From a virus, in IMG/VR virus record IMGVR_UViG_3300020579_000012, positions 4,946-68,945 of that record: a stretch of DNA of 64,000 nt. One strand, 5' to 3'. Below the pieces are notes generated by a model. That model had not been told where the DNA came from and searched no databases. It was given only the letters and a program-made list of their open reading frames with translations. Shown piece after piece: positions 1-64,000 of this stretch (the first letter of the stretch is position 1; each line of letters begins with the position of its first letter). The position numbers were made by a program, and so were the translations under genes.

Positions 1-538
1 ATCCAAAGTTTCCGCCGACGATCGCGAGCTTCGAGACGGCGGCCTTGCAGACTTCCATCTGCGGGCCCCTGGCCTTCTGAGGGATTAGGACTTGCGCCTC
101 CTCGAAAAATAGGACACGAGGGATCTCAGGTTTCGCCCGCATTAGGCGTCCAGCAAAAGCCGTCATGAAGTGTCGAATCGTCCCAAGCGACTCGAAGGCA
201 ATGTCAATCACAGCGCAGATCGGTGTCGCAAGAAGCGCTTCTGCGAGTCTCTCGCCGGAGTCCTTCTCGAACGGGATATCTCCGTATGTCCCGCCGATCA
301 CAGCAACATTCAGTTCACTTGGACTGCCGTCCGGCTTGACCCGAAGACCGTACAGATTGTTTGCCGGATCGGTCGCAATCCATGGGCGCCCCGCATACCA
401 GAGCTCCTCCAGGATCACACCTAGGCCGTAGGTCTTACCCTTCTTTGATTGAGCAAGCATCGCGAGCTTGACGTCGCTCAAATCTTCGGGTAGTCCGAAC
501 GGCTTTCCGCTCGGAATTAGCGTACCGATGTGCAACAT
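1..538 (-). CDS. P-loop NTPase, FtsK/HerA-superfamily-like (N-terminal part; C-terminus lies left of window)
   Basis: Not in ORF track. I checked codon by codon that the frame is open from ATG 536-538 (GGAGCAGAGG upstream) to position 1. Translation MLHIGTLIPSGKPF..AQSKKGKTYG (Walker A-like)..RVLFFEEAQVLIP (Walker B-like)..LAIVGGNFG. Confidence 0.6.
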   Translation of the reverse strand, partial: MLHIGTLIPSGKPFGLPEDLSDVKLAMLAQSKKGKTYGLGVILEELWYAGRPWIATDPANNLYGLRVKPDGSPSELNVAVIGGTYGDIPFEKDSGERLAEALLATPICAVIDIAFESLGTIRHFMTAFAGRLMRAKPEIPRVLFFEEAQVLIPQKARGPQMEVCKAAVSKLAIVGGNFG

Positions 539-575
539 TCCTCTGCTCCTTCTTCTTCTCCCCTGGTCGCGAAAA

Positions 576-1127
576 CTACAGTTCCTTCATCAGGTACTCG
601 AAGAGTTTCTGCTTGGTTTCAAAGACGAGCTGCTCGTGGCGCGGCTCGATGTACTGCGGTACAGGCTCGTCGGAGACGACCTGATCGATCTGCCTGGATA
701 CTCCAGGGAACATGACCCGAAAGGCCTCCCTGATTTGAGCTCGATCCTCATCGTCCTTCCAGGACTCGCCTGCACCCTTGTCGTTGATCGCCCGAATCAC
801 CGCGCCGAAGCCATCGATCATCTTGTCGATAATCTCGTCCGGATCCTGGCCGACAAACGGGCTCGTCTGACGCTCAACGACACGAGGCTTCGGCTGCTCC
901 GGGTTCGTCGTTAGTGTCAGCATGTAGCCATTCTCAAGCTTCTGAATATCGATGACGACGGATGGAGCTTTGCTTGAGAATGCCGGACTTAGGTACGCGC
1001 CCATGCCACCTGGGTAATCTCCACGCATAAGTTTCTCCTTCTCCTTCTTCTCGGCAAGCTTAATGACCCTACGAACTTCTTCTTCAGGTGTCATCGGCAC
1101 AGTAGTTCCATAGTATGCAGAATGCAT
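576..1127 (-). CDS. hypothetical protein (183 aa)
   Basis: Long ORF in the operon orientation; the + strand ORFs overlapping it are Arg/Ser/Pro-rich antisense artefacts. Confidence 0.6.
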   Translation of the reverse strand: MHSAYYGTTVPMTPEEEVRRVIKLAEKKEKEKLMRGDYPGGMGAYLSPAFSSKAPSVVIDIQKLENGYMLTLTTNPEQPKPRVVERQTSPFVGQDPDEIIDKMIDGFGAVIRAINDKGAGESWKDDEDRAQIREAFRVMFPGVSRQIDQVVSDEPVPQYIEPRHEQLVFETKQKLFEYLMKEL

Positions 1128-1146
1128 TCACAATGGTCCAGTCCTT

Positions 1147-1305
1147 TTAGTCCTCTGTCGAATTAATAAAATCAAAGATGTCGAGGTGACAACGTCGACA
1201 TCTGAAAAGCCTCCGTATTTTTAACTTCCCATCCTCTTGGTATTCGAGGTTGTAGCGAAACCACTCGTGATCCATAATCCAGCACCAGATCCTCCGAAGA
1301 GTCAC
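1147..1305 (-). CDS. small hypothetical protein (..FRCRRCHLDIF..)
   Basis: Start trimmed to GTG 1303-1305, just after the stop of the upstream gene; an ATG at 1273-1275 is the alternative. Confidence 0.35.
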   Translation of the reverse strand: MTLRRIWCWIMDHEWFRYNLEYQEDGKLKIRRLFRCRRCHLDIFDFINSTED

Positions 1306-1307
1306 GT

Positions 1308-1640
1308 TTACTCTTCCTCTGACGATTCCTTCGACTCCTTCGGCCGAAAGTCGCTGTGTCGCCTCTGACGTCCGTTGTACTTCCGACGCCACTTCTTCGC
1401 GTCCATGAACGTGACGACGACACGGTCCTCCGGACTGCAAACAGCGATCATAGCGACCCCGAAGACCTTGATCTCATAAAGGGTTCGACCGAAGTTCGTC
1501 TTAACGACCTTCGCTTCGAGGGAGTCCAGCGTCTTTGAGATCTCCGCCTCGGCCTTCATATCCATCAGCAGGCCGATTCTCTTTGCTATCCGAGCCCGCG
1601 CGTGCGGAGAGAACCTCCAACCTTTCGCTTTCAAAGTCAT
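1308..1640 (-). CDS. hypothetical protein (110 aa)
   Basis: ORF-track frame trimmed to ATG 1638-1640; a CGTGTACACG palindrome lies immediately upstream. Confidence 0.55.
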   Translation of the reverse strand: MTLKAKGWRFSPHARARIAKRIGLLMDMKAEAEISKTLDSLEAKVVKTNFGRTLYEIKVFGVAMIAVCSPEDRVVVTFMDAKKWRRKYNGRQRRHSDFRPKESKESSEEE

Positions 1641-1651
1641 CGTGTACACGG
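1640..1651. promoter_or_regulatory. GTGTACAC-core palindrome at a gene junction
   Basis: Minus strand: TGACCGTGTACACGATG (upstream stop, site, downstream start). Confidence 0.5.
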
Positions 1652-1903
1652 TCAGAATGGAATGTCCTCGTCCATCTCCGCCTGAGAGTAGACGAGCTGC
1701 TTCCTACCGACCATCCCCCACACTCCGCGACCCTTCCATCGCCTCTCGAAAGCCGGGAAGACGTTCGACGGTATCGAACAGAAGTCGAACGTCCCGATCG
1801 GGTTCCAGCAGCCTATTACCTCGACGCCAAGCTTCTCGAGCTCCGCCCGGTCGGACTCCTTCGCGCCGATCCAACCCTTGTAGACTAGGATTTCTTTAGG
1901 CAT
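1652..1903 (-). CDS. hypothetical protein (83 aa)
   Basis: Trimmed to ATG 1901-1903 (MPKEILVYKGW..); 8-nt overlap with the upstream gene. Confidence 0.5.
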   Translation of the reverse strand: MPKEILVYKGWIGAKESDRAELEKLGVEVIGCWNPIGTFDFCSIPSNVFPAFERRWKGRGVWGMVGRKQLVYSQAEMDEDIPF

Positions 1904-2213
1904 CTGAAAATTTAAGAGTGAACTTCCCAAGTACAATGAACTGATCCAGCACGCCAAACTTTGTCTCTATGGCGTACGCGGCGCCAACAGGAACCGCAGC
2001 CGTATCGTTCGGCGGCGTCAGAAAACCGCGGCAGATCACTCGACGGTCTGACGATAGAAAAGCAAGGTCGAATGGCTCCGGCACATTCCGGGAGTGGAAA
2101 TAACCTCCCACAGGCGGTCCAACGAAGACGTAGATCGTGTCGTCTGGAATCCGCGGTAGACCTTGAAGCCCGAGCGCTTTCTCCTCCGGAGTCAGTAGCA
2201 CTTTTACATTCAT
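1896..2213 (-). CDS. DUF192-like protein
   Basis: Pattern ..ALGLQGLPRIPDDTIYVF..FHSRNVPEPFDLAFLSSDRRV..AAYAIETKFG matches the DUF192 (COG1430) layout as I remember it. Confidence 0.55.
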   Translation of the reverse strand: MNVKVLLTPEEKALGLQGLPRIPDDTIYVFVGPPVGGYFHSRNVPEPFDLAFLSSDRRVICRGFLTPPNDTAAVPVGAAYAIETKFGVLDQFIVLGKFTLKFSDA

Positions 2214-2326
2214 GATAGTTTGTCTCCGCCAAGTTTTCCGAACGCCGTGATCGACAGAAATGATATCACGCCGGAGACTACGCCGATGAAGGCGAGCGCT
2301 AACAGGACTGGGGACAACAGGATCAT
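2210..2326 (-). CDS. small membrane protein (38 aa)
   Basis: Not in track. MILLSPVLLALAFIGVVSGVISFLSITAFGKLGGDKLS; its stop overlaps the next ATG (ATGA). Confidence 0.4.
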   Translation of the reverse strand: MILLSPVLLALAFIGVVSGVISFLSITAFGKLGGDKLS

Positions 2327-2354
2327 GGTCACTGTGAAACGCACGAAAACCTTC

Positions 2355-2585
2355 CTACCGATCGCAACTAAGATCGAAATACGACGTAGATAGCCATGCC
2401 TTTAAGGAGCATACCATGGTCGGCCGTGGATTTTTAATCATCTCAGCTCTGCTATTTTTCTTCGCAGCGATCGGAGTCACGATGATTCCGCATCCAGAGT
2501 CATGGGCATTCGTCGCGCTGGCGCTCGGAATGGTAGCTGGAAACTGGTCTCCATTCTCCTGGCCTAAGAGAGGTCCGTAGGTCAT
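2355..2585 (-). CDS. hypothetical protein (76 aa); competes with the + strand ORF 2416-2580
   Basis: ATGA overlap with the upstream gene supports it, but the sequence is unremarkable. Confidence 0.3.
   Translation of the reverse strand: MTYGPLLGQENGDQFPATIPSASATNAHDSGCGIIVTPIAAKKNSRAEMIKNPRPTMVCSLKAWLSTSYFDLSCDR
2416..2580 (+). CDS. possible antisense-encoded 2-TM membrane peptide (54 aa)
   Basis: Not in track. AAGGAG sits 6 nt before the ATG; MVGRGFLIISALLFFFAAIGVTMIPHPESWAFVALALGMVAGNWSPFSWPKRGP. Confidence 0.3.
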   Translation: MVGRGFLIISALLFFFAAIGVTMIPHPESWAFVALALGMVAGNWSPFSWPKRGP

Positions 2586-2812
2586 TTCTGCGCTGCCTTA
2601 CGTACCTGTAAAGCCTGAAACTCGACATCTCCGATATCGGAACGCTTGACCCAGACGAACAGGCGATGGTCTGGATCATAGAGGAGCAGCTCGTCCAGGT
2701 TTGCTGGGTACGTGACGCCTTCGGTAATTCCTGATCCGACTACTCGGAAGTGTTCAGCTCTCTCGTACGGACAGCAGCCACCGAGAAGAAGTAGAAGGAC
2801 TAGTTTCTTCAT
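2582..2812 (-). CDS. putative lipoprotein
   Basis: MKKLVLLLLLGGC: signal peptide followed by an L-G-G-C lipobox. Confidence 0.65.
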   Translation of the reverse strand: MKKLVLLLLLGGCCPYERAEHFRVVGSGITEGVTYPANLDELLLYDPDHRLFVWVKRSDIGDVEFQALQVRKAAQK

Positions 2813-2816
2813 ATTC

Positions 2817-2838
2817 GCACTCTTTACCTCTTCTGTAC
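2817..2838 (-). promoter_or_regulatory. 22-bp dyad motif copy
   Basis: GTACAGAAGAGGTAAAGAGTGC, 4 nt before the lipoprotein ATG. Confidence 0.5.
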
Positions 2839-2843
2839 TAATC

Positions 2844-3131
2844 CTACTTTTCGAGAACCGCCAGGATTGCCCCTTCGATCAAGATCACATACTCCTGACC
2901 TTCGATCTTCACGTCTCCAATAAACTGCTCCGAGAAAAGGACCGTGTCCCCCTTCTTCACGCGAGGCTCAATCAGACGACCGGACTGAAACGCGCCTGGG
3001 CCGACGCCTTCCACGATACCACGATTCACCTTCTCCCGAGCCGCGTCAGGAATCAGAATGCCGCCGGGCGTCTTTTCGTCAGCCTTGAGTCTGCGGACAA
3101 CAATGTGGTCTGCCGTCGGGTTGATCTTCAT
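2844..3131 (-). CDS. groES: co-chaperonin GroES (Cpn10)
   Basis: Trimmed to ATG 3129-3131 (GGAGGA upstream). 95 aa: MKINPTADHIVVRRL..GGILIPDAAREKVNRGIVEGVGPG..GDTVLFSEQ..EYVILIEGAILAVLEK. Confidence 0.85.
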   Translation of the reverse strand: MKINPTADHIVVRRLKADEKTPGGILIPDAAREKVNRGIVEGVGPGAFQSGRLIEPRVKKGDTVLFSEQFIGDVKIEGQEYVILIEGAILAVLEK

Positions 3132-3171
3132 AAGTCCTCCTATATTGCCTCGCGCCAAAATAGCGCGTTTA

Positions 3172-3193
3172 GCACTCAACACCTTTTCTGTGC
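3172..3193 (-). promoter_or_regulatory. 22-bp dyad motif copy
   Basis: GCACAGAAAAGGTGTTGAGTGC, 40 nt upstream of the groES ATG. Confidence 0.55.
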
Positions 3194-3196
3194 CAA

Positions 3197-3844
3197 CTAC
3201 CAAGGAGGGGAGCCCCACCGGAACTCCATCCCCATAAGCATCACCTTCACGACGGACGGGCCCTTCAGGTTGACGAGTGGCATTTCCGCTTCGACGCGGA
3301 AGGACTCAGTCGAGTCCAGCTCGAGCGGCTCGCCTTTGTCGGAAACTACGCCCCTGGCATAGTGCGTCCAGATACCCTCCAGGTTGAACCTCTTCAGGCA
3401 GTCCCCGACCTGTTCGTTGAAGACGTTCCACTTGTTGACCTCGGTCTCGATCTTGTAAGCCTCGTCGATCGCGTGCATCGCCAGTCCATCGGTAACGTAC
3501 AGCACCGGAGAGAAGACCGACAGGGGACTCTCCTGCATTGTTACGTTGCCTCCGAAGATGAGCCGTAGCTTCAGATTTTTCAGGATCGTGAGAACATCGC
3601 TCTTGTCGTAGACCTGCTCGAGGGAGACGCCCCAGTAGTAGATCCGGAACGCCCTGGGAGTCCCGAGCATCCCGGAGCAGGTCATGTTCGTGTGAACTCC
3701 ACGCTCCTTCCACTCCCCATCGGGAAAGTGAAGGTTATCGAACAGGTTGACGCTCCCGTCTCCAAGCCCGTGCGACTTCAGTCGAAGCGTGTCGAAGAGG
3801 ACGTCTTTGTACCACTTCGCGTTGGGATGATAGTCTCTAGGCAT
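3197..3844 (-). CDS. beta-rich protein, paralog of the late-module protein 38992-39654 (capsid-like)
   Basis: Shares MLGTPRAFRIYYWG / SLGTPLSFDVFGYN, RLIFGGNVTM / QVVFGQDTTF and similar C-terminal strands with 38992-39654. Confidence 0.6.
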   Translation of the reverse strand: MPRDYHPNAKWYKDVLFDTLRLKSHGLGDGSVNLFDNLHFPDGEWKERGVHTNMTCSGMLGTPRAFRIYYWGVSLEQVYDKSDVLTILKNLKLRLIFGGNVTMQESPLSVFSPVLYVTDGLAMHAIDEAYKIETEVNKWNVFNEQVGDCLKRFNLEGIWTHYARGVVSDKGEPLELDSTESFRVEAEMPLVNLKGPSVVKVMLMGMEFRWGSPPW

Positions 3845-3862
3845 TCTTTACCTCTTCTGTGC
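3841..3862 (-). promoter_or_regulatory. 22-bp dyad motif copy
   Basis: GCACAGAAGAGGTAAAGAATGC; contains the ATG of 3197-3844. Confidence 0.5.
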
Positions 3863-4240
3863 CTACATCACTCTAGGCGGTTGAAGCATCTGCGTGTGGG
3901 CGAATCCGGGATATCTCCCGATTCGGGTCAATGATCTAGCCAGCTCAAACGCCTTTCTCGCTCTCTCGATCGCCGCCAATACTTCATCGCCAGTCGAGCA
4001 GATAACGAGCCTTGTCTCTGGAATGTGGGATCCGTCCAGTTCGCTCGCTACCTCTTCTTCGATCCTTCGCTTCAGATCGTCAGAAAGGTCTCCGGTCTCG
4101 ACCTTCTTAAATCTTCCCTGACCAGGAGCTTGACGACGAAAGTCCTGCTTTACGGGCTCGGTGAATCTGACGGCGAATACACCCGGCTTGTCGGTCGCCA
4201 GAATGGTTACGAACTCCAGATCTCTCATTTTATCCTCCAT
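3863..4240 (-). CDS. hypothetical protein (125 aa)
   Basis: Trimmed to ATG 4238-4240 (MEDKMRDLEF..). Confidence 0.55.
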   Translation of the reverse strand: MEDKMRDLEFVTILATDKPGVFAVRFTEPVKQDFRRQAPGQGRFKKVETGDLSDDLKRRIEEEVASELDGSHIPETRLVICSTGDEVLAAIERARKAFELARSLTRIGRYPGFAHTQMLQPPRVM

Positions 4241-4242
4241 TG

Positions 4243-4264
4243 GCACTCAATCTGCCTTTTGTGC
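4243..4264 (-). promoter_or_regulatory. 22-bp dyad motif copy
   Basis: GCACAAAAGGCAGATTGAGTGC, 2 nt before ATG 4240. Confidence 0.55.
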
Positions 4265-4414
4265 ATGACTACCGTTGGATCTGTGATTGCCGAATACCAT
4301 CTCGTGCGCCCAGTCGATGAAGAAACCGCCCGCTCTGTACCAACGGCGCTTCGCGTAGTCCAGCCAAGCGCGGTCGATAGCGTCGACCCATTCTTGCCGA
4401 CCCTCTGAAGTCAT
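4247..4414 (-). CDS. hypothetical protein (55 aa)
   Basis: Not in track. MTSEGRQEWVDAIDRAWLDYAKRRWYRAGGFFIDW..; ATGA overlap with the upstream gene. Confidence 0.4.
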   Translation of the reverse strand: MTSEGRQEWVDAIDRAWLDYAKRRWYRAGGFFIDWAHEMVFGNHRSNGSHAQKAD

Positions 4415-4608
4415 GAATCACGACTCCTTCTTGGCATCAGAGCAATAAATACGGATGGAAGGCCCATCAGAACTCCAAGTGCAAGAGCGTCGGGATTGTC
4501 CCGTACAGCGCCCTGGAGCCAAGTAAATAGAATCAAGCCGATCCCGATCCGCGCCAGAAGCGCGACGAGACAGCTTAGACCGAGCGGCTCTTCCGTATTC
4601 TCTTTCAC
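4411..4608 (-). CDS. small membrane protein (65 aa)
   Basis: Hydrophobic segments LSCLVALLARIGIGLILF and LGVLMGLPSVFIALM; GTG start with no clear SD. Confidence 0.5.
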   Translation of the reverse strand: MKENTEEPLGLSCLVALLARIGIGLILFTWLQGAVRDNPDALALGVLMGLPSVFIALMPRRSRDS

Positions 4609-4620
4609 GTTATAGCTATT

Positions 4621-4713
4621 TCAGCAATCGCAGCAGTAGCAGCAGCCTTCGCACCGCTCACAATGCTCCTCGGCCATCGCCCCGCACTCAGGACAAAGGA
4701 ATCGAATAATCAT
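4621..4713 (-). CDS. Cys-rich mini-protein (30 aa)
   Basis: Not in track. MIIRFLCPECGAMAEEHCERCEGCCYCCDC. Confidence 0.4.
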   Translation of the reverse strand: MIIRFLCPECGAMAEEHCERCEGCCYCCDC

Positions 4714-4726
4714 TGTGTTCTACCAT

Positions 4727-4748
4727 GCACTCAATTCGGCTTCTGTGC
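4727..4748 (-). promoter_or_regulatory. 22-bp dyad motif copy
   Basis: GCACAGAAGCCGAATTGAGTGC; spans the stop of 4731-4913. Confidence 0.55.
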
Positions 4749-4913
4749 CAACCCGTGTTTAGCGAGTAAGTGATCCTTAATGACCATAACGTCCAGAAAA
4801 TTCAACTCCTCACCGAGGAGGCCACGAGCCTCCATCCTTACTAAAATCGCACCGCAGACGGCACATCTGTAGCAGAACACACCGTCAACGAGGTCTTTAT
4901 TAATGGCTTCCAT
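4731..4913 (-). CDS. small zinc-ribbon-like protein (60 aa)
   Basis: Trimmed to ATG 4911-4913; contains ..FCYRCAVCGAIL.. Confidence 0.5.
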   Translation of the reverse strand: MEAINKDLVDGVFCYRCAVCGAILVRMEARGLLGEELNFLDVMVIKDHLLAKHGLAQKPN

Positions 4914-4923
4914 TTCTACAGTG

Positions 4924-4945
4924 GCACTCAATAGGTCTAGTGTGC
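4924..4945 (-). promoter_or_regulatory. 22-bp dyad motif copy
   Basis: GCACACTAGACCTATTGAGTGC; intergenic. Confidence 0.55.
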
Positions 4946-5119
4946 CTATCGCTTTCCGACCTTACTCTTCATGATTGAACCGAGAAGTTTCAGAGTTTCT
5001 TCAATTGTTGTTCGAACGGCTTCCTTCGACACGACGCGATCCTCATCGGTATCGTCGCACGTCCTGCTCTCAGTCCAGCTAACGATGAATCCACCATCTG
5101 CTGGTGAGACTCGAATCAT
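4946..5119 (-). CDS. hypothetical protein (57 aa; start uncertain)
   Basis: Trimmed to MIRVSPADGGF..; the upstream part of the track ORF overlaps the preceding gene. Confidence 0.4.
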   Translation of the reverse strand: MIRVSPADGGFIVSWTESRTCDDTDEDRVVSKEAVRTTIEETLKLLGSIMKSKVGKR

Positions 5120-5178
5120 GTTTGCAATGCGCAATGGATTTCTCCTAATGAAAAAAGTTCGCCTTCTCAAAATCACAG

Positions 5179-5634
5179 CTATCTCAACCACTGTCGAATT
5201 CCTAGATCTCGTTCCCACTCTACGGTCCACCTACCAAGCCTATCTGCCTCCGTTACAAGCAACTTCACGACTCGCTCAAGTTCAACCGCCATTGCATCGG
5301 CAGCTACCTGGGCAACTTTCGCACCCTTACCGTCACCACGCTTCTTACATCTGTTCGCGTCGTACTGAGCATTATTCCACTCGTTTTCAAGAGACAGGAA
5401 TAGACGCTCCAGAGATTCAAGGGAAACTTTCGGAGGGTTACTTAGACTTTTGGAGAGCCCCCTTCTAATCTCTGCGTATGTCCAAACGAGAGCCTTTGCG
5501 ATGGCTGCGTATGATTTTCTGGTGGCGTCGGCTATTTCAGGATACCGCGCAGACAAAAGCAGTCGATCTGCTGCATTGGAGAGCATTCTTGAGTAATGCC
5601 GGACATCGGAGTACAGGGATTTAGAGGTTCTCAT
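5179..5634 (-). CDS. hypothetical protein (151 aa)
   Basis: First ORF downstream of the sigma70-like promoter and leader at 5685-5793. Confidence 0.6.
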   Translation of the reverse strand: MRTSKSLYSDVRHYSRMLSNAADRLLLSARYPEIADATRKSYAAIAKALVWTYAEIRRGLSKSLSNPPKVSLESLERLFLSLENEWNNAQYDANRCKKRGDGKGAKVAQVAADAMAVELERVVKLLVTEADRLGRWTVEWERDLGIRQWLR

Positions 5635-5684
5635 AAAATTCTCAGAATCCTTCGAGCTGCGGCGAGTCCCATTGACGTGCTGAA

Positions 5685-5759
5685 CTGTCTAAGGTGCAGT
5701 ACGAGAGATAGGACGTCGCCGCAGTTCGTAAGACTCATATCGCACAGCACCTTAGACAG
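5685..5759 (-). other. long stem-loop at the 5' end of the predicted transcript (leader or small RNA)
   Basis: Perfect 13-nt arms CTGTCTAAGGTGC (5685-5697) and GCACCTTAGACAG (5747-5759) with a 49-nt loop; it begins about 5 nt after the -10 box. Confidence 0.5.
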
Positions 5760-5764
5760 CATTC

Positions 5765-5793
5765 AGTATAAGCACTGAACGTACCTCTGTCAA
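5765..5793 (-). promoter_or_regulatory. sigma70-type promoter TTGACA-17-TATACT
   Basis: On the minus strand: TTGACA (5793-5788), 17-nt spacer, TATACT (5770-5765). Confidence 0.65.
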
Positions 5794-5801
5794 GCTGTTC
5801 T

Positions 5802-5823
5802 GCACTCAACAATGCTTCTGTGC
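5802..5823 (-). promoter_or_regulatory. 22-bp dyad motif copy
   Basis: GCACAGAAGCATTGTTGAGTGC; 8 nt upstream of the TTGACA box of the 5765-5793 promoter. Confidence 0.55.
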
Positions 5824-6264
5824 TTACAGCCCGTCGTCCCAGACGCCACCCCACCGATCGCGACGATGACGTAGTTGAGCCTTGGTTATGCCTCTCCCTT
5901 TCTCGAGGAGCGTAACAGTTCCATGGGCCGGGATGCGAACGACCGCTGACGGCCATCCGGCCGTGAAGATCTCAAGACCGTCATCCATCGTCCGAACACC
6001 AAGCGCCAGGAGATCGATCGTCGACCCAATCGGACTCGTCTGCCGGAAGCTGTCACCGGCCTGGATTCTGTTTGGATGGTAATCCATCGGCAGGTAGCAC
6101 TCGCAGCTATTGATGGCGCATGAGCACTTCGCACGATCCTCGTACTCCCTCTGCGCCTTGATCTGGTCCGACAGGCGTAGGGCGGTCTCCTTACGCTTCG
6201 GCTCCTCCTGGAGGACATCCCGAACGAACGTCTCAAGATCTTCGTCGGTGATGAATCTGCTCAT
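5824..6264 (-). CDS. hypothetical protein (146 aa)
   Basis: GGGAGGGG SD before the ATG; ..CSCAINSCECY.. Confidence 0.6.
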   Translation of the reverse strand: MSRFITDEDLETFVRDVLQEEPKRKETALRLSDQIKAQREYEDRAKCSCAINSCECYLPMDYHPNRIQAGDSFRQTSPIGSTIDLLALGVRTMDDGLEIFTAGWPSAVVRIPAHGTVTLLEKGRGITKAQLRHRRDRWGGVWDDGL

Positions 6265-6277
6265 ATCCCCTCCCTAG

Positions 6278-6502
6278 CTACTTCCGGATCAGCAGGTAGA
6301 CGTCCCACTCGGCGCCAGCGCCGCCCTGTTCGCCGCCACAGCACATGGCGTCGGCCGCGATCCCGATGATCTCGCCACCGATCTTTCCGGCCTGGATCAG
6401 CGCGTTCGCCTTCGCCTCCTCGGCGCTCGCATGCGAGGTGCCGACCGCGACATCGTAGGTCCAGCGAGGCCACCAGAGCAGTTTCCTGAGCCACCAGAAC
6501 AT
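6278..6502 (-). CDS. hypothetical protein (74 aa)
   Basis: AGGAGG SD; MFWWLRKLLWWPRW.. Trp-rich N-terminus. Confidence 0.55.
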   Translation of the reverse strand: MFWWLRKLLWWPRWTYDVAVGTSHASAEEAKANALIQAGKIGGEIIGIAADAMCCGGEQGGAGAEWDVYLLIRK

Positions 6503-6514
6503 AGAGCCTCCTAT

Positions 6515-6919
6515 TTATAAATTACAGCAAAGATTCTTGCAGTCCGGCGGAGAGAATTCTCCGGTCGGCTTTCCGCGCGAAACCTCGACGTCGGTCCAAC
6601 GATGGAAAACTCGACATTCCGTGATGAGCCAGTGCTTGTGCTTATCGAGACCAATCCTCTTCCCGCACTCTAAGCAGACCGTCGATCCCGGAACACCCTG
6701 CTTGAAATAATGCCGTTCGCCTTTCTCAAGATGCTTTCTACATGGGTGACACTGATTCATCGTCTGTGGAACGTGCTCGGCAATGCGACCGGCTGCCTCC
6801 TCGCACCATGGGCATAGAAATGTTTCGATAGGACTCCAGGTGTGGTGTTTCCCGACGCACTCCACCATCGCGTAGGTGCCGTTCGTCTCGACGTAAAAGT
6901 CCCCGAGCTTGAATCTCAT
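6515..6919 (-). CDS. Cys/His-rich zinc-binding protein (134 aa)
   Basis: Several CxxC/CxxxH pairs (CPWCEE, CHPCRKH, CLECGK). Confidence 0.6.
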   Translation of the reverse strand: MRFKLGDFYVETNGTYAMVECVGKHHTWSPIETFLCPWCEEAAGRIAEHVPQTMNQCHPCRKHLEKGERHYFKQGVPGSTVCLECGKRIGLDKHKHWLITECRVFHRWTDVEVSRGKPTGEFSPPDCKNLCCNL

Positions 6920-7263
6920 GAAATCGGCTCTAGAAGGGTGATGACGCGGTATTTACCACGCTTCAGGCTCTCATTCCCCATAACCCCACGAAGCTGTATC
7001 CAATTGCTACCGAGCCTGAAATCACAGTTGAAGCTATTTGGGCTGTCACTGTACTCTTCGATCGTCCCGACAAGTACATTCGAATACCGATCGAATACCT
7101 TCTCTGGAACTTGCTTCGCGAGATTGACAAGTGATTGGATCTCTGACTGGCACTGCGATACTCTAACCTTCGCGTCGTCGGCTGCCTGCCGCGTCGACTT
7201 CACGACGGCCTCGAGATCCTTGACGCCCTGGGCGATGATCGCCTCGATGCTCTTCTGAAACAC
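6916..7263 (-). CDS. hypothetical protein (115 aa)
   Basis: Trimmed to GTG 7261-7263, which has GGAGGG 6 nt upstream. Confidence 0.55.
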   Translation of the reverse strand: MFQKSIEAIIAQGVKDLEAVVKSTRQAADDAKVRVSQCQSEIQSLVNLAKQVPEKVFDRYSNVLVGTIEEYSDSPNSFNCDFRLGSNWIQLRGVMGNESLKRGKYRVITLLEPIS

Positions 7264-7288
7264 GGTAACCCTCCTTCTTCTTCTCCAA

Positions 7289-7310
7289 GCACACTTCGAG
7301 CTTTCTGTGC
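7289..7310 (-). promoter_or_regulatory. 22-bp dyad motif copy
   Basis: GCACAGAAAGCTCGAAGTGTGC; intergenic. Confidence 0.55.
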
Positions 7311-7313
7311 AGG

Positions 7314-7541
7314 CTACTTCTTCTCCATCCAGGCCGACAGCTCTGTCACGCAATCCCCACAAAGGTCCTTCCGTTGGAAGGATACCTCGCCCTCCCGGAC
7401 GAGCGGCGCCAGGATCGAAGCTCCACGCTTCACGGACGAGTCCAACGGATCTGGCTTCTCAAGGGCCTTGCTCTCGGCGAACTCCTTAAGACATCTGTCA
7501 CAGTCGTACTTCGTGACCCGGCCGAGCTGCCGACTGCTCAT
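7314..7541 (-). CDS. zinc-ribbon protein (75 aa)
   Basis: CDRC...CGDC. Confidence 0.55.
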   Translation of the reverse strand: MSSRQLGRVTKYDCDRCLKEFAESKALEKPDPLDSSVKRGASILAPLVREGEVSFQRKDLCGDCVTELSAWMEKK

Positions 7542-7882
7542 CGGTTCCTCCTCTCGATTCCTCGCCGGACGCGCTTCGCCTCGCGCTCGGCGCCGCGCTC
7601 CGTGTAAGGGCCAGTAATCTTTGTCGCCTCGAGATGCTTATCGAGGACAATCACGGAGAAGTAGCGAGGCTCCTTAAAGCGACAGGAACCATGCTTCCGC
7701 TCATCGTGCGGACAGACCAGCGGAACGACGACGACCGCGGCCGACTTGATCGCGGCCCGCATAAGCGGATCCCGGCGTTTCGTCTTCTGGAAACAACTAC
7801 GACATATCGGACCGAGCTTCTCGTTCTCAACGAGCAGAAGACACTCGCAGGAAAAGCAATAGGACTCCTCGACTTTTTTCAT
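7538..7882 (-). CDS. Cys-rich protein (114 aa)
   Basis: Trimmed to ATG 7880-7882 (ATGA overlap with the integrase stop); CFSCEC..CRSCF. Confidence 0.55.
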   Translation of the reverse strand: MKKVEESYCFSCECLLLVENEKLGPICRSCFQKTKRRDPLMRAAIKSAAVVVVPLVCPHDERKHGSCRFKEPRYFSVIVLDKHLEATKITGPYTERGAEREAKRVRRGIERRNR

Positions 7883-8664
7883 CTCCGAAGCTTCTCGAAA
7901 GTGTTTACGACCTTCTCTTCCCTTGTATGAACGTAGATCTTCGCCAACTCGATCGAAGACCAACGAAGTTGAGACCTAACGTAGTTAAAGTCAGCTCCAG
8001 CAGCGATTAGCCTACTGGCACGGGTATGTCGAAGGATATGGATCAGACCAAATCGGTCTGGCTTTACGATATCTAAAATCCTTTCGAAGATGCTCTGAAG
8101 CGTCCTCTTTGGAATCTTAAAAAGTAGATCATTCGGACCAAACTGCTTCACCCATGTACGCAACTCGTTCGTAAAATCGCTCTTATTGTCAAGATCGACT
8201 GGTAGAAGAGGGTGCCCTGACTTCTTAAGAGTTGGAATCCAAAGGCTCGAAAATGGACCTTTCTTCCAGTCGACGTATTTCGTACGCATTAGCAATGCTT
8301 CGCCACAGCGGCATCCAGTTTCAAGGATAAATCTGATCGTAATTCCAGCCGGATTCTCAATCTTCTTTGTTTCAGCAAGAACCTCCTTGTACTCCTCGTC
8401 GCTAAGATATTTAGTTGAGTCGATTACCGCGTTCGACGACGAAAGAGTTGAGCCCTTCGAATACTTCGATCTACAGCAACCTTCTAAGCATGTGATGAAC
8501 TTGTCACGACGCCCAGCAGACTTCATTATTTTCTGTTTACAGACGTGATTTGGTGATGTGCAGACCTTCGCTCGATCTCCGATATTGTACCGGGCCATGA
8601 ATGATTTCCCACAAATGAAGCAGGTCGAAGGAATCCGGTACTCTGACTTTTCCTTTTTTTTCAT
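7879..8664 (-). CDS. tyrosine recombinase / phage integrase family, with an N-terminal Cys-rich region
   Basis: TGCRCGEALLMR (Arg box), HILRHTRAS (HxxR), LRWSSIELAKIYVHT (catalytic Tyr). Confidence 0.85.
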   Translation of the reverse strand: MKKKEKSEYRIPSTCFICGKSFMARYNIGDRAKVCTSPNHVCKQKIMKSAGRRDKFITCLEGCCRSKYSKGSTLSSSNAVIDSTKYLSDEEYKEVLAETKKIENPAGITIRFILETGCRCGEALLMRTKYVDWKKGPFSSLWIPTLKKSGHPLLPVDLDNKSDFTNELRTWVKQFGPNDLLFKIPKRTLQSIFERILDIVKPDRFGLIHILRHTRASRLIAAGADFNYVRSQLRWSSIELAKIYVHTREEKVVNTFEKLRR

Positions 8665-9314
8665 TTTTTGTGCTCTCGAACGTAGAAGCCGTAATCCTGT
8701 CGCTTCCCGTCGATGTAGGCAAGCTTTGCACAGGCAAGATTGACACAGTAGTTAAAGGAGACTTGATCTCGCTTCGATCCTGACGAAATCTCATCCCACC
8801 AGAGCTCGTTGAAGCGTCGGACCGTATCGTTGTGCCTCCGGATTAGGATATTCGTCTCTCCTAAACCTGCCGCTGCTGGGTATCCGGCCTTTCTTAGTTT
8901 TGTCAAATGATTGACCATCACCAACGGATCTTCCTTCCCTGCGAGAACCGCCGCATTGCCGCCGATATAAACGCAGTCGATTGTCTGGTGACGAAAGAGC
9001 GCAATGTCGTTGTCCGATGTGTACTTCTCAACGAGCGCGCGCAGATCTACGTCGACAGCGTCGATCGCACCGTCTATCCAAACAACGAGTCGATAGTCTT
9101 GTACTGGACTGGCGTGGGACATGACCTTATATAGCCTCGCGTTGCGCGTCAAATCCTTGAGTACAGTCGGAAGGATAACCACCTTCGCCCGGCTCGGCAC
9201 CCTCTTTGGGTAGGAATCCGTAAGAAAAAATACGTCGATATCTTCCCCGAATTCCGGCTCGACGTACGGATCATAATCTCCAAAAATCCCAGTGTACACG
9301 GCAATTTTTTCCAT
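8661..9314 (-). CDS. DUF616-type glycosyltransferase-like protein
   Basis: IAVYTGIFGDYD..VFFLTD..VVWIDGAI..SKRDQVSFNY matches the DUF616 layout as I remember it. Confidence 0.7.
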   Translation of the reverse strand: MEKIAVYTGIFGDYDPYVEPEFGEDIDVFFLTDSYPKRVPSRAKVVILPTVLKDLTRNARLYKVMSHASPVQDYRLVVWIDGAIDAVDVDLRALVEKYTSDNDIALFRHQTIDCVYIGGNAAVLAGKEDPLVMVNHLTKLRKAGYPAAAGLGETNILIRRHNDTVRRFNELWWDEISSGSKRDQVSFNYCVNLACAKLAYIDGKRQDYGFYVREHKK

Positions 9315-9316
9315 GA

Positions 9317-9865
9317 TTATCGCGGCGGTAAAGGGTTGATCTTCGAAAGAGATTCGTACGACAGCAACTCACCGGCACGTCGACGCGCTTTCAAAAGCAC
9401 GCCCGGCATATTTGGAACATCCTGATCGAGCGTCAGGATCTCCATGTCAACGAAGATCTCACGGAAATGATCCAGCGTGAATCGCCAGTGGTCCTCCGGA
9501 TACGGGTGATACGGGAACCCAGGCGAACGGGTTGTGACGATTAGGAGGCCACCAACCTTCACGACGGCCTTCATCTGGTCTGTAGCCCTTTGCCAAGACT
9601 TGACGTGTTCAAGCATCTCCGTCGAGATGACAACGTCAAACTTTTCCATCCCAAACTCCTGGACGAGCCAGTCGACGCTCACGACCCGGTCGACGCACGG
9701 ACCCATCTGAAAGTCGATGCCCATGTACGAGGCTGGTTTCAACGGCTCAAGGACTTCTCGTGGAGTCCCGTTGACGTTGTAGCTGCCGACCTCCAGGACG
9801 CTCTTGCCGGAGATCTCGTCAGACTTGATCGAACGCTTCAAAAAGTCGATAACCGACGGATGCAT
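9317..9865 (-). CDS. class I SAM-dependent methyltransferase
   Basis: VLEVGSYNVNG (motif I-like) and FDVVISTEMLEHV. Confidence 0.8.
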   Translation of the reverse strand: MHPSVIDFLKRSIKSDEISGKSVLEVGSYNVNGTPREVLEPLKPASYMGIDFQMGPCVDRVVSVDWLVQEFGMEKFDVVISTEMLEHVKSWQRATDQMKAVVKVGGLLIVTTRSPGFPYHPYPEDHWRFTLDHFREIFVDMEILTLDQDVPNMPGVLLKARRRAGELLSYESLSKINPLPPR

Positions 9866-9913
9866 GTTCTTTCCCCTTCTTCAACTGGGATTATACCTTC
9901 AAACCCTAAATCT

Positions 9914-9935
9914 GCACACTATATTTCTACTGTGC
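9914..9935 (-). promoter_or_regulatory. 22-bp dyad motif copy
   Basis: GCACAGTAGAAATATAGTGTGC; a TATAAT lies 23 nt downstream; upstream of the methyltransferase gene. Confidence 0.55.
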
Positions 9936-10247
9936 AGCTCGAACTAAGACAAGAAGATCTCTCAGGATCACCGACTCCTCGAACTGCTGGCAGTCGATAA
10001 GTCTCTGACGGTACTCTTCCGCTTTCTTAACTAAAGCGCCGACCTTGACTTCTGCAACACGTTTATCGGGCTTCTTATTCTTTGCGCATGTCTCGCAGAA
10101 GATGTAGACCCGTCCAATTGCCCGAAGATCGTTAAGGAGTTCGACTTCGCACCCCTCGCAGCAGAAGATATTTCGTTCACCGCAGTTTCCACACCTTGAA
10201 CTTGCAGTTCCTTTTTTGTGGCAGGAAGCCATGACGCATTCAAGCAT
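9927..10247 (-). CDS. Cys-rich protein (106 aa)
   Basis: CGNCG..FCCEGCE..FCETC. Confidence 0.5.
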   Translation of the reverse strand: MLECVMASCHKKGTASSRCGNCGERNIFCCEGCEVELLNDLRAIGRVYIFCETCAKNKKPDKRVAEVKVGALVKKAEEYRQRLIDCQQFEESVILRDLLVLVRAAQ

Positions 10248-10253
10248 CGTAAA

Positions 10254-10691
10254 TCACCTGCAAGCGGCTACTACAGTATCGTGAAGTTCGACTAACCCGA
10301 GCATCTGCTGGTAACTATGAACCCACTCAACCATCCGACGCATCAGGCCGAAGTCCTCGCCCTTGGCGTACAAGCCAATAATCTTAACACCACGCGCCCA
10401 AGCCATCCCGAGCTCTGCCGAGGCATCCTTACCGGACGGACCGATGTACAGCACGCAGTCTGAATTCATAGCGCCGTTCGTGTCGTAGTCGAAAGAGGAC
10501 TTCCCTCGCTCCGACCAGACCCAATCATCAAACGGCATCGGCTTCCCGTCCTTCGTCGCTTCGTGCCCTTTCTGCTCGCCGTGATTGTTCTCGACGAACG
10601 ACAATACCTCATGCCCTCGATCGCGAAGCATGGACGTAAGCATCTCGACGGCATGCTGGTGCTTCCAGGATGCTGCGATGTAGATCTTCAT
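10254..10691 (-). CDS. nucleoside 2-deoxyribosyltransferase-like protein
   Basis: MKIYIAASWKH.. N-terminus and ..GKDASAELGMAWARGVKIIGLY.. resemble the PF05014-like fold signature. Confidence 0.65.
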   Translation of the reverse strand: MKIYIAASWKHQHAVEMLTSMLRDRGHEVLSFVENNHGEQKGHEATKDGKPMPFDDWVWSERGKSSFDYDTNGAMNSDCVLYIGPSGKDASAELGMAWARGVKIIGLYAKGEDFGLMRRMVEWVHSYQQMLGLVELHDTVVAACR

Positions 10692-10711
10692 TTATCCTCC
10701 TTCTTACTAAT

Positions 10712-10733
10712 GCACAGATCCTACCTTCGGTGC
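10712..10733 (-). promoter_or_regulatory. 22-bp dyad motif copy (degenerate)
   Basis: GCACCGAAGGTAGGATCTGTGC; upstream of the deoxyribosyltransferase-like gene. Confidence 0.4.
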
Positions 10734-10828
10734 CGACGGCTTCTAGAAGCACATAGGATCGTCCAAACGAGAACTCCAATAGCAAACCCGAGCGCTTCTA
10801 GAAGGAATATCGGCAGTTCGATCGTCAC
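10721..10828 (-). CDS. possible membrane peptide (35 aa)
   Basis: Not in track. GTG start; TIELPIFLLEALGFAIGVLVWTILCASRSRRHRR; contains both CTTCTAGAAG palindromes. Confidence 0.25.
   Translation of the reverse strand: MTIELPIFLLEALGFAIGVLVWTILCASRSRRHRR
10739..10804. repeat. two copies of the palindrome CTTCTAGAAG, 55 nt apart
   Basis: GCTTCTAGAAGC (10739-10750, perfect 12-mer) and CTTCTAGAAG (10795-10804). Confidence 0.6.
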
Positions 10829-10830
10829 GG

Positions 10831-11025
10831 TCAGTCTTCCTTCTTGCCGAAAAGCGCCTTGATCGCCTTGACAGCAATCCCGGCGACGTTTCCCTGATTC
10901 TTGTCTGCTCCGTGGTCAGCCGCCTTCTGGATGAGCTCCATGAGGTCGGCCTTCATTTTTTCAGGCGCCGAGCCTCCGTACTTCGTAACGAAGGCGTCGA
11001 TATGCGTGAACAGCTCCTTAAGCAT
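10831..11025 (-). CDS. hypothetical protein (64 aa)
   Basis: ORF track; operon orientation. Confidence 0.5.
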   Translation of the reverse strand: MLKELFTHIDAFVTKYGGSAPEKMKADLMELIQKAADHGADKNQGNVAGIAVKAIKALFGKKED

Positions 11026-11233
11026 CTTTTCCCCTTTCAGTTGGTATACGGTTCGCCTTTGAAACGGAGCGACAGGTAAGGACTACTGGAATAAATAAGA
11101 TCAGTCCGACCGACGCCCCTAGCCACCCCCCTGGCCTCTGATCGGACGCCCAGCAAAAAGCGAACAGAGCGACTGCTGTTATCCACCCGGGGTGGTTCTT
11201 TGCTCCATCCAACCATTCTCTCACTGATGTCAT
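11018..11233 (-). CDS. membrane protein (71 aa)
   Basis: Two hydrophobic segments (WITAVALFAFCWA; VGLILFIPVVLTC). Confidence 0.55.
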   Translation of the reverse strand: MTSVREWLDGAKNHPGWITAVALFAFCWASDQRPGGWLGASVGLILFIPVVLTCRSVSKANRIPTERGKDA

Positions 11234-11376
11234 TCCTTTCGCTCTCCACTAGAAGCATCTCCGTTGATCGTACCCCCAAACTTCAAGCGAATCGGAGGAC
11301 CACCATCGAAAAGATAGACCCCATCTTCGGGAACAACGAAAACTTTACATTTTTGATGACACGGACATTCGCACAA
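11230..11376 (-). CDS. Cys-rich ORF with no canonical start (frame open up to 11454)
   Basis: Not in track. ..CDGWAVSPKNAPDGAPDGFVLCECPCHQKCKVFVVPEDGVYLFDGGPPIRLKF..; ends in an ATGA overlap with the next gene; the only start candidate is an internal TTG. Confidence 0.3.
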   Translation of the reverse strand: MCECPCHQKCKVFVVPEDGVYLFDGGPPIRLKFGGTINGDASSGERKE

Positions 11377-11468
11377 AACAAACCCGTCGGGAGCTCCATC
11401 TGGAGCATTTTTAGGACTGACAGCCCATCCGTCACAACTTTCATGAAATCCGCACTAGCACTTAAAGG

Positions 11469-11690
11469 TCATGGCTTTATATATCCGCTGGAAGTATTTG
11501 CGCTTTTCGATGCCAGAATAAGCATCAGGTCGCGGTCATAGCTGAGAACCTGCTCGGCCAAGTCCTGGAGTAGGATCAACTCCAGGATCTCGGCATCCGT
11601 CATTGGGTCGTTCGTCTCCCACTTCTTGAGGATGAGTTCCTGGCGACGGTCGTTCGCCGCGTCCCACCATTTCAACTTCACCGTTGTCAT
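11469..11690 (-). CDS. hypothetical protein (73 aa)
   Basis: ORF track. Confidence 0.5.
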   Translation of the reverse strand: MTTVKLKWWDAANDRRQELILKKWETNDPMTDAEILELILLQDLAEQVLSYDRDLMLILASKSANTSSGYIKP

Positions 11691-11855
11691 CTACGCCTCC
11701 ACCCATTTCCCGTTCTCGCATCTCCGCTTCAGGTGCCCGGCCTCGTCCCGAGGTTCCGTCATCGGCTTCGGGTTCGACTTCCTGCCTTTGGTGGCCCAGA
11801 AATAGACATGGATCACATTTCCGATCCACCACTTAACAGGGTTCATGAATGTCAT
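11691..11855 (-). CDS. hypothetical protein (54 aa)
   Basis: Not in track. MTFMNPVKWWIGNVIHVYFWATKGRKSNPKP..; ATGA overlap upstream and TAGATG junction downstream. Confidence 0.4.
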   Translation of the reverse strand: MTFMNPVKWWIGNVIHVYFWATKGRKSNPKPMTEPRDEAGHLKRRCENGKWVEA

Positions 11856-12037
11856 GATTTGGCTCTCGTAATTCTTAGGTCGCCCATCTCGAACTCTGCC
11901 GCCTCTAGCGCCTTGTTCAGCGCCTTCAACTCGGCCTCGCCGTAGGCTTCAACCTGCCCCTCGTCGAGAGACTCCGCGAAGTTGAGCGCCGCGATCCAGA
12001 CCTTTTCGAGTAGCTTCACCTGATCGGATGGATTCAT
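11852..12037 (-). CDS. hypothetical protein (61 aa)
   Basis: ORF track. Confidence 0.5.
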   Translation of the reverse strand: MNPSDQVKLLEKVWIAALNFAESLDEGQVEAYGEAELKALNKALEAAEFEMGDLRITRAKS

Positions 12038-12058
12038 ATACGGTTCTCCAGGTAGCTC

Positions 12059-12217
12059 TTAGAAGAAATCCCTTCCCGCCGTGCAGGAGTACACGTCCCG
12101 CACGTCATCCCACTGGGCTTTGAGGAAGTCGTACTCCTCCAGGTCCACCGCCTCCGTTGCAGCATAGTCCAGGGCGATCATCCAGAGGAGCATGTCGTCT
12201 TTCGTCATAGCGTTCAT
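12059..12217 (-). CDS. hypothetical acidic protein (52 aa)
   Basis: Not in track. MNAMTKDDMLLWMIALDYAATEAVDLEEYDFLKAQWDD..; ATGA overlap. Confidence 0.4.
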   Translation of the reverse strand: MNAMTKDDMLLWMIALDYAATEAVDLEEYDFLKAQWDDVRDVYSCTAGRDFF

Positions 12218-12387
12218 TTGTCCAGATCAGGAACTCTACGCCCCCTGAGCGCCAGCATCAGGCGGGCACTACCCCGGTCCCAATTCTTCTGGTCGTGCGG
12301 CGACATCTTCTCGTAAGGCACAAGCATCGCCCGCTTCGCCCTCTTGATGCCGCGTTCCAGTCTCTTCTTCTTCCCAGCCTCACTCAT
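12214..12387 (-). CDS. small basic protein (57 aa)
   Basis: Trimmed to ATG 12385-12387 (MSEAGKKKRLERGIKRAKRA..). Confidence 0.45.
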   Translation of the reverse strand: MSEAGKKKRLERGIKRAKRAMLVPYEKMSPHDQKNWDRGSARLMLALRGRRVPDLDK

Positions 12388-12421
12388 TCTGTGCTCCCTT
12401 TTGCAATCGTTCCTACTCGCC

Positions 12422-12625
12422 TTATTCGGAATTACGTACCATCGGAAGATCGTCCAATGGGACTGACTTATGATTCTCCCACTGGATCGAATGCCACACC
12501 CCGTCACCATGAAGTATGGCGTAGTGCGGCGGATCATGGGGCCTCGATCCTTGACACCAAACGAACGCCTCTCCACTCCACGTCCCTTCGACCTTGTACA
12601 CCGAGACGCACCTTTCGTTCAGCAC
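12422..12625 (-). CDS. hypothetical protein (67 aa)
   Basis: GGAGGAGG SD upstream of a GTG/TTG start. Confidence 0.45.
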   Translation of the reverse strand: MLNERCVSVYKVEGTWSGEAFVWCQGSRPHDPPHYAILHGDGVWHSIQWENHKSVPLDDLPMVRNSE

Positions 12626-12841
12626 TCAATACCTCCTCCGCGTCATCGGTGCCTCGGCCTTCTTCGTACACACGAAGCAGTATTCAACGGAAATGAACTT
12701 CACCATCGTCTCTGTAAAGGTCGGCACCAGAAACCTAAAGCCCGTAATTCCCTTCGCCTTCAGGCCGTAGTCGCAGGAAGAGTTAATGGTCGCTATCGCT
12801 TTCAACTCTACTCCGCAGCCATCGCACTTCGTAATCTGCAT
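12626..12841 (-). CDS. zinc-ribbon protein (71 aa)
   Basis: Trimmed to ATG 12839-12841 (MQITKCDGCGVEL..CFVCTKK). Confidence 0.5.
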   Translation of the reverse strand: MQITKCDGCGVELKAIATINSSCDYGLKAKGITGFRFLVPTFTETMVKFISVEYCFVCTKKAEAPMTRRRY

Positions 12842-12858
12842 CTTTACCTCTTCTGTGC
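12838..12858 (-). promoter_or_regulatory. dyad motif copy (21 bp)
   Basis: GCACAGAAGAGGTAAAGATGC; contains ATG 12841. Confidence 0.45.
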
Positions 12859-13188
12859 CAACCCGTTCACGAAAGGAAGCGCCTTCTTCACGCACTCGAG
12901 ATGCAGGCCGTTGTAGTCGCATACCTCGGGTGCATTTTGAGGAAGGATACGCATTGAAATGGCGGGTTCGATTCCCATCTCCATCGCAACCCAGCCAGAG
13001 CTGTCGTGGTAGACCCTGTAAGCCGTAGCCTTGACCGATTTCCCACAGTAGGCGCAACGCCATTGAGGGCATTCTCTGAGCGACTGAGCTGAGGCAACCG
13101 CTCTTTTAAGATCCGCTTCCGAAGGCTCCGCATGACAGCCATCGTGACTGCATTTTGAGACTTCGACCTGAACTCCGTTTATGATCAT
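12844..13188 (-). CDS. Cys-rich protein (114 aa)
   Basis: GGAGGAAAT SD; CSHDGCH..CPQWRCAYCGK. Confidence 0.55.
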   Translation of the reverse strand: MIINGVQVEVSKCSHDGCHAEPSEADLKRAVASAQSLRECPQWRCAYCGKSVKATAYRVYHDSSGWVAMEMGIEPAISMRILPQNAPEVCDYNGLHLECVKKALPFVNGLAQKR

Positions 13189-13196
13189 ATTTCCTC

Positions 13197-13517
13197 CTAC
13201 AGAGCCTTCTTCTTCCTGTCGTACTCTGGAACAAAGTCGTTCACGAGATCGTGCTGTAGCTTTTGGTCGTACTCAGGCGTCTTCGACGGCTTTGTGAAAG
13301 CTCCGCGCCACTCCTCGTCGACATATCCGAGAAAGGTGTGCGCTTCCGCTAGGAGGTACTCGAAGTTATTCTCGAGCTTCTTCTTCCGATTCGGATCCGT
13401 CTCCTCCCACCACGCCTGCCACGTCTTCTCCAGGGTATTGACCACGCGCCGTAGATTGCTAATTGGCATTCCCATTCCCACAGATACCTCCACATCATTG
13501 CTAAGGTTCCTACTCAC
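13197..13517 (-). CDS. hypothetical protein (start uncertain)
   Basis: ORF track; an internal ATG preceded by GGAGGT is an alternative start. Confidence 0.55.
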   Translation of the reverse strand: MSRNLSNDVEVSVGMGMPISNLRRVVNTLEKTWQAWWEETDPNRKKKLENNFEYLLAEAHTFLGYVDEEWRGAFTKPSKTPEYDQKLQHDLVNDFVPEYDRKKKAL

Positions 13518-13529
13518 GAATCTTTAAGA

Positions 13530-13562
13530 GGAGCCCGTCAACGGGGGAACCCGCCGGGCTCC
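13530..13562 (-). terminator. GC-rich hairpin downstream of gene 13619-14161
   Basis: GGAGCCCG..CGGGCTCC 8-bp stem; no U-tract. Confidence 0.35.
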
Positions 13563-13586
13563 AAAGGAAGTTGGATATCAATATAA

Positions 13587-13608
13587 GCACTCATCTTTAC
13601 TTCTATGC
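13587..13608 (-). promoter_or_regulatory. 22-bp dyad motif copy
   Basis: GCATAGAAGTAAAGATGAGTGC; intergenic, followed by TTATATT. Confidence 0.5.
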
Positions 13609-13618
13609 AAACCTAGAC

Positions 13619-14161
13619 TCAAGACTCTCCCCTCATCGTCTCTTCGTTCAGCTTCTTGACACTGATCTCTCCGCGCGCGAGCTGGCCGAGAAGATCTCCG
13701 CCATGCCGTACACCGTCGTCACGCTGACTCCTCAAGGCCGCCCGCACCGCTAAGTCTAGGCGATCGATCACCTTCCCGGTCGCTGCCGGACCCTTATAGA
13801 CCAGCGCCTTTTCGTAGAACGTGGTGTAGTAGGTTCGCCCACGGGTCTCCGTAGGAAGCGGAGAAACGTCTTTAGCGTAGGCGTCCCGATGAGACTTCGA
13901 CGGAGTCAAAACTCGTCTAGTCAATGCCTGAAACGCCTCAACCATCTCCTTCCTAATCTCGTCATCACGAACGAAGAAGTGGGGCCAGTCTGGAACGAGC
14001 CGGAATAGAGCCTCTTCTTTACTCTCCTCTTTGTGGTCTGCGTCCATCTTGACGGCCCTGCCGAGCGAGAGAAGTTTCGCGCATTCGTCGCAAAGACGAT
14101 CAGCATAGCGCCAACCCTTCTTTCCGCAACCGTGGCAGGGCTTATAAGTTCCGCCGCTCAT
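13619..14161 (-). CDS. hypothetical protein with N-terminal zinc ribbon (180 aa)
   Basis: Trimmed to ATG 14159-14161 (GGAG SD); CHGCGKKGW..CDEC. Confidence 0.6.
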   Translation of the reverse strand: MSGGTYKPCHGCGKKGWRYADRLCDECAKLLSLGRAVKMDADHKEESKEEALFRLVPDWPHFFVRDDEIRKEMVEAFQALTRRVLTPSKSHRDAYAKDVSPLPTETRGRTYYTTFYEKALVYKGPAATGKVIDRLDLAVRAALRSQRDDGVRHGGDLLGQLARGEISVKKLNEETMRGES

Positions 14162-14168
14162 AAAGTCT

Positions 14169-14180
14169 CCGTGTACACGA
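14169..14180. promoter_or_regulatory. GTGTACAC-core palindrome at a gene junction
   Basis: Minus strand: TGATCGTGTACACGGAGACTTTATG. Confidence 0.5.
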
Positions 14181-14252
14181 TCACTTCGCCTTGGAATGCT
14201 CACGGACCTTGACGAGAATCTTCTCGAGGCTCTCTGGCGTCGTCCGAATCAT
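14181..14252 (-). CDS. possible 23-aa peptide
   Basis: Not in track. MIRTTPESLEKILVKVREHSKAK; its stop directly abuts the palindrome site at 14169-14180. Confidence 0.2.
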   Translation of the reverse strand: MIRTTPESLEKILVKVREHSKAK

Positions 14253-14271
14253 TGAGTAGTCGAGCCTCGTT

Positions 14272-14577
14272 TCACCGACCAGCCATACCTTTGGTTGGAC
14301 CCTGTGCATCCGTTCCTCCTTCTTCTTCGATGCCATGCGCCTTTATAATCGCGCTCTCGACTGCAGGAATAACTGCCGCTGCGAGATCGCGCAGGATCCG
14401 CTCCTGAGCTGCGCTCGGACATTGCTCAGCAGCAGCGATCATGCCGTCTTTGAAGGCTGTCGAAACAATCCGAATCGTCGACATCAGCAGCGACTCGACG
14501 TCCCTCTCGAAAGACTCGGTCGACTTATCGCCGGTCGCCCGCTTCGCCCATCGGTCAAGGAATTCATCCTTCGTCAC
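14272..14577 (-). CDS. hypothetical protein (101 aa)
   Basis: ORF track, GTG start. Confidence 0.55.
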   Translation of the reverse strand: MTKDEFLDRWAKRATGDKSTESFERDVESLLMSTIRIVSTAFKDGMIAAAEQCPSAAQERILRDLAAAVIPAVESAIIKAHGIEEEGGTDAQGPTKGMAGR

Positions 14578-14620
14578 GTCGCTACCCCTGTATAATTCAT
14601 CCGGACACTTGCCCCTACTG

Positions 14621-14661
14621 GGGCGGGCCGCCGCTGGGGTGTTCCCGGCGACGGCCCGCCC
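14621..14661 (-). terminator. GC-rich hairpin immediately after gene 14666-15319
   Basis: GGGCGGGCCG..CGGCCCGCCC 10-bp stem with a 21-nt loop. Confidence 0.4.
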
Positions 14662-14665
14662 TTCT

Positions 14666-15319
14666 CTAGCAGCCGGTCGCAGTTCCTTGAGACTTCCGAT
14701 GTAACTCGAGAGCTGTCCGGAATGACTTCACTTCTGTCTCGTTGCGATTGAGCGACGGGGACTTGAGCACGATCGCCTCAGCAAGGACCAGGAGACGCCC
14801 GAACGGCTTCGTAGCGAGCTTAGATTTTTCGTTGGCCTCTTTGATACGGATCTCTGCCAGCTCGACCGCCCGCTCGGACTCACGAGCGACGTCATGCGAT
14901 CTCCCTGCGCGACGCTCGGACTTGTCGCGAGCGATCTGCATCGTCGTGAGAGTGTTCTGAAGCGTCACGGTCTTCTGTTCAGCGGAAGCCGTCCGGACGA
15001 GCAAAAGTTTCTCGTTCTCGGTGAACTTATCGAGCTGGCGCTTGTAGTCGACGAGTGCTCGGTCCTTCTGACCGACTTCCTTCCGGAGACCGTCGACCTG
15101 TCCCTGGAGCTCCTTATCGGTCCGGGCCATCTTCAGGCGGACGTTCTCGGCTTCGAGGCGGATCACCTGGGCGTTCTTCTCGCGAACGAGGGACTTCAAA
15201 CTGAGAACCTCAGACTCGAAATCCGAGCTTCGTTTCGTAAGGTTCACGATCCGAAGCTCCAACGCGATCCGATCATCCGACTCCGTCAGCTCCAGGCCCA
15301 TTTCTCTGTCTCCTACCAT
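14666..15319 (-). CDS. coiled-coil protein (217 aa)
   Basis: Heptad-like, E/K/R/L/Q-rich throughout. Confidence 0.65.
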   Translation of the reverse strand: MVGDREMGLELTESDDRIALELRIVNLTKRSSDFESEVLSLKSLVREKNAQVIRLEAENVRLKMARTDKELQGQVDGLRKEVGQKDRALVDYKRQLDKFTENEKLLLVRTASAEQKTVTLQNTLTTMQIARDKSERRAGRSHDVARESERAVELAEIRIKEANEKSKLATKPFGRLLVLAEAIVLKSPSLNRNETEVKSFRTALELHRKSQGTATGC

Positions 15320-15329
15320 CGAAAATTAC

Positions 15330-15446
15330 TTAGTACGCGATCATCCGAAACACTCGAACGGCGACACCAAGAACAGCACCCAGTAGAATGATCGTTGCGG
15401 AAACGATCAGAATACACTCGATCACGTCCCTCGTCTCCTTCCTCAT
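15330..15446 (-). CDS. small membrane protein (38 aa)
   Basis: Trimmed to ATG 15444-15446, 3 nt after a dyad-motif copy; MRKETRDVIECILIVSATIILLGAVLGVAVRVFRMIAY. Confidence 0.4.
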   Translation of the reverse strand: MRKETRDVIECILIVSATIILLGAVLGVAVRVFRMIAY

Positions 15447-15449
15447 CCT

Positions 15450-15471
15450 GCACTGAATCGTAGTACTGTGC
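15450..15471 (-). promoter_or_regulatory. 22-bp dyad motif copy
   Basis: GCACAGTACTACGATTCAGTGC; 3 nt before ATG 15446. Confidence 0.55.
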
Positions 15472-15846
15472 TTACCTAAGATCGTACTTATCCTGCCACG
15501 CAGAGATTCTCTTCTCGTCCCGTACAAGCTCTCCCTGATGGACAGACCAGATTCCTTTTTGATCTACACAGTGCTCGCCCATCGCTTTACAACCTGAAGC
15601 GACACAAACCCACCTAGCGTCCTGGATATGGTGCTGATGCCGATAAAGGCACGACTGGGAAGTGCAGTTGGCTCCCCAGCCTATACTGTGGCCGCAGTGG
15701 ACGATATCCCGAAGTGCTACGTAGTGCTTCTTGTGGCGTCCAAAAGAGCATGGGTTTGAACGGATCACCATCGAAAGAAACATCACTGTGACGACACATA
15801 TGACCACCACGACCGGGATCATCAAGGCGTATTCGAAATCGGTCAT
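15472..15846 (-). CDS. N-terminally anchored Cys/His-rich protein (124 aa)
   Basis: TM segment LMIPVVVVICVVTVMFLSMVI followed by many Cys and His residues. Confidence 0.55.
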   Translation of the reverse strand: MTDFEYALMIPVVVVICVVTVMFLSMVIRSNPCSFGRHKKHYVALRDIVHCGHSIGWGANCTSQSCLYRHQHHIQDARWVCVASGCKAMGEHCVDQKGIWSVHQGELVRDEKRISAWQDKYDLR

Positions 15847-16556
15847 TTGCTATTCTCAAGAGCTAGTTTTACGAGAGTTTCAACGGTGAATTTATCGTCG
15901 ACAGCCCCGTAGTACAGGTCTTTCGGAATAACCTCCTCGCGGGTCAGACATGAGCTCTCTGTAGTCGAAAACTGCCAGCCAGGGTAGTCCTCGACACCGT
16001 AGACCTTGTTGTCGATCCGGCGCCAGTCCCGGCCGAAGAGGGCATCGTGCCGGACCCAGAAGAAGGTCCCGGCCCAGCACCAGCCGCCGCGAAACGGCAT
16101 GTCCGTCGGAAGGTGCGTCCAACGAAGGCAGCCGACCGTCCCGAAGCGTTCGAGGCGCCGATCGATCACACCAGGGAATAGCAGGTTTGCACGGTACAGA
16201 AGCTCCGTCCAGCGCCGGACCGGCTCACGGAAGAAATCGTTCTTCGTAACGCCCTTTGCGTGCGCATAGAAAGTCGCCTCGTCCGACCGCCTGGACTCAA
16301 GCATCCCGAGTCCCTCAAGGAAGTACGCAGTCTCGGCGAGTGCAGGATTATTCCGGCGGACCAGGATCTCGGCTTCGAGCGGCGAAAGCTTGTCGCGAAG
16401 CTCGGCCTCCGGAGCGGTCCGGTCGTCGAGCGCCAGGATGACAATCCGGCGACCGTTCCAGACGTGCCGGTACTCGCGCAGGCGATCGACGTGCCAGGGC
16501 CAAAGCGTCCCACGAATCGGATAGCAGTGGAATAGGAGGTTACGGGTCATCGTCAT
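15843..16556 (-). CDS. hypothetical protein (237 aa), first gene of the second sugar-transferase cluster
   Basis: Long ORF; I recognise no motif with confidence. Confidence 0.6.
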   Translation of the reverse strand: MTMTRNLLFHCYPIRGTLWPWHVDRLREYRHVWNGRRIVILALDDRTAPEAELRDKLSPLEAEILVRRNNPALAETAYFLEGLGMLESRRSDEATFYAHAKGVTKNDFFREPVRRWTELLYRANLLFPGVIDRRLERFGTVGCLRWTHLPTDMPFRGGWCWAGTFFWVRHDALFGRDWRRIDNKVYGVEDYPGWQFSTTESSCLTREEVIPKDLYYGAVDDKFTVETLVKLALENSK

Positions 16557-16614
16557 TGCCAGTTTCCGAGGTCCTTCCGCATCTGCGCCAGCACGTACTC
16601 AACCCAGTCGGCGG

Positions 16615-17139
16615 TTATTTTTTTTTTTTTGAAATACGTCTATTCAACTGTTGCTGAATTCCGGTTGCCCAACGGATGTTGCCGGGTTCGTAGTTCCCGT
16701 TATTTTCGATCCTATCGATCGATACTTTAGAGGAAGGCTTCCTTCCGATCTCATTAACTAAGTCGTTAAAGAAATCATAAAAAGACCTCCTCCAGCGAGC
16801 ACATACAGATATGCCGCGGCCTCCGTAGTTTTTGAAATTTGTGTGGTTTTTATTATGGCACCTCTGAATCATTGCTTCCCAAGTTTGGTACTCAGGTTTG
16901 AATTCAGGTTTTCTAGACATTCCGTGAGTTCTATTTAAGAAACGCTCATCTCGAATACATCCGCAAGATCTCGTTGGATGCCCAGACCTTGAAAGTGAAC
17001 TTCCGTTCACATCAACTATCTTTCCGCAAAGGCATTTACATCTAAATCTTCTATCTCTGTTTCTGCCTTTAACGCCTATAAATTTAAGGACAGTTAATCT
17101 CCCAAATTTCTCTCTGACAGAAACGGATGCCGGTCTCAT
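16615..17139 (-). mobile_element. free-standing HNH homing-endonuclease-like gene
   Basis: FGRLTVLKF..CKCLCGK..SCGC..YGGRGISVCARW..SIDRIENNGNYEPGNIRWAT; visibly more AT-rich than its flanks; ends in an A14 run (KKKK). Confidence 0.8.
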
Positions 17140-17150
17140 CCTTTAAGTCT

Positions 17151-17933
17151 CTACTTTACAGAGGTAATCGAAAAAGATGAGACCTTCCAAGCACCGCCAG
17201 CAGCGACTACGAACAGGCGTCCGGATATCGAGACCTTAACGGCCGGGTGCAATGACGCCTGCTTCCAGTCAACGTGATTCTTCGAGAAGTCTTTTCCATC
17301 CAGCTGCACGATCAGTGCTTCCCGGCGAACCATCAGCTTGACTGTTCTTGGTTTCCCTGACTTGAAGACACACCCATTCGCGTGCTCGCCCTCGCCTCCG
17401 CCGACAAGCGCGAGGCAGCTCTTCGTGCCGTCGTAGCAGTCGAAGTGGAAGGCGCAGAGACCGCCAGGAACGACGATGCCGACGTCGAAGTCCTTGTTTC
17501 CGGAGTCTCCGCGCTCGACGATGAGCGTCAGATCATACTCCTCAGGAAGAGGGCCGTAGTCAAACATCAGCGGTGCGCGCGTCGGCCAGGAGGCCGTTCC
17601 TACGAGGGTTCGTCCGACGAGCTTCCAGCCTTCGGCTTTCTGAACGTCCGCCTTCAAGAGCAGGTCGGTCGTCGCGGTCTGTTTTGTGGGGAAGGATATC
17701 GACGCCCCGGTCAGCGGTCCTGCAGCAGGAGCGGCTGGGTCCTCAGACGGTACCGACAAACGCTCGACGTCTGCCTTGCGGACGCTGACGGTCCGACCGT
17801 CCTTTGTTTGGATAGAGTAGTTATCTCCGTCATCGGAGAGCGACTTCCAGGCGAGGCGCTTCCCGTCCCGGAGGAGCATCTCGTCGGCGGAACATGGGAG
17901 TGCTAACAGGAACGCGATCACAAAGAACCGCAT
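17151..17933 (-). CDS. secreted protein with signal peptide
   Basis: MRFFVIAFLLALPCSADE; beta-rich C-terminal domain. Confidence 0.7.
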   Translation of the reverse strand: MRFFVIAFLLALPCSADEMLLRDGKRLAWKSLSDDGDNYSIQTKDGRTVSVRKADVERLSVPSEDPAAPAAGPLTGASISFPTKQTATTDLLLKADVQKAEGWKLVGRTLVGTASWPTRAPLMFDYGPLPEEYDLTLIVERGDSGNKDFDVGIVVPGGLCAFHFDCYDGTKSCLALVGGGEGEHANGCVFKSGKPRTVKLMVRREALIVQLDGKDFSKNHVDWKQASLHPAVKVSISGRLFVVAAGGAWKVSSFSITSVK

Positions 17934-17940
17934 AACGACC

Positions 17941-18075
17941 TCACTTTCTCTTTAGGACGTCCCAATACGGTGTTTTGCACTTGCCACATCTACGTGGATG
18001 AGGGTCTTTGGAATGCCAGACACAGCCCTTCCGTAGACACTTGTGCTCGTACAGCCTGATCGTGATTCTCATCAT
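17941..18075 (-). CDS. zinc-ribbon mini-protein (44 aa), probably translated from a leaderless or near-leaderless mRNA
   Basis: Not in track. MMRITIRLYEHKCLRKGCVWHSKDPHPRRCGKCKTPYWDVLKRK; the ATG lies about 9 nt after the -10 box. Confidence 0.45.
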   Translation of the reverse strand: MMRITIRLYEHKCLRKGCVWHSKDPHPRRCGKCKTPYWDVLKRK

Positions 18076-18083
18076 GCACCGTC

Positions 18084-18130
18084 AGTGTACACCATCAGTG
18101 TACACTTGTCAATGTAAAATCACTGTACAC
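18084..18130 (-). promoter_or_regulatory. sigma70-type promoter overlapped by three GTGTACAC-type palindromes
   Basis: Minus strand: GGTGTACAGTGATTTTACATTGACAAGTGTACACTGATGGTGTACACT. -35 TTGACA (18112-18107), 17-nt spacer, -10 TACACT (18089-18084); palindromes at 18085-18092, 18098-18105 and 18123-18130 (one mismatch). Confidence 0.65.
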
Positions 18131-18857
18131 CCATTTTCGAATAGACCGGATGCTTCCGGACATCCGCGCGCTCCTGGTCGGTCATGTCGTGCCACTGCTT
18201 CCAGCGACCCTCACGGACCTCGCGCCAGACACCGAATGCGGTGTCGTACTCGACCTTCTGGTCGAGCTCCTTCTTCTCGATCGCCTCAGCGGTCGAGGCG
18301 CTTCCGCGATGCCAGATCGGACAAGAGTGGACACGAACTGATCGGAGACAGAACGAATGCAGCGCACGGTGGATCGCATCCGAGTCAGACATGTAGAAGC
18401 GCATCCGCTCGTCGACCCCTCGCAACTTGTTCCAATAGTCTCGGCGAATCGCCGCAACGTAAAACTGGAGTTGGTCGGTCGTCAGACGGTCGTCGATCTG
18501 ACGCTCATCGGAGATCTCACGCATAGCCTGTCGTGACGGCATCGGCTCCGAAGTCGGCGACGACCCGAACGGATCAGGCGTCGCGAAGGCAAGATCCGGA
18601 TTCCGGTCGATCGCTTCGACGAGACGAAGGTCCCAGTCCGGACAAAGTGCAATGTCTGGGTTCATGATAACAATATAATCACCGCGTCCAGCCGCCGCGA
18701 GATCGTTCCAGAGTCTCGAGAGCGTCTTCGAATTACGACTGTTGTCAAAGTAATGGACTGCGGTTTTACAGGCGCTCATATTCGAGATGTCCTGACGGAG
18801 TCTTGGTAGGTACATGTCGGATCGGTACCCGACTAGAACAATGTCAACTTTCCTCAT
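18120..18857 (-). CDS. glycosyltransferase family 2-like protein
   Basis: Trimmed to ATG 18855-18857; ..DYIVIMNPDIALCPDW..LRGVDERMRFYMSDSDAIHRA. Confidence 0.6.
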   Translation of the reverse strand: MRKVDIVLVGYRSDMYLPRLRQDISNMSACKTAVHYFDNSRNSKTLSRLWNDLAAAGRGDYIVIMNPDIALCPDWDLRLVEAIDRNPDLAFATPDPFGSSPTSEPMPSRQAMREISDERQIDDRLTTDQLQFYVAAIRRDYWNKLRGVDERMRFYMSDSDAIHRALHSFCLRSVRVHSCPIWHRGSASTAEAIEKKELDQKVEYDTAFGVWREVREGRWKQWHDMTDQERADVRKHPVYSKMGVQ

Positions 18858-18865
18858 AGCTTCCC

Positions 18866-19462
18866 TCAGTAGATATAAGCGATCACCTGATCTACCCAAA
18901 TAAGAGCATCTTCCTTCTCCGGATAGAGATTTACAGTCGACTTTACATAGTCGAAATCTCCGCTGTAATGGTTTCCGAAACGACCTACACGTCCAGGCAC
19001 ATTCGGTGCGACCAGCATAGGCGTTCCGACGTTCCCACACAGAATTTCTTTTGATCGCCAGCAGTGTCCGTACGAATGCCTCGGAGAGCAGGCGAGCATC
19101 TTAAAGAGATGTGGACGGGTCGGGTTCTCAGAAACGACCTGACGGATACTGTCGATTGCCCCTGGAGAATATGTGTCGTCGTCGTCCATTACGACGACAT
19201 GGCTACCGAAAGCCTTCTCAAGGCCTACGTTTTTCTGGGCCTGTCCGACCATCTTAGTGACCGGTCCAACTGTGAATTTAGAATCGATCCAACGCCTGTA
19301 GAAATCGAGGATCTTCTCTGCTTCCGGAGACGGACCATCACTGATGACGAGCAGCTCATCGACATTCTTACGGAATCCGTTGTCGATGATGCTGCGGATC
19401 GTCTGCTGAAGCGTCGGACGTCCGACCGTCGGAACTATGATAGATAGCCTGATTTCGCTCAA
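18866..19462 (-). CDS. glycosyltransferase family 2
   Basis: TTG start overlapping the upstream stop (TTGA); LSIIVPTVGRPTLQQTIRSI..VVVMDDDDTYSPGA. Confidence 0.75.
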   Translation of the reverse strand: MSEIRLSIIVPTVGRPTLQQTIRSIIDNGFRKNVDELLVISDGPSPEAEKILDFYRRWIDSKFTVGPVTKMVGQAQKNVGLEKAFGSHVVVMDDDDTYSPGAIDSIRQVVSENPTRPHLFKMLACSPRHSYGHCWRSKEILCGNVGTPMLVAPNVPGRVGRFGNHYSGDFDYVKSTVNLYPEKEDALIWVDQVIAYIY

Positions 19463-21177
19463 GGCTGTACCTCGATCAATCTGTTTGTAATAAGTTCTGC
19501 GGTAATATCCCATGTCATCCGACTCATCCGCACCTGTAGTCGTTCCGTTCGCTCACGAACCTCTCGACCTCCGGAGTGGACAGTTCTGATAAGCTCAGCG
19601 AGGGCACGCCGGGCTCTGGCACCATAGCGCGGCCAGTCCATGTCGACGTACCACGGAGAAACGGACTCCGCTTCCGGACACTTCGATATACCGTCTTTCT
19701 CAAACATCCAGGCATCCTCCCCGAGAACGTCTGGATTCGCACTGTTCCTAGGAACGATGATAGGCTTACCGCAGGCCGCCCCTTCGTGGGATGGGAGCCC
19801 CCAGCCTTCACCAAGACTAGCCGATACGATAGCGTCCGACGACGAGTAGATCTCTGCCATCTGCGTATCCGTGAACTTCCCTTCAAGGATCCAGACGCGC
19901 GTCTTCAGATTTGCGAGCTTGTCGTGAATCCTAGACGACCAAGATCCAGGAGCGTGCGTCGTTGCGATCACGAAGTCGACGTCGGATTTCTTCGGAAACG
20001 CCAGTTCGATCGCCTCCGCGATAAACTCAAAATTCTTCCGGCGGGAAGGTAGTCCGACCGCCAGTGCAATCCAGCCGGACGGGGATCTGTAGTTTCCTCT
20101 TTTCGAGGTCGAGACGAGACGGCATTCAGGGAATGCTATTTTCTTCAAAGGTTTGAAAATTGCTGGATTTATTCCGAGCGGAACCACTCTTGTCGGGATC
20201 CGGACGCCGGAACCGACAAAGGCGCTCTTCCCCCAGTTCGTACACGTCCATAATTCCGAGTACCGAGAATTGATCTTCTCAACCATATCTCGGTGTACAC
20301 GATCAGTCTCCATTAGCGTGTAGCAGATCGAGAATCGATCTTTCTGCGGCTCGTGATCTGGCCCAAAAATCCTTAGGATCGGCGCTTTCGGGCCTATCAA
20401 CGTCGACTGGAATGATTCGACTTTAGTTCTTGTGTACTCGTCAACGAGTATCGCCTCCTTGGAATCTGATTCGATCCGAACAGCCAAACTATTTGCTATC
20501 CGGAATAGGATCTCGCGATTAAGGCGACCGTATGATGCCCAGGATAGGAAGTGTCCTGACTGCAGAACCTCAGGAAAATTAGACTTTTTGTAGACATGCT
20601 TTAGAGCTGTAGATTCAACCGGCTTAGGTTTAGGAGGTTCATAGGTAACAGCTGGAAGCGACTGAACGCTTCCGAACCGCACGACCGCGTCGGATTCCGG
20701 GATGAACGACTCGGCGTGCCAGCGCCATGTCGGCGGCAGGAACAGGAAGGAGGTCTCCCGCGTCTCGGTCAGGGCGATACAGAGATTAACGTCCTCCTTG
20801 CCTGGATACGCGGCGTTCCGCTGGACCCAGCGGTCGAGTAGGCGCCGAGCACCCGTCGTCGGCCGGACGAGGATCGTCTCGAGCGAGACTACTCCGATCC
20901 CGTCGAACTGCCGAGGGGTCGTCGGCGTCGAGCCGATCCGGTCGACGTAGGCTGCGACGTCGAAGTCCTTCGAGCGCAGCCGCTCCAAGACCGGTGCGGT
21001 CCAGACGCGGGCCCCAGGCTGGACGAACAGGAACCCGTCCCGCTCGATCGTGAAGCGGCCGAGTGCGTCCAGGAACGCGTCAGCCGGGGACGGCCCGCGT
21101 GCGAGCGCGCAGATCGTGATGCCTTTCACGTGACCGACGAGCGGCGACGGGGCACCCTTGAAGGTGACGACGATCAT
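19459..21177 (-). CDS. two-domain glycosyltransferase (unknown N-terminal domain plus GT1/GT4-type C-terminal domain)
   Basis: ..SASLGEGWGLPSHEGAACGKPIIVPRNSANPDVLGE.. Confidence 0.8.
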   Translation of the reverse strand: MIVVTFKGAPSPLVGHVKGITICALARGPSPADAFLDALGRFTIERDGFLFVQPGARVWTAPVLERLRSKDFDVAAYVDRIGSTPTTPRQFDGIGVVSLETILVRPTTGARRLLDRWVQRNAAYPGKEDVNLCIALTETRETSFLFLPPTWRWHAESFIPESDAVVRFGSVQSLPAVTYEPPKPKPVESTALKHVYKKSNFPEVLQSGHFLSWASYGRLNREILFRIANSLAVRIESDSKEAILVDEYTRTKVESFQSTLIGPKAPILRIFGPDHEPQKDRFSICYTLMETDRVHRDMVEKINSRYSELWTCTNWGKSAFVGSGVRIPTRVVPLGINPAIFKPLKKIAFPECRLVSTSKRGNYRSPSGWIALAVGLPSRRKNFEFIAEAIELAFPKKSDVDFVIATTHAPGSWSSRIHDKLANLKTRVWILEGKFTDTQMAEIYSSSDAIVSASLGEGWGLPSHEGAACGKPIIVPRNSANPDVLGEDAWMFEKDGISKCPEAESVSPWYVDMDWPRYGARARRALAELIRTVHSGGREVRERTERLQVRMSRMTWDITAELITNRLIEVQP

Positions 21178-21461
21178 CTGCTCCCTCGCTTATTCGATTT
21201 CGCTTTTGTCTTGTGCTTCCCGTTTCCATTCCTTGACACATCGATATCTGCCGTATCGTAGATCGGCATAGTCGGCTTTAGAATTATTTGTTTTATCTTA
21301 ACAGGCTCTCTTGAGAGTCGAGCTCCTTCACATTTCGCTTCGTGACTTAAACCACAAGACCCTTCCCAGCCGAAGGATTGGTGAACGAGTTTGAAGCAGT
21401 ACGGGCAATGTGAGATTGCATATTTCTCACATTCAGTGCAGACCTTCAATTCCGTTGACAT
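21174..21461 (-). CDS. Cys-rich protein (95 aa)
   Basis: CTECEKYAISHCPYC. Confidence 0.5.
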   Translation of the reverse strand: MSTELKVCTECEKYAISHCPYCFKLVHQSFGWEGSCGLSHEAKCEGARLSREPVKIKQIILKPTMPIYDTADIDVSRNGNGKHKTKAKSNKRGSR

Positions 21462-21736
21462 CTAACCTCCAATTCGTGTGCAACGACCGACGCAAGGTCC
21501 TCGATGGTCTCCGGATGCGACGGGAGCGGAGCATCAAGTTCCAAAAGGATGTGGATTAATTTTCCTTCGACCGGAAAGACGGCGGACTTGTTCCAGTCGA
21601 GCGGCCAGCCGGTGAACCGCTCGTTCGTATCAAGGTCCTGAAGACACCAGGAGCAGAGGAAGCAGACCGGCCTTCGAGCCAGCAGCAGCTCCCGAAGCGC
21701 CGAGGACATTTCTATTTGTCGAAGGACTTCGCCCAT
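21446..21736 (-). CDS. hypothetical protein (96 aa)
   Basis: ORF track. Confidence 0.5.
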   Translation of the reverse strand: MGEVLRQIEMSSALRELLLARRPVCFLCSWCLQDLDTNERFTGWPLDWNKSAVFPVEGKLIHILLELDAPLPSHPETIEDLASVVAHELEVRCQRN

Positions 21737-21954
21737 TTCTCCCTCGCTTCCGTCTCACGTGCAATGATCGTATCCTTGAGGCGACGAGCTTCCTCGATCT
21801 GAGGTGTCGTTGCCTCGCCATCGACGACCTTTCGAAGGAGCCTCGAGTACCTCGCCCGAATCCGGTCAAGCTCGGTCCAACCGCGATCACCGCGACGTCG
21901 CTGCGGCAACGGACCGAATATATCGGATGTCTTTTTACGTCCTGTTTCGCCCAT
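21712..21954 (-). CDS. hypothetical protein (80 aa)
   Basis: Trimmed to ATG 21952-21954, preceded by GAGGAGG and the palindrome TCGTGTACACGA. Confidence 0.5.
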   Translation of the reverse strand: MGETGRKKTSDIFGPLPQRRRGDRGWTELDRIRARYSRLLRKVVDGEATTPQIEEARRLKDTIIARETEAREKWAKSFDK

Positions 21955-21965
21955 ATCACACCTCC

Positions 21966-21977
21966 TCGTGTACACGA
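21966..21977. promoter_or_regulatory. GTGTACAC-core palindrome at a gene junction (perfect 12-mer)
   Basis: Minus strand: TGATCGTGTACACGAGGAGGTGTGATATG. Confidence 0.5.
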
Positions 21978-22217
21978 TCAGTTCTCATCCCGATCGATAC
22001 CGTACTGGTCGCACATTTTATGGAGCGTGTCGAGCTGTCGTTGGGTCAACGGTCTCTTGTCGATCTGGAGTTGATCGAGAATGCTCTGAAGGAATCCAGC
22101 CTCCCAGGTATTCAGGTCATCCTCCATAACGTCGAGCGCCTTGGCGAGTGCGAGCTGGCGCTCCAACGTTTCGTTGAAAGCTCGGTCAATGTCGCCAAAT
22201 GGATTCTCAGCGGACAC
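21978..22217 (-). CDS. hypothetical protein (79 aa)
   Basis: Trimmed to GTG 22215-22217 with AGGAGG 6 nt upstream. Confidence 0.5.
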   Translation of the reverse strand: MSAENPFGDIDRAFNETLERQLALAKALDVMEDDLNTWEAGFLQSILDQLQIDKRPLTQRQLDTLHKMCDQYGIDRDEN

Positions 22218-22665
22218 CGAACACCTCCTGGATCTTAACGACGGCGTCGAGAGCCTCCTGGTAGACCGTGGTTCCTTCAAGCGCTTGCAGATCCAGGAGC
22301 GTTTGCAAACATGTTCCATTCCGACCAAAGCGGATCGGCGAGCGGGCGCCTGGAACTTCCTTCACGATCGTCAGGCCGGAGGCTGTCAACATCTCCTCGG
22401 TCATGCATTCGAGGACAAGAAAAGCCTCGTTTCCGGAGAGTCCGGCCGGATAGATATCGCCGTTGTACTCACGAACTAGCGAGAGCCAGAGTGCCTTCTT
22501 CTCACAAAAAAGACTCTTCGGCTCACACGGGCAGACGCCGGACCAGTCCGAGCGACAGCGGATTCCCTGACGCCAGAGGTTACCGAGGACCCCAGCACCC
22601 TTCATAAGGCGGGACGGGATCATAGCGCGTTGCTTAGCTGCGATAGTCTCTTGAATCGAGCTCAT
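22207..22665 (-). CDS. hypothetical protein (152 aa)
   Basis: ORF track; first gene downstream of the AT-rich iteron region. Confidence 0.55.
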   Translation of the reverse strand: MSSIQETIAAKQRAMIPSRLMKGAGVLGNLWRQGIRCRSDWSGVCPCEPKSLFCEKKALWLSLVREYNGDIYPAGLSGNEAFLVLECMTEEMLTASGLTIVKEVPGARSPIRFGRNGTCLQTLLDLQALEGTTVYQEALDAVVKIQEVFGVR

Positions 22666-22705
22666 TTTCGTACCTCAAACGTATCTAACATTCGCATTTT
22701 GAGAC

Positions 22706-22866
22706 GGTGAATTTAGTGACGAAAGTGACAGACCAAACCTATTCTGCTCCACAATTACACACACAGAAAAATATTCCTTTATCGCTACTCTACATAATAT
22801 TTTTCAATACCCTAATTACCAGGGTAGAATAGGTTAGTTCTGTCACTTTAGTCACCAATTGTCACT
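22706..22866. repeat. AT-rich region with inverted clusters of GTGAC iterons (candidate replication origin)
   Basis: GGTGAatttaGTGACgaaaGTGACAGA (22706-22732) faces TCTGTCACtttaGTCACcaattGTCAC (22840-22866). The 17-nt inverted repeat has one mismatch, and iterons are spaced 9-10 nt apart. Confidence 0.5.
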
Positions 22867-22884
22867 GAAAACATCATTTTTAGA

Positions 22885-25296
22885 TCAAAATTCAATATCA
22901 GCCTGTCGTTGGCTCGGTTGAATCGTTGGCTTACCGAACTGAGCTACCTCGTCAAGGGCGCCGGTCGGCGGGTGTCCATTTGACCACGTAAGACCTCCCC
23001 AGCCGCGTGCCTCACCGCGCCGGACCTCTCTAACATTCGCTCCTCGAAGCGTCTTGTTAAACTCGCGCGTTGACATCGGTTTTCTACCACCATCCTCAGA
23101 CCAGATTTTGTACCGATCGTAGACAAGCGGTCCAGCCAGCCAGCCGTTGGAATCATCACGGCAGCACTCCCGGAGGAAGTCATAAGCTGAGTTGCAGTCG
23201 CGTCTGTACTCCTCAAGCGCATTCTTTGAAGACCCAGGTATTGTGAATCGACCGCGAGTCACAAGGCGACTAAGACCATCGACAGCCCGGGACAGGAACG
23301 CCGATAGAAGTCCTGATTCTGAAACCAGCTTCTCTGAGTATTTTTTGATCTCGTTTGCGGTGTCACGGATCCGCTGATTGAATTCAACAAAGAGGAACCG
23401 GTCGAAATAAGCCGACGACCGATCCGTCGCCCTCGGCATCTGATTCGTTGCGAAGACCATCCGGCAGAACGGCCGGAACCAGAAAGGCGCCTTCCCTTTC
23501 TCCTCAGCTTTGATCTGGTTACCGTCGGTGATCTGTTTGAATATTCCAGTGTTCTCAAGCGCCTTCGACTCAAGCTCGTCGTAGCAGTTCGCGAGCTTAC
23601 CGATCAAAACCGAAGCCAGGAATCGTTCCTCGGTAAGGCTTTGAAGCGAGCAGTACGCTATATTTCTTTCGCCGATAAGGTGTTCGACGAGCTCAAGGAA
23701 CGTCGATTTTCCGTTGCCACCTTCTCCTACCATAACAAGACATTTCGTCATCGAAGCGTCTGGGATCATCATATGCCCGACGTATTCCTCTATCATGAGG
23801 ATCGCATCTTCCGGAAGTATTGACTTAAAGAACTTGTCGAGCGTCTCGGACTTCGCGTTTGGATCCCAGGCGACCGGGATTTGGATCGTCGAAATGTATT
23901 TTGGGTCGTGCGGGGAAAGCTGTTTTGTTCTCCAGTCGAGCATTCCGTTTTTGACGTTGATTAGAGTTTTTGCATGGAGATCGACTTCGTCGTACGGTCT
24001 CTTTGAGAGTTCCGTGATGAGCTCGACGACTTCGGTCAGGTGCTTATCCCGGAGAGACTTGCCCATCGCTTTCACGATCTCGCGACGCGCAAAGTCAGAT
24101 CCACCGGGCTTGAAGACGCCGTCCTTGTAGAAGGACAGTCGAATACCTTTCCCGTCATCGCCTATCGGTGTTGCCAGGAAGCGCGTTTCGGACATGATAT
24201 GCGCAGCCAGGAGCGCTGGAACAAGCTTTCCATTCTCGTCGAACCATGGGGGTCCGTCTGAAGGGCCTCTAAGCTCATCGTCCTTCCGGCGTTCCTTTCG
24301 ATCATCCTTCTCTTCGGCACGCTTAATCTCTTCACGTGCCCAAATATCCTCGACTATTTTCTCGATCTCGTCGTCCGGGAGCGGTGGACGATTCTTCTTG
24401 TTCCAGTCTGTTATTGCGTAGAGAGCGAGTTTTCTTGTTTTAAGTTTTGCGCAGTAGTGTCCAGCCATTGCAACGGCCGATAGATGTCGTCCGCCGTAAG
24501 GTCCGCCGGATTCATCGACACCATCTTTAATCTGCTCGATTTTAGGGTCACGGGACGTCGTTGATATTTTTGCGCGGTCCTTCTCTTCCTGCTCGATCTC
24601 GAGGTCATCGACTGATTTCTTTAGGTCCGTGATTGAGAAGTCCTTGAAAACCTCTATCGGGTAACGGTTCCAGGTCGCATCGACGATCTGGCACCATTTC
24701 GGATCTTTAGGATTCTTCAGGTTCATGAAACCCGGCATCCGAAGGATTCTGCGCGGGTCATGAATTGAATCAGAGATCTTAAAGTAGTCCATGATTCCTG
24801 CGCAGACTGGACGCGCTAGTTCTTTCGGATATGGCTTATCGAAGAGCCAGTAGGCGTGCATGCCGCGTCCGGACTCGAGGACGATTGATGGTTGAAGGTC
24901 TCTTGCTTTAAAGTCTGCGACCACTCCATCGAACTGCGCCCGCACGGCCTGCTCGTTTCCATGGAAATCAACATCGACCCAGGCGGCAACGTAGTGTGAA
25001 ACATCGGCGTTCGTTCCGTGCTTCTTCGGTTTCCGGAATCGTGGATTGATGCAATGATGAATATTTTCGACTTGAGTCCGGTTCATGTGATCGAGTTGTC
25101 GTTCGATCGTCGGCCAGTCGGAGAGGACTTGGGCGACCGTGTAGAACATTGCCCGCATCCGCTTAGCGTCGGGGTTCTCCTGCGTCGGTCGGTACTGGAG
25201 CAGATTGAACTCGACGAACCAGTCGCTCGGGGCGGACCCCCAGAGCTCCCGTATGAACTGCGTCGGAGTTACCTTCTCCGACGGTTGATCGATCAT
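22885..25296 (-). CDS. bifunctional primase-polymerase / SF3 (D5/P4-type) helicase
   Basis: AAWVDVDFHG and SGRGMHAYWLF (PrimPol-like); VMVGEGGNGKSTFLE (Walker A); NCYDELE (Walker B). Confidence 0.9.
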   Translation of the reverse strand: MIDQPSEKVTPTQFIRELWGSAPSDWFVEFNLLQYRPTQENPDAKRMRAMFYTVAQVLSDWPTIERQLDHMNRTQVENIHHCINPRFRKPKKHGTNADVSHYVAAWVDVDFHGNEQAVRAQFDGVVADFKARDLQPSIVLESGRGMHAYWLFDKPYPKELARPVCAGIMDYFKISDSIHDPRRILRMPGFMNLKNPKDPKWCQIVDATWNRYPIEVFKDFSITDLKKSVDDLEIEQEEKDRAKISTTSRDPKIEQIKDGVDESGGPYGGRHLSAVAMAGHYCAKLKTRKLALYAITDWNKKNRPPLPDDEIEKIVEDIWAREEIKRAEEKDDRKERRKDDELRGPSDGPPWFDENGKLVPALLAAHIMSETRFLATPIGDDGKGIRLSFYKDGVFKPGGSDFARREIVKAMGKSLRDKHLTEVVELITELSKRPYDEVDLHAKTLINVKNGMLDWRTKQLSPHDPKYISTIQIPVAWDPNAKSETLDKFFKSILPEDAILMIEEYVGHMMIPDASMTKCLVMVGEGGNGKSTFLELVEHLIGERNIAYCSLQSLTEERFLASVLIGKLANCYDELESKALENTGIFKQITDGNQIKAEEKGKAPFWFRPFCRMVFATNQMPRATDRSSAYFDRFLFVEFNQRIRDTANEIKKYSEKLVSESGLLSAFLSRAVDGLSRLVTRGRFTIPGSSKNALEEYRRDCNSAYDFLRECCRDDSNGWLAGPLVYDRYKIWSEDGGRKPMSTREFNKTLRGANVREVRRGEARGWGGLTWSNGHPPTGALDEVAQFGKPTIQPSQRQADIEF

Positions 25297-25432
25297 CGGA
25301 CCCCTCTACTCGCGTTCCCCGAACCCGCCATGTCTCTTCCTATCGCTGCCCTGGGAGCTTCGGAGGAACCTCCCAGGACAGCAGAGGAAGAGGACGGAGA
25401 GGTGGTCACGGCTCTCCGCCCCTGGAGGAACG

Positions 25433-26077
25433 CTAGAAGTCTGCCGGGCCCTTACCGGCGGCCTGCGTGGACTTCTTCGAAGATTCAGCGGCGGGTTTTC
25501 CAGGCGCCGCAGTGAGCTTCTTCTGGTCTGGCTTCGCATCGCCTTTCGCCGCGCTCGCCTTTTCGTTCTTCGGTGGAGTCCAGGGGTTGATGTAGGCGAT
25601 CCGGCTACGGATTCTACCGGATTTTTCAGGGTACTCCTCGTCGTAGACGACACCTTCGAAGGTCCTACCGGCCCATGGGATTGAGACGACCTCTCCCATA
25701 TGGGTCAGGTCTCGTTCGAGGATTACTGAGAGGTCCCGTAGAATGTAAGGCAGGTTCTTTTTTGTGACCCAGAAGACATGTTCGAGAACTTGCCCCTTTG
25801 TGGTGTACGGCTCTTCGGTTTTTTCGTTCTTGACGGATTCGGGCTCAAGGACCTCGCAGAAGAGCTTAAAACCCTTCGTGCCGGACGGCGTCACGAAGAT
25901 TTCGTGATCTGCGAGGACCTGTTCGGAGCTGTCGCGCTGCGTGATTTCCTGGGCGGTCAAGACGAACTTGTACGTATTTGGAGGGATACGCCCAGGAGTC
26001 GCTGCGGGACCTGCTTTCTCTGTTTTTTTGAAGTCCTCTTCGAACTCTCCGAATGGGTTGCTTGGATCGTGCGTCAT
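25433..26077 (-). CDS. possible ssDNA-binding protein (DUF669-like); product uncertain
   Basis: Lies between the two helicase genes; has a Lys/Ala/Pro-rich C-terminal tail; the resemblance is only a layout impression. Confidence 0.5.
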   Translation of the reverse strand: MTHDPSNPFGEFEEDFKKTEKAGPAATPGRIPPNTYKFVLTAQEITQRDSSEQVLADHEIFVTPSGTKGFKLFCEVLEPESVKNEKTEEPYTTKGQVLEHVFWVTKKNLPYILRDLSVILERDLTHMGEVVSIPWAGRTFEGVVYDEEYPEKSGRIRSRIAYINPWTPPKNEKASAAKGDAKPDQKKLTAAPGKPAAESSKKSTQAAGKGPADF

Positions 26078-26138
26078 ACCTTCTCCTTCTTTCTTTGATC
26101 CGTACTGTCAACTATCCAGTCTCTCCAGAGCCAGGATA

Positions 26139-26876
26139 CTAATCGTATTCGAGAACCTTCCTCCTAACCTCCTCTTCTGTGTCGCCTGTCGGGTTTTTGA
26201 TGAAAACAGTTCCGGTAGGATCCCTGGCGACGTAAGCCCTTCCTGCGAGTACATTTCCGAACAGATCGTGCAGGAATTCGATCTGTGGTTTACGTAGATC
26301 TTTTGAAGACTCAACCCCGTAGGCAGCTCGGATCAAGGACTTGCCGTCGGCGGTCCTAAACGATTCGTGGTTGTGTTGGTTATTAGAACAATTCTGCCTT
26401 CGGCACATTTGATTGTCGTCCGGCCAGCTCATATTATTTGCTTTTGTCATGAGAACTTTTATGTCTTCGAGCGTTGCTTCTGGTTGAGATTTATCGATGG
26501 GCGGACCACAGAAGAAGCGATTTATGTCTTTGATATTCTCTTCCGGTGTCGCTGGTGGCGGTAGCGGGTTGGATGGAGGGTCGCTTGGGGCATCTGTCGG
26601 CGGGGGGTCGTTCTTAATTGTGACTGACTTTTCAGCCTCGGTATGTATGGGCTCAAAGAGCTTACTGAATTCGCCAGCTTCGAACATATCCCGGATACTG
26701 AGTTTGTGCGGATTCTTATTTATTTTCCGATTCGCCTTTCTGCATGGACCGCACCTTTTTGGCATCCGATACCCAAGGGTGTCGGCAAACATTTTCTCTC
26801 GCGCGGTGATCTTGAATTCCTGTTGGCAGGCTGCGCAGACAGCTTTCTGGTCTTCGTAGACCTTACGTCCGCTCAT
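26139..26876 (-). CDS. hypothetical protein with N-terminal zinc ribbon (245 aa)
   Basis: CAACQQEF..CGPCRKA; Pro-rich linker. Confidence 0.6.
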   Translation of the reverse strand: MSGRKVYEDQKAVCAACQQEFKITAREKMFADTLGYRMPKRCGPCRKANRKINKNPHKLSIRDMFEAGEFSKLFEPIHTEAEKSVTIKNDPPPTDAPSDPPSNPLPPPATPEENIKDINRFFCGPPIDKSQPEATLEDIKVLMTKANNMSWPDDNQMCRRQNCSNNQHNHESFRTADGKSLIRAAYGVESSKDLRKPQIEFLHDLFGNVLAGRAYVARDPTGTVFIKNPTGDTEEEVRRKVLEYD

Positions 26877-26881
26877 TTAAT

Positions 26882-27091
26882 CTAACCTTCCTTCTTCTCT
26901 TCCTTGGTGTATCGCTTCGTTGTGACAGAATTGGACACACCATCCGGACCGAGTTTTACTTTACACCGATCGCACGGAGCAGTCGTCACGCGGATCTTCG
27001 CGGCGTGCTCTCCTGGAGGCAGGCGCCGGTCTGATTCGAGACCGAGCGACCTGCCGCAGTATCCGCAGATGACGACCTTAGGGAGACTCAT
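26882..27091 (-). CDS. zinc-ribbon protein (69 aa)
   Basis: CGYCGR..CDRC. Confidence 0.5.
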   Translation of the reverse strand: MSLPKVVICGYCGRSLGLESDRRLPPGEHAAKIRVTTAPCDRCKVKLGPDGVSNSVTTKRYTKEEKKEG

Positions 27092-28881
27092 TGACGTATC
27101 TCCTTTGGGGCGCCATTCCGGATTGCCTCATGGAACCAGTCCGGAAGCATCTTCGAGTTCTTCCAGAGGAATGACTCAAAACCCGCGTCCAGCAGATAGG
27201 TCGTTGCCCAGTCGTCGCGCGAGCGTACGGAGCGTCCGTAGGACTGCACGATCTTGAGGGCGCAGAGCCATGCGTACCACTGGGAATCCATGTCCATACG
27301 CTGTTTGATGACCCTGTCCTTCATATTGGGCCATGGCATTTTTGCGATCACCTGGAAGCGCGAGAGGTCACCTTTCAGGTCGAGACCTTCATGCATGGCG
27401 GGCGCGACGATGACGGAGTCTGTCCGGCGGGCGTGCTCGGCCAGCATTTCGTCCTTCGACTCGAAGTGCTCCTGGAACAGAAGCCGGTCGCCGTGCGGAG
27501 CAGGGATGTCATTGAAAAGGATCTTTGAGAGCGAGAAGGAGTGGCAGTGGATGATTCCACGCTGCCCGCGGTGCCGTTCCAGGATCTCGATGACTTTTCG
27601 GACGAACTTCGGCTCGGTCGGATCCTTCGGGTTCTGCTCGCGCGTGAAGTATTTGAAACCGAAGTTTCCGCAGTAAGACTTGTGGATCAGCCGGTTCTCC
27701 ACCGGGAAGTCGCATGGCGTCCGGATTAGCTCGACCTCGTCCATCGAGAGTCCGAGGTTCCGGGCCCAGACCTTGACGTCCAGGATCGTTGCCGACATGA
27801 AGCAGAGGCGATCGGCGTGACGGAACAGTAGATCCTGTGCGAAGTCCTTTGCGTAGAGTGGGCGGGCGACGATCTTCCGGCGCTCGTCGTCGGTCCTTTT
27901 GTCGTTGTACTTTACGACCTCCAGGATCCATTCGGTCTTCTCTAAGAAGGTCATGAAGTTCGAGAGCTTACCGTCCAACTCTCTGAGGGCGTCGATCTCA
28001 GCCGCGGACAGGTCCACGTCGTCGGAGTCCATTGAGCTTTCTGCTTCGCCTTCTGCGGCCTTCAGACGCCGCATGATGAGCGCGACGAGGTCGGTTTCTG
28101 CGAGCCATTCCAGAAACTCCGCCTTCGTCCTGATCTCACGGGTGATCTGGACACCGACCAGCGAGAGCGCCCACTCCGAGAGCTCCAGCGTCACGAATCC
28201 CATCAACTGAGATTCGCAGTTGTGCGCCTCGTCGACGATCATGAGGGCACGTTTCGGGAACCGCGAGATCCGCTTCTGGAAGAGGAAACTTGAGAAGTTG
28301 AAGAGCGAGATCGCTGCGTCGTGGCAGCGCTGAAGCTGCGCCCAGTACGGGCAGCGGTGGAAAGTTGCGGGGAGTGCAAGGCCGACCGCGGCTTGCATCG
28401 GCGAGATCTGCGCTGCGGAGGCATATTGATTAGCCTCGTCCGTGATGCACTCGCCGAGGATGCCTTTCGACCGGCGGCGGCAGACGCCGTCGCCAGCGTC
28501 CTGGCCATCTTCGGCAAGTTCGTGCGTGCAGGAGTAGTTCGACCGGCCCTTCAGCGTCTCGATGTCCGGTGCTGGGTAATCGGTGGCATACTGGTCCTGC
28601 AGGATCTTCTGAGAGGTCAGCATGAAGGTCGATTGTCCGTCCGACCGGAGGGCGTTCGCCAGGGTTTTGCAGGCGTCGGTCTTTCCGGCGCCGGTTGGTA
28701 GCTCTCCGACCACCACGCGCTTTCCCGCCGCGAAGGCCGCAGCGGCGCGCTCAAGGAAGTAAGTCTGTTGCGGGCGTGGAGTTTTCCCTGGTGTGAAGTG
28801 CCCGAGAAGCTGTTCCGCTGTGAATGACCAAGGCTTCACGTTTGAACTGGTTTGCGGTGGCGCGGCAGGCTTTGTGACCAC
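27088..28881 (-). CDS. XPD/DinG-like SF2 helicase with Fe-S cluster cysteines
   Basis: GELPTGAGKTDA (Walker A), IVDEAHNCE (DEAH), Cys residues in YSCTHE..GVCRRR..GECITD..HRCPYW. Confidence 0.9.
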   Translation of the reverse strand: MVTKPAAPPQTSSNVKPWSFTAEQLLGHFTPGKTPRPQQTYFLERAAAAFAAGKRVVVGELPTGAGKTDACKTLANALRSDGQSTFMLTSQKILQDQYATDYPAPDIETLKGRSNYSCTHELAEDGQDAGDGVCRRRSKGILGECITDEANQYASAAQISPMQAAVGLALPATFHRCPYWAQLQRCHDAAISLFNFSSFLFQKRISRFPKRALMIVDEAHNCESQLMGFVTLELSEWALSLVGVQITREIRTKAEFLEWLAETDLVALIMRRLKAAEGEAESSMDSDDVDLSAAEIDALRELDGKLSNFMTFLEKTEWILEVVKYNDKRTDDERRKIVARPLYAKDFAQDLLFRHADRLCFMSATILDVKVWARNLGLSMDEVELIRTPCDFPVENRLIHKSYCGNFGFKYFTREQNPKDPTEPKFVRKVIEILERHRGQRGIIHCHSFSLSKILFNDIPAPHGDRLLFQEHFESKDEMLAEHARRTDSVIVAPAMHEGLDLKGDLSRFQVIAKMPWPNMKDRVIKQRMDMDSQWYAWLCALKIVQSYGRSVRSRDDWATTYLLDAGFESFLWKNSKMLPDWFHEAIRNGAPKEIRQ

Positions 28882-29006
28882 TGACTCCTCCTTCTTCTTT
28901 CCGCACCCGCCAGCGGTTCCTCCACCGCTTTCGGGCGTACTACCTAGAGCCTCTGAATCTTCGCGGCGGTCTTGGATCCGTCCGACAACCTCCCGGAACG
29001 GAAGGT

Positions 29007-29087
29007 GTGAACGCCCGAGCCGGGAGCGGACGAACCGTTACCCCGGCCGCGAAGGTTCAGAGACTCTACGACTACTCGGGCGTTCAC
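29007..29087 (-). other. long stem-loop at the 5' end of the predicted early transcript
   Basis: Perfect 13-nt arms GTGAACGCCCGAG (29007-29019) and CTCGGGCGTTCAC (29075-29087) with a 55-nt loop that holds an inner CCGGG..CCCGG hairpin. Confidence 0.5.
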
Positions 29088-29093
29088 GAAAGG

Positions 29094-29121
29094 AGTATAG
29101 CACGAGACGGAGCCCTGTCAA
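29094..29121 (-). promoter_or_regulatory. sigma70-type promoter TTGACA-16-TATACT (leftward)
   Basis: Minus strand: TTGACA (29121-29116), 16-nt spacer, TATACT (29099-29094). Confidence 0.65.
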
Positions 29122-29156
29122 TGTGAAAAAGAACGAATATTCAGATCGGAAAACGC

Positions 29157-29184
29157 TTGCCTTATTGGCCGGTGCTCATAATAA
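29157..29184 (+). promoter_or_regulatory. candidate rightward promoter TTGCCT-16-TAATAA
   Basis: TTGCCT (29157-29162), TAATAA (29179-29184); overlaps the dyad GGTGC-N12-GCACC (29171-29192); an ATG lies at 29197. Confidence 0.4.
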
Positions 29185-29196
29185 TAAGCACCATAG

Positions 29197-29451
29197 ATGG
29201 GTCGCCCACTTAAAGCAACACTGCCGATCAGTTTGAAGTGTCCTCTCAGCGGTGCGCTGATCGGTTCGAAAGCCTTCGACGAGCACTTTGCGAACGCCTA
29301 TTCGGCGAAAAGCGGTCAGTCCGTCTACGTCCTCTGCTATCCACACGGCTTCCAGGGATTTATCAATAACCCTACTATCGTGGAGCTCGTCAATGCCGAA
29401 GCGGAAAAAGCTCGAGTCCGATCAGCCTCAGCCACTCCTCGACCCCACTGA
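29197..29451 (+). CDS. small hypothetical protein (84 aa), possibly near-leaderless
   Basis: ORF track; MGRPLKATLPISLK..; overlaps the start of the next gene, so one of the two starts must be wrong. Confidence 0.35.
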   Translation: MGRPLKATLPISLKCPLSGALIGSKAFDEHFANAYSAKSGQSVYVLCYPHGFQGFINNPTIVELVNAEAEKARVRSASATPRPH

Positions 29452-31450
29452 GGACGCCTCCGTCGAGACGCAGACATTGCCGGAGCCAGACAACGGCCAT
29501 CCCGAACAGATCGAGACGGTCGAGCCCGTTGAGCCGCCAGCGAAGGTTAAGTACTCGGCGGAAGGATCGCCACGTGCTGTTGCCGCCGCGGCCCGGAAGA
29601 TTGCGAACGTCCAAGTAGCTCCGCTACCAATTCCATCCGATGATGTCGAACCGCCGGATGAGACCGATAACCTGCTTGCCGACGGTCACAATATGGTGAT
29701 CGTTCAGCGTCAATTTCCGAAGTCCGTCGACATGGCGGACGGCTCGAAGCGTCGTTGCGCCGTCAAGCTTCCGGACCGCTATCAGTGCCCGACGACGCGC
29801 GAGGAGATCGAGAATGATGTCTTCGATCGGCATGGTGGGAAGAAGTACAAGTGTACGATCCACCCGGCAACGACAAACGGTGAGTCGACGATTCTTGGCT
29901 TCTTTACGATCGAACATCCGGATCCGGAGGTCGAGCCGTACTTCGACGATGCACCTACCGCCGGGCAACAGGACCCTCGGGATACACGGACGATGGTTCA
30001 TACAAGCGGTGGCGATCCGACCATGCACGAGACCGATGGACTCGCTAAGCTTCGTGCCGATGCTGAGCGACGTCTAGACCGCGCTCGTGTCCGAAAGGAG
30101 ATGAAGGAGCTCGAGGCTGAGGCGAAGCGGCTCGAGGCTGAGATCGACGGGGACGGGAAACCGTCCGCTGCTTTACAGCCTACCGTAGAGTCCGACGAAG
30201 TGAAGAAGCTTCGTGCGGAACTCGCCGAGAAGGATCGCCTGCTTGCTAAAAAAGAAGTCAATGATCGTTTCGATAAGATTGAGAACGTCTTAGGAACAAT
30301 CATGACGACGCTCGCGGCTCCAAAGCCCGTCGAGAAGTCCGGAGACAGCGAGTTAATGAAGTTCATCACGAAGAAGATGGAAACAGACTCGACGCAGATC
30401 ACGGCGCTTATGACTGCGCTCACGGCGAAGGCTCCGGCGCCGGTCCACTCCTCCGGAGACGACCTCGACAAGTTTCTGAGTCGGGCCGAGAAGTTGAAGG
30501 CGATTACCAGCAGCACTGATAGCAAAGGAGGTCGACTTTCGGAGATCGAGAATCGTTTGATAGACGTTGCCTGGGAGCGACTGCAGGGCGGCGATGGGGG
30601 CGACGAGACCGAGGACGTCGCAAAACTTGCCGTCAAGGAGTTCGCGCCGATCTTGAAGACCTTCGTCGAGCAGAAGATGAAGCAGGAGAGCGGTGCGAGC
30701 GGCGGAGCGCCGATCCCTCAGGAACGTCTCCAGCAGATCTACGCCGAGGCAGCTCAAGCCGCCGCAAAGAAAGTCACGGACGACCTTGCAGTCCAGGGTA
30801 TTCAGCTTGCCCAGGGTGTCGACGGCCGATTGATTGCTATGACGGCGGTGAAGTCAGGACCGACAAAGTCGGTTGTTCCGCCACGACAGCACGCAGGTAC
30901 AAAGGTCGTCGCCGAGCAGCGGACATCGTCAGGAGTCGTCAAGCAAGTTTCGATCAAACCGACAGACCTGACGAGCAAGACACAGCCGGAACCGCAGCCA
31001 TCGGCGGAGCCGTCTAAGGAAGGAGGAGACGTGAAACAGGGAGAATTCCCGTTGCTCGGCGAGAACGGGGCGACTCTTAAGATTCCATTCCCGATCAGCC
31101 CCGGCGAGATGAAATATGACAGGAAGCGTGCCGTCGACTTCGTCCTAGCTGGAATCCGATCGGAGATCCGGCAGCAGTTCCCGCAGAAGGCCGAGAACAA
31201 TCAGCAGGTAGAGAGTTATGTTGCTTCAGACGCGATGGCCTACCTCGACGATGAGCTTCTCGATAGTCTTGAGGCGATCGACAACGGACCGCAGCTCGAG
31301 GCGCTTCTAATGCAGTCTGGCGGAGAAGCTTCGCAGATCAACGAGATCAAGAAGGCTGGTGAGGACGAGGTCGTTGCGAGCTTCTTGAGGCGTCTCATCA
31401 AGACGATTCAGACCGAGTGGATTAAAGAAAAGGCGAAGAACACGAAATAA
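29393..31450 (+). CDS. large coiled-coil virion/assembly protein (685 aa)
   Basis: Trimmed to ATG 29393 (GGAG 7 nt upstream); has a central E/K/A-rich coiled coil. Confidence 0.6.
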   Translation: MPKRKKLESDQPQPLLDPTEDASVETQTLPEPDNGHPEQIETVEPVEPPAKVKYSAEGSPRAVAAAARKIANVQVAPLPIPSDDVEPPDETDNLLADGHNMVIVQRQFPKSVDMADGSKRRCAVKLPDRYQCPTTREEIENDVFDRHGGKKYKCTIHPATTNGESTILGFFTIEHPDPEVEPYFDDAPTAGQQDPRDTRTMVHTSGGDPTMHETDGLAKLRADAERRLDRARVRKEMKELEAEAKRLEAEIDGDGKPSAALQPTVESDEVKKLRAELAEKDRLLAKKEVNDRFDKIENVLGTIMTTLAAPKPVEKSGDSELMKFITKKMETDSTQITALMTALTAKAPAPVHSSGDDLDKFLSRAEKLKAITSSTDSKGGRLSEIENRLIDVAWERLQGGDGGDETEDVAKLAVKEFAPILKTFVEQKMKQESGASGGAPIPQERLQQIYAEAAQAAAKKVTDDLAVQGIQLAQGVDGRLIAMTAVKSGPTKSVVPPRQHAGTKVVAEQRTSSGVVKQVSIKPTDLTSKTQPEPQPSAEPSKEGGDVKQGEFPLLGENGATLKIPFPISPGEMKYDRKRAVDFVLAGIRSEIRQQFPQKAENNQQVESYVASDAMAYLDDELLDSLEAIDNGPQLEALLMQSGGEASQINEIKKAGEDEVVASFLRRLIKTIQTEWIKEKAKNTK

Positions 31451-31470
31451 CAATAAGGAGAGAGAATTCG

Positions 31471-31785
31471 ATGGCGCATCTCGAGAATATTCCAAGTCAG
31501 ACTGTAATTCTTGACCAGATCGAGGACCTCTTTCGGCAGTCACTTGCCTTCAGTGGTCGGATCATCGGCGAGTTCTCGAAGTCTCATGGTTTTAGTGAAT
31601 CTGAAACCAAGGACCTCATACTCGCAGCCGGTCCGCTTATCGCAACGGACTATTTGAAGCAGGTAACGGGTGTCGCACAGATCATCGAACGGGCAAACCA
31701 GAGTCAGATCGATGATATGGTGGACTCCATGGAGAAGATCCTCGTCGATATCCGCAAGAGGAACAAGCTGACAGACACGGCCTGA
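31471..31785 (+). CDS. hypothetical protein (104 aa)
   Basis: ORF track. Confidence 0.55.
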   Translation: MAHLENIPSQTVILDQIEDLFRQSLAFSGRIIGEFSKSHGFSESETKDLILAAGPLIATDYLKQVTGVAQIIERANQSQIDDMVDSMEKILVDIRKRNKLTDTA

Positions 31786-31790
31786 ACTGA

Positions 31791-31802
31791 CCGTGTACAC
31801 GG
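31791..31802. promoter_or_regulatory. GTGTACAC-core palindrome at a gene junction (perfect 12-mer, + strand operon)
   Basis: TGAACTGACCGTGTACACGGAGAATTTTCGAGATG. Confidence 0.5.
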
Positions 31803-31814
31803 AGAATTTTCGAG

Positions 31815-32138
31815 ATGCCTCCTGATGAACAGGACGTCCAGATCCGCGCTCAGCGTGCGGCATTTATAAAGGCCTTTCAGGATATTTCCGTTGCGACGGC
31901 GAATCTTGCTGCGATCTCGAAGAAGCAGATCGAGCTCATGAACGCTATGATCGACACGGCGACTGGCCTAGCTGCTACGGTTATGGAACCGAAGGATGGT
32001 CTCCGAGATGTGATCGATGAGTTGATCGAAGAGATCAACGGGCTTCGGGGAGACATTCGACTCATCGCGAAGGCAGGCGGCATGAACGGAGTGCTCGCGG
32101 CGCTCTTTTCCGGCGTGCGCGGACGGAAGGGTGGCTGA
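31815..32138 (+). CDS. hypothetical protein (107 aa)
   Basis: ORF track; short hydrophobic C-terminus followed by RGRKGG. Confidence 0.55.
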   Translation: MPPDEQDVQIRAQRAAFIKAFQDISVATANLAAISKKQIELMNAMIDTATGLAATVMEPKDGLRDVIDELIEEINGLRGDIRLIAKAGGMNGVLAALFSGVRGRKGG

Positions 32139-32139
32139 T

Positions 32140-32289
32140 GTGCGATTCTTTCGTTGGATCCGGCAGACGCTATGCGGCCTGCGTGGTCGTCATGATCCGC
32201 ATACCGAAAATGTCGCCGCGCTTTGGGGGCGGACGCGCTGGTGCCGGGTCTGTCGGCGCTGTGGAAAGGTTCTCGAGATTTTATAATTC
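32140..32289 (+). CDS. possible zinc-ribbon peptide (49 aa)
   Basis: Not in track. GTG start overlapping TGATG; ..WCRVCRRCGKVLEIL; a competing ATG frame runs 32138-32311. Confidence 0.25.
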
Positions 32290-32298
32290 ACATTTCGT

Positions 32299-32327
32299 TT
32301 GACAAACGGGTCTTCTTATCGCAAACT
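32299..32327 (+). promoter_or_regulatory. candidate promoter TTGACA-17-CAAACT
   Basis: Perfect -35 box, weak -10 box; upstream of the Com-like gene. Confidence 0.35.
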
Positions 32328-32420
32328 CTGACTTAGATGATTCGGCGGATCACCCGAACTGGGTGGACAAGCCGCGCGGCGTGAAGACGCTACGCGGCTT
32401 GCTTCGTTGAGAGACGAAAG

Positions 32421-32603
32421 ATGCCTGAGAGCAGCACGGTTGGTGGGGACCTTCGGTGTCCGGCCTGCGCGAACTGGATCCTGAGAGGATGGTTCGAGGG
32501 TGGGTTGAACCTGAAGTGCGGCAACAAGAGATGTGCCGCGCAGCTCCGAGTGGAGATGCGATCCGGGAAGCCGACGATCACCGTGCTCTCGACAAAAAAG
32601 TAG
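32421..32603 (+). CDS. Com-like zinc-ribbon protein (60 aa)
   Basis: DLRCPACANWILRGWFEGGLNLKCGNKRCAAQLRV follows the Mu Com-family pattern (RC..C..L..g.l.iKC..C). Confidence 0.5.
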   Translation: MPESSTVGGDLRCPACANWILRGWFEGGLNLKCGNKRCAAQLRVEMRSGKPTITVLSTKK

Positions 32604-32720
32604 GCGGATCGCCCGTCCTGGGCGGACAGCCTGGAGAAATCCAGGGAGCGCAATGCGCTGTTCGCTCGGTACAACCGAACGTAACCTGCACCTCCAGCTT
32701 AACTTAGTTCCTTCTTCTTC

Positions 32721-32754
32721 GAGGGGGCTCAGTTCCTCCATACTGAGCCCCCTC
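32721..32754 (+). other. perfect 12-bp hairpin in the leader of gene 32781
   Basis: GAGGGGGCTCAG-ttcctccata-CTGAGCCCCCTC; the loop carries CCUCC; no U-tract. Confidence 0.5.
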
Positions 32755-32780
32755 GCCCCATACACCGTCGGAGCCTCTCG

Positions 32781-34433
32781 ATGAGCAACACTGTCGAGAA
32801 TCTCGATCGTGGCGTGTCAGGCACGTCGGCGACGCTCGACAAGATGCACCAGCTCGTCGCTCAGGGAAAACTCGACCCGACGTTTCAAAAGATTGCGACT
32901 TGGATCCGCGCATCCGTCTCACAGGATCGTCGTGGCAAGACCAAGGATACGGCCGACGCGATCTTCGATTGGGTGAAGACGAGCGGGATCTTTCAGTCAG
33001 ATCCATTTCAGATCGAGAAGATTGAAAGTCCGATCGAAGCGATGCGTCCGATCATCCAGGCGCGTCAGGCAGGCACATATACGGGACCCGGTCTCTTTGT
33101 CGGTGACTGCGACACGTTTGCGATCATAACTGCGACACTTGGCGGCATTCTAGGTTTCCAGTACGCCTTCGAGACCGCGAAGGTCGACGCCTCTCGTCCG
33201 GACGAGTTTTCGCACGTCTGGACGGCACTACTTGTCGACAACGACTGGTACCCGCTCGACTCCTCGACTCCTGGCGCCTACCCAGGCTGGCGCCCTCCTG
33301 TCGCGCCGAATCTGCTGGCGCGTTGGCCGGAGCAACCGATCGAGAACTTCGTCAAGGGGTCCGTCATGAGCGCATTCAACCGCGGACTCGGCGATAACCA
33401 GACCTCACCGACTGCTGGAATTGACACAGCGTATCCGCAGGACTACATCGCCTACGGTGTTCCGAAAGATTTTGGCGCTGGCCCTGGCGTGATTCCGCAA
33501 GCGAACTTCGATGATCTTCAACTTCTCCCGCCGCATGAGACGCAGATTCCGGACGCCGACATGCAGCCGGACATGCATCTGCTTAAGGCTGCGCCGCTAC
33601 TAAACCCATCCGAACGGATCGAGTCGATCTCTGGATTCCCGACAAACGACCACGGAAACCCGTACTTCCAGAGCAAACCCGGCAACCCACGCTACAAGGT
33701 AGAAAACCAGTTTTACCCGCCCGGCTCGCGCTGGAACGGGCAGATGGGTCACGACATCGTCCGGTACGTTAAGACCGGGTCGTACGTGAAGGTCAAGAGT
33801 GCCGAGTCCCCAGAGAGACAAGTGAGGGCGAATATGGCTCAACCGATGATGGTTCGCAGGCGTATCATCATGTCGAACGGACGACAGATTCCGTTCGGTG
33901 CGATGGAGGGCCTCGGTCAGACTGATCCTGGTCTTGTCACGTCACTTGATCCGTCCGTCTCAGACCCGACAGCCACACCACCGGACACGTCGGGGATGGT
34001 TACGTCGCTTGGGCCGACTCCGGCTCCAGCTCCGACTCCAACTCCGGCTCCAGCACCATCTTCGGCCTCCATCATGTCGACCGCCGTCACGTCGAATCAG
34101 CTTGCACCGACGCCGACTCCAGCCGCCTCATCGAGCCCGCAAGCCGCTGCCGCAGCATCCGCTGGAGGATCTGTCTGGTCGTCGATCTCATCTGCCTTCC
34201 AGGCTGCTGGAACGATCGCCCCGGCCGCGATGCAGTCATCGTTGATGCAGTCCGTTATCGCAGCGACGAACAAGCTTGCCGGGAAAACCGTTCTCGCACC
34301 CGGCGTCGTTCCATGGTACCTGAACCCGATCACGCTCTTCACGCTCGCCCTGATTGGTGGCGGCGGCTACTACATTCTGCACAAGAACCGTCCTGGGGGC
34401 TCCGGAACTCGCCGTCGCCGTCGGTACGCCTAA
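32781..34433 (+). CDS. transglutaminase-like cysteine peptidase with S/T/P/A-rich linker and C-terminal TM anchor
   Basis: GDCDTFAIITATL..SHVWTALLV..WYPLDSS (Cys-His-Asp layout); ends ..VVPWYLNPITLFTLALIGGGGYYILHKNRPGGSGTRRRRRYA. Confidence 0.7.
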   Translation: MSNTVENLDRGVSGTSATLDKMHQLVAQGKLDPTFQKIATWIRASVSQDRRGKTKDTADAIFDWVKTSGIFQSDPFQIEKIESPIEAMRPIIQARQAGTYTGPGLFVGDCDTFAIITATLGGILGFQYAFETAKVDASRPDEFSHVWTALLVDNDWYPLDSSTPGAYPGWRPPVAPNLLARWPEQPIENFVKGSVMSAFNRGLGDNQTSPTAGIDTAYPQDYIAYGVPKDFGAGPGVIPQANFDDLQLLPPHETQIPDADMQPDMHLLKAAPLLNPSERIESISGFPTNDHGNPYFQSKPGNPRYKVENQFYPPGSRWNGQMGHDIVRYVKTGSYVKVKSAESPERQVRANMAQPMMVRRRIIMSNGRQIPFGAMEGLGQTDPGLVTSLDPSVSDPTATPPDTSGMVTSLGPTPAPAPTPTPAPAPSSASIMSTAVTSNQLAPTPTPAASSSPQAAAAASAGGSVWSSISSAFQAAGTIAPAAMQSSLMQSVIAATNKLAGKTVLAPGVVPWYLNPITLFTLALIGGGGYYILHKNRPGGSGTRRRRRYA

Positions 34434-34437
34434 GTAA

Positions 34438-34707
34438 ATGTCTCAGATCATCTACGTCCGGAGACCCGGCCTCGGCGACGTGACTTCATCGATCACGGAC
34501 GCTGCGACCGCGTCTATGGCTCCCGTGATCGAGCAGATGCTCGTGAATGACGTTCTACCGATGGTTGTTGTCGGTATGGTTGCGGGAGCCGCCGTCGCCG
34601 CGTTCATCGGCACATGGTTTTCGCACAAGGCGATGCGTTCTGCAGGAGTTATCAGGAAGAATCCTGTCGCGCGGACGTACGTCTCGCTCCGACGGAGGCG
34701 TGCGTGA
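34438..34707 (+). CDS. membrane protein (89 aa) with basic tail
   Basis: IYVRRPGLGD near the N-terminus; TM segment MVVVGMVAGAAVAAFIGTWF; ..IRKNPVARTYVSLRRRRA. Confidence 0.55.
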   Translation: MSQIIYVRRPGLGDVTSSITDAATASMAPVIEQMLVNDVLPMVVVGMVAGAAVAAFIGTWFSHKAMRSAGVIRKNPVARTYVSLRRRRA

Positions 34708-34730
34708 GCTGGCTGAATTTAAAATCAAGG

Positions 34731-37697
34731 ATGATGTCAGAGCTTCGGCGCTGGGCTCGAGGTATTACAGAGACCAGCGGCCCGGAGTTCAACTTCGACG
34801 CCGAGTCGGCAATCTGGTGGTTCGCAAACGACTACCACAGCGGCGGCGGCAGCGAGCTCTATCAGATCCTCTCGATGTCGAAACTCCGTCCCGGTCCGTC
34901 GCACCGTTCTGTCTCAGACGAGGGTGAGATCCCGGCGATGATGTACGAGGCTCTCGAGCAGAAGTTCATCCCGAAGGGTAAAGCTAAACGGAATCCTTCC
35001 CGTGTCCGAGCGAACAGTAACTACGCTCATCAGGACGCGAAGCTTTTCCAGATCGTCTACATCGGTCGATCGAAGTACCGAGCGATCGGACGGCTGCCAG
35101 ACGGAATCATGCTCTGGAAGGGCTCAGGTCCGACGATTTATATGTTGATCGAGAATGCCCAGGGCGAGTGGGGAACCGGTCGCTTCGACAACAAACTCTT
35201 CGCGCAGCCGGTCGCCCAGCAGTTCTCGCGTCTGCCGACAGAGACCAAGCGGTACATCATCACCCAGCAGAAACGCGGTTCGGCGATCACTCCGGGCGGC
35301 ATCTGGAAGAACTCCGGAGGCTCCGTGCGGAAGAATATCTACACCTTTAACAATCCCGGCAACGCCCAGAAGATTCTCGCCGAGAACTTCATGCGCGGCG
35401 CGAACTCCGGCGTTGCATCGTCGATGTACATCCACGGGAACAGGATCTACTCGTACGGCCCGCACTTCCCGATCGCGCAGCGGAACGACGACGGGACGAT
35501 CCTGATCCGGCACCCGAGCAAGAAGGCGCCGTCAAAGACGACTGCGGGGCACATCTCCGCCGTCGTGAATGCTGCGCGTCAGGTCTACTCGCCCGACTCG
35601 ATTCTGTATGACACGGCCGGGGAGCTTTCGGCTGAGGCGAAAGGTCCGGCGGCGTACTCGAACCCAGGTGTCAGAAAAAACATCTACACGTTCAACAATC
35701 CGCGTGACTCCTCTGTCGAGTCCGCCGCTCGCGCGGTCGGTCTGTTCGTTGGAGTTTGGTCGCCTGGAGACGGACAGACACGATATCGCTTCTTCTCGAA
35801 GACAACGCGCGGTAGTCGGTATGCCGATTACCACGAGGGCGATGGCATCTACACGGCGCTCGGACGGAAGGACGCGCTGGCGTTCATTGCGGCATACGGG
35901 AAGGGCCGTGGAGCCAGGAGAAATCCAAAGACGTCGGTATATGTTATCGAAGGCTTCACACACCGTGGTCGACGCGGCAAAAGTCAACGGCGTGCGGAAT
36001 TCAGGACGCCGTCTCTCACAGAGGCACGTGCGAGAGCGGAGCAGATATTCCAGGAGACCGGCGTTGTTGTTGCGATCACTCAGAGGAACCCACTGACACG
36101 CTCGGAGGCCGGATACCTGCTTCGGCATGCGAAGGCAGACGTCACCGAGGCAGCCGTCGCTCGCCGACATGGCCTGACCTACGAGCAGAAGTACGCCGTC
36201 GGACACGCCCGCGGGATCGGCTTCGCGGTCCAGGAGACAGGACCGAAGGCAGCGCGGAAGGCCTGGGTCGATCTCCATACGAGGTTGGATCGGGTCACTC
36301 GGAATCCGTGCTTGAATAATCCAACCTGCGCGAATCCGAGGCATCCGCACGGTCCTGTCGAGAACACAGCCTACGGACAGCGTCGTTCGTATGCCGACTT
36401 CGTCGCGCGGAAGCGTGCGGAGTACGGTGACAAGTTCGACGACTCGGATCTCGCGCCTCAGTTCATCCAGTACTACGAATCCGGCGCGCGGATCGAGGTC
36501 GAGTTCGTCTCGTCGACAACCGGTAAGCCGTACGAGACGAAGCGCGGTCGCGTCGGCGTGACGACCGGCTGGAAGCCTGTCTTTCTGCTCATGCTGACAA
36601 CGAGAAGTATGGGTTCTCCGTACACGCTCGGGAAAAATGATCGTGTAGTCCGGTTCGTCCGGTCGAACCCTCTTACCGTCTCCGAAGACAGAGAGATCGA
36701 GCACGTCGCAAGACGTGAGAGGATCATAGGCGAGCAGATTCAGAGTCCCGGCAGCCGCGGGTATGCACTCGGTCACTCGGACGGAATGAACCACGTCCGG
36801 AGGAAGTACGGCCCTATTCGTCGCAACCCTCTCCTCCAGACGATCGGCCTGATGGCAAACCCGCCGGTCTCTGACCAGTGGAACAGGATGACGTCGCGCC
36901 AGCGACTCCATGCGCTCGAGTTCGTCGGCTACCCGACGGATTTCGCCAGTTCGATGGCCCGGCGCCTCTGGATGACGCTTCCTGGGACTGCTCGCGAGCG
37001 CCTCGAGTCCGCTCGGCTCGACACGAGCTCGCGCGGGACGACCCGTCGGCGCGTCGCTGTGCCGGTCGGGGCGAATCCTCTGACACGGACAGAATCAGGT
37101 CAGATCCTTCGGGATGCGAGATTTGACGCCCGTTACGGATCGACATTTCAGGGTGGACACACTCGCTCATCCCGTGCCGGGATGGCCTGGGCGAAGGCGA
37201 AAGTCGTCCGTCAGTACGGACCGAAGAGCGCTCGTCGCGCTGCGAGTCGGATTGCCGATAAAGCTCGGACTGTGGCGCGGACGGCGATGTCGAACCCCGG
37301 TGTCCGCTTCCCGAAGCCCGGCACGAAGTTGACCGTTGCACAAGCCTTCGAGCTCGCGCGCCGGATCGGCGATCGGGCCCTGATCGAGCAGTGCCGGAAG
37401 GCGCTGAAGCTCCAGAAGGCCGCCAACAAGGACGTCAAGTGTGTCATCTGGAAGACCTTTCCGATGGGCTCGAAAGGACAAATCGACTCGGTGATCGCCC
37501 TGACGCACTACGGCGACTCGCCGGAGACGATGTACCGGCCGCCGCCAGGATCGAAGAAGGGCAACCACATGTACCGTCACAACTGGGGCGAGAAGGGCGG
37601 CAAGCAGACCGTCCCGCTGCTCGCCTCGGCGGACGGGAAGATGCTGCTGATGCCGCTTGAAGGTAAGAAGGTCGCTTCCGATTGGCTGAGGCATTGA
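34731..37697 (+). CDS. large multi-repeat virion protein (988 aa)
   Basis: Trimmed to ATG 34731 (AAGGA SD). VRKNIYTFNNP occurs twice with different codons; three NPLT..GH..YGP modules; more than ten basic-N-P motifs. Confidence 0.7.
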   Translation: MMSELRRWARGITETSGPEFNFDAESAIWWFANDYHSGGGSELYQILSMSKLRPGPSHRSVSDEGEIPAMMYEALEQKFIPKGKAKRNPSRVRANSNYAHQDAKLFQIVYIGRSKYRAIGRLPDGIMLWKGSGPTIYMLIENAQGEWGTGRFDNKLFAQPVAQQFSRLPTETKRYIITQQKRGSAITPGGIWKNSGGSVRKNIYTFNNPGNAQKILAENFMRGANSGVASSMYIHGNRIYSYGPHFPIAQRNDDGTILIRHPSKKAPSKTTAGHISAVVNAARQVYSPDSILYDTAGELSAEAKGPAAYSNPGVRKNIYTFNNPRDSSVESAARAVGLFVGVWSPGDGQTRYRFFSKTTRGSRYADYHEGDGIYTALGRKDALAFIAAYGKGRGARRNPKTSVYVIEGFTHRGRRGKSQRRAEFRTPSLTEARARAEQIFQETGVVVAITQRNPLTRSEAGYLLRHAKADVTEAAVARRHGLTYEQKYAVGHARGIGFAVQETGPKAARKAWVDLHTRLDRVTRNPCLNNPTCANPRHPHGPVENTAYGQRRSYADFVARKRAEYGDKFDDSDLAPQFIQYYESGARIEVEFVSSTTGKPYETKRGRVGVTTGWKPVFLLMLTTRSMGSPYTLGKNDRVVRFVRSNPLTVSEDREIEHVARRERIIGEQIQSPGSRGYALGHSDGMNHVRRKYGPIRRNPLLQTIGLMANPPVSDQWNRMTSRQRLHALEFVGYPTDFASSMARRLWMTLPGTARERLESARLDTSSRGTTRRRVAVPVGANPLTRTESGQILRDARFDARYGSTFQGGHTRSSRAGMAWAKAKVVRQYGPKSARRAASRIADKARTVARTAMSNPGVRFPKPGTKLTVAQAFELARRIGDRALIEQCRKALKLQKAANKDVKCVIWKTFPMGSKGQIDSVIALTHYGDSPETMYRPPPGSKKGNHMYRHNWGEKGGKQTVPLLASADGKMLLMPLEGKKVASDWLRH

Positions 37698-37707
37698 GGG
37701 TGAGATC

Positions 37708-38817
37708 ATGATCGGAGCACTTGTATTTGCGAACCCCGGGCGGCCTGTCGCCGCACGGCGGAGACGTTCACGTTCCAGAACCGCCCGCGCGACGGGCAAG
37801 GAGATCAGGATGGCACGCACTCGTACGCGCCGTCGGGCAGGGCGGCGTAGGAATGCCAAAGGGCATTTCATGAAGACACGCCGGTCGTCCCGGCGTCGGA
37901 ACCCCAGCGGTCACATCAAGGTAGGCCGCCGCTGGAGGAAGATCACGAAGTTCGCCACGCGCCGCAAGCGCGGCAAGCGTCGCGGACAGATTCGTGGGTT
38001 TCACTTTCCGAAGCGGTATCGCCGGTCGCGTCGGCGCGTCCACCGGAACCCGGTGGTCGTGTCGAATCCGCGTCGGAGCCGTCGTCGGGCCCGCCGGAAT
38101 CCGTACCGTCGGAGCTATCGGCACGCGCGCCGGAACCCGGCCGTGTCGATGCGTCTGTCGAACGATCCGATCGCGGCGATCAAGAATGCGCTGATGTCGG
38201 CGTTCTCGATGGACACCGCAGAGACGCTGTTCCAGATGGGCCTCGGCTTCGGCGGTGCGATGTCTATGAGCAAGTGGCTGTACGTTCAGCCCTGGATGCC
38301 CGCCACGGCCACGACGGCGCCGTTCGTGCAGGTCGGGTCGACGCTGTTGTCGACCGCGCTGTTGACCGGTGCGTCGGTTCTGCTCAAGAATCCGAAGTTG
38401 ACGGCCCGGGTCCTGACCGGCGGTCTCTTCGCAACGCTTTGGCAGGGGCTCTCTCTGGCGGTTGCCGGAACCCCGGTCCAGCAGTTCATTCCGACCCTCT
38501 CCGGTTCGCCGGAGACCGATGCCTTCCGGAAGGCGATCGAGGCGGAGGTCCTCAAGGAGCTCAAGGGTGGCGGCGTCCACGGCTACCTGCGTGCGGCGGG
38601 TTCCGAGGGGATGTCGACCTACCTGCAGCCTGCCGGGATCGCGTACCTCAAGCCCGCGGGCAGCGAGGCGTACCTGACCCAGGTGAACACCGAGCGTGCG
38701 AACGCCGGGATGGGCGCCTATTTGACCCAGGTCAATTCCGAGATGGCGAATGCCGGAGTCGGACACGACCAGGGCGACGACGAGTTCTCCCGTCGGGGCA
38801 TGTCGGAGAGGTTCTAG
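37708..38817 (+). CDS. protamine-like Arg-rich N-terminal domain fused to a membrane domain (369 aa)
   Basis: About 51 Arg in the first ~150 aa by my count; hydrophobic core LGFGGAMSMSKW..STALLTGASVLL..LFATLWQGLSLAVAG; repeated YL-x-x-AG / AYLTQVN units. Confidence 0.7.
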   Translation: MIGALVFANPGRPVAARRRRSRSRTARATGKEIRMARTRTRRRAGRRRNAKGHFMKTRRSSRRRNPSGHIKVGRRWRKITKFATRRKRGKRRGQIRGFHFPKRYRRSRRRVHRNPVVVSNPRRSRRRARRNPYRRSYRHARRNPAVSMRLSNDPIAAIKNALMSAFSMDTAETLFQMGLGFGGAMSMSKWLYVQPWMPATATTAPFVQVGSTLLSTALLTGASVLLKNPKLTARVLTGGLFATLWQGLSLAVAGTPVQQFIPTLSGSPETDAFRKAIEAEVLKELKGGGVHGYLRAAGSEGMSTYLQPAGIAYLKPAGSEAYLTQVNTERANAGMGAYLTQVNSEMANAGVGHDQGDDEFSRRGMSERF

Positions 38818-38833
38818 ATCAGAGCGATCGAAG

Positions 38834-38899
38834 GGAGCACCGGGGACGTGAGTCTCCGGTGCCTCCCCGAGGGGTGTCCAGAACGGACGCCCCTCGGGG
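38834..38899 (+). terminator. two adjacent GC-rich hairpins after gene 37708-38817
   Basis: GGAGCACCGG..CCGGTGCCTCC and CCCCGAGGGG-15nt-CCCCTCGGGG. Confidence 0.4.
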
Positions 38900-38991
38900 A
38901 GCCGGGCCAGAACGCCAGCCCGTCCCGCGGTATTTTGTGGACGAAAGTCCCGGCCGATGCGGAAGTGGCGTGAGATCGAAAGGTGGAAGCC

Positions 38992-39654
38992 ATGAATATG
39001 GGACAGGCGGCGGCAGCCGCGGCGGCGGATCCCGCCAGCCAGGGAGTGACGGTCGTTCAACCGTACTACAAGATCACGCAGGGCGTTCCTGCGGCGATCG
39101 TGCGGTCGTACAAGCAGCCCTTGTACGACTCCGAGATCATCCTGGCGTCGGCGCCGCAGCGTGAGTTCACGCTGTACCAGAAGCCCGTCGGCCAGACGCT
39201 CAACGACGGTGTGACCGTGAAGACGTTCTTGTACTCGAACCAGACCCAGGCGGGCTCCCTCGGGACTCCCCTGAGTTTCGACGTATTCGGGTATAACTGC
39301 CGCATCTGGGGCAGCCCGGCGTCCAAGCTCCTGTCGATCGGCAACTACACCCTGGTCGAAGCCGCGGGCGTCGCCCAGGTCGTTTTCGGACAGGACACGA
39401 CCTTCCTGACGATCCCGATCGAGGACGTGCCGTCCGGCGTCGACACCGAAGGTCAGGCCGTGACCGATGCTCCGCACATCGGCTGGGGCGTGAGCGACAA
39501 CATCTACCGGTTCGATATCGGTGGACGTGCGCTCCACATCAACGCGACAGAGCCGTATTCCGTCAAGATCTCCTGGCCGAGCGGGCTGACCGGCACGACC
39601 GGCAACCTGCTCTTCCGCTGGTTCATGAGGGGCATCCTCTACAAGGGCGTCTAG
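38992..39654 (+). CDS. beta-rich capsid-like protein (220 aa), candidate small major capsid protein
   Basis: Ala-rich N-terminus; ..SLGTPLSFDVFGYNCRIWG..QVVFGQDTTFLTIPIEDVP..LLFRWFMRGILYKGV; flanked by strong hairpins; paralog of 3197-3844. Confidence 0.6.
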   Translation: MNMGQAAAAAAADPASQGVTVVQPYYKITQGVPAAIVRSYKQPLYDSEIILASAPQREFTLYQKPVGQTLNDGVTVKTFLYSNQTQAGSLGTPLSFDVFGYNCRIWGSPASKLLSIGNYTLVEAAGVAQVVFGQDTTFLTIPIEDVPSGVDTEGQAVTDAPHIGWGVSDNIYRFDIGGRALHINATEPYSVKISWPSGLTGTTGNLLFRWFMRGILYKGV

Positions 39655-39681
39655 AGCGCCTTTGGCATCGAGTGTAACTTC

Positions 39682-39704
39682 GCGTGCCCCGAAGAGGGGC
39701 ACGC
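39682..39704 (+). terminator. hairpin directly after the capsid-like gene
   Basis: GCGTGCCCC-gaaga-GGGGCACGC (9-bp stem). Confidence 0.45.
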
Positions 39705-39786
39705 CTTGATGGACTCGACGAACTAGAATAGCGCCCGCACTGTGCGCGGTCCGCTTCCCTGCTGAGTAGCTCGGAAGGAGACGACG

Positions 39787-40728
39787 ATGAGTTGGGGTCA
39801 GGTACCGACATTCCTCCGCGACAAGGACACCGGCCAGATCTACATGAACCCAGCGAAGGACTGGGTTCAACCGTTCGAGCTGACGGTCTCGAAGCCGAAC
39901 CAGATCATCCACCTCGCAGCAGGAGAGAGTCGTGGGGTCTTTCCGCTCACGGCCCAGTACGACGGGCCGATCGAGGTTTTCTATGTCAAAGCGAACGTCT
40001 ATGCTCCGGCCGAGGACCCGACACAGCCGGGCGCGCTCCTTCAGACGTACGATATCGATTTCCTGCTGGAGCATCCTGGAAAGCGGATTCAGTTCTCGAA
40101 CAGGATCGTTCCGCTCCTGGCCCTATCCGGGAACGCTGCGCAGCCGTACGTCCTGCCGGAGACGATCTTTGTTCCGCCGGTCCAGTCGCTCAATCTGACA
40201 CTCGTAAACAACGATCTTGTGAACGCCGTCTTCGTTGAGTTTGTTCTTGGCGGGATCAAGTTCTATCCGAATCAGGCGCCCGCCGGTCAGATCAAGGACG
40301 AGGTTTGGAAGTACGTCGATCGGCGTGAGCGGACCTATTGCTACTTTCAGACGACTGACGAGCCGGTCGTTCTGACGGCGCTCCAGGAGACCATGTTCTT
40401 CATGACGATCCCGGACAACTCGGACTTTGAGTGCTTCAAGCTCTCGCAGCAGTCGACCGACGTCTTTCGCTGTTTGATTCGAGATGGTCAGAATGACCGG
40501 GCTCTAACCGGTGATCGGATCCACCGGGACCTGCTGTTCGGAGGTCACGCACAGATGCCACTAGGAGCACAGTTCCTTGGCTCCGGTGGGATCTGGCCCG
40601 CTCGGTGGGCGTCATCCTGGCTGATTCGACGATCGACGAAAGTCCAGCTCGACCTGTCGGACATCTCGGACGCTTCGAACACGATCAAGGTCGTCTTCGC
40701 GGGGAGAAAGATCTCGTATGTCAGCTAA
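39787..40728 (+). CDS. beta-rich capsid-like protein (313 aa), candidate large major capsid protein
   Basis: ..PYVLPETIFVPPVQSLNLTLVNN..VFVEFVLGGIKFY..TIKVVFAGRKISYVS: alternating-strand pattern throughout. Confidence 0.6.
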   Translation: MSWGQVPTFLRDKDTGQIYMNPAKDWVQPFELTVSKPNQIIHLAAGESRGVFPLTAQYDGPIEVFYVKANVYAPAEDPTQPGALLQTYDIDFLLEHPGKRIQFSNRIVPLLALSGNAAQPYVLPETIFVPPVQSLNLTLVNNDLVNAVFVEFVLGGIKFYPNQAPAGQIKDEVWKYVDRRERTYCYFQTTDEPVVLTALQETMFFMTIPDNSDFECFKLSQQSTDVFRCLIRDGQNDRALTGDRIHRDLLFGGHAQMPLGAQFLGSGGIWPARWASSWLIRRSTKVQLDLSDISDASNTIKVVFAGRKISYVS

Positions 40729-41455
40729 GAGGCCGCCGGGACGTCCTCCGGGACGCCCGCCGGGCCCCCCTCGCCCGCCGCGTGGCGGTGGCATGGGCGG
40801 TCCCGATCACGAGGAGTACCAATACGAGGGCTGGCGTGACGCCGGACAGGGCGAGCCGCGTCCGAACGACGTCGTCTTTGATCCTAACTGTCCGCCGCAG
40901 CCGGACCCGTGCGCAAAGCCGCGAGTTTGCTTCGTCAAGTTTCCGGCCTTCAATCAGCCACCTTGGTTCTCGAAACCGCTGATTAAAGTTCGCTCGTCGC
41001 TCGTGATTCCGGCGGGACAGATTGCGCTGATATTCGACCGTGAGATTCCTGATCGGCAGCGTGCAGTCTCGTCGTTTCTTGGGATCGACGTTGCACCGAT
41101 TGCGCCGCTACTTAACTCTCAGCTTGAGTTCTGGTTTCAGCTCGGCCAGAAGGGTATCGCTGCGCCATCCTCAAACGTCATCCCTGTCTGGGACGATCAG
41201 AATCCGACAAGCTACGGGACATCTCACGCGATCCAGTCTGGCCGAACGACCGTCTGGCCCGGTGTTGGAACACCTCTAAACTTTCAAGAAGTTGGCCTGC
41301 AGTTCGGTCTGCGTGGCCGCTGTCAGTTTCAAGGGCTTATCGAGAACAAGTCTGGCGTCGCGATTACGGTCCGCGGTGTCTTCGGCTACTACTACTACTG
41401 GGCGTCCGCAAAGGGCGGAGCGTCCGAGTGGGAGTCCGGCGACTTCGAGGCCTAG
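40718..41455 (+). CDS. beta-rich structural protein with Pro/Gly-rich N-terminus (245 aa)
   Basis: MSAKRPPGRPPGRPPGPPRPPRGGG..; shares GVGTPLNFQEVG and AITVRGVFGYYYY motifs with 38992-39654. Confidence 0.55.
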   Translation: MSAKRPPGRPPGRPPGPPRPPRGGGMGGPDHEEYQYEGWRDAGQGEPRPNDVVFDPNCPPQPDPCAKPRVCFVKFPAFNQPPWFSKPLIKVRSSLVIPAGQIALIFDREIPDRQRAVSSFLGIDVAPIAPLLNSQLEFWFQLGQKGIAAPSSNVIPVWDDQNPTSYGTSHAIQSGRTTVWPGVGTPLNFQEVGLQFGLRGRCQFQGLIENKSGVAITVRGVFGYYYYWASAKGGASEWESGDFEA

Positions 41456-41476
41456 AGGTTTCGAGAAGGAGACACG

Positions 41477-41884
41477 ATGCCCGCGCCACTAAATCCGAAC
41501 CTCTGGCCCTCAGTCCTGCACGACGAGAACGGGATCCCGATCGGCCCACTGAACCCGCTGCCTGTTACGGGCGGTGGCGGTGGCGGCGGTGCTGCGAACC
41601 GTCCGGCCTTCGTGACCGGTCAGGTCAATGTCCCGGTTCCGGGAACCGCCGCGCAGCTTCCGGCGCAGGCGATTCCGGACGGTTTCACGATCTTCATCCG
41701 CGCGAAGGTCACGAACACCGGGAACATCTACATCGGGAACTCTGCACCGAACGCCCAGAATCATCTTGTCGCTTTCATCCTGGAGCCAGGCGCCTTCCTC
41801 GAGTACGGCATCACGAACGGCGATCTCGTCTTTCTGGACGCGGACGACGCGAACGACGGCGTCATGTGGACCTCCGAGGTATAG
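41477..41884 (+). CDS. small beta-sandwich structural protein (135 aa)
   Basis: poly-Gly linker followed by ..FTIFIRAKVTNTGNIYIGNS.. Confidence 0.55.
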   Translation: MPAPLNPNLWPSVLHDENGIPIGPLNPLPVTGGGGGGGAANRPAFVTGQVNVPVPGTAAQLPAQAIPDGFTIFIRAKVTNTGNIYIGNSAPNAQNHLVAFILEPGAFLEYGITNGDLVFLDADDANDGVMWTSEV

Positions 41885-41887
41885 ACC

Positions 41888-42787
41888 ATGGCAAGCGGTG
41901 GAATTGGAAATCAGTCCCCGGCGTCACTCTTCCAGGCACGTCTGGACACGACGGACGGCGTCAATAATCTCCTGACCCTGAAACAGTACCAGGGAAACAA
42001 AGTCGTCGTTTCCGGAGTGACGGTCGTGATTCCCGGAGGCGGTCTGACCGTCTCGGTAGCTGCGAACCTGATCGACCCGGCCGGAGCGGACTTCGGCTCT
42101 CCCGGCGTCGCCAGCACGCTATACTATGTCTACATCTCGAACGCAAGGTCTCCATTTGCGCCGTCGTCGATCCGGCTCTGCGCGACCGCACCGACCCTGG
42201 TGAACGGTGTCAAGTACCTCGGTGCCGCCGGGAACGCGCTCAACTGGCGCTTCGTCGGCTGGGTCTTCCTGAACGCCACGCCGCAGTTCGAGTCCTCACT
42301 GACGGGAAGACTCATCGTCAACTACTACAACCGGCTGCTCCTGAAGCTATTCACCTGTCCCGGATATGTCGACGACAACGCGGCCACCCTATACCTGTGT
42401 AACAATACGGTATGGGATCAGATCTCGAAGGGGACTGTAACGGGCGGCGTCGACAGCCGCGTGACCTACATCGCCAACGGCGAGGATGCTCAGTCATTCA
42501 AGATCGCCGGATCCGCGGACAATACTGTAGGCCGTCCGGGACTTATTGGGCTTGGTATCGACACACCGAACACCTCAAAAGTAGAGGCGATCCTGGATAA
42601 TCCAACCGCAGGGGATATCTCGATCCATGAGACATACGAAGATGTGGGCGTTGAAGGCCACCACACTGCCGACCTTCTTGGCATGCAGACTGCCGTGAAT
42701 CCGATGAACGTCTTCGCGGACGACGTCCGGAACGGCGGCACGAAAGACCCATTTTTGACTTACCTCACGGGAACGCTGTTCGCGTAA
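41888..42787 (+). CDS. spike/fibre-like structural protein (299 aa)
   Basis: MASGGIGN.. N-terminus; beta-rich. Confidence 0.6.
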   Translation: MASGGIGNQSPASLFQARLDTTDGVNNLLTLKQYQGNKVVVSGVTVVIPGGGLTVSVAANLIDPAGADFGSPGVASTLYYVYISNARSPFAPSSIRLCATAPTLVNGVKYLGAAGNALNWRFVGWVFLNATPQFESSLTGRLIVNYYNRLLLKLFTCPGYVDDNAATLYLCNNTVWDQISKGTVTGGVDSRVTYIANGEDAQSFKIAGSADNTVGRPGLIGLGIDTPNTSKVEAILDNPTAGDISIHETYEDVGVEGHHTADLLGMQTAVNPMNVFADDVRNGGTKDPFLTYLTGTLFA

Positions 42788-42791
42788 CGAT

Positions 42792-43460
42792 ATGGCGAGC
42801 GGCGGCGGCCCCGGCGGGGGCGGAGGCCCCGGAGGGTCTGGAGGCGGTATCAAGCACTATTGCGAAGTCCGATTGGACGCGACCATGGCCCTGCTGGGCG
42901 CCACCCGGTACATGGTACCCTGGACCCATGTCGTCTACGACGAGAGCGGGATCTACTCGATCGTCGTCGATCCGTCTCCTCCGGCAAACTGGAATCCGGA
43001 CGGCCGGTACGGTGCGTTCGATATCCCGGAGGACGGATCATGGACCCTCTGGTGTCAGGCCTATCAGCAGACATCGGGAAGCACGGAACACGGTCTGAAC
43101 TTTCTGAGAGATATTCCTGCGGTTCAGCACTCTCCGACAGCACTTCCCGGAGACCACGCGCGGGGAGAATGGCTCCTACTCCAGAACCCGGTATCTCCGG
43201 ACGCTACGAACCAGCCGATGACGTCCATCTACAAGGGTGCGCTGTTTAAGGGTGATCGAATCTACTGCGAGGTGCAATCCGCGGACCCTTTCTACCTTCT
43301 GTACAACGATCCCGCAATACCTCCTCCGGGCTGGGGTGGCACCGTTCAGGACTGGATCAATGCCCAGGCGATCCGGCCGAAGGAGCAGTACGTTTACCCG
43401 AGGATGGTGGCGTACATGGATGGCCCGTTGCCGCCACTCTTGGATAAGATTCTGAGCTGA
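42792..43460 (+). CDS. Gly-rich N-terminus plus C1q/TNF-like-looking beta domain (222 aa)
   Basis: MASGGGPGGGGGPGGSGGGIKH..; ..GAFDIPEDGSWTLWCQAY..IYCEVQS. Confidence 0.55.
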   Translation: MASGGGPGGGGGPGGSGGGIKHYCEVRLDATMALLGATRYMVPWTHVVYDESGIYSIVVDPSPPANWNPDGRYGAFDIPEDGSWTLWCQAYQQTSGSTEHGLNFLRDIPAVQHSPTALPGDHARGEWLLLQNPVSPDATNQPMTSIYKGALFKGDRIYCEVQSADPFYLLYNDPAIPPPGWGGTVQDWINAQAIRPKEQYVYPRMVAYMDGPLPPLLDKILS

Positions 43461-43470
43461 ATGGAACTCT

Positions 43471-43860
43471 ATGGCTAAAGGCGGAGGTCCTGGTGGCGGC
43501 TCCGGTTCGAAACAAGCCGGAAACGTAATCGACGTAACTGGAACCAGCACCGATATCAACACCACTGTATTCGATGTTGTTCAGGCTCGAGGGCTGGTCG
43601 GCATTGGAGCAATCAAGAATACGGGCGCCAATAGCATTACGATCATCGAGACCGTCACCGACAAGTTCGGCGTCACGACGCCTGTGCCGACGGACATCCC
43701 GGCCGGAGACCAGTACATCCTGAATCCGCAGTCCAGTTTCAACGATGAGATCACGAACTCCTGGCCCCCATATACGGAGTACAAACTGGAGGTTCAGAGC
43801 ACGACCGCCGGTCAGCCGAGCACCTTCGAGTTGCACTACATCGATGTTTCACCGTCCTGA
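43471..43860 (+). CDS. small structural protein with Gly-rich N-terminus (129 aa)
   Basis: MAKGGGPGGGSGSKQ.. Confidence 0.55.
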   Translation: MAKGGGPGGGSGSKQAGNVIDVTGTSTDINTTVFDVVQARGLVGIGAIKNTGANSITIIETVTDKFGVTTPVPTDIPAGDQYILNPQSSFNDEITNSWPPYTEYKLEVQSTTAGQPSTFELHYIDVSPS

Positions 43861-43896
43861 TGAACATGAACTTCTTACTTGTAGCGTGGTGTCCTA

Positions 43897-44295
43897 ATGG
43901 CCGCGGTTAAGAGAGAGAAGACCGGGCTCTCGGCAGAGTTCGCGGACACGCTTCCGACGTACGCATTCACGTGGCCCGGGCCGAATAACCTGAACACTAC
44001 GAGCAATGCGGACACTCCGAGATTGATCGGGAAGAACAATTTCGTATCTCGTGCGGCCGGTCAGGTCGTCGTCGCTCCGGTCGGTGCCGCGATCACGGTG
44101 GATCTTCAGATCGGTCTCCGGTCGACAGGTGTCTTGGCGGCGGCCTTCGCGACCGTCACCATTCCGGACGGAGCTTTGACGGTGGATTTCGGATTCGCTG
44201 CGGTCGAGATCGACAGCGCGCACTTTCTTGCGGCGAACATCACGCAGGTCGGCTCCGGAACACCCGGGAAGAACATGACCATTCAGGTGTTCTGA
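43897..44295 (+). CDS. small structural protein (132 aa)
   Basis: ORF track. Confidence 0.55.
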   Translation: MAAVKREKTGLSAEFADTLPTYAFTWPGPNNLNTTSNADTPRLIGKNNFVSRAAGQVVVAPVGAAITVDLQIGLRSTGVLAAAFATVTIPDGALTVDFGFAAVEIDSAHFLAANITQVGSGTPGKNMTIQVF

Positions 44296-44296
44296 G

Positions 44297-45010
44297 ATGG
44301 GAAACTTCACCAGTCCCGGCGGAACGCTCGTCTGCGAGATCTGGGCTGACGGCGGAATCGGACAGACATGGGGGTCAGCATCCGGAAAGGGCGGCGGGGG
44401 TGGCAGCTACGCGAGGGTGGAGCTTGTGACAGCTCCCGGAGACATACTGCAATTCCTCGACACTGGTGCTGGTGGCATAACTAAACTCACCGTAGCAGCA
44501 GTAATCAAGGCGTCAGCAGGGAATGGAGGTGCTGGTGCTGGGGGTGGAGGAGTTGCTACCGTCGGCGACGTGCTTTATAACGGCGGAAGTGGAGCCAATG
44601 CCTCGGATGTCAACGGTTTCAATGATGACGGAGGCGGCGGAGGAGGACCTGCTCTAAGAGATACCAATGGCGTTAGCACGCCTACTACCACAAGTATTCT
44701 TGGCGGTGTAACGTCGCCTGGGAATTTTGGTGGAGAAGGCGGTGGGAGATTTTCTAGCGCTCCTCAGCCTCCTGAAAGTGGGAGCTCTCCAGGAGGCGGC
44801 GGAGGCGGTGCAGGGAATGGAAATCCTAGCCCTGGCGGTAGTAGTGGTGGCTATGCGGTTGCTGTCTGGACTTTGGCAAACTGGAATGGGAATCCGCAGG
44901 TTGGTGGGACTCTTCCTGTTTCAGGCGCAAGTCCATTATATACCGAAGGGGCGCCTCAACCGGCTCCTCCGGCCTTGGATCCGACGCAGCGAGCGGCATT
45001 TGTGATGTGA
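44297..45010 (+). CDS. glycine-rich domain protein (fibre-associated type)
   Basis: ..CEIWADGGIG..GKGGGGGSYARVEL.. and several further poly-Gly blocks. Confidence 0.6.
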   Translation: MGNFTSPGGTLVCEIWADGGIGQTWGSASGKGGGGGSYARVELVTAPGDILQFLDTGAGGITKLTVAAVIKASAGNGGAGAGGGGVATVGDVLYNGGSGANASDVNGFNDDGGGGGGPALRDTNGVSTPTTTSILGGVTSPGNFGGEGGGRFSSAPQPPESGSSPGGGGGGAGNGNPSPGGSSGGYAVAVWTLANWNGNPQVGGTLPVSGASPLYTEGAPQPAPPALDPTQRAAFVM

Positions 45011-45066
45011 GTTCGCTCTTTGAAGATGTACTATATGATTATAAATGACCGGGGCTAGGAGGATGG

Positions 45067-45330
45067 GTGAACCTTCTATTGGCGGCGCTTTCAGCGACGA
45101 ACGTTGATCCACCGGCCGGAACGTTCAGTCAGGCGTCCTGGGCGATTATTGTCGTGCTCGGGGCTGCACTTATGGCGGTTAGTGGTTTTGCCGTCAAGTG
45201 GTTGACGAAGATGTATGACGATTTAAAGGCGTGCAATGCGGCTCGTGCAGCTCAGGAGGAGGACATTCTCGGGCTGCTGAAAGTGCTGAGGCTTCAGATG
45301 GAACAGTCTAGAGGAGGTAGACCACGATGA
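45067..45330 (+). CDS. membrane protein (87 aa), holin-like position
   Basis: TM segment WAIIVVLGAALMAVSGFAV followed by a charged helix. Confidence 0.5.
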   Translation: MNLLLAALSATNVDPPAGTFSQASWAIIVVLGAALMAVSGFAVKWLTKMYDDLKACNAARAAQEEDILGLLKVLRLQMEQSRGGRPR

Positions 45331-45557
45331 CTGTACGGAGCATGAGCACAGCGAAGTTCCTGTGTCACAAAGCTCACATTGCTCGTGAGGAGCTGACGCT
45401 TGAGGCCCAAAAATTGTTCGACTTATACAACGATCCGAATGTCGCACCAGAGCAAAAGGAGATCGCACGGCAGCAGCTTGACGAGGCGATCGAAAAGCTC
45501 GAAAAGAAGGTGACGACCAGGAGACTTCCTGACCAGAAGAAGGAAGATACACCCTGA
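45327..45557 (+). CDS. hypothetical protein (76 aa)
   Basis: ORF track; ATGA overlap. Confidence 0.5.
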   Translation: MTVRSMSTAKFLCHKAHIAREELTLEAQKLFDLYNDPNVAPEQKEIARQQLDEAIEKLEKKVTTRRLPDQKKEDTP

Positions 45558-45566
45558 AGCACTTGA

Positions 45567-45593
45567 AACCGCCCGACCCCTAGCCGGGCGGTT
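45567..45593 (+). terminator. candidate intrinsic terminator
   Basis: AACCGCCCG-acccctagc-CGGGCGGTT followed by CTGATCC (weak U-tract). Confidence 0.45.
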
Positions 45594-45662
45594 CTGATCC
45601 GGCGATCGGTGATTACTGATGGAAAGCCCGGGGCGGGCGGGAATATTTAGAGGAGGGTTCAA

Positions 45663-46235
45663 ATGGCGGACGAAGCGGCGGCAGCGACCTCGGCGACGGC
45701 GGTGAAGCCGGGCTGGCAGACGACGGAGTTCTGGCTTCATTTGATCGCCACATTAGCTGGTGCAGTAATGGCGAGCGGTCTTCCGAGTAACAGTAAGATC
45801 GTGCAGGTTGCGGGCATGGCGACCTCTTTGATCTCTGTGCTCGGTTATACGACGAGTCGCACGATGGTCAAGAATGCGGCGCAGGCTTTTTTGATCGGAA
45901 TCCTCCTGATGGGGGCTGGCTGCAAGACCATTGACGCAAAGACGCTGGCGGACTTTCAGACCGGCGAGGCACTAATCCTGAAGGACATGGCGAAGTACAT
46001 CGCCGCGGATGTTGCGGCTGGGAAAACCCCGACGATCACCCAGGCCGCCCTCGACGCGCATATGATAAAGATCAAGGCGGATGTTACGAGCGTCGATCCG
46101 ACGGAGGAGCAGGCGATCATGGCTCAGTTCCAAGCCTATATTGCTAGTGACTCGAAGATGTCCGCTGGAACGCTCCGGGCATGGAACGGAGAAGTCAGCG
46201 GACATTTGGCTCTATTCACGTCGGTTCATCGGTAG
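45663..46235 (+). CDS. membrane protein with holin-like N-terminus and an internal lipobox-like LMGAGC (190 aa)
   Basis: ..KPGWQTTEFWLHLIATLAGAVMASGL..VAGMATSLISVLGY..FLIGILLMGAGCKTID. Confidence 0.55.
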   Translation: MADEAAAATSATAVKPGWQTTEFWLHLIATLAGAVMASGLPSNSKIVQVAGMATSLISVLGYTTSRTMVKNAAQAFLIGILLMGAGCKTIDAKTLADFQTGEALILKDMAKYIAADVAAGKTPTITQAALDAHMIKIKADVTSVDPTEEQAIMAQFQAYIASDSKMSAGTLRAWNGEVSGHLALFTSVHR

Positions 46236-46261
46236 ACCCTGAAAGAGAAAGAGAGAGTCCT

Positions 46262-46669
46262 ATGGTAGACCAAATTCCTCCGACCCCTGTACCGGCTCCT
46301 ACCCCCGCACCCGCCGGGCTAGACTGGTCCGCGATTGGCTCATCGATCCTAGCCGATGCGAAGGCCGCCCTCGGTGCGGCGGCGACCGGTTTCCTTACCA
46401 CGCATCCGAACGCTCTGGCCTTTCTGGAGAATTCGAGTATCGAAGCGGCTAAGTCCCTCGTCCTGTACGCCATCACCTCTGACCCGGATGCGAAGGCAGA
46501 TCTGAAGCTTCAGGTTGACCTCTGGCGACAGGGGATCAAGGAAGAGGCGGAGTCCATCGTCAAGGACATTCTGGACGAAGCGCCTTCGGTGTTCATGACC
46601 ATTGTTGAGGACATCGGGCGGATCGCCATGGGCCTCGCGCCGGTCCTGTTGAAGGCCATTCCGATCTGA
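46262..46669 (+). CDS. hypothetical protein (135 aa)
   Basis: Trimmed to ATG 46262; Pro/Ala-rich N-terminus and hydrophobic C-terminus. Confidence 0.5.
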   Translation: MVDQIPPTPVPAPTPAPAGLDWSAIGSSILADAKAALGAAATGFLTTHPNALAFLENSSIEAAKSLVLYAITSDPDAKADLKLQVDLWRQGIKEEAESIVKDILDEAPSVFMTIVEDIGRIAMGLAPVLLKAIPI

Positions 46670-46685
46670 CGAAACGGAGAATCCG

Positions 46686-47828
46686 ATGCAAGTTTACGCG
46701 CCCCCCGGCCCAGGTCTTGGAAGCCAGGAGGTTTCTGCCTTTCAGCGCCTTTCGCCCAGGTCTAGGGCACTTGTTGCGGATGAGTTTCGGAGCCCGGAGT
46801 CGCACGAGGCGATCCGATGGGTCCTCCAGCAGCGAGATCCGGAGGCCGCGTTAGCCGATGCGATTTCCGAGAATGTTCATCAGGCGTCCAGAGACGCTGC
46901 GTCTGGTGTTGGGCTTGGTGACGGACTTGGACGGAGCTTCTTTAAGAGACTTGCGAGGTTGCACCGAAAGATCTTCAACGTCTTCAAGAAGGTCGATCCG
47001 GGGCTTCATGCGCTGACAAAGAAGAAGCACAGTGGCTCAGCGGCGGTTCCGTACGCAGCGGCGACCGCCTCGGCACCAGCGCCGACGCCGCCTCCTGTCG
47101 ATTCTGGATCTTCGGCGGCCCCTGGGATGTACAACATGCCTGCACCGATTGTGCCTACTCCTTCAGCTTCACAGCCGTCTCCATCTTCGTCGATGTACAA
47201 TATGCCATCTCCGCAGGTGCCGGTCAACTATGTCCAGGAGCAGCCGCCGACGGATCCATCTGCTTCCGCTCCTCCTACGTTCGATCCGTCGACGATGACA
47301 CAGGTTGCTGCTCCCGCAACTCCTGTAGCTCCTGTTCCAGCAGCAGCATCGCCTTCTACACCCGTTGCTGCTTCGTCGTATACGACCGGCACGGACGAGA
47401 CGGCCGGGCTCCCGTCGGCAACAGGTTACACGCTGACCGTTGAGGGCCAAACGATCACGAACTATCCGGTTGACATCACGCAGATCTCGTCACTCGTCCA
47501 GTCTGGCACGCAGCCCGGAGACCGCTTCGAGATTCTAGCAGATGGAGTTGGGACCGGGCTCCGGGTCCGGACGACCACAGGTTTCATTTCGATCCCAGAT
47601 TCTATGCGTGCGCAGGTTCAGGCAATGCCGAAGGGTCAAGTTCTCGCTCTCTTAACGCAGGCCGCGGCGAATGTTGCGGCGTCTGGAGTCCCGATGCCGA
47701 CACCGCTTCCGGCGACGCCGCCACCGAGCGCAGCACCGGCCTCGGACGGTGGTGGAATAGTCTGGCTACTCGGCGCTGGCGGTGTTGTGGCAGCTCTAGC
47801 GGTCGCTGGTGGAGGGAAGCGTCGGTGA
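46686..47828 (+). CDS. S/P/A-rich protein with C-terminal GG-TM-basic anchor (380 aa)
   Basis: Ends ..ASDGGGIVWLLGAGGVVAALAVAGGGKRR. Confidence 0.6.
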   Translation: MQVYAPPGPGLGSQEVSAFQRLSPRSRALVADEFRSPESHEAIRWVLQQRDPEAALADAISENVHQASRDAASGVGLGDGLGRSFFKRLARLHRKIFNVFKKVDPGLHALTKKKHSGSAAVPYAAATASAPAPTPPPVDSGSSAAPGMYNMPAPIVPTPSASQPSPSSSMYNMPSPQVPVNYVQEQPPTDPSASAPPTFDPSTMTQVAAPATPVAPVPAAASPSTPVAASSYTTGTDETAGLPSATGYTLTVEGQTITNYPVDITQISSLVQSGTQPGDRFEILADGVGTGLRVRTTTGFISIPDSMRAQVQAMPKGQVLALLTQAAANVAASGVPMPTPLPATPPPSAAPASDGGGIVWLLGAGGVVAALAVAGGGKRR

Positions 47829-49162
47829 GCGTCCGCTACATCAAACGTCCGACGGTTACGTACATCCGGCGACCCGGCCTTGGAGGATTCGCTCCTCCGT
47901 CAGATCCGACCGCCGGATTGCCGGGTGGCGGTCCGATCTCATATCCAGGAGGCCCTGTAAATCAAACTTATACAGGACCTCAGAATCAATTCCGTTATCT
48001 TGCCGACGGAACTGCCCAGCAGCTTATTTTTCCTAAGTATTTCAGTGGAACAAATGCTGGATCGTGGCAAAACGTAACCGACATAAGTAGCGTAGCTTTC
48101 GAGGGTATGAAGTGGTACGTCGATGGGATCTACTTCATTTATAGTGCAACAGACCCTCAATCTGGAGCGAGGAATCCTGGATGGCATCTAAGCCTTCCAG
48201 GTGCGCAGGAGATCTACTCGCGCGCCAATGCTATGAGATCTTCAGGGAATATAATCTATGCGCCGCTCCCTCCCGGCGTAGACCAGACGACCATTGTTAG
48301 TCCGAGCAACAACACATGGAGTACTCCTCCGGATTCTATCAATGTTGATTACATAACTGCGAAGCAGGCGGCGAGTCAGAACGTCCGCAGCAACACCTAT
48401 CGGATCTACGATCCGTTCACTTGGCAGGGGTATCAGGCTCTTCCTGATGGTTTCATGGAGCCGGTTGACGGAGGTGTCTGGGTCCTCGCTTCCGACAACG
48501 TGCTCGATGCTGTTCAGCAGAAGTTCGGAATTTTTGCGGATCCATGGTACTGGCTGGTTGCGACGCACCCGACGACCGGTCAGGAGCGGCTCTTTCTCGT
48601 GAATCGTGGACCGAATATCAGTAACATCTTCACGCGACTCGGAAAGACAGGTCCCATGGTGATCTCGATCCTCGGGACTGTGCTTGCACCGTTTACGCTT
48701 GGCATCTCGGCCGCCGTCGCCGCGGTCGCTGACACGGCCATCGCGATCGAACAGAAGAAGGCAGCAGCAGCAGCCGCAGCCGCGGCCAATCAGCACCAAG
48801 CCGACGTTCTTCAGCAGCAGGTTAACGACCAGACGGTCCAGGTCACTGCGCAGGCCGACTCCGTCTATCAGGCGAACCAGACAGCATTCCTGGCGGCCGG
48901 GTACACGCAGGCCATCTGGAATGGGCTCACGCTCGATCAGAAAACCGCCCTTCTCCAGCAGGCCGCCGCCGGACAGCTCCAGCCAACCCCAGCCGCGGTT
49001 GCCGTGGCTCAGCAGACCCAGCAGACCGTCGCCAATGCCATCCAGAGCGCTACAGTAAACGCGGCGCTAGGTACGCAACAGCCGACGTCATCCGGCGGCG
49101 TCTGGCTCCTGTTGCTCGGCGGTGGAGCTGCACTGGCGTTTGCCGGGGGTGGAAAGAAGTAG
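47825..49162 (+). CDS. protein with Q/A-rich coiled coil and C-terminal GG-TM-basic anchor (445 aa)
   Basis: GTGA overlap at the start; N-terminal YIRRPGLGG; ends ..TSSGGVWLLLLGGGAALAFAGGGKK. Confidence 0.6.
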   Translation: MSVRYIKRPTVTYIRRPGLGGFAPPSDPTAGLPGGGPISYPGGPVNQTYTGPQNQFRYLADGTAQQLIFPKYFSGTNAGSWQNVTDISSVAFEGMKWYVDGIYFIYSATDPQSGARNPGWHLSLPGAQEIYSRANAMRSSGNIIYAPLPPGVDQTTIVSPSNNTWSTPPDSINVDYITAKQAASQNVRSNTYRIYDPFTWQGYQALPDGFMEPVDGGVWVLASDNVLDAVQQKFGIFADPWYWLVATHPTTGQERLFLVNRGPNISNIFTRLGKTGPMVISILGTVLAPFTLGISAAVAAVADTAIAIEQKKAAAAAAAAANQHQADVLQQQVNDQTVQVTAQADSVYQANQTAFLAAGYTQAIWNGLTLDQKTALLQQAAAGQLQPTPAAVAVAQQTQQTVANAIQSATVNAALGTQQPTSSGGVWLLLLGGGAALAFAGGGKK

Positions 49163-49164
49163 CC

Positions 49165-49767
49165 ATGGACCCAGACGTCACCTACGCCCGGGCCCTCGCG
49201 ACCGCCTTTGCGGCGGACATAGACAATCCGTCAATCGCCGGGGTGATCCAACGTGGTGGCCTTACGCAGGACCAGTTTACGTCGATTGTTTATCGGGACA
49301 TTCAGCGGGGCCTTACCGGAGCACCTGGACCAGCTCTTTTTCCGTCTGTTCGGGCTTTTGCACGTCAGGTTGTTGGTATTACAGCGATAAAGCAGGCGAG
49401 GAGCTACGGACTCTCGCAGGCCTCTTCTGACATCGGCGGGGCCGCCGGTTTAGTCGGCGCTATTGCTGGAGCTGTTGGTGCGATTTGGAGTACGAAGATC
49501 AACACCGACTCCCAGAAGAATCTTGCAAAGATCCAGGCAAACGAGGCGCAGATCACTCAGAACTCCCAGACACTTGCTGCGCAGTCTGCATTGATCCAGA
49601 ATGCGACAGCGAACGGCGTACTCCTCTCTCCGGCGGGAGGTGTGACTCCTGTGACCGCGATAGGTCCGTCGGGGACTCTGACCGCCGTTAGTGGTCTTCC
49701 GGTTCTGGCGATCGGAACGGCGCTCGCAGCGATGGTGTTCGGTGGCTACTTCTTCGCAAAAGGATGA
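49165..49767 (+). CDS. tail-anchored membrane protein (200 aa)
   Basis: Ends ..GLPVLAIGTALAAMVFGGYFFAKG. Confidence 0.55.
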   Translation: MDPDVTYARALATAFAADIDNPSIAGVIQRGGLTQDQFTSIVYRDIQRGLTGAPGPALFPSVRAFARQVVGITAIKQARSYGLSQASSDIGGAAGLVGAIAGAVGAIWSTKINTDSQKNLAKIQANEAQITQNSQTLAAQSALIQNATANGVLLSPAGGVTPVTAIGPSGTLTAVSGLPVLAIGTALAAMVFGGYFFAKG

Positions 49768-49771
49768 TTCT

Positions 49772-50629
49772 ATGAGAAACCTGCAGCACGGCGTTAGAGT
49801 CCGCGTCGTCCAGACGCCGTTGGTTATGTACGTCAACGAGGCGACCTGGATCCCCAGCGGCATGCATGGCTACGGCGACGAGGGCTGGCGGAGCGGCATG
49901 TCCGCCTACCCGGTCGTCGATGACGACTCCGCCGCGATCGAGCCGCTCGTCTCGAAGCTCATGGTGAATGGGTTACCGGAGGCACAGGCAAGGGCAATCG
50001 TTCAGGCCGCCGTAGGGCGTGTCCGGTCGGTTGGAGGCGGTATGGGCGCCTCGTTGATGGTTGAGAAGGCTACCGCTCTCGACGCGGTCTTCCAGGGTCT
50101 CTTAGTCAGGGGTATCCCTGCCGATCGAGCCCGTATTCTCGTCAACCGGGCTGCCATGCGTCGTGCCGGTCTGTCCGGTATGGGCCAGAGCGCGACCGTC
50201 GACGCTGCAGTCCTGCAGAAGGCGAGCGATACGCAGACCCAGCACCAAGCTTTAATTGCCCAGTACGCCGCGGCGACAGACCCCACTTCGCAACTGGATA
50301 TCCGGAACCAGATTGATGCTCTGTATTCCGACTGGACGACCTACGCGGTCGGCGTCGAGAATGGTCAGCCTCCGTACCAGTGGAATCTGGCCGACCCGAC
50401 CGCGGCAATCCTTTCGTCGATCCGAAATGACATCGCGAATACGCTGTCCCTGATCGATGCCGGGAAGGCTCAGCTCGCGCTCCAAAAGAACATCGTGACC
50501 TCCTGGTCGCAGTCTTCGCCGAATATGACCATGCCGACGATATCACCAGGCGATGTCCCCTGGTACGTCTGGGCGGGTGGCGGTGTGGTTGGCCTGACAG
50601 CACTCAGCAAGTTATTCGGGAAGAAGTGA
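49772..50629 (+). CDS. tail-anchored membrane protein (285 aa)
   Basis: Trimmed to ATG 49772; ends ..GDVPWYVWAGGGVVGLTALSKLFGKK. Confidence 0.55.
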   Translation: MRNLQHGVRVRVVQTPLVMYVNEATWIPSGMHGYGDEGWRSGMSAYPVVDDDSAAIEPLVSKLMVNGLPEAQARAIVQAAVGRVRSVGGGMGASLMVEKATALDAVFQGLLVRGIPADRARILVNRAAMRRAGLSGMGQSATVDAAVLQKASDTQTQHQALIAQYAAATDPTSQLDIRNQIDALYSDWTTYAVGVENGQPPYQWNLADPTAAILSSIRNDIANTLSLIDAGKAQLALQKNIVTSWSQSSPNMTMPTISPGDVPWYVWAGGGVVGLTALSKLFGKK

Positions 50630-50642
50630 CATTACGTTTCCT

Positions 50643-50664
50643 GCACAGTAGAATAGTTCAGCCG
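50643..50664 (+). promoter_or_regulatory. dyad motif copy on the + strand (right half degenerate)
   Basis: GCACAGTAGAATAGTTCAGCCG; upstream of the late glycosyltransferase gene. Confidence 0.35.
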
Positions 50665-50706
50665 CGGCATGGTGCTTCGGCGGGGTGAAGAAGAAGGAGA
50701 GGGGTT

Positions 50707-52035
50707 ATGCCTCAGAAACCGCAGCTCATCGACATGATCCGGACGGTCCCGGAAGTCGCCGTGCGACTTTGGGCGGGCGGAGTCCCGCGCCCGTCCGACG
50801 ATGGCGTCCGGATCGAGTTCGAGGGCCACATGCCGGTATTTCATGCGGACATCTACCAGCAGGCCGACAAAGTCGCTCGGATCCTGGCGATCCGCTGGGG
50901 CAGTCGCAAGCTCCGGTCGATGACGGACCTTTTGGATCTCCGGCACGCCGCTGAGGATGTTTTCATCGAAAATCTCTTCCATCGAGAGGACACACCGAAA
51001 GTCCTCTTTGTTCCGGCTGGTGAGACCGCCTCCGGCTTCTACCGTGCGATGATCCCGGCAGATCTGATGAATGAGGGCGGCCGGATCATCTCCCATTGGA
51101 CGAGTCGCCCGGATGTTGCGAAGGCACTTCGCTACGACGTCCTTTGGATCCAGCTCATCACGGCGCCGATTCTGATCGAGATCGCCCGTCAGGCGCAGGC
51201 GAGCGGCGTCCGGATCGTCTACGACATCGACGACAACCTGTCTGCGATTCCAGACGAGAATCAAGCAAAGAACGTCTACGGGACTCCGGAAAAGCAGGCG
51301 GAGATCCGGGCGATGATCGATTTGGCGGATCTCGTCACAGTCTCGACGGCACCGCTCGGGCGGGTCATTGCCGCTCGGCACCCTGGCAAACGGGTCGTCG
51401 TCCTTCCGAATATGGTGACGGCGAACGTTGCTCCGCGTCGGCATACACCGAATCCTGGCTTTGTTCGGATACTCTGGGCCGGAACGCCGACACATAAGCG
51501 GGACCTCGCGATCGTTGCACCCGCACTCCGGGAGCTGCTCCGGGAGCGGAACGGAAATGTTCGCTTTACGCTCTTCGGCGAGCGCGTCCCGGAGGCCCTG
51601 GCGGACTGCCAACAGTGGATCGACCTTAAGAAGCCGGTCGACTTTCAGGACTACCACGACGAGCTTGCCGAGCTCGCCGCGGACTTTGGGATCGTCCCGC
51701 TCGAGGCGAATGCCTTTAACGAATCGAAGTCCGGCTTGAAGGGTCTCGAGTACGCCTCCGCGGGCTACCCGATGCTCTGTTCTCCGGCCGCTGAGTACCC
51801 GGACATGGTCCGGGACGGATTCCCGTCCGCACTCGTTGCCGATGGCGACTGGCTTCCCGCGCTCCGGTACATGGTCGATCTGACGGCCAAGGAACGCGAT
51901 ATCATGGGGAAGGCTTGCATTGACTGGGCCACCCGGAACCGCTGCATGGGGACGAACCATGCAGACCAGTGGGCCGACGTTGTCCATGATCTTCTCGGGA
52001 AGCCGACGAAGGCGGAACTGAAGCTGGTGAGTTGA
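50707..52035 (+). CDS. glycosyltransferase (GT1/GT4-like) inside the late module
   Basis: ..IDLADLVTVSTAPLG..VVVLPNMV..RILWAGTPTHKRDL..NESKSGLKGLEYASAGYPMLCSP. Confidence 0.8.
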   Translation: MPQKPQLIDMIRTVPEVAVRLWAGGVPRPSDDGVRIEFEGHMPVFHADIYQQADKVARILAIRWGSRKLRSMTDLLDLRHAAEDVFIENLFHREDTPKVLFVPAGETASGFYRAMIPADLMNEGGRIISHWTSRPDVAKALRYDVLWIQLITAPILIEIARQAQASGVRIVYDIDDNLSAIPDENQAKNVYGTPEKQAEIRAMIDLADLVTVSTAPLGRVIAARHPGKRVVVLPNMVTANVAPRRHTPNPGFVRILWAGTPTHKRDLAIVAPALRELLRERNGNVRFTLFGERVPEALADCQQWIDLKKPVDFQDYHDELAELAADFGIVPLEANAFNESKSGLKGLEYASAGYPMLCSPAAEYPDMVRDGFPSALVADGDWLPALRYMVDLTAKERDIMGKACIDWATRNRCMGTNHADQWADVVHDLLGKPTKAELKLVS

Positions 52036-52301
52036 TGGCGCGACTTGATGCAGCGATCGATGTGGCGACGGAGTACGCCTACCACCTCTACAAGGTGGAC
52101 GGCGTTCCACAGGCTCAGGCCATCACGATCGGTGCGGCGGCGGTCGTCCGGGCAGCTCGTGCGAATCCGTTAAAGTTCGTCACGCCGAGAGCACAGCCAC
52201 AGCCGGAGTCCGCACTTGGTTGGTCCGGACAGGCACTCTCACTGGTTGGTTCATCTCTCTCGGTAATCGGTTTGATTAAAACACTTTTCGGTGGAGGATA
52301 G
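52032..52301 (+). CDS. tail-anchored small protein (89 aa)
   Basis: Ends ..GQALSLVGSSLSVIGLIKTLFGGG. Confidence 0.5.
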   Translation: MMARLDAAIDVATEYAYHLYKVDGVPQAQAITIGAAAVVRAARANPLKFVTPRAQPQPESALGWSGQALSLVGSSLSVIGLIKTLFGGG

Positions 52302-52305
52302 AAAG

Positions 52306-52716
52306 ATGTCGAAGGGAATCCGACGCTCCGGTCCAGGAAAATGTAACACGATCCTAGACTCGGTCATCTACCAGATGATCGGAGAGGGCATGGGCGACGA
52401 GTCTTGCGGGGATGTTTCCGAGGTTGGATTCGCTGCCGAGAAGATCTCTCTCGGTAGGGATGCTATCAAGGAGGCTGAGAGAATTGCCGCGGAAGACGAC
52501 GGTCTGACCGACGAGGAAGTCGATATGATAAAAGACTCCGTCGGGGCGATCATGGTCGAGAACGACCAAGGATTCGTCACTGTCGACTACTACGAAAATG
52601 AGAAGGAATTCGAGAAGGACTGGGAGGAAATCCAGGACGACGCTTCCCCTGAAGACGAGGAAGAAGAGGAAGAGGAATCTGAAGAGGAAGACGCCGAGAC
52701 CGAGGAGGCTGAATAG
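52306..52716 (+). CDS. highly acidic protein with poly-Glu tail (136 aa)
   Basis: GGAGGA SD; ends ..DDASPEDEEEEEEESEEEDAETEEAE. Confidence 0.55.
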   Translation: MSKGIRRSGPGKCNTILDSVIYQMIGEGMGDESCGDVSEVGFAAEKISLGRDAIKEAERIAAEDDGLTDEEVDMIKDSVGAIMVENDQGFVTVDYYENEKEFEKDWEEIQDDASPEDEEEEEEESEEEDAETEEAE

Positions 52717-52718
52717 CC

Positions 52719-53168
52719 ATGTCGCTGACAACCGAACAGTACAGGACCTTGGCAGACGTCCAGCGCAACCTCGTCCGACGTGGGGTGAGTCCGGTAGCCG
52801 CAGGGCAGGCGATCCTCCGTGCCGTCGACCGGGTGGCGCCGGGTGGCATGGGCTCGTGTGGTCCGGACTGCTGCTGCTGCCGTGGCAGTGGCGTCGGACA
52901 GACTACTCTTGCGCCCCTCTCGACGACGACCGGCGGGCTGGCGCCAACGACGGCCAGTCCCGTAGCCGGAGCCCCTCCGATCATCTCGACGATCGACGCG
53001 GCAGGGAATAATCCGTCCGTTGCGGCAATGCGGGACCTCGTCGGGAAGTGGTCTTGGGTGATTCCGGTTGGCGGTCTATTGATGTCCGCGAAGTCGAAGT
53101 TCACGGACTGGCGGGCCTCGAAGACGGATCCGGCGTATGCTGCTTCGAAGAGTCTGAGGAGCCGGTGA
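52719..53168 (+). CDS. hypothetical protein (149 aa)
   Basis: ..GSCGPDCCCCRGSG.. followed by a T/A/P-rich linker. Confidence 0.5.
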   Translation: MSLTTEQYRTLADVQRNLVRRGVSPVAAGQAILRAVDRVAPGGMGSCGPDCCCCRGSGVGQTTLAPLSTTTGGLAPTTASPVAGAPPIISTIDAAGNNPSVAAMRDLVGKWSWVIPVGGLLMSAKSKFTDWRASKTDPAYAASKSLRSR

Positions 53169-53395
53169 AGCTGCTGAAAGCCTTCAGGTTTCTTCATAAG
53201 AAGAAACCGTGTTTTCGATGCGGCGGGAACGCGACAGTCGGGTATATGTCGATCGACTACTGCGTGATCTGCCGTGAAGTCGTGATGAGAATGATGCCGA
53301 TCGTCGGGTTTGGCGGGATGTTCGGGTTTCCGGGGGCGACCGGATACTTGGAGTTCCCGAATTTGGAGAAGATCCAGGAGAAGAAGGAGAACTGA
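53165..53395 (+). CDS. small zinc-ribbon/hydrophobic protein (76 aa; start uncertain)
   Basis: GTG overlapping the upstream stop; CFRCGG..CVICRE. Confidence 0.4.
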   Translation: MKLLKAFRFLHKKKPCFRCGGNATVGYMSIDYCVICREVVMRMMPIVGFGGMFGFPGATGYLEFPNLEKIQEKKEN

Positions 53396-53396
53396 C

Positions 53397-53711
53397 ATGG
53401 GAGACGCGCCGTACATCATCATCAAGAACCGTCCCGGGTCCGGGGCCTTTAAGCGGTCGATCAGAACCCCTCGTTTCTGGCAGCACAACGAGACCGGGAA
53501 CGTGGTCGAGATCGTCCGAGTTCAGGAGGTCGACGGGAGCTGGCTCAGGTACATCTTCATCGATCCGACTGTTCCCGGCGTGCAGCTTTCCATGCCGTTC
53601 AAGACCCGGGAGAATCCGTACCAGCCACCCGGCCGATCGACGCCGCTGATGGAGCCTGGTTTTGAGGACCAGTACCACGTTTACAAGGACCAGCAGAGCA
53701 CGCGGGTCTAG
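53397..53711 (+). CDS. hypothetical protein (104 aa)
   Basis: AAGGAG 8 nt upstream of ATG 53397. Confidence 0.5.
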   Translation: MGDAPYIIIKNRPGSGAFKRSIRTPRFWQHNETGNVVEIVRVQEVDGSWLRYIFIDPTVPGVQLSMPFKTRENPYQPPGRSTPLMEPGFEDQYHVYKDQQSTRV

Positions 53712-53713
53712 TT

Positions 53714-54223
53714 ATGGATGAACTCAATAAACCACAAAAGGTCCGGCCGATTGTATTTCCGGACATCCTGTCTCCCGAGGAGCTCGACCGGGAGATCCGT
53801 CGCGTCTGGAAGATCTGTATCGCCGCGTCTGTCTCGGTTCCGCTCCTGGCGTGCGTCGTCGTGGCACTCCTGTTCTTCGGCGTCACGGACCTAAAGACCG
53901 TCGGACTGATCGCCTACCCGATAACGGCGATCGTTCTGATGACGTTCGGGCTCGCCTTCGTGATCCCGGCGACACTGACCAGCATCCGCCGCGTTTCGGC
54001 TACGGTCCGGATGGCCTATACAGGGCTACAGACGAACCAGCAGACGACGGAGTCGATAAAGGCCTTTCTCGAGGAGGCTCGGCCGATCGTCGATGTCATG
54101 AAGAATCAGATCCAGGACGGTTTCCTTGAGAAAATCGAGGGACACTTGAAGACGATCGCCGAGCGCGTCAAGCGCGACACGACGCCGTTGCCGACAGGTC
54201 GCCGACCCTCGATCGAGGCCTAA
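53714..54223 (+). CDS. membrane protein (169 aa)
   Basis: Two TM segments (ICIAASVSVPLLACVVVALLFFGV; LIAYPITAIVLMTFGLAFVIPA). Confidence 0.55.
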   Translation: MDELNKPQKVRPIVFPDILSPEELDREIRRVWKICIAASVSVPLLACVVVALLFFGVTDLKTVGLIAYPITAIVLMTFGLAFVIPATLTSIRRVSATVRMAYTGLQTNQQTTESIKAFLEEARPIVDVMKNQIQDGFLEKIEGHLKTIAERVKRDTTPLPTGRRPSIEA

Positions 54224-54232
54224 CGGAAAAAT

Positions 54233-54667
54233 ATGGCAGGCGGCGGAGGCAGCGGGACGATTTACCTGAGAGGCTCTACCTATCAATGCTGCGGCAGCAT
54301 ATCCCAAAATAAAGACGTGGTGACGATCCGGAAGGGCCAGCCAGTTGCCGTTCACTCGAGCGGAGTCGGAGTCGTCCTGGCCGGTGCCGCTCTCAACGGG
54401 ATGTACGCTGTTGGACTAGCGAAGGAAGACATTGCGGTAGGCGCGAGCGGACCGATCGCAGACTTCGGCGACTTCCAGATGTCCGACTGGACACCCGTCG
54501 TCGGTTCGCCGTCCCTGGCGGCGAAGGCAACGTACTTCCTAAGTGACGTGGTAGGCCAGCTCTCGACAGTTTCTCCGTCATCCCCTGGAGACGTCAGTCA
54601 GATTGTTCTGCGTGAGATAGCTCCGGACACTGCGTCGCTACGAATAGAATCTCCGATTTTGATCTGA
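54233..54667 (+). CDS. small beta-rich structural protein, paralog of 54676-55152
   Basis: MAGGGGSG.. N-terminus; ends ..LRIESPILI. Confidence 0.55.
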   Translation: MAGGGGSGTIYLRGSTYQCCGSISQNKDVVTIRKGQPVAVHSSGVGVVLAGAALNGMYAVGLAKEDIAVGASGPIADFGDFQMSDWTPVVGSPSLAAKATYFLSDVVGQLSTVSPSSPGDVSQIVLREIAPDTASLRIESPILI

Positions 54668-54675
54668 GGTGATCC

Positions 54676-55152
54676 TTGGCACTCAGAAAACCGCTCGTCT
54701 TCAACGGCGGCATCCAGCAGCTCCAGAGTGGAGACACCCTGGATGCCGCACGGTCCGATTCATCCGGTCTGATCCAGACGAACGACAACGTCGGCGCAAT
54801 GATCGCCGGACAGGTCGTATACAACGACGCGAACGACGGCGTCAAGAGCGCGAAGGCTGACGCCAGCGCGACGAAGGACGTCGTCGGTCTGATGCTCGAC
54901 ACTCCGGCGGCGGCCGGAACCGGCTTCGTCGCTATGAGCGGACCGGTCACGTTGACGACCGCGCAATGGGATGCGGTCTTCGGGACGTCCGGAGGACTGA
55001 CAAAGGGAACTCGCTACTACCTGTCGGCAACATCCGCCGGTCAGGGTCAGGCTGGTGCCCCAACCACCGTGGGACAGTATGTCGTCGAACTCGGTATCGC
55101 CATTTCGACGACCGAGCTGATGCTTGCGATCAGGAGCCCGATCCTCCTTTGA
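54676..55152 (+). CDS. small beta-rich structural protein, paralog of 54233-54667
   Basis: Ends ..LMLAIRSPILL; shares the G..V..G.A.S/T..L.I.SPIL pattern. Confidence 0.55.
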   Translation: MALRKPLVFNGGIQQLQSGDTLDAARSDSSGLIQTNDNVGAMIAGQVVYNDANDGVKSAKADASATKDVVGLMLDTPAAAGTGFVAMSGPVTLTTAQWDAVFGTSGGLTKGTRYYLSATSAGQGQAGAPTTVGQYVVELGIAISTTELMLAIRSPILL

Positions 55153-55370
55153 GCGACAAGAAGCCTCTTGTCCTGGGGACCGATCCGTCGAGCGGTGCGG
55201 TTCAGATGCAGCAGATTCAGCCGTGCGATCAGGTTAACCCGGCCTCGCTCCCGTTCGATCGGGAGACGAATTTGCGTAGGCTCTTTCGTGTCCTGATTCG
55301 AGATCTGATGAGCATTGGATTCCCTGTGTCTCAGGAATTGATCGACGAAGCCTCTAAGCAAGGATACTGA
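55149..55370 (+). CDS. hypothetical protein (73 aa; TTG start)
   Basis: TTGA overlap with the upstream stop. Confidence 0.4.
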   Translation: MSDKKPLVLGTDPSSGAVQMQQIQPCDQVNPASLPFDRETNLRRLFRVLIRDLMSIGFPVSQELIDEASKQGY

Positions 55371-55371
55371 C

Positions 55372-56136
55372 ATGGCAAACTTCACAGCGATCGTACGAGG
55401 GATAGCGCAGCGCGTCCTCGCGATCACATCGCCGACCCCGGACGGAACGGAGACACCGAACGGAGTCCGTACTGGGAGATTCAACGAACTATTCTCGCTG
55501 AATCTCTGGGCAAAACAGCACGGCCTCGCGGACGAGGAGTCGTCCTTTGTGATGTCCGGAACGCTCGGCACCGGAGTCGCAACGATCGCTGCGCTCACGG
55601 GGCTTGTCGATACATCTCCTTTTATCATTGCGAAGAATATTGCTGATCCGTCAACCGGGATCCGGTCCTATCTCGACCTCTTGAAGCTCATCTGCACGGT
55701 GGCCGGGACAGCAGGGACGGCGCTTCGATACGGGGTCAAAGTCGGACCGAGTCGACAAGACCCGACCGGAATGGACGCTGCATTCAACCCGACTCTGGCG
55801 GCACCGACCGGCGTTCCACAAAACGTCCAGGCGTCCAGCCAGAGGCAGTCGATCCTGCGCGTCTATGCCGGGGCGCTCGTTGCACCGGCCGCTCAGGGCG
55901 GTACGCGCCAGCTTGGGGGAGGTCTCCTGAAGAGCGCAATCCCCGTCGCCAACGACCAATACATCATCAACTTCGGCGGAATCGATCCGGCCGCGCCTGC
56001 AACCCAGGTCGATAGGAACGACGCGCATCCTTCGGTGGTAATCCCTCCCGGCTACTCCGCGTTCATACACATTTGGCTCCCCTCGCAGTCTGCGGCCTCG
56101 AGCTACGAGATTCAACTCCATCATCACGAAAGATAG
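55372..56136 (+). CDS. structural protein (254 aa), fold unknown
   Basis: ORF track; last large late ORF. Confidence 0.6.
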   Translation: MANFTAIVRGIAQRVLAITSPTPDGTETPNGVRTGRFNELFSLNLWAKQHGLADEESSFVMSGTLGTGVATIAALTGLVDTSPFIIAKNIADPSTGIRSYLDLLKLICTVAGTAGTALRYGVKVGPSRQDPTGMDAAFNPTLAAPTGVPQNVQASSQRQSILRVYAGALVAPAAQGGTRQLGGGLLKSAIPVANDQYIINFGGIDPAAPATQVDRNDAHPSVVIPPGYSAFIHIWLPSQSAASSYEIQLHHHER

Positions 56137-56139
56137 ATC

Positions 56140-56538
56140 GTGACCAGAGTCGAAGTCCTCTTCGATCTCATCCGGACACAGGCGTCGCTCCGGTTCCCCT
56201 GGATCGCCCAGGTCAAGGTGAAGTTCTGTCCGATGGCCGACCGGGATCACGGGATGAAATGGCGCCAGTTCGCCCATACAAATCATCGCGTGTACACGGT
56301 CTGTTTCGCGAAGGCGGCCGAGATCGAACTCTTCGACGAGGAGGTCCTCGGGATGTCGGCGCACGAGCTGGGGCATATCGTCGGGAAGCGTCTTCGATAC
56401 CCGGAGCACTCGCGGCCGACGACGACGAAGAGGACCCCCAAGGCCGTCCAGGACGAGGCCGACAGGATCGCCCAGGAGGTCCTTGGGTTCGACGGCCTTC
56501 ACTACAACCACCGGACGCTCCAGGAGCTTAGAGGATAG
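56140..56538 (+). CDS. small HEXXH metallopeptidase-like protein
   Basis: ..GMSAHELGHIVGK.. Confidence 0.6.
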   Translation: MTRVEVLFDLIRTQASLRFPWIAQVKVKFCPMADRDHGMKWRQFAHTNHRVYTVCFAKAAEIELFDEEVLGMSAHELGHIVGKRLRYPEHSRPTTTKRTPKAVQDEADRIAQEVLGFDGLHYNHRTLQELRG

Positions 56539-56755
56539 TCTCCTCCGGCGTGTCCGGCAACGTGAAGGCGACCGTCATCTGGAACTCATAGATCAGCCGT
56601 TTGGCCGCGTCAATCGAGACGAGCTTCCAATAAAACGGGTCTCCGCGCTCGTCCCGGAACTGCAGGCAGGCGACGATCTCGTCGTCGGAGATCTGGATCC
56701 TGAGCGGACAATTGGAGCCCTTGATCGCATAGACCTTCAAGCGCCCAACCCCCAC
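56528..56755 (-). CDS. hypothetical protein (75 aa)
   Basis: ORF track; its 3' end converges on and overlaps gene 56140-56538 by 11 nt. Confidence 0.5.
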   Translation of the reverse strand: MGVGRLKVYAIKGSNCPLRIQISDDEIVACLQFRDERGDPFYWKLVSIDAAKRLIYEFQMTVAFTLPDTPEETIL

Positions 56756-56790
56756 CCGGTCGCGCCTGCTATTTTATACGATCTCCAGGT

Positions 56791-57030
56791 CTAGCGCCAG
56801 ATGCAGCGGCACCAGTCATGCTCGCCCTGATGATGGTTGCAGAGCCCGTAGATCTCCACCTTGCAGACGACGCACTTCTTGCAGTCCGAGCTCGAGACGG
56901 CGTTCCTCGCGATCGAGTACCTTCTCAGGATGGAGAATCTTGAGCGCGTCACGGTGAAAAGGGCCGCCAGCATGAACATTCCAAAGGATACCCCGAACGT
57001 CGCCTTCCAGTGGACCAGGATGCTCGTCAT
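56791..57030 (-). CDS. membrane plus Cys-rich protein (79 aa)
   Basis: TM segment FGVSFGMFMLAALFTV; CKKCVVCK..CNHH. Confidence 0.5.
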   Translation of the reverse strand: MTSILVHWKATFGVSFGMFMLAALFTVTRSRFSILRRYSIARNAVSSSDCKKCVVCKVEIYGLCNHHQGEHDWCRCIWR

Positions 57031-57051
57031 GGCTCTCTCTCCTGCAGTACG

Positions 57052-57073
57052 GCACTTTATAACAGTTCTGTGC
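57052..57073 (-). promoter_or_regulatory. 22-bp dyad motif copy
   Basis: GCACAGAACTGTTATAAAGTGC; intergenic. Confidence 0.55.
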
Positions 57074-57075
57074 AG

Positions 57076-57261
57076 CTACCCGGAACGGACCTTGTTCTTG
57101 TGGGACTTGAGCTCCTGCTTTGTCCTGTTCTGTCGACCGTGCCGTCCATGGTCCTTCGAGCTGCTTTGAGCCTTGTAGTCCCTATCCAACCTCTCGCAGA
57201 GATCGTCGCAGAAACGTCGATCGCCCAGGATTACTTCTCCGCACCAGAAGCAGGTTTTCAT
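57076..57261 (-). CDS. zinc-ribbon protein with basic tail (61 aa)
   Basis: CFWCGE..FCDDLCE. Confidence 0.5.
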   Translation of the reverse strand: MKTCFWCGEVILGDRRFCDDLCERLDRDYKAQSSSKDHGRHGRQNRTKQELKSHKNKVRSG

Positions 57262-57276
57262 GTATTATTTTACACA

Positions 57277-57292
57277 AAGAAGATTACAGGGA
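57277..57292 (-). promoter_or_regulatory. CCCT(A)GTAATCTTCT motif copy
   Basis: Minus strand: TCCCTGTAATCTTCTTT, 19 nt before ATG 57261. Confidence 0.4.
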
Positions 57293-57466
57293 GAGAGGCT
57301 TTCGCCCATGGATCTTCTTAAAGAGATCCTCGTACACCTTCCTTGCCTTCGGTCCGCTGACGAAGCACTTACCGCCGCCAGCTATGAACCCTCGACGCCC
57401 CTTCTTCCTTGGGGCGAGAAGTGAAAGGCTCACGTAGTACGCCTTGTCTCGATGCGCCTTGTCCAT
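57284..57466 (-). CDS. small basic protein (60 aa)
   Basis: Trimmed to ATG 57464-57466. Confidence 0.45.
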   Translation of the reverse strand: MDKAHRDKAYYVSLSLLAPRKKGRRGFIAGGGKCFVSGPKARKVYEDLFKKIHGRKPLSL

Positions 57467-57474
57467 GAAACCCC

Positions 57475-57717
57475 CTAATAGAGGTCTTCGCTCATCAGAA
57501 CAGTATAGAGCTTCGGAACCTGCCCAGCCTCGAACGCCACCTTTGCTGCTTCCTTCCTGTCTAAGAACTTTCCGCATTCGGTGACGAATCCCTGGGTCCC
57601 CCTGACCGGGGCGGCCTTGCGACCGAGCTCGTCGATGATTTTTTGAATCACGTCGTGGTGCCTACGGCCGGTCCAGACGACGCCACCGTGTATGATGGCG
57701 GCCTCTTTGATCCTCAT
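57475..57717 (-). CDS. hypothetical protein (80 aa)
   Basis: AAIIHGGVVWTGRRHHDVI..GFVTECGKFLDRKEAAKVAFEAGQ: a pattern I have seen in uncharacterised phage proteins. Confidence 0.55.
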   Translation of the reverse strand: MRIKEAAIIHGGVVWTGRRHHDVIQKIIDELGRKAAPVRGTQGFVTECGKFLDRKEAAKVAFEAGQVPKLYTVLMSEDLY

Positions 57718-57728
57718 TTATCTTCCGC

Positions 57729-57746
57729 AGAGAAGATTACGTAGGG
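57729..57746 (-). promoter_or_regulatory. CCCTACGTAATCTTCT motif copy
   Basis: Minus strand: CCCTACGTAATCTTCTC, 16 nt before ATG 57717. Confidence 0.45.
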
Positions 57747-57747
57747 A

Positions 57748-58014
57748 TTAACATCTCTCAGCGTTCTCGTGAAGCACGCTCCTTGATGAGAATTCGTCAT
57801 TTTTCATCGCCGTGAAGTGCTCCTTATTCACCCAGTACAGCTTTTGGTCAGCCTCGCAAATCACGAGCAGGTAGGTCTTATGTGAGAACCACGTATCCTT
57901 GACCCAGACGCCAAGAGCCCGGACTGGAGCGTCGGTGATCGGAGCGGCCTCAAGATCATCGAAGTTGATCCTGAATACATTGCCCTTGATCGGTTCCTGA
58001 AACATCGAGACCAT
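57748..58014 (-). CDS. hypothetical protein (88 aa)
   Basis: ORF track. Confidence 0.5.
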   Translation of the reverse strand: MVSMFQEPIKGNVFRINFDDLEAAPITDAPVRALGVWVKDTWFSHKTYLLVICEADQKLYWVNKEHFTAMKNDEFSSRSVLHENAERC

Positions 58015-58024
58015 ATTCTCTCCT

Positions 58025-58042
58025 GAGAAGATTACGTAGGGA
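58025..58042 (-). promoter_or_regulatory. CCCTACGTAATCTTCT motif copy
   Basis: Minus strand: TCCCTACGTAATCTTCTC, 14 nt before ATG 58014; 17 of 17 nt identical to the 57729 copy. Confidence 0.45.
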
Positions 58043-58253
58043 GACTCCCCATAAACTTCCTGGCGTCCTCTAGCGTATGGAGCCTATGAAGCTCTCCACT
58101 TAGAGGATGCTCGACCTCTACCACAATTGAGTTCCAAGCGAGCGTCCTATCTGATCCGATGCGGTCGCCTTCGGCTTTATATTTGAATTGAAGTCCAGCC
58201 GCATGTAGCAGGCTCGCTATGGTGACCGCAACCTCATCAGCATCCATAATCAT
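58032..58253 (-). CDS. hypothetical protein (73 aa)
   Basis: ORF track. Confidence 0.5.
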   Translation of the reverse strand: MIMDADEVAVTIASLLHAAGLQFKYKAEGDRIGSDRTLAWNSIVVEVEHPLSGELHRLHTLEDARKFMGSLPT

Positions 58254-58474
58254 AATCTTATTCCGAACCGTCTTGCGTACTCGTCTTTGAGCGCCGAAAG
58301 GCGGTCCTCTGCGATCTTAATCTCCGTCTCCAGTCGCGACTTATTGATTCGACCTTGGACCCGATAGCACTCAGGATTTCCACAAAGAATCCACTTCGCA
58401 TAATACGGCTTCGCGTGGTCAGGCTCGTATTCGAACCTGCAGCCACAGTCCATCGGGATCTCAACGATCGCCAT
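58250..58474 (-). CDS. hypothetical protein (74 aa)
   Basis: ORF track; ATGA overlap. Confidence 0.5.
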   Translation of the reverse strand: MAIVEIPMDCGCRFEYEPDHAKPYYAKWILCGNPECYRVQGRINKSRLETEIKIAEDRLSALKDEYARRFGIRL

Positions 58475-58713
58475 TAGTATCCACGTTCTTTCAGGTGCTT
58501 ATCGACGGCATTGCTTACGGTATCAAGTAGCACCTTTCGGCAAGATTCGCATACCTCCGTATGCTTATTGAAGGTCTTTGCTTCTCTACTTGTGATTTTA
58601 GCACCAACCATCTTGAACAATTTCTTTTTGAACTGCTCGCAGGTCATAATCTTCTTCCACAATGAAACCGGGTTTATCGGGCCTTTCCCCGGTAAGCGGG
58701 TTCCAACTGGCAC
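58474..58713 (-). CDS. anti-sigma zf-HC2-like small protein (start may be ATG 58645-58647)
   Basis: MTCEQFKKKLFKMVGAKITSREAKTFNKHTEVCESCRKVL follows the C..x..H..x3..C..x2..C pattern of putative-zinc-finger anti-sigma factors. Confidence 0.45.
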   Translation of the reverse strand: MPVGTRLPGKGPINPVSLWKKIMTCEQFKKKLFKMVGAKITSREAKTFNKHTEVCESCRKVLLDTVSNAVDKHLKERGY

Positions 58714-58733
58714 CCAACCCGCGATAGCCTTTC

Positions 58734-59246
58734 TTATTTAGCCGTCACCTCTTCTGCGGCCCGCCAGTCCGCTTCCCTATCGCCAAGCCGCCGATCCATC
58801 CTCTGGCACGTTTCCGGCTCAAGGTGGGCGTCATTCACGATCCGGAAGTAAAACTCGTTCCACCACTCTCTGATAGTTTGATCGGGATGTTTGTATCCCA
58901 GAATCTCAGCAGCGTGCATCAGGTGCAGTTGGAAGTGATGCGGGAGTTCGTCTACCGAGCGAAAATACTCATTGGCGTATGAGTCTAGCTGATCGTATCC
59001 ACTCAACCCAGATCCATCCGGCGGCCTTGGTATCGGGCCCGTAAAGGACCCCCCTCCCGGAGTTAGGGGGTCCAATAGAGCCTTCTTATCGAACGCTGAT
59101 ACCAAGAATGAGCGCCGGAGCCATCGACAGAGAACCTTGACGGGATGATCCTTCTTGATACCGTCTGGGCCTCGAACGGAGGCGATCAAAACAGACTGCT
59201 GCATCATCGGAAGCTCGTGAACCCAGGGCTGTAAAACGGATGGCAT
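58734..59246 (-). CDS. hypothetical protein (170 aa)
   Basis: ORF track; AAAGGAGAGAG SD. Confidence 0.6.
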   Translation of the reverse strand: MPSVLQPWVHELPMMQQSVLIASVRGPDGIKKDHPVKVLCRWLRRSFLVSAFDKKALLDPLTPGGGSFTGPIPRPPDGSGLSGYDQLDSYANEYFRSVDELPHHFQLHLMHAAEILGYKHPDQTIREWWNEFYFRIVNDAHLEPETCQRMDRRLGDREADWRAAEEVTAK

Positions 59247-59270
59247 AGCTCTCTCCTTTATCTTCTTCCA

Positions 59271-59285
59271 CTAAGATTACTTAGG
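59271..59285 (-). promoter_or_regulatory. CCTAAGTAATCTT motif copy (degenerate)
   Basis: Minus strand: CCTAAGTAATCTTAG, 27 nt before ATG 59246. Confidence 0.3.
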
Positions 59286-59484
59286 CGACCTTCTGGCCGA
59301 CCACTTCATAGTCTACTGAGAGGCCGCAATTGTGAAGGAGGCCCCGGATCACCTCTCCGTTTTTGATTTCGTCCGTCTTGGAGAAATCGACCATGGTCAG
59401 CTTTCGCTGGAACGCGAAGACGTGGACCTTGGTAGAGTCGAGCATCACAACCTTGCCGCAGTGAAGGCATTTCGCGTTCATCAT
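59281..59484 (-). CDS. hypothetical protein (67 aa)
   Basis: ORF track; AGGAGAGG SD. Confidence 0.5.
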   Translation of the reverse strand: MMNAKCLHCGKVVMLDSTKVHVFAFQRKLTMVDFSKTDEIKNGEVIRGLLHNCGLSVDYEVVGQKVA

Positions 59485-59526
59485 CCTCTCCTATAATCTT
59501 CCCGTTGTACGATTATATACACTACG

Positions 59527-59548
59527 GCACAGAATTTAGCTAGTGTGC
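59527..59548 (-). promoter_or_regulatory. 22-bp dyad motif copy (fits in both orientations)
   Basis: GCACACTAGCTAAATTCTGTGC on the minus strand, followed 9 nt later by TATAAT. Confidence 0.5.
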
Positions 59549-59552
59549 AGGT

Positions 59553-60056
59553 CTATTCCAGGACCCCGAGCGTCTTCATGTCGGCAGCAAAATGACCCAT
59601 CAGCTTCGGGAGACGGGCCTGAAGCCACTTCTCGACGTCCGGCCAGTGGTCCGTGTACGGCATCGCATCTCCGGGAACGGCGCCGAAGACAATCGTCGAC
59701 TTGAATGCGTCCCGCGGGTCGACGCGCTGGTACTTGTCCAGCGCGATCTTGCCCATCGCCATCTCCCACCAGTATTTCGCATTGGCGAGGTAGTGCATCG
59801 GCTCTCCGGTAGAAACGAGGTGCCACTTCAAGTACGGAGCAAGCTGCGGGAAGTGCCGCTCGATCTCATTATGCTGCATCCCACCGGAGTCGTCCTTCCA
59901 TCCGCGTCCGTTCCAGATGTCGATCCTTGCGGTCGCAGAGAAGTGCGGTGCCTGCTGATTCCGGCGCCCGAAGTCGTAGTCGAGGCCGTAGGTCGCCTGG
60001 ATCCGATACTTCTGGCCGCGTTCGGTGAACTCCTTCCAGGGCGTCATTTTCATCAT
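59553..60056 (-). CDS. hypothetical protein (167 aa)
   Basis: ORF track. Confidence 0.6.
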   Translation of the reverse strand: MMKMTPWKEFTERGQKYRIQATYGLDYDFGRRNQQAPHFSATARIDIWNGRGWKDDSGGMQHNEIERHFPQLAPYLKWHLVSTGEPMHYLANAKYWWEMAMGKIALDKYQRVDPRDAFKSTIVFGAVPGDAMPYTDHWPDVEKWLQARLPKLMGHFAADMKTLGVLE

Positions 60057-60069
60057 GGCTCATTCCTCC

Positions 60070-61197
60070 CTATTTCGTAAGCTTGTGCTTGTAGTATCTC
60101 GCGGACTTTACAACTGCCTTTGTTGCGTGCGCGCCTTCCGGGACTCCGGCAAAGATCCAGTCCCTCTCAGCATCGAGCCGGGTCATCTGCCCGCAGCCTT
60201 CACAGGCGACCTTCGGATCACCGTAGCCTGAGACGGGACCGATCGTTGCAAGCGTCGCCGCCGAAACCTTCTCACGGCTTTTTGGGCAGTAGCCTGCGGT
60301 CTCTAGCTTCGCAGCGGCCCCGGCCCGTTCAGCGCCCGGCGTCTTGTGGTTGCGGAACTTCCAGCTCTGCTTATTAACGCTCGCAACCGCGCCGCAGCTC
60401 GGACACTTCACGTAGACGGTCATTCTGTTGTACAGGCCCTTCAGAAGCGCCTCCGGAACAAACTGTCCGCTCATCGGACATACTCCAGCCGCAGCGGCGA
60501 GCTCGCGCTTCTCCTCCGCGGCGCTCTTTGTTGCTCCAAGGAGGATCCGAAGTTCGTCCTCTGACGGCCGGGTATACAACTTCCCGCCGACCTCAGCCTC
60601 GATGAAGACGAGAGGGTACTGAAAGTACGGCGTGACGTTCGGGATACGGCGAATCACGTACTTGATGTCAACGTCGCCGCGGAAGTAGGCACCTTCCAGG
60701 TAGACCTGTAGGTTCCCACGGAAGTAACCCGCCCTCCAATCGAACTTGATGACGGCATTCTTGAGATCCTGTCTGGCGCCGAGGACGTTGGAGATCTTCC
60801 CAATGTTCTTGTAGACGAAGGAGTTCCTGGCGTTTTCGTAGGATTCGTTGGCTTCTTTATCGGCGTAGTGGTATGTCAGTTTGAAGTTTCCAACAACCGC
60901 GCGCATATCCTCCCAGGTATTAAAGAACCCGTGTGTAGGTCCGATATAGTCTGCGAACGTGTGCCAGTTCGAAAACTGCCTGTGTCCGTATCTGTCTGTC
61001 GGGATCTTTCCTGAGCTTGACTTTACGGTGTCGATGAAGTTCGTGAACGCACCTTTCGCGTGCTCCCGGTACGCCTTAATGAGGTCCTCTCGAATCTTCT
61101 CGCCGATCGAGTTGAAGGCGTCCTCGAACATCCGGATAATCCGGAGCATCGCCGGATTCTTCTCCCACTTCTTCATGCTGACGTCAAGCTTGCCCAT
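60070..61197 (-). CDS. hypothetical protein with C-terminal zinc ribbons (375 aa)
   Basis: Trimmed to ATG 61195-61197 (GAGGAGGAG SD, TAATG overlap); ..KCPSCGA..ACEGCGQ. Confidence 0.65.
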   Translation of the reverse strand: MGKLDVSMKKWEKNPAMLRIIRMFEDAFNSIGEKIREDLIKAYREHAKGAFTNFIDTVKSSSGKIPTDRYGHRQFSNWHTFADYIGPTHGFFNTWEDMRAVVGNFKLTYHYADKEANESYENARNSFVYKNIGKISNVLGARQDLKNAVIKFDWRAGYFRGNLQVYLEGAYFRGDVDIKYVIRRIPNVTPYFQYPLVFIEAEVGGKLYTRPSEDELRILLGATKSAAEEKRELAAAAGVCPMSGQFVPEALLKGLYNRMTVYVKCPSCGAVASVNKQSWKFRNHKTPGAERAGAAAKLETAGYCPKSREKVSAATLATIGPVSGYGDPKVACEGCGQMTRLDAERDWIFAGVPEGAHATKAVVKSARYYKHKLTK

Positions 61198-61556
61198 TAC
61201 TCCTCCTCTGGATCTTTCGGATTCGCGACGGCCCGGAGACCGGTCGACGGCCGAGCTTTGACCTTCGACTTTCCTCTGATCCACTTGACCCGACGCCGTC
61301 CGCCGTCCGTCAGCTCAAACAGATACGGCTTCTTTGCGCCGTCAAGGCGATTCGTCGTCACGAGTCCATTCATAATCGCCCGGTTCAGGATCGTCAGGAC
61401 CGTCCCCCTGTGGACGCCCTCACTGTGCGGTCCCATCCCGCCAAGGATAGAACTGATCGTCACGGGACCAGCAGCCAACTGCAGTAAAACCGACCTGGAG
61501 AGGCCGGTCGGACCGTACGGATTCGGAGTCCCTTTTCTGAGGTTCGGATTTCCCAT
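61197..61556 (-). CDS. winged-helix DNA-binding protein (PadR/MarR-like impression)
   Basis: ..LSRSVLLQLAAGPVTISSILGG..VHRGTVLTILNRAIMNGLVTT..KKPYLFELTDGGRRRV. Confidence 0.5.
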   Translation of the reverse strand: MGNPNLRKGTPNPYGPTGLSRSVLLQLAAGPVTISSILGGMGPHSEGVHRGTVLTILNRAIMNGLVTTNRLDGAKKPYLFELTDGGRRRVKWIRGKSKVKARPSTGLRAVANPKDPEEE

Positions 61557-61920
61557 TCTTGTCTCCCTGAAGGATTGTAGCCTTTCGACGCTGCTGAATC
61601 GACCTTCCTCGAGCGATCATATCCTGGACGTTCTGGAGCTGCGTTCCTGGTTGGATGTGCTCCAGGACGTTGACGCATCGGCGGTTGTCACAGCCGTGCC
61701 GGAGGACCTTTCCGCGCGGCGGCCAGCAACCGAATAGGATCCTGTAGGCGACCTTGTGGGCCCGCTCTACGTGCCCGTTCAGCTTGAAGGCGCCAAAGCC
61801 GCCGTCCCAAGGCTCCTTCCTCCAAGTCCGAACTGACGCCGTCCAGAGCCAGCAACCGGTCTCCGGGCAGATCCGGACCTTCTTCCAGAAACGCTCGCAA
61901 TCTCGCTTCGTCACGTCCAA
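61420..61920 (-). mobile_element. HNH endonuclease gene
   Basis: ..TGCWLWTASV..GGFGAFKLNGHVERAHKVAY..RHGCDNRRCVNVLEHIQPGTQLQNVQD; its 3' end overlaps the next ORF by 137 nt. Confidence 0.75.
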
Positions 61921-61941
61921 ACCCCCTCGTTTCCGGTCAAA

Positions 61942-62145
61942 TTACCCCTGGTTACCGACGCGAAAGACAGCCCGCCATAAGGCCCGTTTCAAACGATTTC
62001 GATAGTTTCTGTCGTTCCGATCCGGCAGGACCTCCATCCCGCACAAACAGAGCCCGTACGGAACGATCCCGTAGAGGGCAGCACGCTTCCGGGTCTGCTG
62101 TATTGCCAGGAAATCAGGTCTCTGACCGCAGACACGGCAGGTCAC
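61942..62145 (-). CDS. hypothetical protein (67 aa)
   Basis: ORF track; MTCRVCGQ.. Confidence 0.45.
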   Translation of the reverse strand: MTCRVCGQRPDFLAIQQTRKRAALYGIVPYGLCLCGMEVLPDRNDRNYRNRLKRALWRAVFRVGNQG

Positions 62146-62375
62146 TTCGCTTTCCTAATCGAATCAAGAAGCGCACGTTTCTCATCTTCCAGCTCCCATC
62201 GATCAATTCCGGTGAACTCATAAAGCAGGTCAGCGTGCGGCTTGTAGATATCGTCCTTCGTCAGGATAATACCCTTCTCTTCGCAGAACATCAGGAAGTC
62301 GTGAACGAACTGTGTCTTATCAGAGACCGTCTCGAGCTTTGCATGCTGCGGGTACTTCTTCGCATCGATCGCCAT
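62142..62375 (-). CDS. hypothetical protein (77 aa)
   Basis: GAAGGAGGAG SD. Confidence 0.5.
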   Translation of the reverse strand: MAIDAKKYPQHAKLETVSDKTQFVHDFLMFCEEKGIILTKDDIYKPHADLLYEFTGIDRWELEDEKRALLDSIRKAK

Positions 62376-62428
62376 TTCTCCTCCTTCTTCATTCCTCGTG
62401 GACGGTCCACTCGGGCCGCCCGCGAGGA

Positions 62429-62454
62429 GGGCCGGAGCGAAGTTGCTCCGGCCC
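62429..62454 (-). terminator. hairpin after the HTH regulator gene
   Basis: GGGCCGGAGC-gaagtt-GCTCCGGCCC. Confidence 0.35.
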
Positions 62455-62500
62455 GGATAGAGTGGGGTACAGTCCAGAGGGACTGCCTCCCTCCTTCATG

Positions 62501-62803
62501 TCAGAGTTTGAAGTCAGGCTCCCCGTATAGCATTCGTCGGATCCGAGCGACCTCCGCAACGGTAACGCTCCGGACGACAGACAGCGTCTTGATGTGGCCT
62601 TCTCTCGGAAACAGAGTCTCAAGTGTCCGGCGCATCGTTCCTTTACCAGCCACCCTCGGCTTGTAGCCTAGCTCCTTCGCTTTGTCGAAAACGAGCTTGA
62701 TCGTGTCCTTCCTGAAAACTGGTCCGCTGACCTGATTTAAGATCTTATTCACTGTCGAAACGTCGAGCCCGACCGCCGCTGCGATCTCTACCTGGGTGGT
62801 CAT
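62501..62803 (-). CDS. stand-alone LacI/GalR-type HTH DNA-binding protein (100 aa)
   Basis: Trimmed to ATG 62801-62803 (GAAGGAG SD); MTTQVEIAAAVGLDVSTVNKILNQ. Confidence 0.6.
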   Translation of the reverse strand: MTTQVEIAAAVGLDVSTVNKILNQVSGPVFRKDTIKLVFDKAKELGYKPRVAGKGTMRRTLETLFPREGHIKTLSVVRSVTVAEVARIRRMLYGEPDFKL

Positions 62804-62816
62804 ATAATCTCCTTCT

Positions 62817-62942
62817 TCAAAACTCAACGATGCCACGTTTCGAATCGATCAAGATCACCTTGTACGTCTGGATCAACTCCGAGACCTGCTCGTCGGTCAT
62901 GACGTCAAAGAGTTTGCCGCAGATATAGACGGTCCACTTCAA
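62817..62942 (-). CDS. possible 41-aa protein
   Basis: Not in track. TTG start; KWTVYICGKLFDVMTDEQVSELIQTYKVILID.. Confidence 0.25.
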   Translation of the reverse strand: MKWTVYICGKLFDVMTDEQVSELIQTYKVILIDSKRGIVEF

Positions 62943-62947
62943 ATTCG

Positions 62948-63262
62948 TCACCGCCGAACCCTCCTTCCCGTCGTAAGAAGCGCCAGTGTCCGACGGCGAA
63001 TCTGCGCTTCGGACTTCCGTCGCTCACGAATCTCTTCGGCGTGCTCCTCGCTGTACTGCCGAAGCTTCTCCTTGGTCTCCTCAGACATCGGAGGCCCTTG
63101 GACACCGAGAAGCTTCCGGACGAGACGACCAGCCGCGTCCTCCTGACCGGACTGCCGAAGCTCGACAACGCGGGCCCAGCCGTCGTACTGGCGGTCCAGG
63201 CCGCGCTTCAATGCCGCGTACAAGTACGGGCACTTCTTTGGGTTGACATCAGATAGTTTCAT
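62948..63262 (-). CDS. hypothetical basic protein (104 aa)
   Basis: ORF track; GGAGGA SD. Confidence 0.5.
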   Translation of the reverse strand: MKLSDVNPKKCPYLYAALKRGLDRQYDGWARVVELRQSGQEDAAGRLVRKLLGVQGPPMSEETKEKLRQYSEEHAEEIRERRKSEAQIRRRTLALLTTGRRVRR

Positions 63263-63281
63263 GAGTCCTCCTTCAGTTCTT

Positions 63282-64000
63282 CTACGACTTCACCGCGAAC
63301 GTCGCCACCATGCGCGAATGCCACTCCTCAGCCCATTCCAGCGCGAGCTTGGCAGCGGCATTCTTCTTCGGGGTGTCGCCGGGATTGATGGCCGTGAAGA
63401 ACGCCTCTGCTGGGCGATGGCTGTTTGGTGTCAGTCCAGGGATCTCCGCGTAGTTGCACTTCCTGGCGTTGGCGATGGTACCCACCAGACACGCGCATTC
63501 GCCTTCGTAGGTCGATCCGTTGACTTTGCCATCCTTGAGCGCCTGGATCAGCGCGGGAACCTCAGCCGGGGCCGCCGAAAGGACGGCCCAGAAGTCGTCG
63601 CGGATGGGCGTCAGGTCGGCATCGCGCAGGTCGGCACCGCGCAGGTCGGCACCGCGCAGGTCGGCACCGCGCAGGTCGGCACCGCGCAGGTCGGCATCGC
63701 GCAGGTCGGCATCGCGCAGGAAGGCACCGCGCAGGACGGCACCGCGCAGGTCGGCATCGCGCAGGTCGGCATCGCGCAGGTCGGCATCGCGCAGGACGGC
63801 ACCGGGCAGGACGGCACCGGGCAGGACGGCACCGCGCAGGTCGGCACCGCGCAGGAAGGCACCGCGCAGGTCGGCACCGCGCAGGAAGGCACCGGGCAGG
63901 ACGGCACCGCGCAGGTCGGCACCGCGCAGGTCGGCACCGCGCAGGTCGGCACCGCGCAGGTCGGCACCGCGCAGGTCGGCACCGCGCAGGTCGGCACCGC
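63282..64000 (-). CDS. pentapeptide-repeat protein (N-terminus beyond the right edge) with a ~110-aa non-repeat C-terminal domain
   Basis: I checked the frame (codon starts divisible by 3): it is open from 64000 to the stop at 63282. It reads ..(RGADL)n, [66 protein letters not shown]... The track shows only the last 67 aa and a wrong-frame PTCAV ORF. Confidence 0.8.
63612..64000. repeat. tandem 15-nt repeat, about 26 units, continuing off the window
   Basis: Unit CAGGTCGGCACCGCG with a few variants (GTC/GAC/GAA, ACC/ATC, GCG/GGG). Confidence 0.95.

Follow-up and report, generated by a model that had tools for sequence, protein, structure and literature searches.

Immediately upstream of apparent capsid genes, the window (the whole 64,000-nucleotide stretch of viral DNA analyzed here) holds an open reading frame whose translation begins with a dense block of arginines and continues into a hydrophobic region. 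An earlier note had proposed that such a polypeptide could both condense DNA and sit in a lipid bilayer, thereby tethering the genome to an internal membrane. What, then, is this protein, and how plausible is a tether of that kind?

37708–38817, plus strand: reading frame of the Arg-rich protein, long isoform, 369 aa (open reading frame list, codon position-3 bias, common start).

An Arg-rich translation might simply reflect high G+C content or a true gene on the opposite strand, and at this locus the G+C content is 63–64% and a 768-aa antisense frame overlaps the gene. We nevertheless assign this possibility a negligible probability and consider it already effectively refuted. Substitutions among 10 homologous loci peak at codon position 3 of the plus frame in all three parts of the reading frame, and the bias extends over residues 1–34; the start MIGALVFANPG is common to all fetched loci. 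About 90 homologs, all of them metagenomic, retain the same layout, which argues against chance, and their conserved motifs are not of low complexity. The antisense frame, for its part, runs through conserved intergenic hairpins and a capsid gene whose product folds at pLDDT 90. The earlier note was thus right both in its choice of frame and strand and in dismissing the antisense frame. The idea that some homologs do without the basic region was rejected, since the members that look shorter owe this to a late start call, a truncated gene call or a contig end.

Judged from sequence, the protein founds a new family without a characterized counterpart. When the protein, its two halves and 25 neighbors were compared with Pfam and PHROGs, nothing informative emerged for the protein itself. 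In Pfam-A, the full-length sequence matches no family at E ≤ 0.01, and the N-terminal half gives only a chance match (E 0.05); searching the halves separately, as had been suggested, assigned neither to a Pfam family. Neither tblastn nor megablast against 50,697 phage records found a match, and a profile of the C-terminal domain produced only chance matches in the PDB. The AF2 model is poor (pLDDT 54), too poor for a fold search, which returned nothing below E 0.1. The earlier impression that no characterized phage protein has this arrangement therefore holds for Pfam, PHROGs, the PDB and sequenced phages.

The genomic neighborhood is far more informative. In every case, the gene of a mosaic basic protein precedes this gene, and those of the jelly-roll capsid proteins follow it.

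34704–37697, plus strand: mosaic basic protein, 997–1027 aa, net charge +74, Asn-Pro-rich (start at 34704 from gene calls).
38992–39654, plus strand: 220-aa β-rich protein and putative single jelly-roll capsid protein; its gene directly follows that of the Arg-rich protein in all cases, distant relatives included.
39787–40728, plus strand: 313-aa double jelly-roll, capsid-type protein (AF2 pLDDT 90.1, pTM 0.87).

The adjacency to capsid genes, pointed out from the sequence alone, is therefore real, and the synteny holds even in distant relatives. The 220-aa protein has no family match in the Pfam and PHROGs scans. The modeled 313-aa protein consists of two eight-stranded sandwiches, and Foldseek relates it, with probabilities of 0.99–1.0, to PRD1 P3 (1hqn), the STIV major capsid protein (3j31_P), the iridovirus major capsid protein and the cellular two-jelly-roll proteins GH172 and PHM. 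Its best match in BFVD is I1ZBI0 (TM-scores 0.54/0.64), and giant-virus major capsid proteins are also matched; the TM-scores of these structural matches are modest (0.36–0.64). The model thus indicates a capsid-type protein with two vertical jelly rolls, which may be the major capsid protein. Far from the capsid genes, a 468-aa reading frame across the window start carries Walker A (AQSKKGKT) and Walker B (LFFEEA) motifs and matches HerA chains in the PDB (E 5.6e-6 to 1e-3); these features identify it, at the sequence level, as an FtsK/HerA-superfamily ATPase with a putative packaging role.

The genome as a whole is circularly permuted and about 69 kb long (contigs of about 68–71 kb), and encodes an integrase; no tRNA genes were found. 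Shine-Dalgarno motifs precede 27 of 43 genes (63%, against a background of 17%), which points to a prokaryotic host and led us to reject a eukaryotic virus; there is a hint of Acidobacteriota as the host group. A tailed phage was likewise rejected: there is no terminase, portal or HK97-type match, and a jelly-roll protein and a HerA-type ATPase are present instead. Several small transmembrane proteins are encoded in the same module as the Arg-rich protein. Because of the double jelly-roll protein, the HerA-type ATPase and these small transmembrane proteins, we consider the genome to be that of an unusually large tailless jelly-roll-capsid virus, of a kind whose members normally contain an internal membrane. 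The Arg-rich protein is a conserved product of its morphogenetic/virion module.

The family has four conserved parts: a short, hydrophobic head with Asn-Pro at its end, an Arg/Lys-rich region, three helices and an acidic repeat tail. The first two contain the following elements.

37708–37809, plus strand: N-terminal head of 34 aa, M-I-G-x-L-V-F-x-N-P-G followed by a basic linker, in the long isoform only.
37798–37812, plus strand: internal Shine-Dalgarno sequence AAGGAG (37798–37803) and in-frame ATG at 37810 (Met35), start of a 335-aa short isoform.
37810–38163, plus strand: Arg/Lys-rich region with Asn-Pro punctuation, aa 35–152, delimited by composition; proposed nucleic-acid-binding part.
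37897–38022, plus strand: mini-domain within the basic region, aa 64–105, NPSGxIKVGRRWRKITKxA...RGQIRGFxFP (conservation, AF2).
38071–38142, plus strand: tandem duplication of a 12-aa unit, RRSRRRARRNPY / RRSYRHARRNPA (Tandem Repeats Finder: period 36, 1.9 copies, 78% matches).

The reported count of about 51 arginines proved accurate: the first 150 residues contain 51 Arg, 9 Lys and a single acidic residue, and the runs RRRRSRSR, RTRTRRRAGRRR and RRSRRRARRNPYRRSYRHARRNP are all present. The first 155 residues carry a net charge of +58 and the remainder −1, about +57 for the whole protein. A very basic N-terminal region joined to a hydrophobic helical core characterizes the entire family, with net charges of +40 to +64 in near-full-length members and a median R+K content of 42%. 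Throughout the family, the basic region spans 100–150 residues and holds one small folded conserved element, the mini-domain. There, N65, P66, R85 and G93 are invariant and W76, K78, T80 and P101 nearly so; AF2 predicts a β-hairpin and a helix, with 10-residue-block mean pLDDT of about 60–76 peaking at aa 71–80, and gives pLDDT below 50 at aa 1–45 and 110–151. Protamine-like sperm nuclear basic proteins are very small, and arginine makes up roughly half of their residues or more. Here, arginine accounts for 34% of the first 150 residues, the region includes a conserved non-repetitive mini-domain, and neither the whole protein nor aa 1–151 has a Pfam match; the protein is "protamine-like" in charge only.

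The head motif is kept even in the distant homologs P0160, P0178, P0183, P0184, P0187, P0191 and P0192. Because the head is too short and has neither a basic n-region nor a Cys, a signal peptide or lipobox was rejected. Most gene callers begin the homologs at the internal ATG, and 11 loci retain a Shine-Dalgarno-like sequence 6–9 nt 5′ of that codon, regardless of differences in the encoded amino acids. This conserved internal ribosome-binding site and ATG point to two nested products, of 369 aa and 335 aa, from one gene. The nested start, the ordered conserved mini-domain and the Asn-Pro punctuation common with the upstream protein had escaped the earlier note.

Whether the second half of the protein is a membrane domain is a more delicate matter.

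38164–38484, plus strand: helical, moderately hydrophobic core, aa 153–259 (AF2), with invariant GxGFGG, a KNxxLTAR loop and GGLxATLWQ.

AF2 places helices at aa 154–165, 168–192, 204–224 and 229–252, with 10-residue-block mean pLDDT of 64–78 over aa 171–250. The several transmembrane-like segments of the earlier note thus correspond to three predicted helices (aa 168–192, 204–224 and 229–252), but its "multi-pass membrane domain" is an overstatement, the hydrophobicity being marginal. These helices are rich in Gly, Ser and Thr; their Kyte-Doolittle 19-mer maximum is only about 1.4–1.5 and their summed Hessa ΔG is +3 to +8 kcal/mol, compared with −0.8 to +1.1 for bona fide transmembrane segments of neighboring genes. 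Most family members have summed values of +2 to +8 kcal/mol, and only some distant ones come near transmembrane values (Kyte-Doolittle about 2.0–2.2, ΔG 0.6–2.3). If inserted, the three helices would fit the positive-inside rule with an N-in/C-out topology, because the N-terminal region and the K..K...R loop are basic and the C-terminal part is acidic. A membrane of the PRD1 type is pinched off the cytoplasmic membrane (PMC6356626). By analogy, a cytoplasmic +58 domain would then face the capsid, not the DNA.

The marginal hydrophobicity raises the somewhat unlikely alternative of a soluble, scaffold-like core protein that never inserts into a membrane: the helices would serve as an oligomerization bundle, the arm as DNA condenser and the tail as an attachment to the inside of the capsomers, in the manner of the Arg-rich arms of small icosahedral viruses or of internal scaffolds. 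Hydrophobicity below the usual transmembrane thresholds, conserved R, Q and E in helix 3 and the clearly more hydrophobic true transmembrane proteins of the module all speak for it, as does a gene position, relative to the capsid genes, typical of scaffolding genes. On the other hand, the helices span 21–25 residues, contain many small residues and are connected by short basic loops; the higher Kyte-Doolittle values given above also occur in some distant members. Moreover, an acidic, entirely helical make-up is typical of scaffolding proteins; the Arg-rich protein agrees with phage scaffolding proteins in position, but not in its net charge or its disordered basic half.

Beyond the core, conservation continues to the last residue of the protein and into the following intergenic region.

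38491–38571, plus strand: PTLSG motif and amphipathic helix FRKAIEAEVLKELKGG (conservation; helix aa 269–286 in AF2).
38584–38763, plus strand: C-terminal peptide repeats, three YLxxAG and two AYLTQVNxExANAGxG (sequence).
38779–38814, plus strand: C-terminal tail DEFSRRGMSERF-COOH, conserved.
38837–38901, plus strand: two adjacent RNA hairpins, conserved and without a U-tract, in the gap that separates this gene from the first jelly-roll gene.

In the PTLSG/amphipathic-helix part, P262, T263, L264, F273, R274, A276, E278, E280, V281, L282 and E284 are invariant. The repeats noticed earlier can all be located: YLRAAG, YLQPAG and YLKPAG, then AYLTQVNTERANAGMG and AYLTQVNSEMANAGVG; their number differs among homologs and the motif is kept. 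Acidic tails with short YLxPAG / AYLTxxE repeats and an invariant ...E.F end are a family trait, and in the tail E359, F360, E367 and the terminal F369 are invariant. The two strong hairpins described downstream of the gene, at 38837–38862 and 38863–38901, are also genuine: the region has an MFE z-score of −5.8, the hairpins are kept in 9 loci and 16 of 26 pairs show compensatory changes. Rfam contains no family for them, and no terminator-type match was found at this site.

Taken together, the extreme conserved positive charge combined with a slightly acidic C-terminal half, the synteny with capsid genes, the type of virus and the internal start lead us to favor, tentatively, a structural, genome-condensing core protein of a large tailless jelly-roll virus, associated with the membrane or the capsid through its C-terminal half. 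Such a protein would probably hold the viral DNA against the inner layers of the particle. The basic region would bind and neutralize the genome of about 69 kb; for half of its roughly 138,000 phosphates, about 1,200 copies of the protein would be needed. The helical core would oligomerize or else be embedded in, or rest on, the internal lipid layer, and the repeat tail might dock onto the capsomers from within the shell. In this way, the protein could couple DNA condensation with formation of the membrane and the capsid shell, the same role as that postulated for circular-genome membrane phages such as PM2. The short isoform may be the bulk DNA binder, and the long one may contribute a head directed at a partner that the upstream protein uses as well. 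We infer both DNA binding and presence in virions. In this form, the tether proposed in the earlier note keeps the virion-module context and the conserved basic and helical layout, but not the multi-pass membrane domain. Several observations weigh against the core-protein reading: the marginal hydrophobicity of the helices, the poor AF2 model and its lack of a structural match, a HerA-type ATPase that could package DNA without a condensing protein, the orientation expected if the membrane is pinched off as in PRD1, which would turn the basic domain toward the capsid and away from the DNA, and the positional counterpart in phage SSIP-1, gp44, which is not basic and has no sequence similarity.

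The upstream protein brings in another possibility. Its homologs range from 766 to 1213 aa, with cassettes inserted, deleted and relocated, and module assortment varies between close relatives as in proteins of the polyvalent type, which are mosaic multi-module basic proteins packaged and injected by other phages. It has no known effector domain and matches only two PHROGs, whose function is not annotated. One of its segments, LLQTIGLMANPP, resembles the head of the Arg-rich protein. Hence the latter, which adjoins this protein of the packaged, injected kind and has motifs in common with it, might enter the host together with the DNA and the upstream protein, and coat the genome against nucleases or help to form a membrane conduit; a combination of membrane-active-looking helices with a putative DNA-binding arm would suit such a task. 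We regard this as improbable, as Pfam, PHROGs and PDB profile searches revealed no recognizable anti-defense or pore-forming domain, and the capsid-proximal position and docking-like C-terminal tail, both conserved, better match a role in assembly.

The two adjacent proteins are also connected by a dipeptide. In the family of the Arg-rich protein, Asn-Pro occurs 342 times against 39.6 expected (about nine-fold), and the reverse Pro-Asn only 6 times; in the mosaic protein, 14 occurrences compare with 2.2 expected. Within the window, the enrichment is confined to these two proteins. The sites have a common context (a hydrophobic residue at −3 and R, S or A at −1) and are found at the junction of the basic region with the helical domain and directly after the head. 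In the mosaic protein, 25 of 58 module boundaries fall within 6 aa of an Asn-Pro, against 9.5 expected. The same module includes an enzyme gene.

32781–34433, plus strand: transglutaminase-fold enzyme with a C-terminal NP-TM-RRRRR anchor (GDCDT...SHVW...LDxST, identified by eye).

Its match to Transglut_core is weak (E 0.0023, below the curated cutoff), its Cys-His-Asp triad is invariant in 10 loci, and in a distant relative an intein sits beside the Cys; speculatively, it is a candidate maturation protease. These observations suggest an unlikely but coherent alternative, in which both basic proteins are precursors cut at Asn-Pro by the transglutaminase-fold enzyme or by Asn-driven self-cleavage, leaving small basic peptides on the DNA and releasing a separate hydrophobic, repeat-bearing fragment, much as in adenovirus core maturation. 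It would be compatible with a genome-condensing core protein, but would change the active species. The dipeptide enrichment restricted to two neighbors, the common context and location of the sites, their coincidence with module boundaries, the conservation of a Cys-His-Asp enzyme two genes upstream with an intein at its active site in one relative, and the known Asn-Pro self-cleavage of reovirus mu1 and FlhB/YscU all agree with processing. However, cleavage at these sites is purely hypothetical, Pro at P1′ is unfavorable for most proteases, the enzyme could equally be a cell-wall hydrolase or a transglutaminase given its sub-cutoff Pfam match, and Asn-Pro could serve as a structural turn, cap a helix or form an SPKK-like DNA-binding turn. 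The complete scenario is more doubtful still: a prokaryotic double jelly-roll virus with adenovirus-like core maturation, in which two head-targeted basic precursors are cut at Asn-Pro by the membrane-anchored cysteine enzyme or by themselves, leaving Arg-rich peptides that condense the 69-kb genome inside an internal membrane.

Known systems offer partial parallels to the protein. Adenovirus pVII and pX/Mu, thought to neutralize and condense packaged dsDNA, are trimmed from precursors by the viral cysteine protease. Like the Arg-rich protein, in which DNA condensation is inferred, they are Arg-rich proteins of viruses with double jelly-roll capsids, and in our case the module includes a conserved Cys-His-Asp enzyme, while Asn-Pro recurs as a short punctuating motif in the basic proteins. 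There is, however, no sequence similarity, and the Pfam-A results given above (none at E ≤ 0.01 for the full protein, chance E 0.05 for the N-terminal half) do not place our protein among adenovirus core families. Adenovirus has no membrane, its core proteins have neither a hydrophobic helical domain nor a repeat tail, and adenain has a fold of its own rather than the transglutaminase fold, with cleavage remaining hypothetical in our case. T4 internal proteins are basic, are packaged with DNA and start with a short targeting peptide, which leads up to a protease site with the motif L/I-x-E. The conserved head MIGxLVFxNP could be analogous to this capsid-targeting sequence, although T4 is tailed, has an HK97-fold capsid and a different cleavage motif, and there is no homology. 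PRD1 P16 (vertex anchor) and P30 (tape-measure) are small virion proteins linking the icosahedral shell to the internal membrane; they differ in having no basic DNA-binding arm, and show no homology to the Arg-rich protein.

In PRD1, linear DNA is packaged by an ATPase into a preformed procapsid (PMC6356626). PM2 (Corticoviridae), a tailless phage with an internal membrane and circular dsDNA, is thought to enclose its genome while the membrane-containing shell forms. In this "concurrent encapsidation" model, the membrane proteins P3/P6 would register capsomers and a patch of membrane would interact with the nucleic acid, a role to which no protein has been assigned (PMC6356626). The Arg-rich protein could combine the capsomer-registering and nucleic-acid-patch roles. 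The PM2 genome is 10 kb compared with about 69 kb here, there is no homology, membrane insertion of our protein is only putative, and P3/P6, unlike it, are not described as strongly basic in that source (PMC6356626). The only comparably large isolate among internal-membrane tailless phages is SSIP-1, with a circular genome of 44 kb and a T=49 capsid (PMC6260650). Its genes follow a similar order: an ATPase, a TM-anchored protein, a giant structural protein, the 241-aa gp44, two proteins of about 210 aa and one of 256 aa. The latter, gp47, is probably I1ZBI0, the 256-aa best match of our jelly-roll protein in BFVD. Gp44 has hydrophobic helices, is acidic (net −9) and has no Arg block. Comparison by hhalign of the C-terminal domain of the Arg-rich protein, the three jelly-roll proteins and the C-terminal domain of the upstream protein with SSIP-1 gp43–gp48 gave nothing significant, so a resemblance seen by eye between the upstream protein C-terminus and gp43 was not supported. 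Asn-Pro is not clearly enriched in SSIP-1 (28 observed, 18.7 expected).

How DNA enters and is compacted within the lipid vesicle of tailless membrane phages is unresolved, especially for circular genomes. For the latter, condensation is an open question: host histone-like proteins are found in NO16 virion preparations, but whether they are components or contaminants is unclear (PMC13552765). The Arg-rich protein is a concrete candidate for this function, with a +58 arm, a core proposed to associate with lipid or to oligomerize and a tail that may dock on the capsid. Prokaryotic double jelly-roll viruses have reported genomes of 7–18 kb (PMC5894146); at about 69 kb, four to nine times larger, this lineage bears on the origin of large viruses with such a capsid type. 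Should Asn-Pro mark sites of processing, the resemblance to adenovirus core maturation would reach bacteria.

The 369-residue open reading frame with an Arg-rich N-terminal half (hereafter, the target) is a real gene, and its product is a new protein family. The target and the features surrounding it are as follows:

32781-34433, + strand: transglutaminase-type enzyme, 550 aa, Cys-His-Asp core GDCDT...SHVW...LDxST
34704-37697, + strand: upstream mosaic protein, 997-1027 aa, net charge +74 (relatives 766-1213 aa)
37708-38817, + strand: target, 369 aa
37768-40074, − strand: antisense ORF, 768 aa, overlapping three real genes and the intergenic RNA structure
38837-38901, + strand: two adjacent hairpins directly downstream of the target, MFE z-score −5.8
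39787-40728, + strand: jelly-roll protein, 313 aa, second gene downstream of the target

When ten loci were compared in the + frame, codon position 3 had the highest substitution rate in all three parts of the target, the rates at positions 1/2/3 being 0.14/0.11/0.27 for aa 1-34, 0.18/0.17/0.39 for aa 35-150 and 0.27/0.20/0.37 for aa 151-369. Next to this pattern, the chance that the target is an artefact is practically negligible. The 768-aa antisense ORF, which the earlier note had dismissed as junk, is just that, a spurious product of high G+C content, because it runs through the hairpins, which are conserved, and through a capsid gene folding at pLDDT 90. A naive longest-ORF gene caller would choose it, and the relative locus L017 received a comparable antisense call from one gene caller. 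The hairpins, noted as strong from the outset, display compensatory changes in 16 of 26 predicted pairs across nine homologous loci, and the first is frequently capped by a GNRA-type loop; they lack a U-tract and match no Rfam family. They may act as a 3'-end stabiliser, as an attenuator or in some other way.

Most gene callers place the start of the target homologues at Met35. This internal ATG has, 6-9 nt upstream in 11 loci, an SD-like sequence (AAGGAG, AGGAGA, AGGAGG or GAGGAGG) that is kept although the encoded residues vary (GKEIR, GRRVK, GRRKK, RGGQT). The 369-aa start is likewise preceded by an SD sequence, and by their substitution rates residues 1-34 evolve as coding sequence. We infer that the gene may yield nested products of 369 and 335 aa.

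A search with the C-terminal half alone returned 51 clusters (44-100% identity), all metagenomic and many on 68-75 kb contigs. The family is rare, since 1.84 billion representatives, searched exhaustively with a profile, gave just 47 matches. Its head, M-I-G-x-L-V-F-x-N-P-G, is kept even in the most distant homologues. In the target, the first 150 residues hold 51 Arg, the number and runs reported earlier, together with 9 Lys and one acidic residue, and net charge is +58 for the first 155 residues and −1 for the remainder. Across the family the Arg/Lys-rich region varies in length, has a median R+K content of 42% and carries a net charge of +40 to +64 in near-full-length members; homologues without it are only apparent, being explained by late start calls or contig ends. 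The region is not pure low complexity: it holds a conserved element, NPSGxIKVGRRWRKITKxA...RGQIRGFxFP, predicted to form a hairpin and a helix, and it expands by tandem duplication, with a 36-nt unit coding for RRSxRxARRNPx. Basic regions of distant members (P0167, P0170, P0192, P0196, P0188, P0191, P0194, P0195 and L017:2120-2630) repeat another unit, N-x-W-x-G-Q-P-R-R-H-A-x-A-A-x-x-G-W-R-R-R, absent from the window's target protein. The helical core carries invariant GxGFGG, a basic K..K...R loop and GGLxATLWQ, followed C-terminally by a PTLxG motif and the amphipathic helix FRxAIExEVLxEL. The family then has YLxPAG and AYLTxxE repeats and an invariant ...EF.....E.F C-terminus; in the target, the repeats already described are YLRAAG, YLQPAG, YLKPAG, AYLTQVNTERANAGMG and AYLTQVNSEMANAGVG.

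The dipeptide Asn-Pro (NP) punctuates both the target (7 observed versus 0.7 expected) and the adjacent upstream mosaic protein (14 versus 2.2), and is near its expected count in all other window proteins. Across 94 family members NP occurs 342 times (39.6 expected) and the reverse dipeptide PN six times. The sites share a hydrophobic residue at position −3 and R/S/A at −1. One NP follows immediately on the head, and another marks the precise boundary of basic region and helical core. Cassettes have been inserted, deleted and moved among relatives of the upstream protein, even close ones varying in module number and order; NP lies within 6 residues of 25 of its 58 module boundaries (9.5 expected), and an internal segment, LLQTIGLMANPP, resembles the target head. 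Its sole PHROGs matches, phrog_8217 and phrog_7247, are of unknown function. Processing of the target at NP into small basic peptides seems rather improbable, and would be compatible with a role as virion core protein.

Upstream of the mosaic protein, the transglutaminase-type enzyme matches Transglut_core weakly (E 0.0023, below cutoff); its Cys-His-Asp triad is invariant in ten loci, and its C-terminus consists of NP, a TM helix and RRRRRYA. A distant relative (L020:1392-3227) has a LAGLIDADG intein beside the catalytic Cys, and its TM-anchored part is a separate gene. It keeps the window's module order: enzyme, TM-anchored protein, basic NP-rich protein, target homologue, 218-aa protein and 336-aa protein.

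Further features of the window are:

1-539, extending past the window start (L015:10590-11996), − strand: HerA-type ATPase, 468 aa, Walker A and B motifs
7879-8664, 22885-25296, 27088-28881 and 18120-21177 (all − strand) and 50707-52035 (+ strand): tyrosine integrase, D5-like primase-helicase, XPD-like helicase and three glycosyltransferases
41888-42787, 42792-43460, 43471-43860 and 54233-54667, + strand: four structural-module proteins with glycine-rich N-termini (MASGGIGN, MASGGGPGGGGG, MAKGGGPGGGSG, MAGGGGSG)

In this virus neither a terminase nor a portal nor an HK97-type capsid protein was detected. The 313-aa protein has 101 homologues and two jelly rolls predicted at pLDDT 90.1. Foldseek matched it to GH172 and PHM, which are cellular proteins with two jelly rolls, and to STIV, PRD1 and iridovirus capsid proteins (probability 0.99-1.0, modest TM-scores); in BFVD a 256-aa entry came first (TM 0.54/0.64), and giant-virus capsid proteins came next. 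The 468-aa ORF matches HerA ATPases (E 5.6e-6), bears a coiled coil at its C-terminus and may end in a winged helix; whether it serves as packaging motor is uncertain because its neighbours are early genes and the capsid genes lie far off. Together with a number of small structural-module proteins whose TM segments are clear, these are evidence for a tailless jelly-roll virus. The same genes occur on 68-71 kb contigs with differing start points, pointing to a genome of ~69 kb that is circular or circularly permuted and most of which the window covers (loci L015, L003 and L004). Known prokaryotic double jelly-roll viruses have genomes of 7-18 kb (PMC5894146), four to nine times smaller. Cpn10 and methyltransferase genes were also called, 27 of 43 genes have an upstream Shine-Dalgarno motif (17% background), and the host is uncertain because two different MAG labels, Thermoanaerobaculia and Thermoplasmata, were found.

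Nothing in the window matched sequenced phages. Among tailless phages that contain a membrane, only SSIP-1 (JN880423; 44 kb; PMC6260650) is comparably large. Its gene order is similar, and its gp47 has the length (256 aa) of the top BFVD match and is a candidate for that entry; none of its proteins has significant sequence similarity to the window proteins compared. A few (R/H)ENP motifs in its structural proteins echo the NP motif: MRENPS at the start of gp41 and VRENPQG just before its C-terminal TM helix, ARENPML in gp43 and HENPSG in gp44. NP is not clearly enriched in SSIP-1 overall (28 versus 18.7 expected).

The earlier note described several TM-like segments and suggested that a single protein could condense DNA and sit in a bilayer. 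Three helices are indeed predicted (aa 168-192, 204-224, 229-252), and a three-helix N-in/C-out topology satisfies the positive-inside rule, but their best 19-residue windows reach Kyte-Doolittle values of 1.4-1.5 at most and their summed Hessa dG is +3 to +8 kcal/mol, against −0.8 to +1.1 for true TM segments encoded in neighbouring genes. The AlphaFold2 model has an overall pLDDT of 54; for aa 171-250 the means of 10-residue blocks are 64-78. Marginal hydrophobicity and the poor model count against a membrane-linked core protein, as does the expectation that PRD1-type pinching would turn a cytoplasmic basic domain toward the capsid, not the DNA. A soluble core or scaffold-like protein is an unlikely though serious alternative; delivery of the target together with the DNA is less likely still.

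We tentatively favour, at somewhat under even chances for the whole chain of roles, a virion core protein linking DNA condensation to shell formation. The basic arm would bind and neutralise the genome, the helical core would either oligomerise or associate with the internal lipid layer, and the repeat tail would dock onto the capsid; through these roles condensation would be coupled to shell formation. This fits the PM2 model, where the DNA becomes enclosed during formation of the membrane-containing shell and a patch of membrane contacts nucleic acid (PMC6356626), as well as the still open question of which factor condenses the circular genomes of such phages (PMC13552765). The target resembles adenovirus pVII/Mu and the PRD1 and PM2 membrane-capsid linkers in proposed function only; no homology to them was found, and it is not a member of those families. 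As the earlier note had supposed, no characterised counterpart was found in which a single virion-module protein unites a strongly basic arm with a hydrophobic helical core and a repeat tail. In kind, the target may belong with viral genome-condensing core proteins; the virus lineage that carries its family is unusual too.

Follow-up and report, generated by a model that had tools for sequence, protein, structure and literature searches.

C-terminally anchored late proteins of an uncharacterized virus as probable virion-membrane proteins

A group of late proteins from an uncharacterized virus, whose host is probably a bacterium, ends in short hydrophobic anchors with basic flanks. These proteins are probably virus-encoded virion-membrane proteins, held by their C-terminal anchors and made without signal peptides. 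The window, a stretch of 64,000 nucleotides, represents most of the 68.8-kb virus genome. C-terminal anchors are found in 8 of 35 plus-strand late-block genes, compared to 2 of 64 genes elsewhere in the window (Fisher p=0.003). All terminal sequences quoted in an earlier note on this DNA were recovered at their positions. MAG labels disagree on the host, Thermoanaerobaculia versus Thermoplasmata.

The main cluster, located on the plus strand like all genes described here, starts with two small membrane or hydrophobic proteins (45663-46669), one of 190 aa with several hydrophobic segments and one of 135 aa with a hydrophobic C terminus, neither of which gave a match in family searches. Family A (380 aa; 46686-47828) shows the N-terminal motif VYAPPGPGLG (46692-46721), followed by a linker rich in proline, threonine, and alanine, a β-rich C-terminal domain, and the tail DGGGIVWLLGAGGVVAALAVAGGGKRR (47745-47828). 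Family B (445 aa; 47825-49162) carries the motif YIRRPGLG (47861-47884) and is comprised of a β-rich N-terminal domain, an internal hydrophobic segment, a Gln/Ala-rich helical region, and the tail SSGGVWLLLLGGGAALAFAGGGKK (49088-49162); its AF2 model has a pLDDT of 64.5, and a structure search with it found no PDB fold match. Family E (200 aa; 49165-49767) ends in a plain C-terminal anchor, SGLPVLAIGTALAAMVFGGYFFAKG (49690-49767), and family C (285 aa; 49772-50629) in the tail DVPWYVWAGGGVVGLTALSKLFGKK (50552-50629), with PWYVW invariant in its orthologues. The start called for family C is 49772, and another open start, a GTG, lies upstream at 49691. A GT4-type glycosyltransferase (50707-52035; Pfam Glyco_trans_1_4, E=2e-8) lies within the cluster and is kept in relatives. 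Family F (89 aa; 52032-52301) has the C-terminal anchor LGWSGQALSLVGSSLSVIGLIKTLFGGG (52215-52301), and a tail-like protein of 149 aa missed in the earlier note (52719-53168) shows KWSWVIPVGGLLMSAKSK and then a basic 22-residue end (53046-53168). Small transmembrane (TM) proteins with holin-like features are encoded in the same block at 45067-45330 and 53714-54223, the latter with a weak match to Phage_holin_3_6 (E=0.006).

The tails are conserved well beyond this genome. Every one of them is kept in orthologues on seven related viral contigs; related contigs of 65 to 75 kb carry orthologues, and about 100 distant homologue clusters also keep the termini. Even homologues of only 36% identity retain the position and architecture of the tails, and family B homologues at 35 to 44% identity keep the S/G linker, about 15 to 20 hydrophobic or small residues, and 1 to 3 terminal K/R residues. 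In relatives, A and B are fused into a single protein that has one tail (L008, 15862-16947; P0016-P0018), compared to two proteins with a tail each here. An independent gene caller yielded identical ORFs on near-identical contigs (380, 445, 200, 285, 442, and 86 to 88 aa), and coding-frame GC3 backs the reading frames.

All anchors show net-positive C-terminal flanks (+1 to +9) and neutral or acidic N-terminal flanks. The hydrophobic cores are short and glycine-rich, with low AF2 confidence in these regions. A tail anchor has been defined as one C-terminal TM segment with 15 or fewer residues after it and more than 30 before it (PMC5525287), a definition that includes families A, C, E, and F and the tail of family B. 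N-terminal signals are absent from C-tail-anchored proteins (PMC6389858). The same holds for all seven proteins studied here, in which the best 10-residue hydrophobicity within residues 2 to 35 is 0.16 to 1.59, compared to 2.9 to 3.6 in three signal or lipobox genes of the same window; none of the 101 family D members or the 18 B/AB members shows a signal-peptide-like sequence. The Gly-Gly pair that the earlier note had regarded as a hallmark is part of a variable Ser/Gly linker: of 18 B/AB sequences, 10 contain GG and 16 contain SG. The unrelated families C and D share a P-W-Y motif, which all 12 of their close orthologues examined keep unchanged. The N-terminal motif, also reported as recurrent, is found at the extreme N terminus in orthologues of three protein families, as [MV]R[YF]VRRPGLG in family B, MRVYA.PG.GLG in family A, and Y[VI]RRPG[LM]GD in the 89-aa membrane protein described below.

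Family D (550 aa; 32781-34433) shows an N-terminal transglutaminase-fold domain, a Pro/Thr/Ala-rich linker, and a tail of the form VVPWYLNP-TM(…GGGGYY…)-HKNRPGGSGTRRRRRYA (34305-34433), with a 10-residue spacer between the TM segment and the Arg cluster. C110, H145, and D160 are invariant. PF01841 is detected in two distant homologues, the family D protein of the window itself being below Pfam significance. Judged from sequence, family D is a membrane-anchored transglutaminase-fold protein with Cys-His-Asp residues. A terminal TM segment is found in 97 of 101 homologue clusters, at least three K/R residues follow it in 84, RRR occurs in 80, and a Trp marks the N-terminal edge of the segment in 79; the PWY motif drifts across the family to SPWxW, PFY, or xWY. 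The following gene encodes the 89-aa membrane protein (34438-34707) with YVRRPGLGD (34453-34476), a central TM segment, and the basic tail IRKNPVARTYVSLRRRRA (+9), whose RRNP…RRRRAA end also closes some family D homologues. Both genes are located between late proteins of 686 to 720 aa and 1027 aa, upstream of the putative capsid gene. The RNP/RRNP motif is enriched (12 observed versus 2.2 expected). The RRNP and poly-Arg theme of the tails is also found in a protein of 369 aa (37708-38817) with a protamine-like, Arg-rich N-terminal half and hydrophobic segments; it gave no match in family searches and might link DNA to the membrane.

By the positive-inside rule, the C termini should be cytoplasmic. 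This prediction is at odds with a plain N-in tail-anchor topology, and the conflict is greatest in family D (+7) and the 89-aa protein (+9). Residues 275 to 305 of family B (48647-48739) form a conserved, hairpin-like internal hydrophobic segment. With this second segment, family B is possibly not tail-anchored but bitopic (N-in, helical loop out, C-in).

The tail genes share one same-strand late block with the gene of a 313-aa protein (39787-40728), the most conserved late protein with about 100 homologue clusters. Its AF2 model (pLDDT 85.7, pTM 0.83) shows a double jelly-roll (DJR), with Foldseek matches to GH172/DUF2961, PHM, PR772 P3, the STIV major capsid protein (MCP), iridovirus MCP, and giant-virus MCPs; this match set equals the recognized DJR set (PMC8812541). 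The model points to a probable DJR major capsid protein, short of proof because the top PDB matches are GH172 glycosidases, with TM-scores of only about 0.4, and because the DJR fold occurs in cellular enzymes too. Characterized prokaryotic viruses of the DJR lineage have an internal membrane bearing phage-encoded membrane proteins (PMC6356626), and a virion membrane is thus likely here from the DJR fold. The shared block and the C-tail-anchor architecture lend indirect support to the virion-membrane anchors proposed in the earlier note. Also in favor, profile searches of the late block detected no HK97-type capsid, terminase, or tail families. Against this reading, the genome is about 4 to 10 times larger than those of described prokaryotic DJR viruses (PMC5894146), and neither the window nor the remaining 4.8 kb yielded an FtsK/HerA-type packaging ATPase.

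A multistep route to the virion can be proposed. Because the proteins are made without signal peptides, their large N-terminal domains would stay on the cytoplasmic side, while the short Gly/Ala-rich helix would insert into the host cytoplasmic membrane, fixed and oriented by the terminal Lys/Arg residues. PRD1 and PM2 assemble on host-membrane patches loaded with virus protein, with TM proteins serving as a template for the capsid (PMC6356626). By analogy, the protein-loaded patch would become the virion internal membrane, with the N-terminal domains turned toward the shell or the vertices of the capsid. The S/G-rich stretch may act as a flexible linker and the PWY motif as a juxtamembrane aromatic belt at the membrane interface; in viral proteins, aromatic motifs at this position are membrane-active (PMC8540712). 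TM helices of small residues would favor tight packing in a crowded, curved membrane. DNA or acidic surfaces of the capsid are the probable binding partners of the long poly-Arg ends in family D and the 89-aa protein. A plausible role for family D is that of a virion-associated cell-wall or peptide hydrolase, a functional analogue of PRD1 P7 and the NlpC/P60 proteins of Bam35-like phages, and the proteins sharing the N-terminal RRPGLG motif probably use it to dock onto a common partner.

Alternatively, the proteins could stay unpackaged and work solely in the host membrane, for example in lysis, superinfection exclusion, or membrane remodeling of the kind known from PRD1 P10. The holin-like proteins at 45067-45330 and 53714-54223 fit such a role, and PRD1 assembly uses a nonstructural membrane protein (PMC6356626). 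This is considered unlikely: families A, B, C, and D are large (285 to 550 aa) and strongly conserved, their synteny with the capsid gene holds throughout the clade, the family D and 89-aa genes lie among the large late proteins, and poly-Arg tails and P/T-rich linkers are unusual in lysis proteins.

A distinctly unlikely reading takes the C-terminal modules and the N-terminal RRPGLG as a virus-specific address or processing code recognized by viral machinery, with family D as a maturation protease trimming linkers or N termini, or with the motifs as signals for virion-membrane incorporation. The N-terminal motif common to three otherwise unrelated membrane proteins, the portable tail modules seen in the fused and separate forms of A and B, the catalytic-type triad of family D, and the RNP/RRNP enrichment would all fit. 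To our knowledge, however, the motifs match no viral protease site consensus, and a phage virion protein with a transglutaminase-fold domain is more often a cell-wall hydrolase. The family D protein of the window falls short of Pfam significance, and simple anchoring accounts for the tails without processing.

Very improbable is the more speculative suggestion of the earlier note, a hijacked host sorting pathway in which the tails are GlyGly-CTERM or PEP-CTERM-like signals cleaved by a host rhombosortase, exosortase, or intramembrane protease, possibly with lipid attachment. The tripartite form at the extreme C terminus (S/G or aromatic motif, TM segment, basic cluster) and the suffix-like occurrence on unrelated proteins, one type in A/B and another in C/D, resemble such signals, and rhomboids can cleave Gly-rich TM helices of this kind. 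The family B tail, ..TSSGG|, is also similar to the VesB cleavage context, ..SASSGG| (PMC6219818). The scan that the earlier note had proposed, with more than 25 CTERM sorting-domain models, nevertheless gave no match at E<=10 with whole proteins or tails alone. The positive controls of the same scan, the LPXTG tail of protein A and synthetic tails of the GlyGly, PEP, and PGF types, exceeded the cutoff and cross-hit many other models. [quoted passage not shown] Only 10 of 18 sequences contain GG, PWY degenerates across family D, and a search of the viral genome found no sortase, rhomboid, or exosortase. The tails thus differ from sorting signals on every criterion that could be tested and are therefore best read as belonging to tail-anchored virion-membrane proteins. 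Chance composition or miscalled ORFs, suggested by the GC content of 55 to 64% and the many Gly/Ala/Pro-rich stretches of the genome, are practically eliminated, this reading being refuted by the conservation of the tails in homologues to 36% identity and opposed by the agreement of independent gene calls and GC3 and by the enrichment in one block (p=0.003).

Several known systems show partial likeness to the tails. The Trp/Tyr-rich motif directly N-terminal to the anchor recalls the KWPWYVWL of the coronavirus spike and the MPER of HIV gp41, and the family C PWYVW (PWYVWLG in L008) is identical to the spike juxtamembrane core, as an analogy only (PMC8540712). Aromatic-to-Ala changes lower fusion in coronaviruses (PMC8540712; PMC4521866). 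The proteins are unrelated, and those described here have no heptad-repeat fusion machinery or signal peptide, which leaves a convergent short motif. GlyGly-CTERM proteins of the rhombosortase system (TIGR03501/TIGR03902), such as Vibrio cholerae VesB, share the tripartite, suffix-like C terminus (PMC6219818; PMC3237569) but differ in the HMM match, signal peptide, invariant GG, and single segment, and belong to an essentially proteobacterial system with no rhombosortase known to be associated here. The PEP-CTERM/exosortase, PGF-CTERM/archaeosortase, and MYXO-CTERM/myxosortase systems resemble C and D in the order of motif (here PWY), TM segment, and Arg cluster, in contrast to the lack of a model match and signal peptide, the degenerate PWY, and the 10-residue spacer of family D.

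The bacterial C-tail-anchored proteins ElaB and YqjD show the same lack of an N-terminal signal, a large cytoplasmic N-terminal domain, and a single glycine-rich C-terminal TM helix with a short positive patch and an Arg-Arg end (PMC5525287; PMC6389858). No homology or DUF883 match connects them to the viral proteins, which are larger, with P/T-rich linkers, far longer poly-Arg tails in family D and the 89-aa protein, and the extra hydrophobic segment in B. PRD1 (Tectiviridae; P7, P11, P16, P18, and P32) and PM2 (Corticoviridae; P3 to P10) also encode many small to medium-sized membrane proteins in a late block beside the DJR gene. These enter the host cytoplasmic membrane that becomes the virion internal membrane, and some of them function in lysis or DNA delivery (PMC6356626; PMC5894146). 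In contrast to PRD1 and PM2, with which no sequence or profile similarity is seen, the genome here is about 69 kb instead of 10 to 18 kb, and no FtsK-type packaging ATPase was found in it. The modules shared among its proteins, S/G-WLL-GxGG-KRR and PWY-TM-polyArg, have not been described for PRD1 or PM2, and its anchors are consistently C-terminal with K/R ends.

The late plus-strand block of this virus encodes a set of proteins that end in a hydrophobic helix followed by basic residues, and these tail proteins are, on balance, probably anchors of a virion membrane. Seven families are distinguished: A (46686-47828, 380 aa), B (47825-49162, 445 aa), C (49772-50629, 285 aa), D (32781-34433, 550 aa), E (49165-49767, 200 aa), F (52032-52301, 89 aa), and G (34438-34707, 89 aa). 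An additional tail-like protein, overlooked by the earlier note, is located at 52719-53168 and terminates with ..KWSWVIPVGGLLMSAKSK followed by a basic end. The sequences quoted in that note, which described C termini with Gly-Gly or Pro-Trp-Tyr preceding a transmembrane (TM) helix and RRPGLG N termini, are all found at their positions, and ORF sizes of 380, 445, 200, 285, 442, and 86 to 88 aa are reproduced by independent gene calls on near-identical contigs. C-terminal anchors occur in 8 of the 35 genes of the plus-strand block and in 2 of the 64 genes in the rest of the window (Fisher p=0.003); the tail observation is confirmed, and chance is excluded as its cause. Family B contains a conserved internal hydrophobic segment (residues 275-305), which is likewise present in fused A-B proteins of related viruses and lacking in family A. 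Pfam and PHROGs return nothing informative for all tail proteins and most late genes, and profile searches of families A, B, and D and of the capsid candidate against PDB sequences give no match. An AF2 model of family B, of moderate quality (pLDDT of 64.5), gives no fold match in Foldseek (best E=0.75), and the N-terminal domain of this family has no known fold relative.

The tails are retained in the orthologues on seven of seven related IMG/VR contigs of 22 to 73 kb, four of which measure 67 to 73 kb. Homologues of family B form only 18 clusters within a search space of 5.8 billion proteins; at 35 to 44% identity, they end with an S/G-rich linker, 15 to 20 small or hydrophobic residues, and 1 to 3 K/R residues, e.g., ..PSGSGGLILAVGLGFLVFLGTRK. 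Among the 101 homologue clusters of family D, a C-terminal TM segment is found in 97, at least 3 K/R residues past the TM segment in 84, RRR in 80, and a Trp at the N-terminal edge in 79. The P-W-Y motif stays unchanged in all 12 close orthologues from families C and D, which are unrelated to each other. Across the wider family D, it is detected by script in 30 of 97 sequences, and in more by eye, with [ST]PW.W, PFY, [ATE]WY, SPY, and others in the rest. The Gly-Gly pair that the earlier note took as a signature is itself variable, being present in only 10 of the 18 sequences of family B and the fused A-B proteins (the others contain SSG, QSG, SNIG, or SNN); the part of the signature that stands is the conserved Ser/Gly linker. 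Identity inside the tails (0.46 to 0.74) is comparable to that of the protein bodies (0.37 to 0.70). The conserved feature is the architecture of the tail, with no strict signature.

The N-terminal motif is located at the extreme N terminus of the orthologues, with the forms [MV]R[YF]VRRPGLG in family B, MRVYA.PG.GLG in family A, and Y[VI]RRPG[LM]GD in family G. Any role of RRPGLG is presumptive; its assignment as a Tat signal was rejected, as no hydrophobic region follows downstream. In some relatives, families A and B are fused into one protein with a single tail (related contig L008, 15862-16947; homologue clusters P0016 to P0018), in contrast to the two adjacent proteins of the window (46686-49162) with a tail each. 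The fused proteins show the order of the N-terminal domain of A, the hydrophobic hairpin and helical region of B, the C-terminal domain of A, and one tail. Since these proteins carry a single tail, the tail is regarded as a portable module that either stayed on both proteins after a fission or was merged when they fused. The A/B arrangement reflects a splitting or joining of genes in which the anchor module was duplicated. DNA similarity between the tails of A and B is weak (score of 25, compared to 16.4±2.7 in shuffles), and recent gene conversion between them was rejected at a z of only ~3.

Operationally, C-tail-anchored (TA) proteins are recognized by one TM segment that is followed by no more than 15 residues and preceded by over 30 (PMC5525287). 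Families A, C, E, and F fall within these limits, with 3, 6, 2, and 7 residues after the TM segment, respectively. The tail of family B leaves 2 residues, but this protein contains the second hydrophobic segment, and families D and G exceed the limit of 15 with 17 and 27 residues. An N-terminal signal sequence is absent in the tail proteins, as the TA class requires. All anchors show a net positive C-terminal side (+1 to +9) and a neutral or acidic N-terminal side, and the K/R ends are therefore predicted by the positive-inside rule to be cytoplasmic. This placement would fit family B as a bitopic protein with the N terminus inside, TM1, a helical loop outside, TM2, and the KK end inside. A simple tail anchoring of families A, C, and D with the N terminus inside is at odds with the charge bias, most strongly for the +7 and +9 tails. 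The lack of a signal peptide, the single C-terminal Gly/Ala-rich helix, and the terminal K/R residues fit a role in the virion membrane. Of the readings considered, the main proposal of the earlier note, virion-membrane anchors, is the best supported, with the architecture of bacterial C-tail-anchored proteins.

For the PWY motif, the best explanation is an interfacial aromatic belt. The juxtamembrane domain of the coronavirus spike contains KWPWYVWL, in which changes of the aromatic residues to Ala lower fusion (PMC8540712; PMC4521866). The core of this motif is matched exactly by the PWYVW of family C (PWYVWLG in L008), an analogy of position and chemistry; homology with the spike was rejected, the motif being short and convergent.

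Family D contains the residues Cys110, His145, and Asp160, which are invariant in 7 orthologues in the context G-D-C-D-T … S-H-V-W … L-D, and the triad pattern G.C..F … H.W … D recurs in 58 of the 101 homologues. Precomputed annotations place PF01841 (transglutaminase-like core) on two distant homologues, the clusters P0207 and P0220. The invariant triad and these two annotations indicate that family D is a membrane-anchored protein with a putative transglutaminase fold, the window copy itself having no Pfam match at E<=1 and no PDB profile match. By analogy with the lytic enzymes and NlpC/P60 proteins listed for the PRD1- and Bam35-like genomes (PMC5894146), it is plausibly a hydrolase of the wall or of peptides that is associated with the virion.

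The poly-Arg ends of families D and G recur together with an RRNP motif in the neighboring 1027-aa and 369-aa proteins and suggest binding to DNA or to an acidic surface. R-N-P or R-x-N-P is over-represented, with 12 to 13 occurrences observed and 2.2 expected, at sites within 34614-37697, 37708-38817, 34438-34707, and 52032-52301. In the 1027-aa protein, it stands at regular places (e.g., RRNPKT, QRNPLT, VRSNPLT, and IRRNPLL), and it is also found in basic tails. Some homologues of family D end with RRNP…RRRRAA, resembling the neighboring 89-aa protein. The motif could mark the border of a repeat, a site of cleavage, or a site of binding. The 369-aa protein (37708-38817), for which no family match is found, is protamine-like in its first ~150 residues (RRRR runs and RRNP) and contains several hydrophobic segments in its second half; it may link DNA to the membrane. 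A 136-aa protein (52306-52716) has a highly acidic C terminus (…EEEEEEESEEEDAETEEAE), with the final ETEEAE conserved in the related contigs L008 and L002, and may serve the poly-Arg proteins as a counter-ion or as a chaperone. Another N-terminal motif, MA[SKG]GGGPGGG(S)G, is shared by three late proteins (42792-43460, 43471-43860, and 54233-54667), and a 237-aa protein (44297-45010) consists for the most part of Gly runs.

The window covers positions ~4816-68815 of a 68,831-bp contig (ENA ERZ27253773), and near-identical contigs of 68.4 to 69.1 kb are found in other runs. The minus-strand blocks encode a D5-type primase-helicase, an XPD-like helicase, a tyrosine integrase, three glycosyltransferases, a methyltransferase, an HNH nuclease, and a GroES-like protein. 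The plus-strand block (29288-56538) shows essentially no Pfam or PHROG match, a DNA search against 50,697 phage records gives no match, and no tRNA genes are found. Four glycosyltransferase genes are present, at 50707-52035 (inside the tail-protein cluster), 19459-21177, 18120-19040, and 8661-9314, and families A and D contain long Pro/Thr/Ser/Ala linkers of the type seen in O-glycosylated regions. These genes and linkers make a glycosylation of virion proteins or lipids possible. Two genomes that are near-identical in other respects carry different gene cassettes downstream of the 149-aa gene (window 53165-56136 compared to 15335-19231 of the related contig L011), with proteins of 76, 104, 169, 144, 158, and 254 aa in the window and of 191, 59, 247, and 785 aa in SRR34148722. 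The differing cassette is likely a host-range or receptor-binding module. At 63612-64000, a 15-bp tandem unit (CAGGTCGGCACCGCG) is repeated in at least 26 copies with 93% identity up to the window end, which is near the end of the source contig. This array, possibly a terminal repeat or one related to replication, yields a spurious ORF of CAVPT repeats.

The most conserved protein of the plus-strand block is a 313-aa protein (39787-40728), with about 100 homologue clusters at 42 to 88% identity on contigs of up to 75 kb, all of them unannotated. Its AF2 model, built from an alignment of 35 sequences (pLDDT of 85.7 and pTM of 0.83), shows two β-sandwiches joined by a helix. Foldseek matches this model with GH172/DUF2961 glycosidases, PHM, P3 of the PRD1-like phage PR772 (probability of 1.00), the STIV major capsid protein (MCP) (0.99), and the iridovirus MCP, and a search of BFVD adds giant-virus and asfarvirus-like MCPs; the TM-scores reach only 0.4 to 0.5. 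The recognized set of double jelly-roll (DJR) proteins includes cellular members, of which DUF2961 is closest to MCPs from prokaryotic viruses (PMC8812541). Because the Foldseek matches equal this recognized set, the 313-aa protein is probably a DJR major capsid protein, a fold also found in cellular enzymes. Nearby genes at 38983-39654, 40718-41455, and 41477-41884 are further jelly-roll candidates. Searches for Walker A motifs and with Pfam reveal no FtsK/HerA packaging ATPase in the window or the missing 4.8 kb; Walker A motifs are confined to the D5 helicase and the XPD-like helicase, and no terminase or portal is detected in the window. The Odin group and FLiP likewise lack a packaging ATPase (PMC5894146). 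More surprising than the tails is their context, a clade of 65- to 75-kb viruses combining a DJR capsid fold with no recognizable packaging ATPase.

The only match in genome collections is a 14-kb contig binned to Thermoanaerobaculia, and another relative is binned to Thermoplasmata. Related viral contigs are found in metagenome-assembled genomes (MAGs) of different domains (P0052 and P0183 in a Thermoplasmata MAG; P0059, P0172, and L010 in a Thermoanaerobaculia MAG), where they are annotated as cellular hypothetical proteins; the conflicting labels are likely a result of binning contamination in public MAGs. Shine-Dalgarno motifs and three genes of the early block, namely, a lipobox-type lipoprotein on the minus strand (2582-2812, MKKLVLLLLLGGC), a GroES/Cpn10-like gene (2844-3131, minus strand, from precomputed Pfam data of a twin contig), and a signal-peptide protein (17151-17933), weakly favor a bacterial host.

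An alternative reading takes the tails as a virus-specific address or processing code, which is considered improbable. In its fullest form, likewise unlikely, it describes a novel clade of 65- to 75-kb prokaryotic viruses with a DJR capsid, no recognizable ATPase, and self-evolved portable address modules for virion-membrane proteins. Recognition of these modules by viral or host machinery would direct selective incorporation and, possibly, maturation by proteolysis, making them a virus-encoded analogue of bacterial C-terminal sorting. The proposed modules are two C-terminal cassettes, one with an S/G linker, a Gly-zipper TM segment, and KRR and one with an aromatic PWY, a TM segment, and poly-Arg, together with the shared N-terminal RRPGLG peptide. 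An adenain-type cleavage site, (M/I/L)XGG-X, was rejected for lack of fit between the motif and this consensus.

The earlier note also raised the hijacking of a host sorting pathway of the rhombosortase or exosortase type, in which C-terminal (CTERM) sorting domains are cut and, in the GlyGly-CTERM case, glycerophosphoethanolamine is attached. The tails of families A and B and their homologues resemble GlyGly-CTERM in their tripartite form, with a Gly/Ser motif, a hydrophobic helix, and basic residues at the extreme C terminus, but they lack a signal peptide and an invariant GG. The GG is not conserved (10 of 18 sequences of B and the fused proteins), PWY drifts across family D in contrast to the invariant motif preceding the TM segment in PEP- and PGF-CTERM, and family B and the fused A-B proteins contain a further hydrophobic segment (residues 275-305) that is foreign to GlyGly-CTERM. 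Substrates of the GlyGly-CTERM type require an N-terminal signal peptide (PMC3237569). The best 10-residue hydrophobicity within residues 2-35, a crude measure and not SignalP, is 0.16 to 1.59 for families A to G, compared to 2.9 to 3.6 for the signals of the lipobox protein, a signal-peptide protein of the early block (17151-17933, minus strand), and the protein at 15472-15846. By the same crude measure, signal-peptide-like N termini occur in none of 101 members of family D, none of 18 of B and the fused proteins, and none of family C.

The HMM comparison suggested in the earlier note, with the NCBIfam CTERM models, gives no match at E<=10 for whole proteins or for the tails alone, including those of families C and D. 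The models include GlyGly-CTERM TIGR03501 (22 residues, cut-off of 15.5 bits), with TIGR03902 representing rhombosortase. Controls run together with the viral tails of A and D were the LPXTG signal of protein A and synthetic consensus tails of the GlyGly, PEP, and PGF types; against their own models, they reached 25.9, 27.4, 38.5, and 45.5 bits, all above the curated cut-offs. Each control also cross-matched many of the CTERM models other than its own, which number more than 25. In the same run, the viral tails matched none and are without even the generic similarity linking true sorting domains together. Because the positive controls scored, the null result is a true negative. Neither the window nor the 4.8 kb beyond it codes for a rhomboid, a sortase, an exosortase, or a polytopic protein of any kind. 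With no HMM match, no signal peptide, variable motifs, the extra segment of family B, and no enzyme in the viral genome, the hijacking of host sorting is unsupported and very improbable. For annotation, a motif with a TM segment and an Arg/Lys C terminus is insufficient for a sortase-type call, which needs signal peptide, HMM match, and partner enzyme all checked.

If the reading as virion-membrane anchors is true, families A to G represent the membrane proteome of tailless DNA viruses that contain a membrane and form a new, unusually large group, with about 100 capsid-protein clusters in metagenomes, none of them characterized. The tail cassettes and the N-terminal motif would then be practical markers for virion-membrane proteins of such viruses and handles on the selection of viral proteins into the internal membrane, which is poorly understood even for PRD1 and PM2. 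A lipid membrane under the capsid is suggested by how densely the late block is populated with membrane proteins and by the precedent of the prokaryotic branch of the PRD1-adenovirus lineage; lipids, virion location, and processing are all presumed. In PRD1 and PM2, capsid assembly takes place on a vesicle that forms when a membrane patch pinches off; the TM proteins P3 and P6 of PM2 template the capsomers, the membrane of PM2 undergoes fusion with the outer membrane, and membrane proteins of PRD1 drive tube formation (PMC6356626). By analogy, the tail proteins would be virus-encoded proteins of an internal virion membrane with a PRD1/PM2-like role, their tails akin to the C-terminal anchors of virion-membrane proteins in a variant form. 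The tails match the bacterial C-tail-anchored architecture, a functional class and no homology family, in the missing signal peptide, the single Gly/Ala-rich C-terminal helix, and the terminal K/R residues. Described prokaryotic DJR viruses have genomes of 7 to 18 kb and mostly encode a packaging ATPase (PMC5894146), compared to ~69 kb for this virus.
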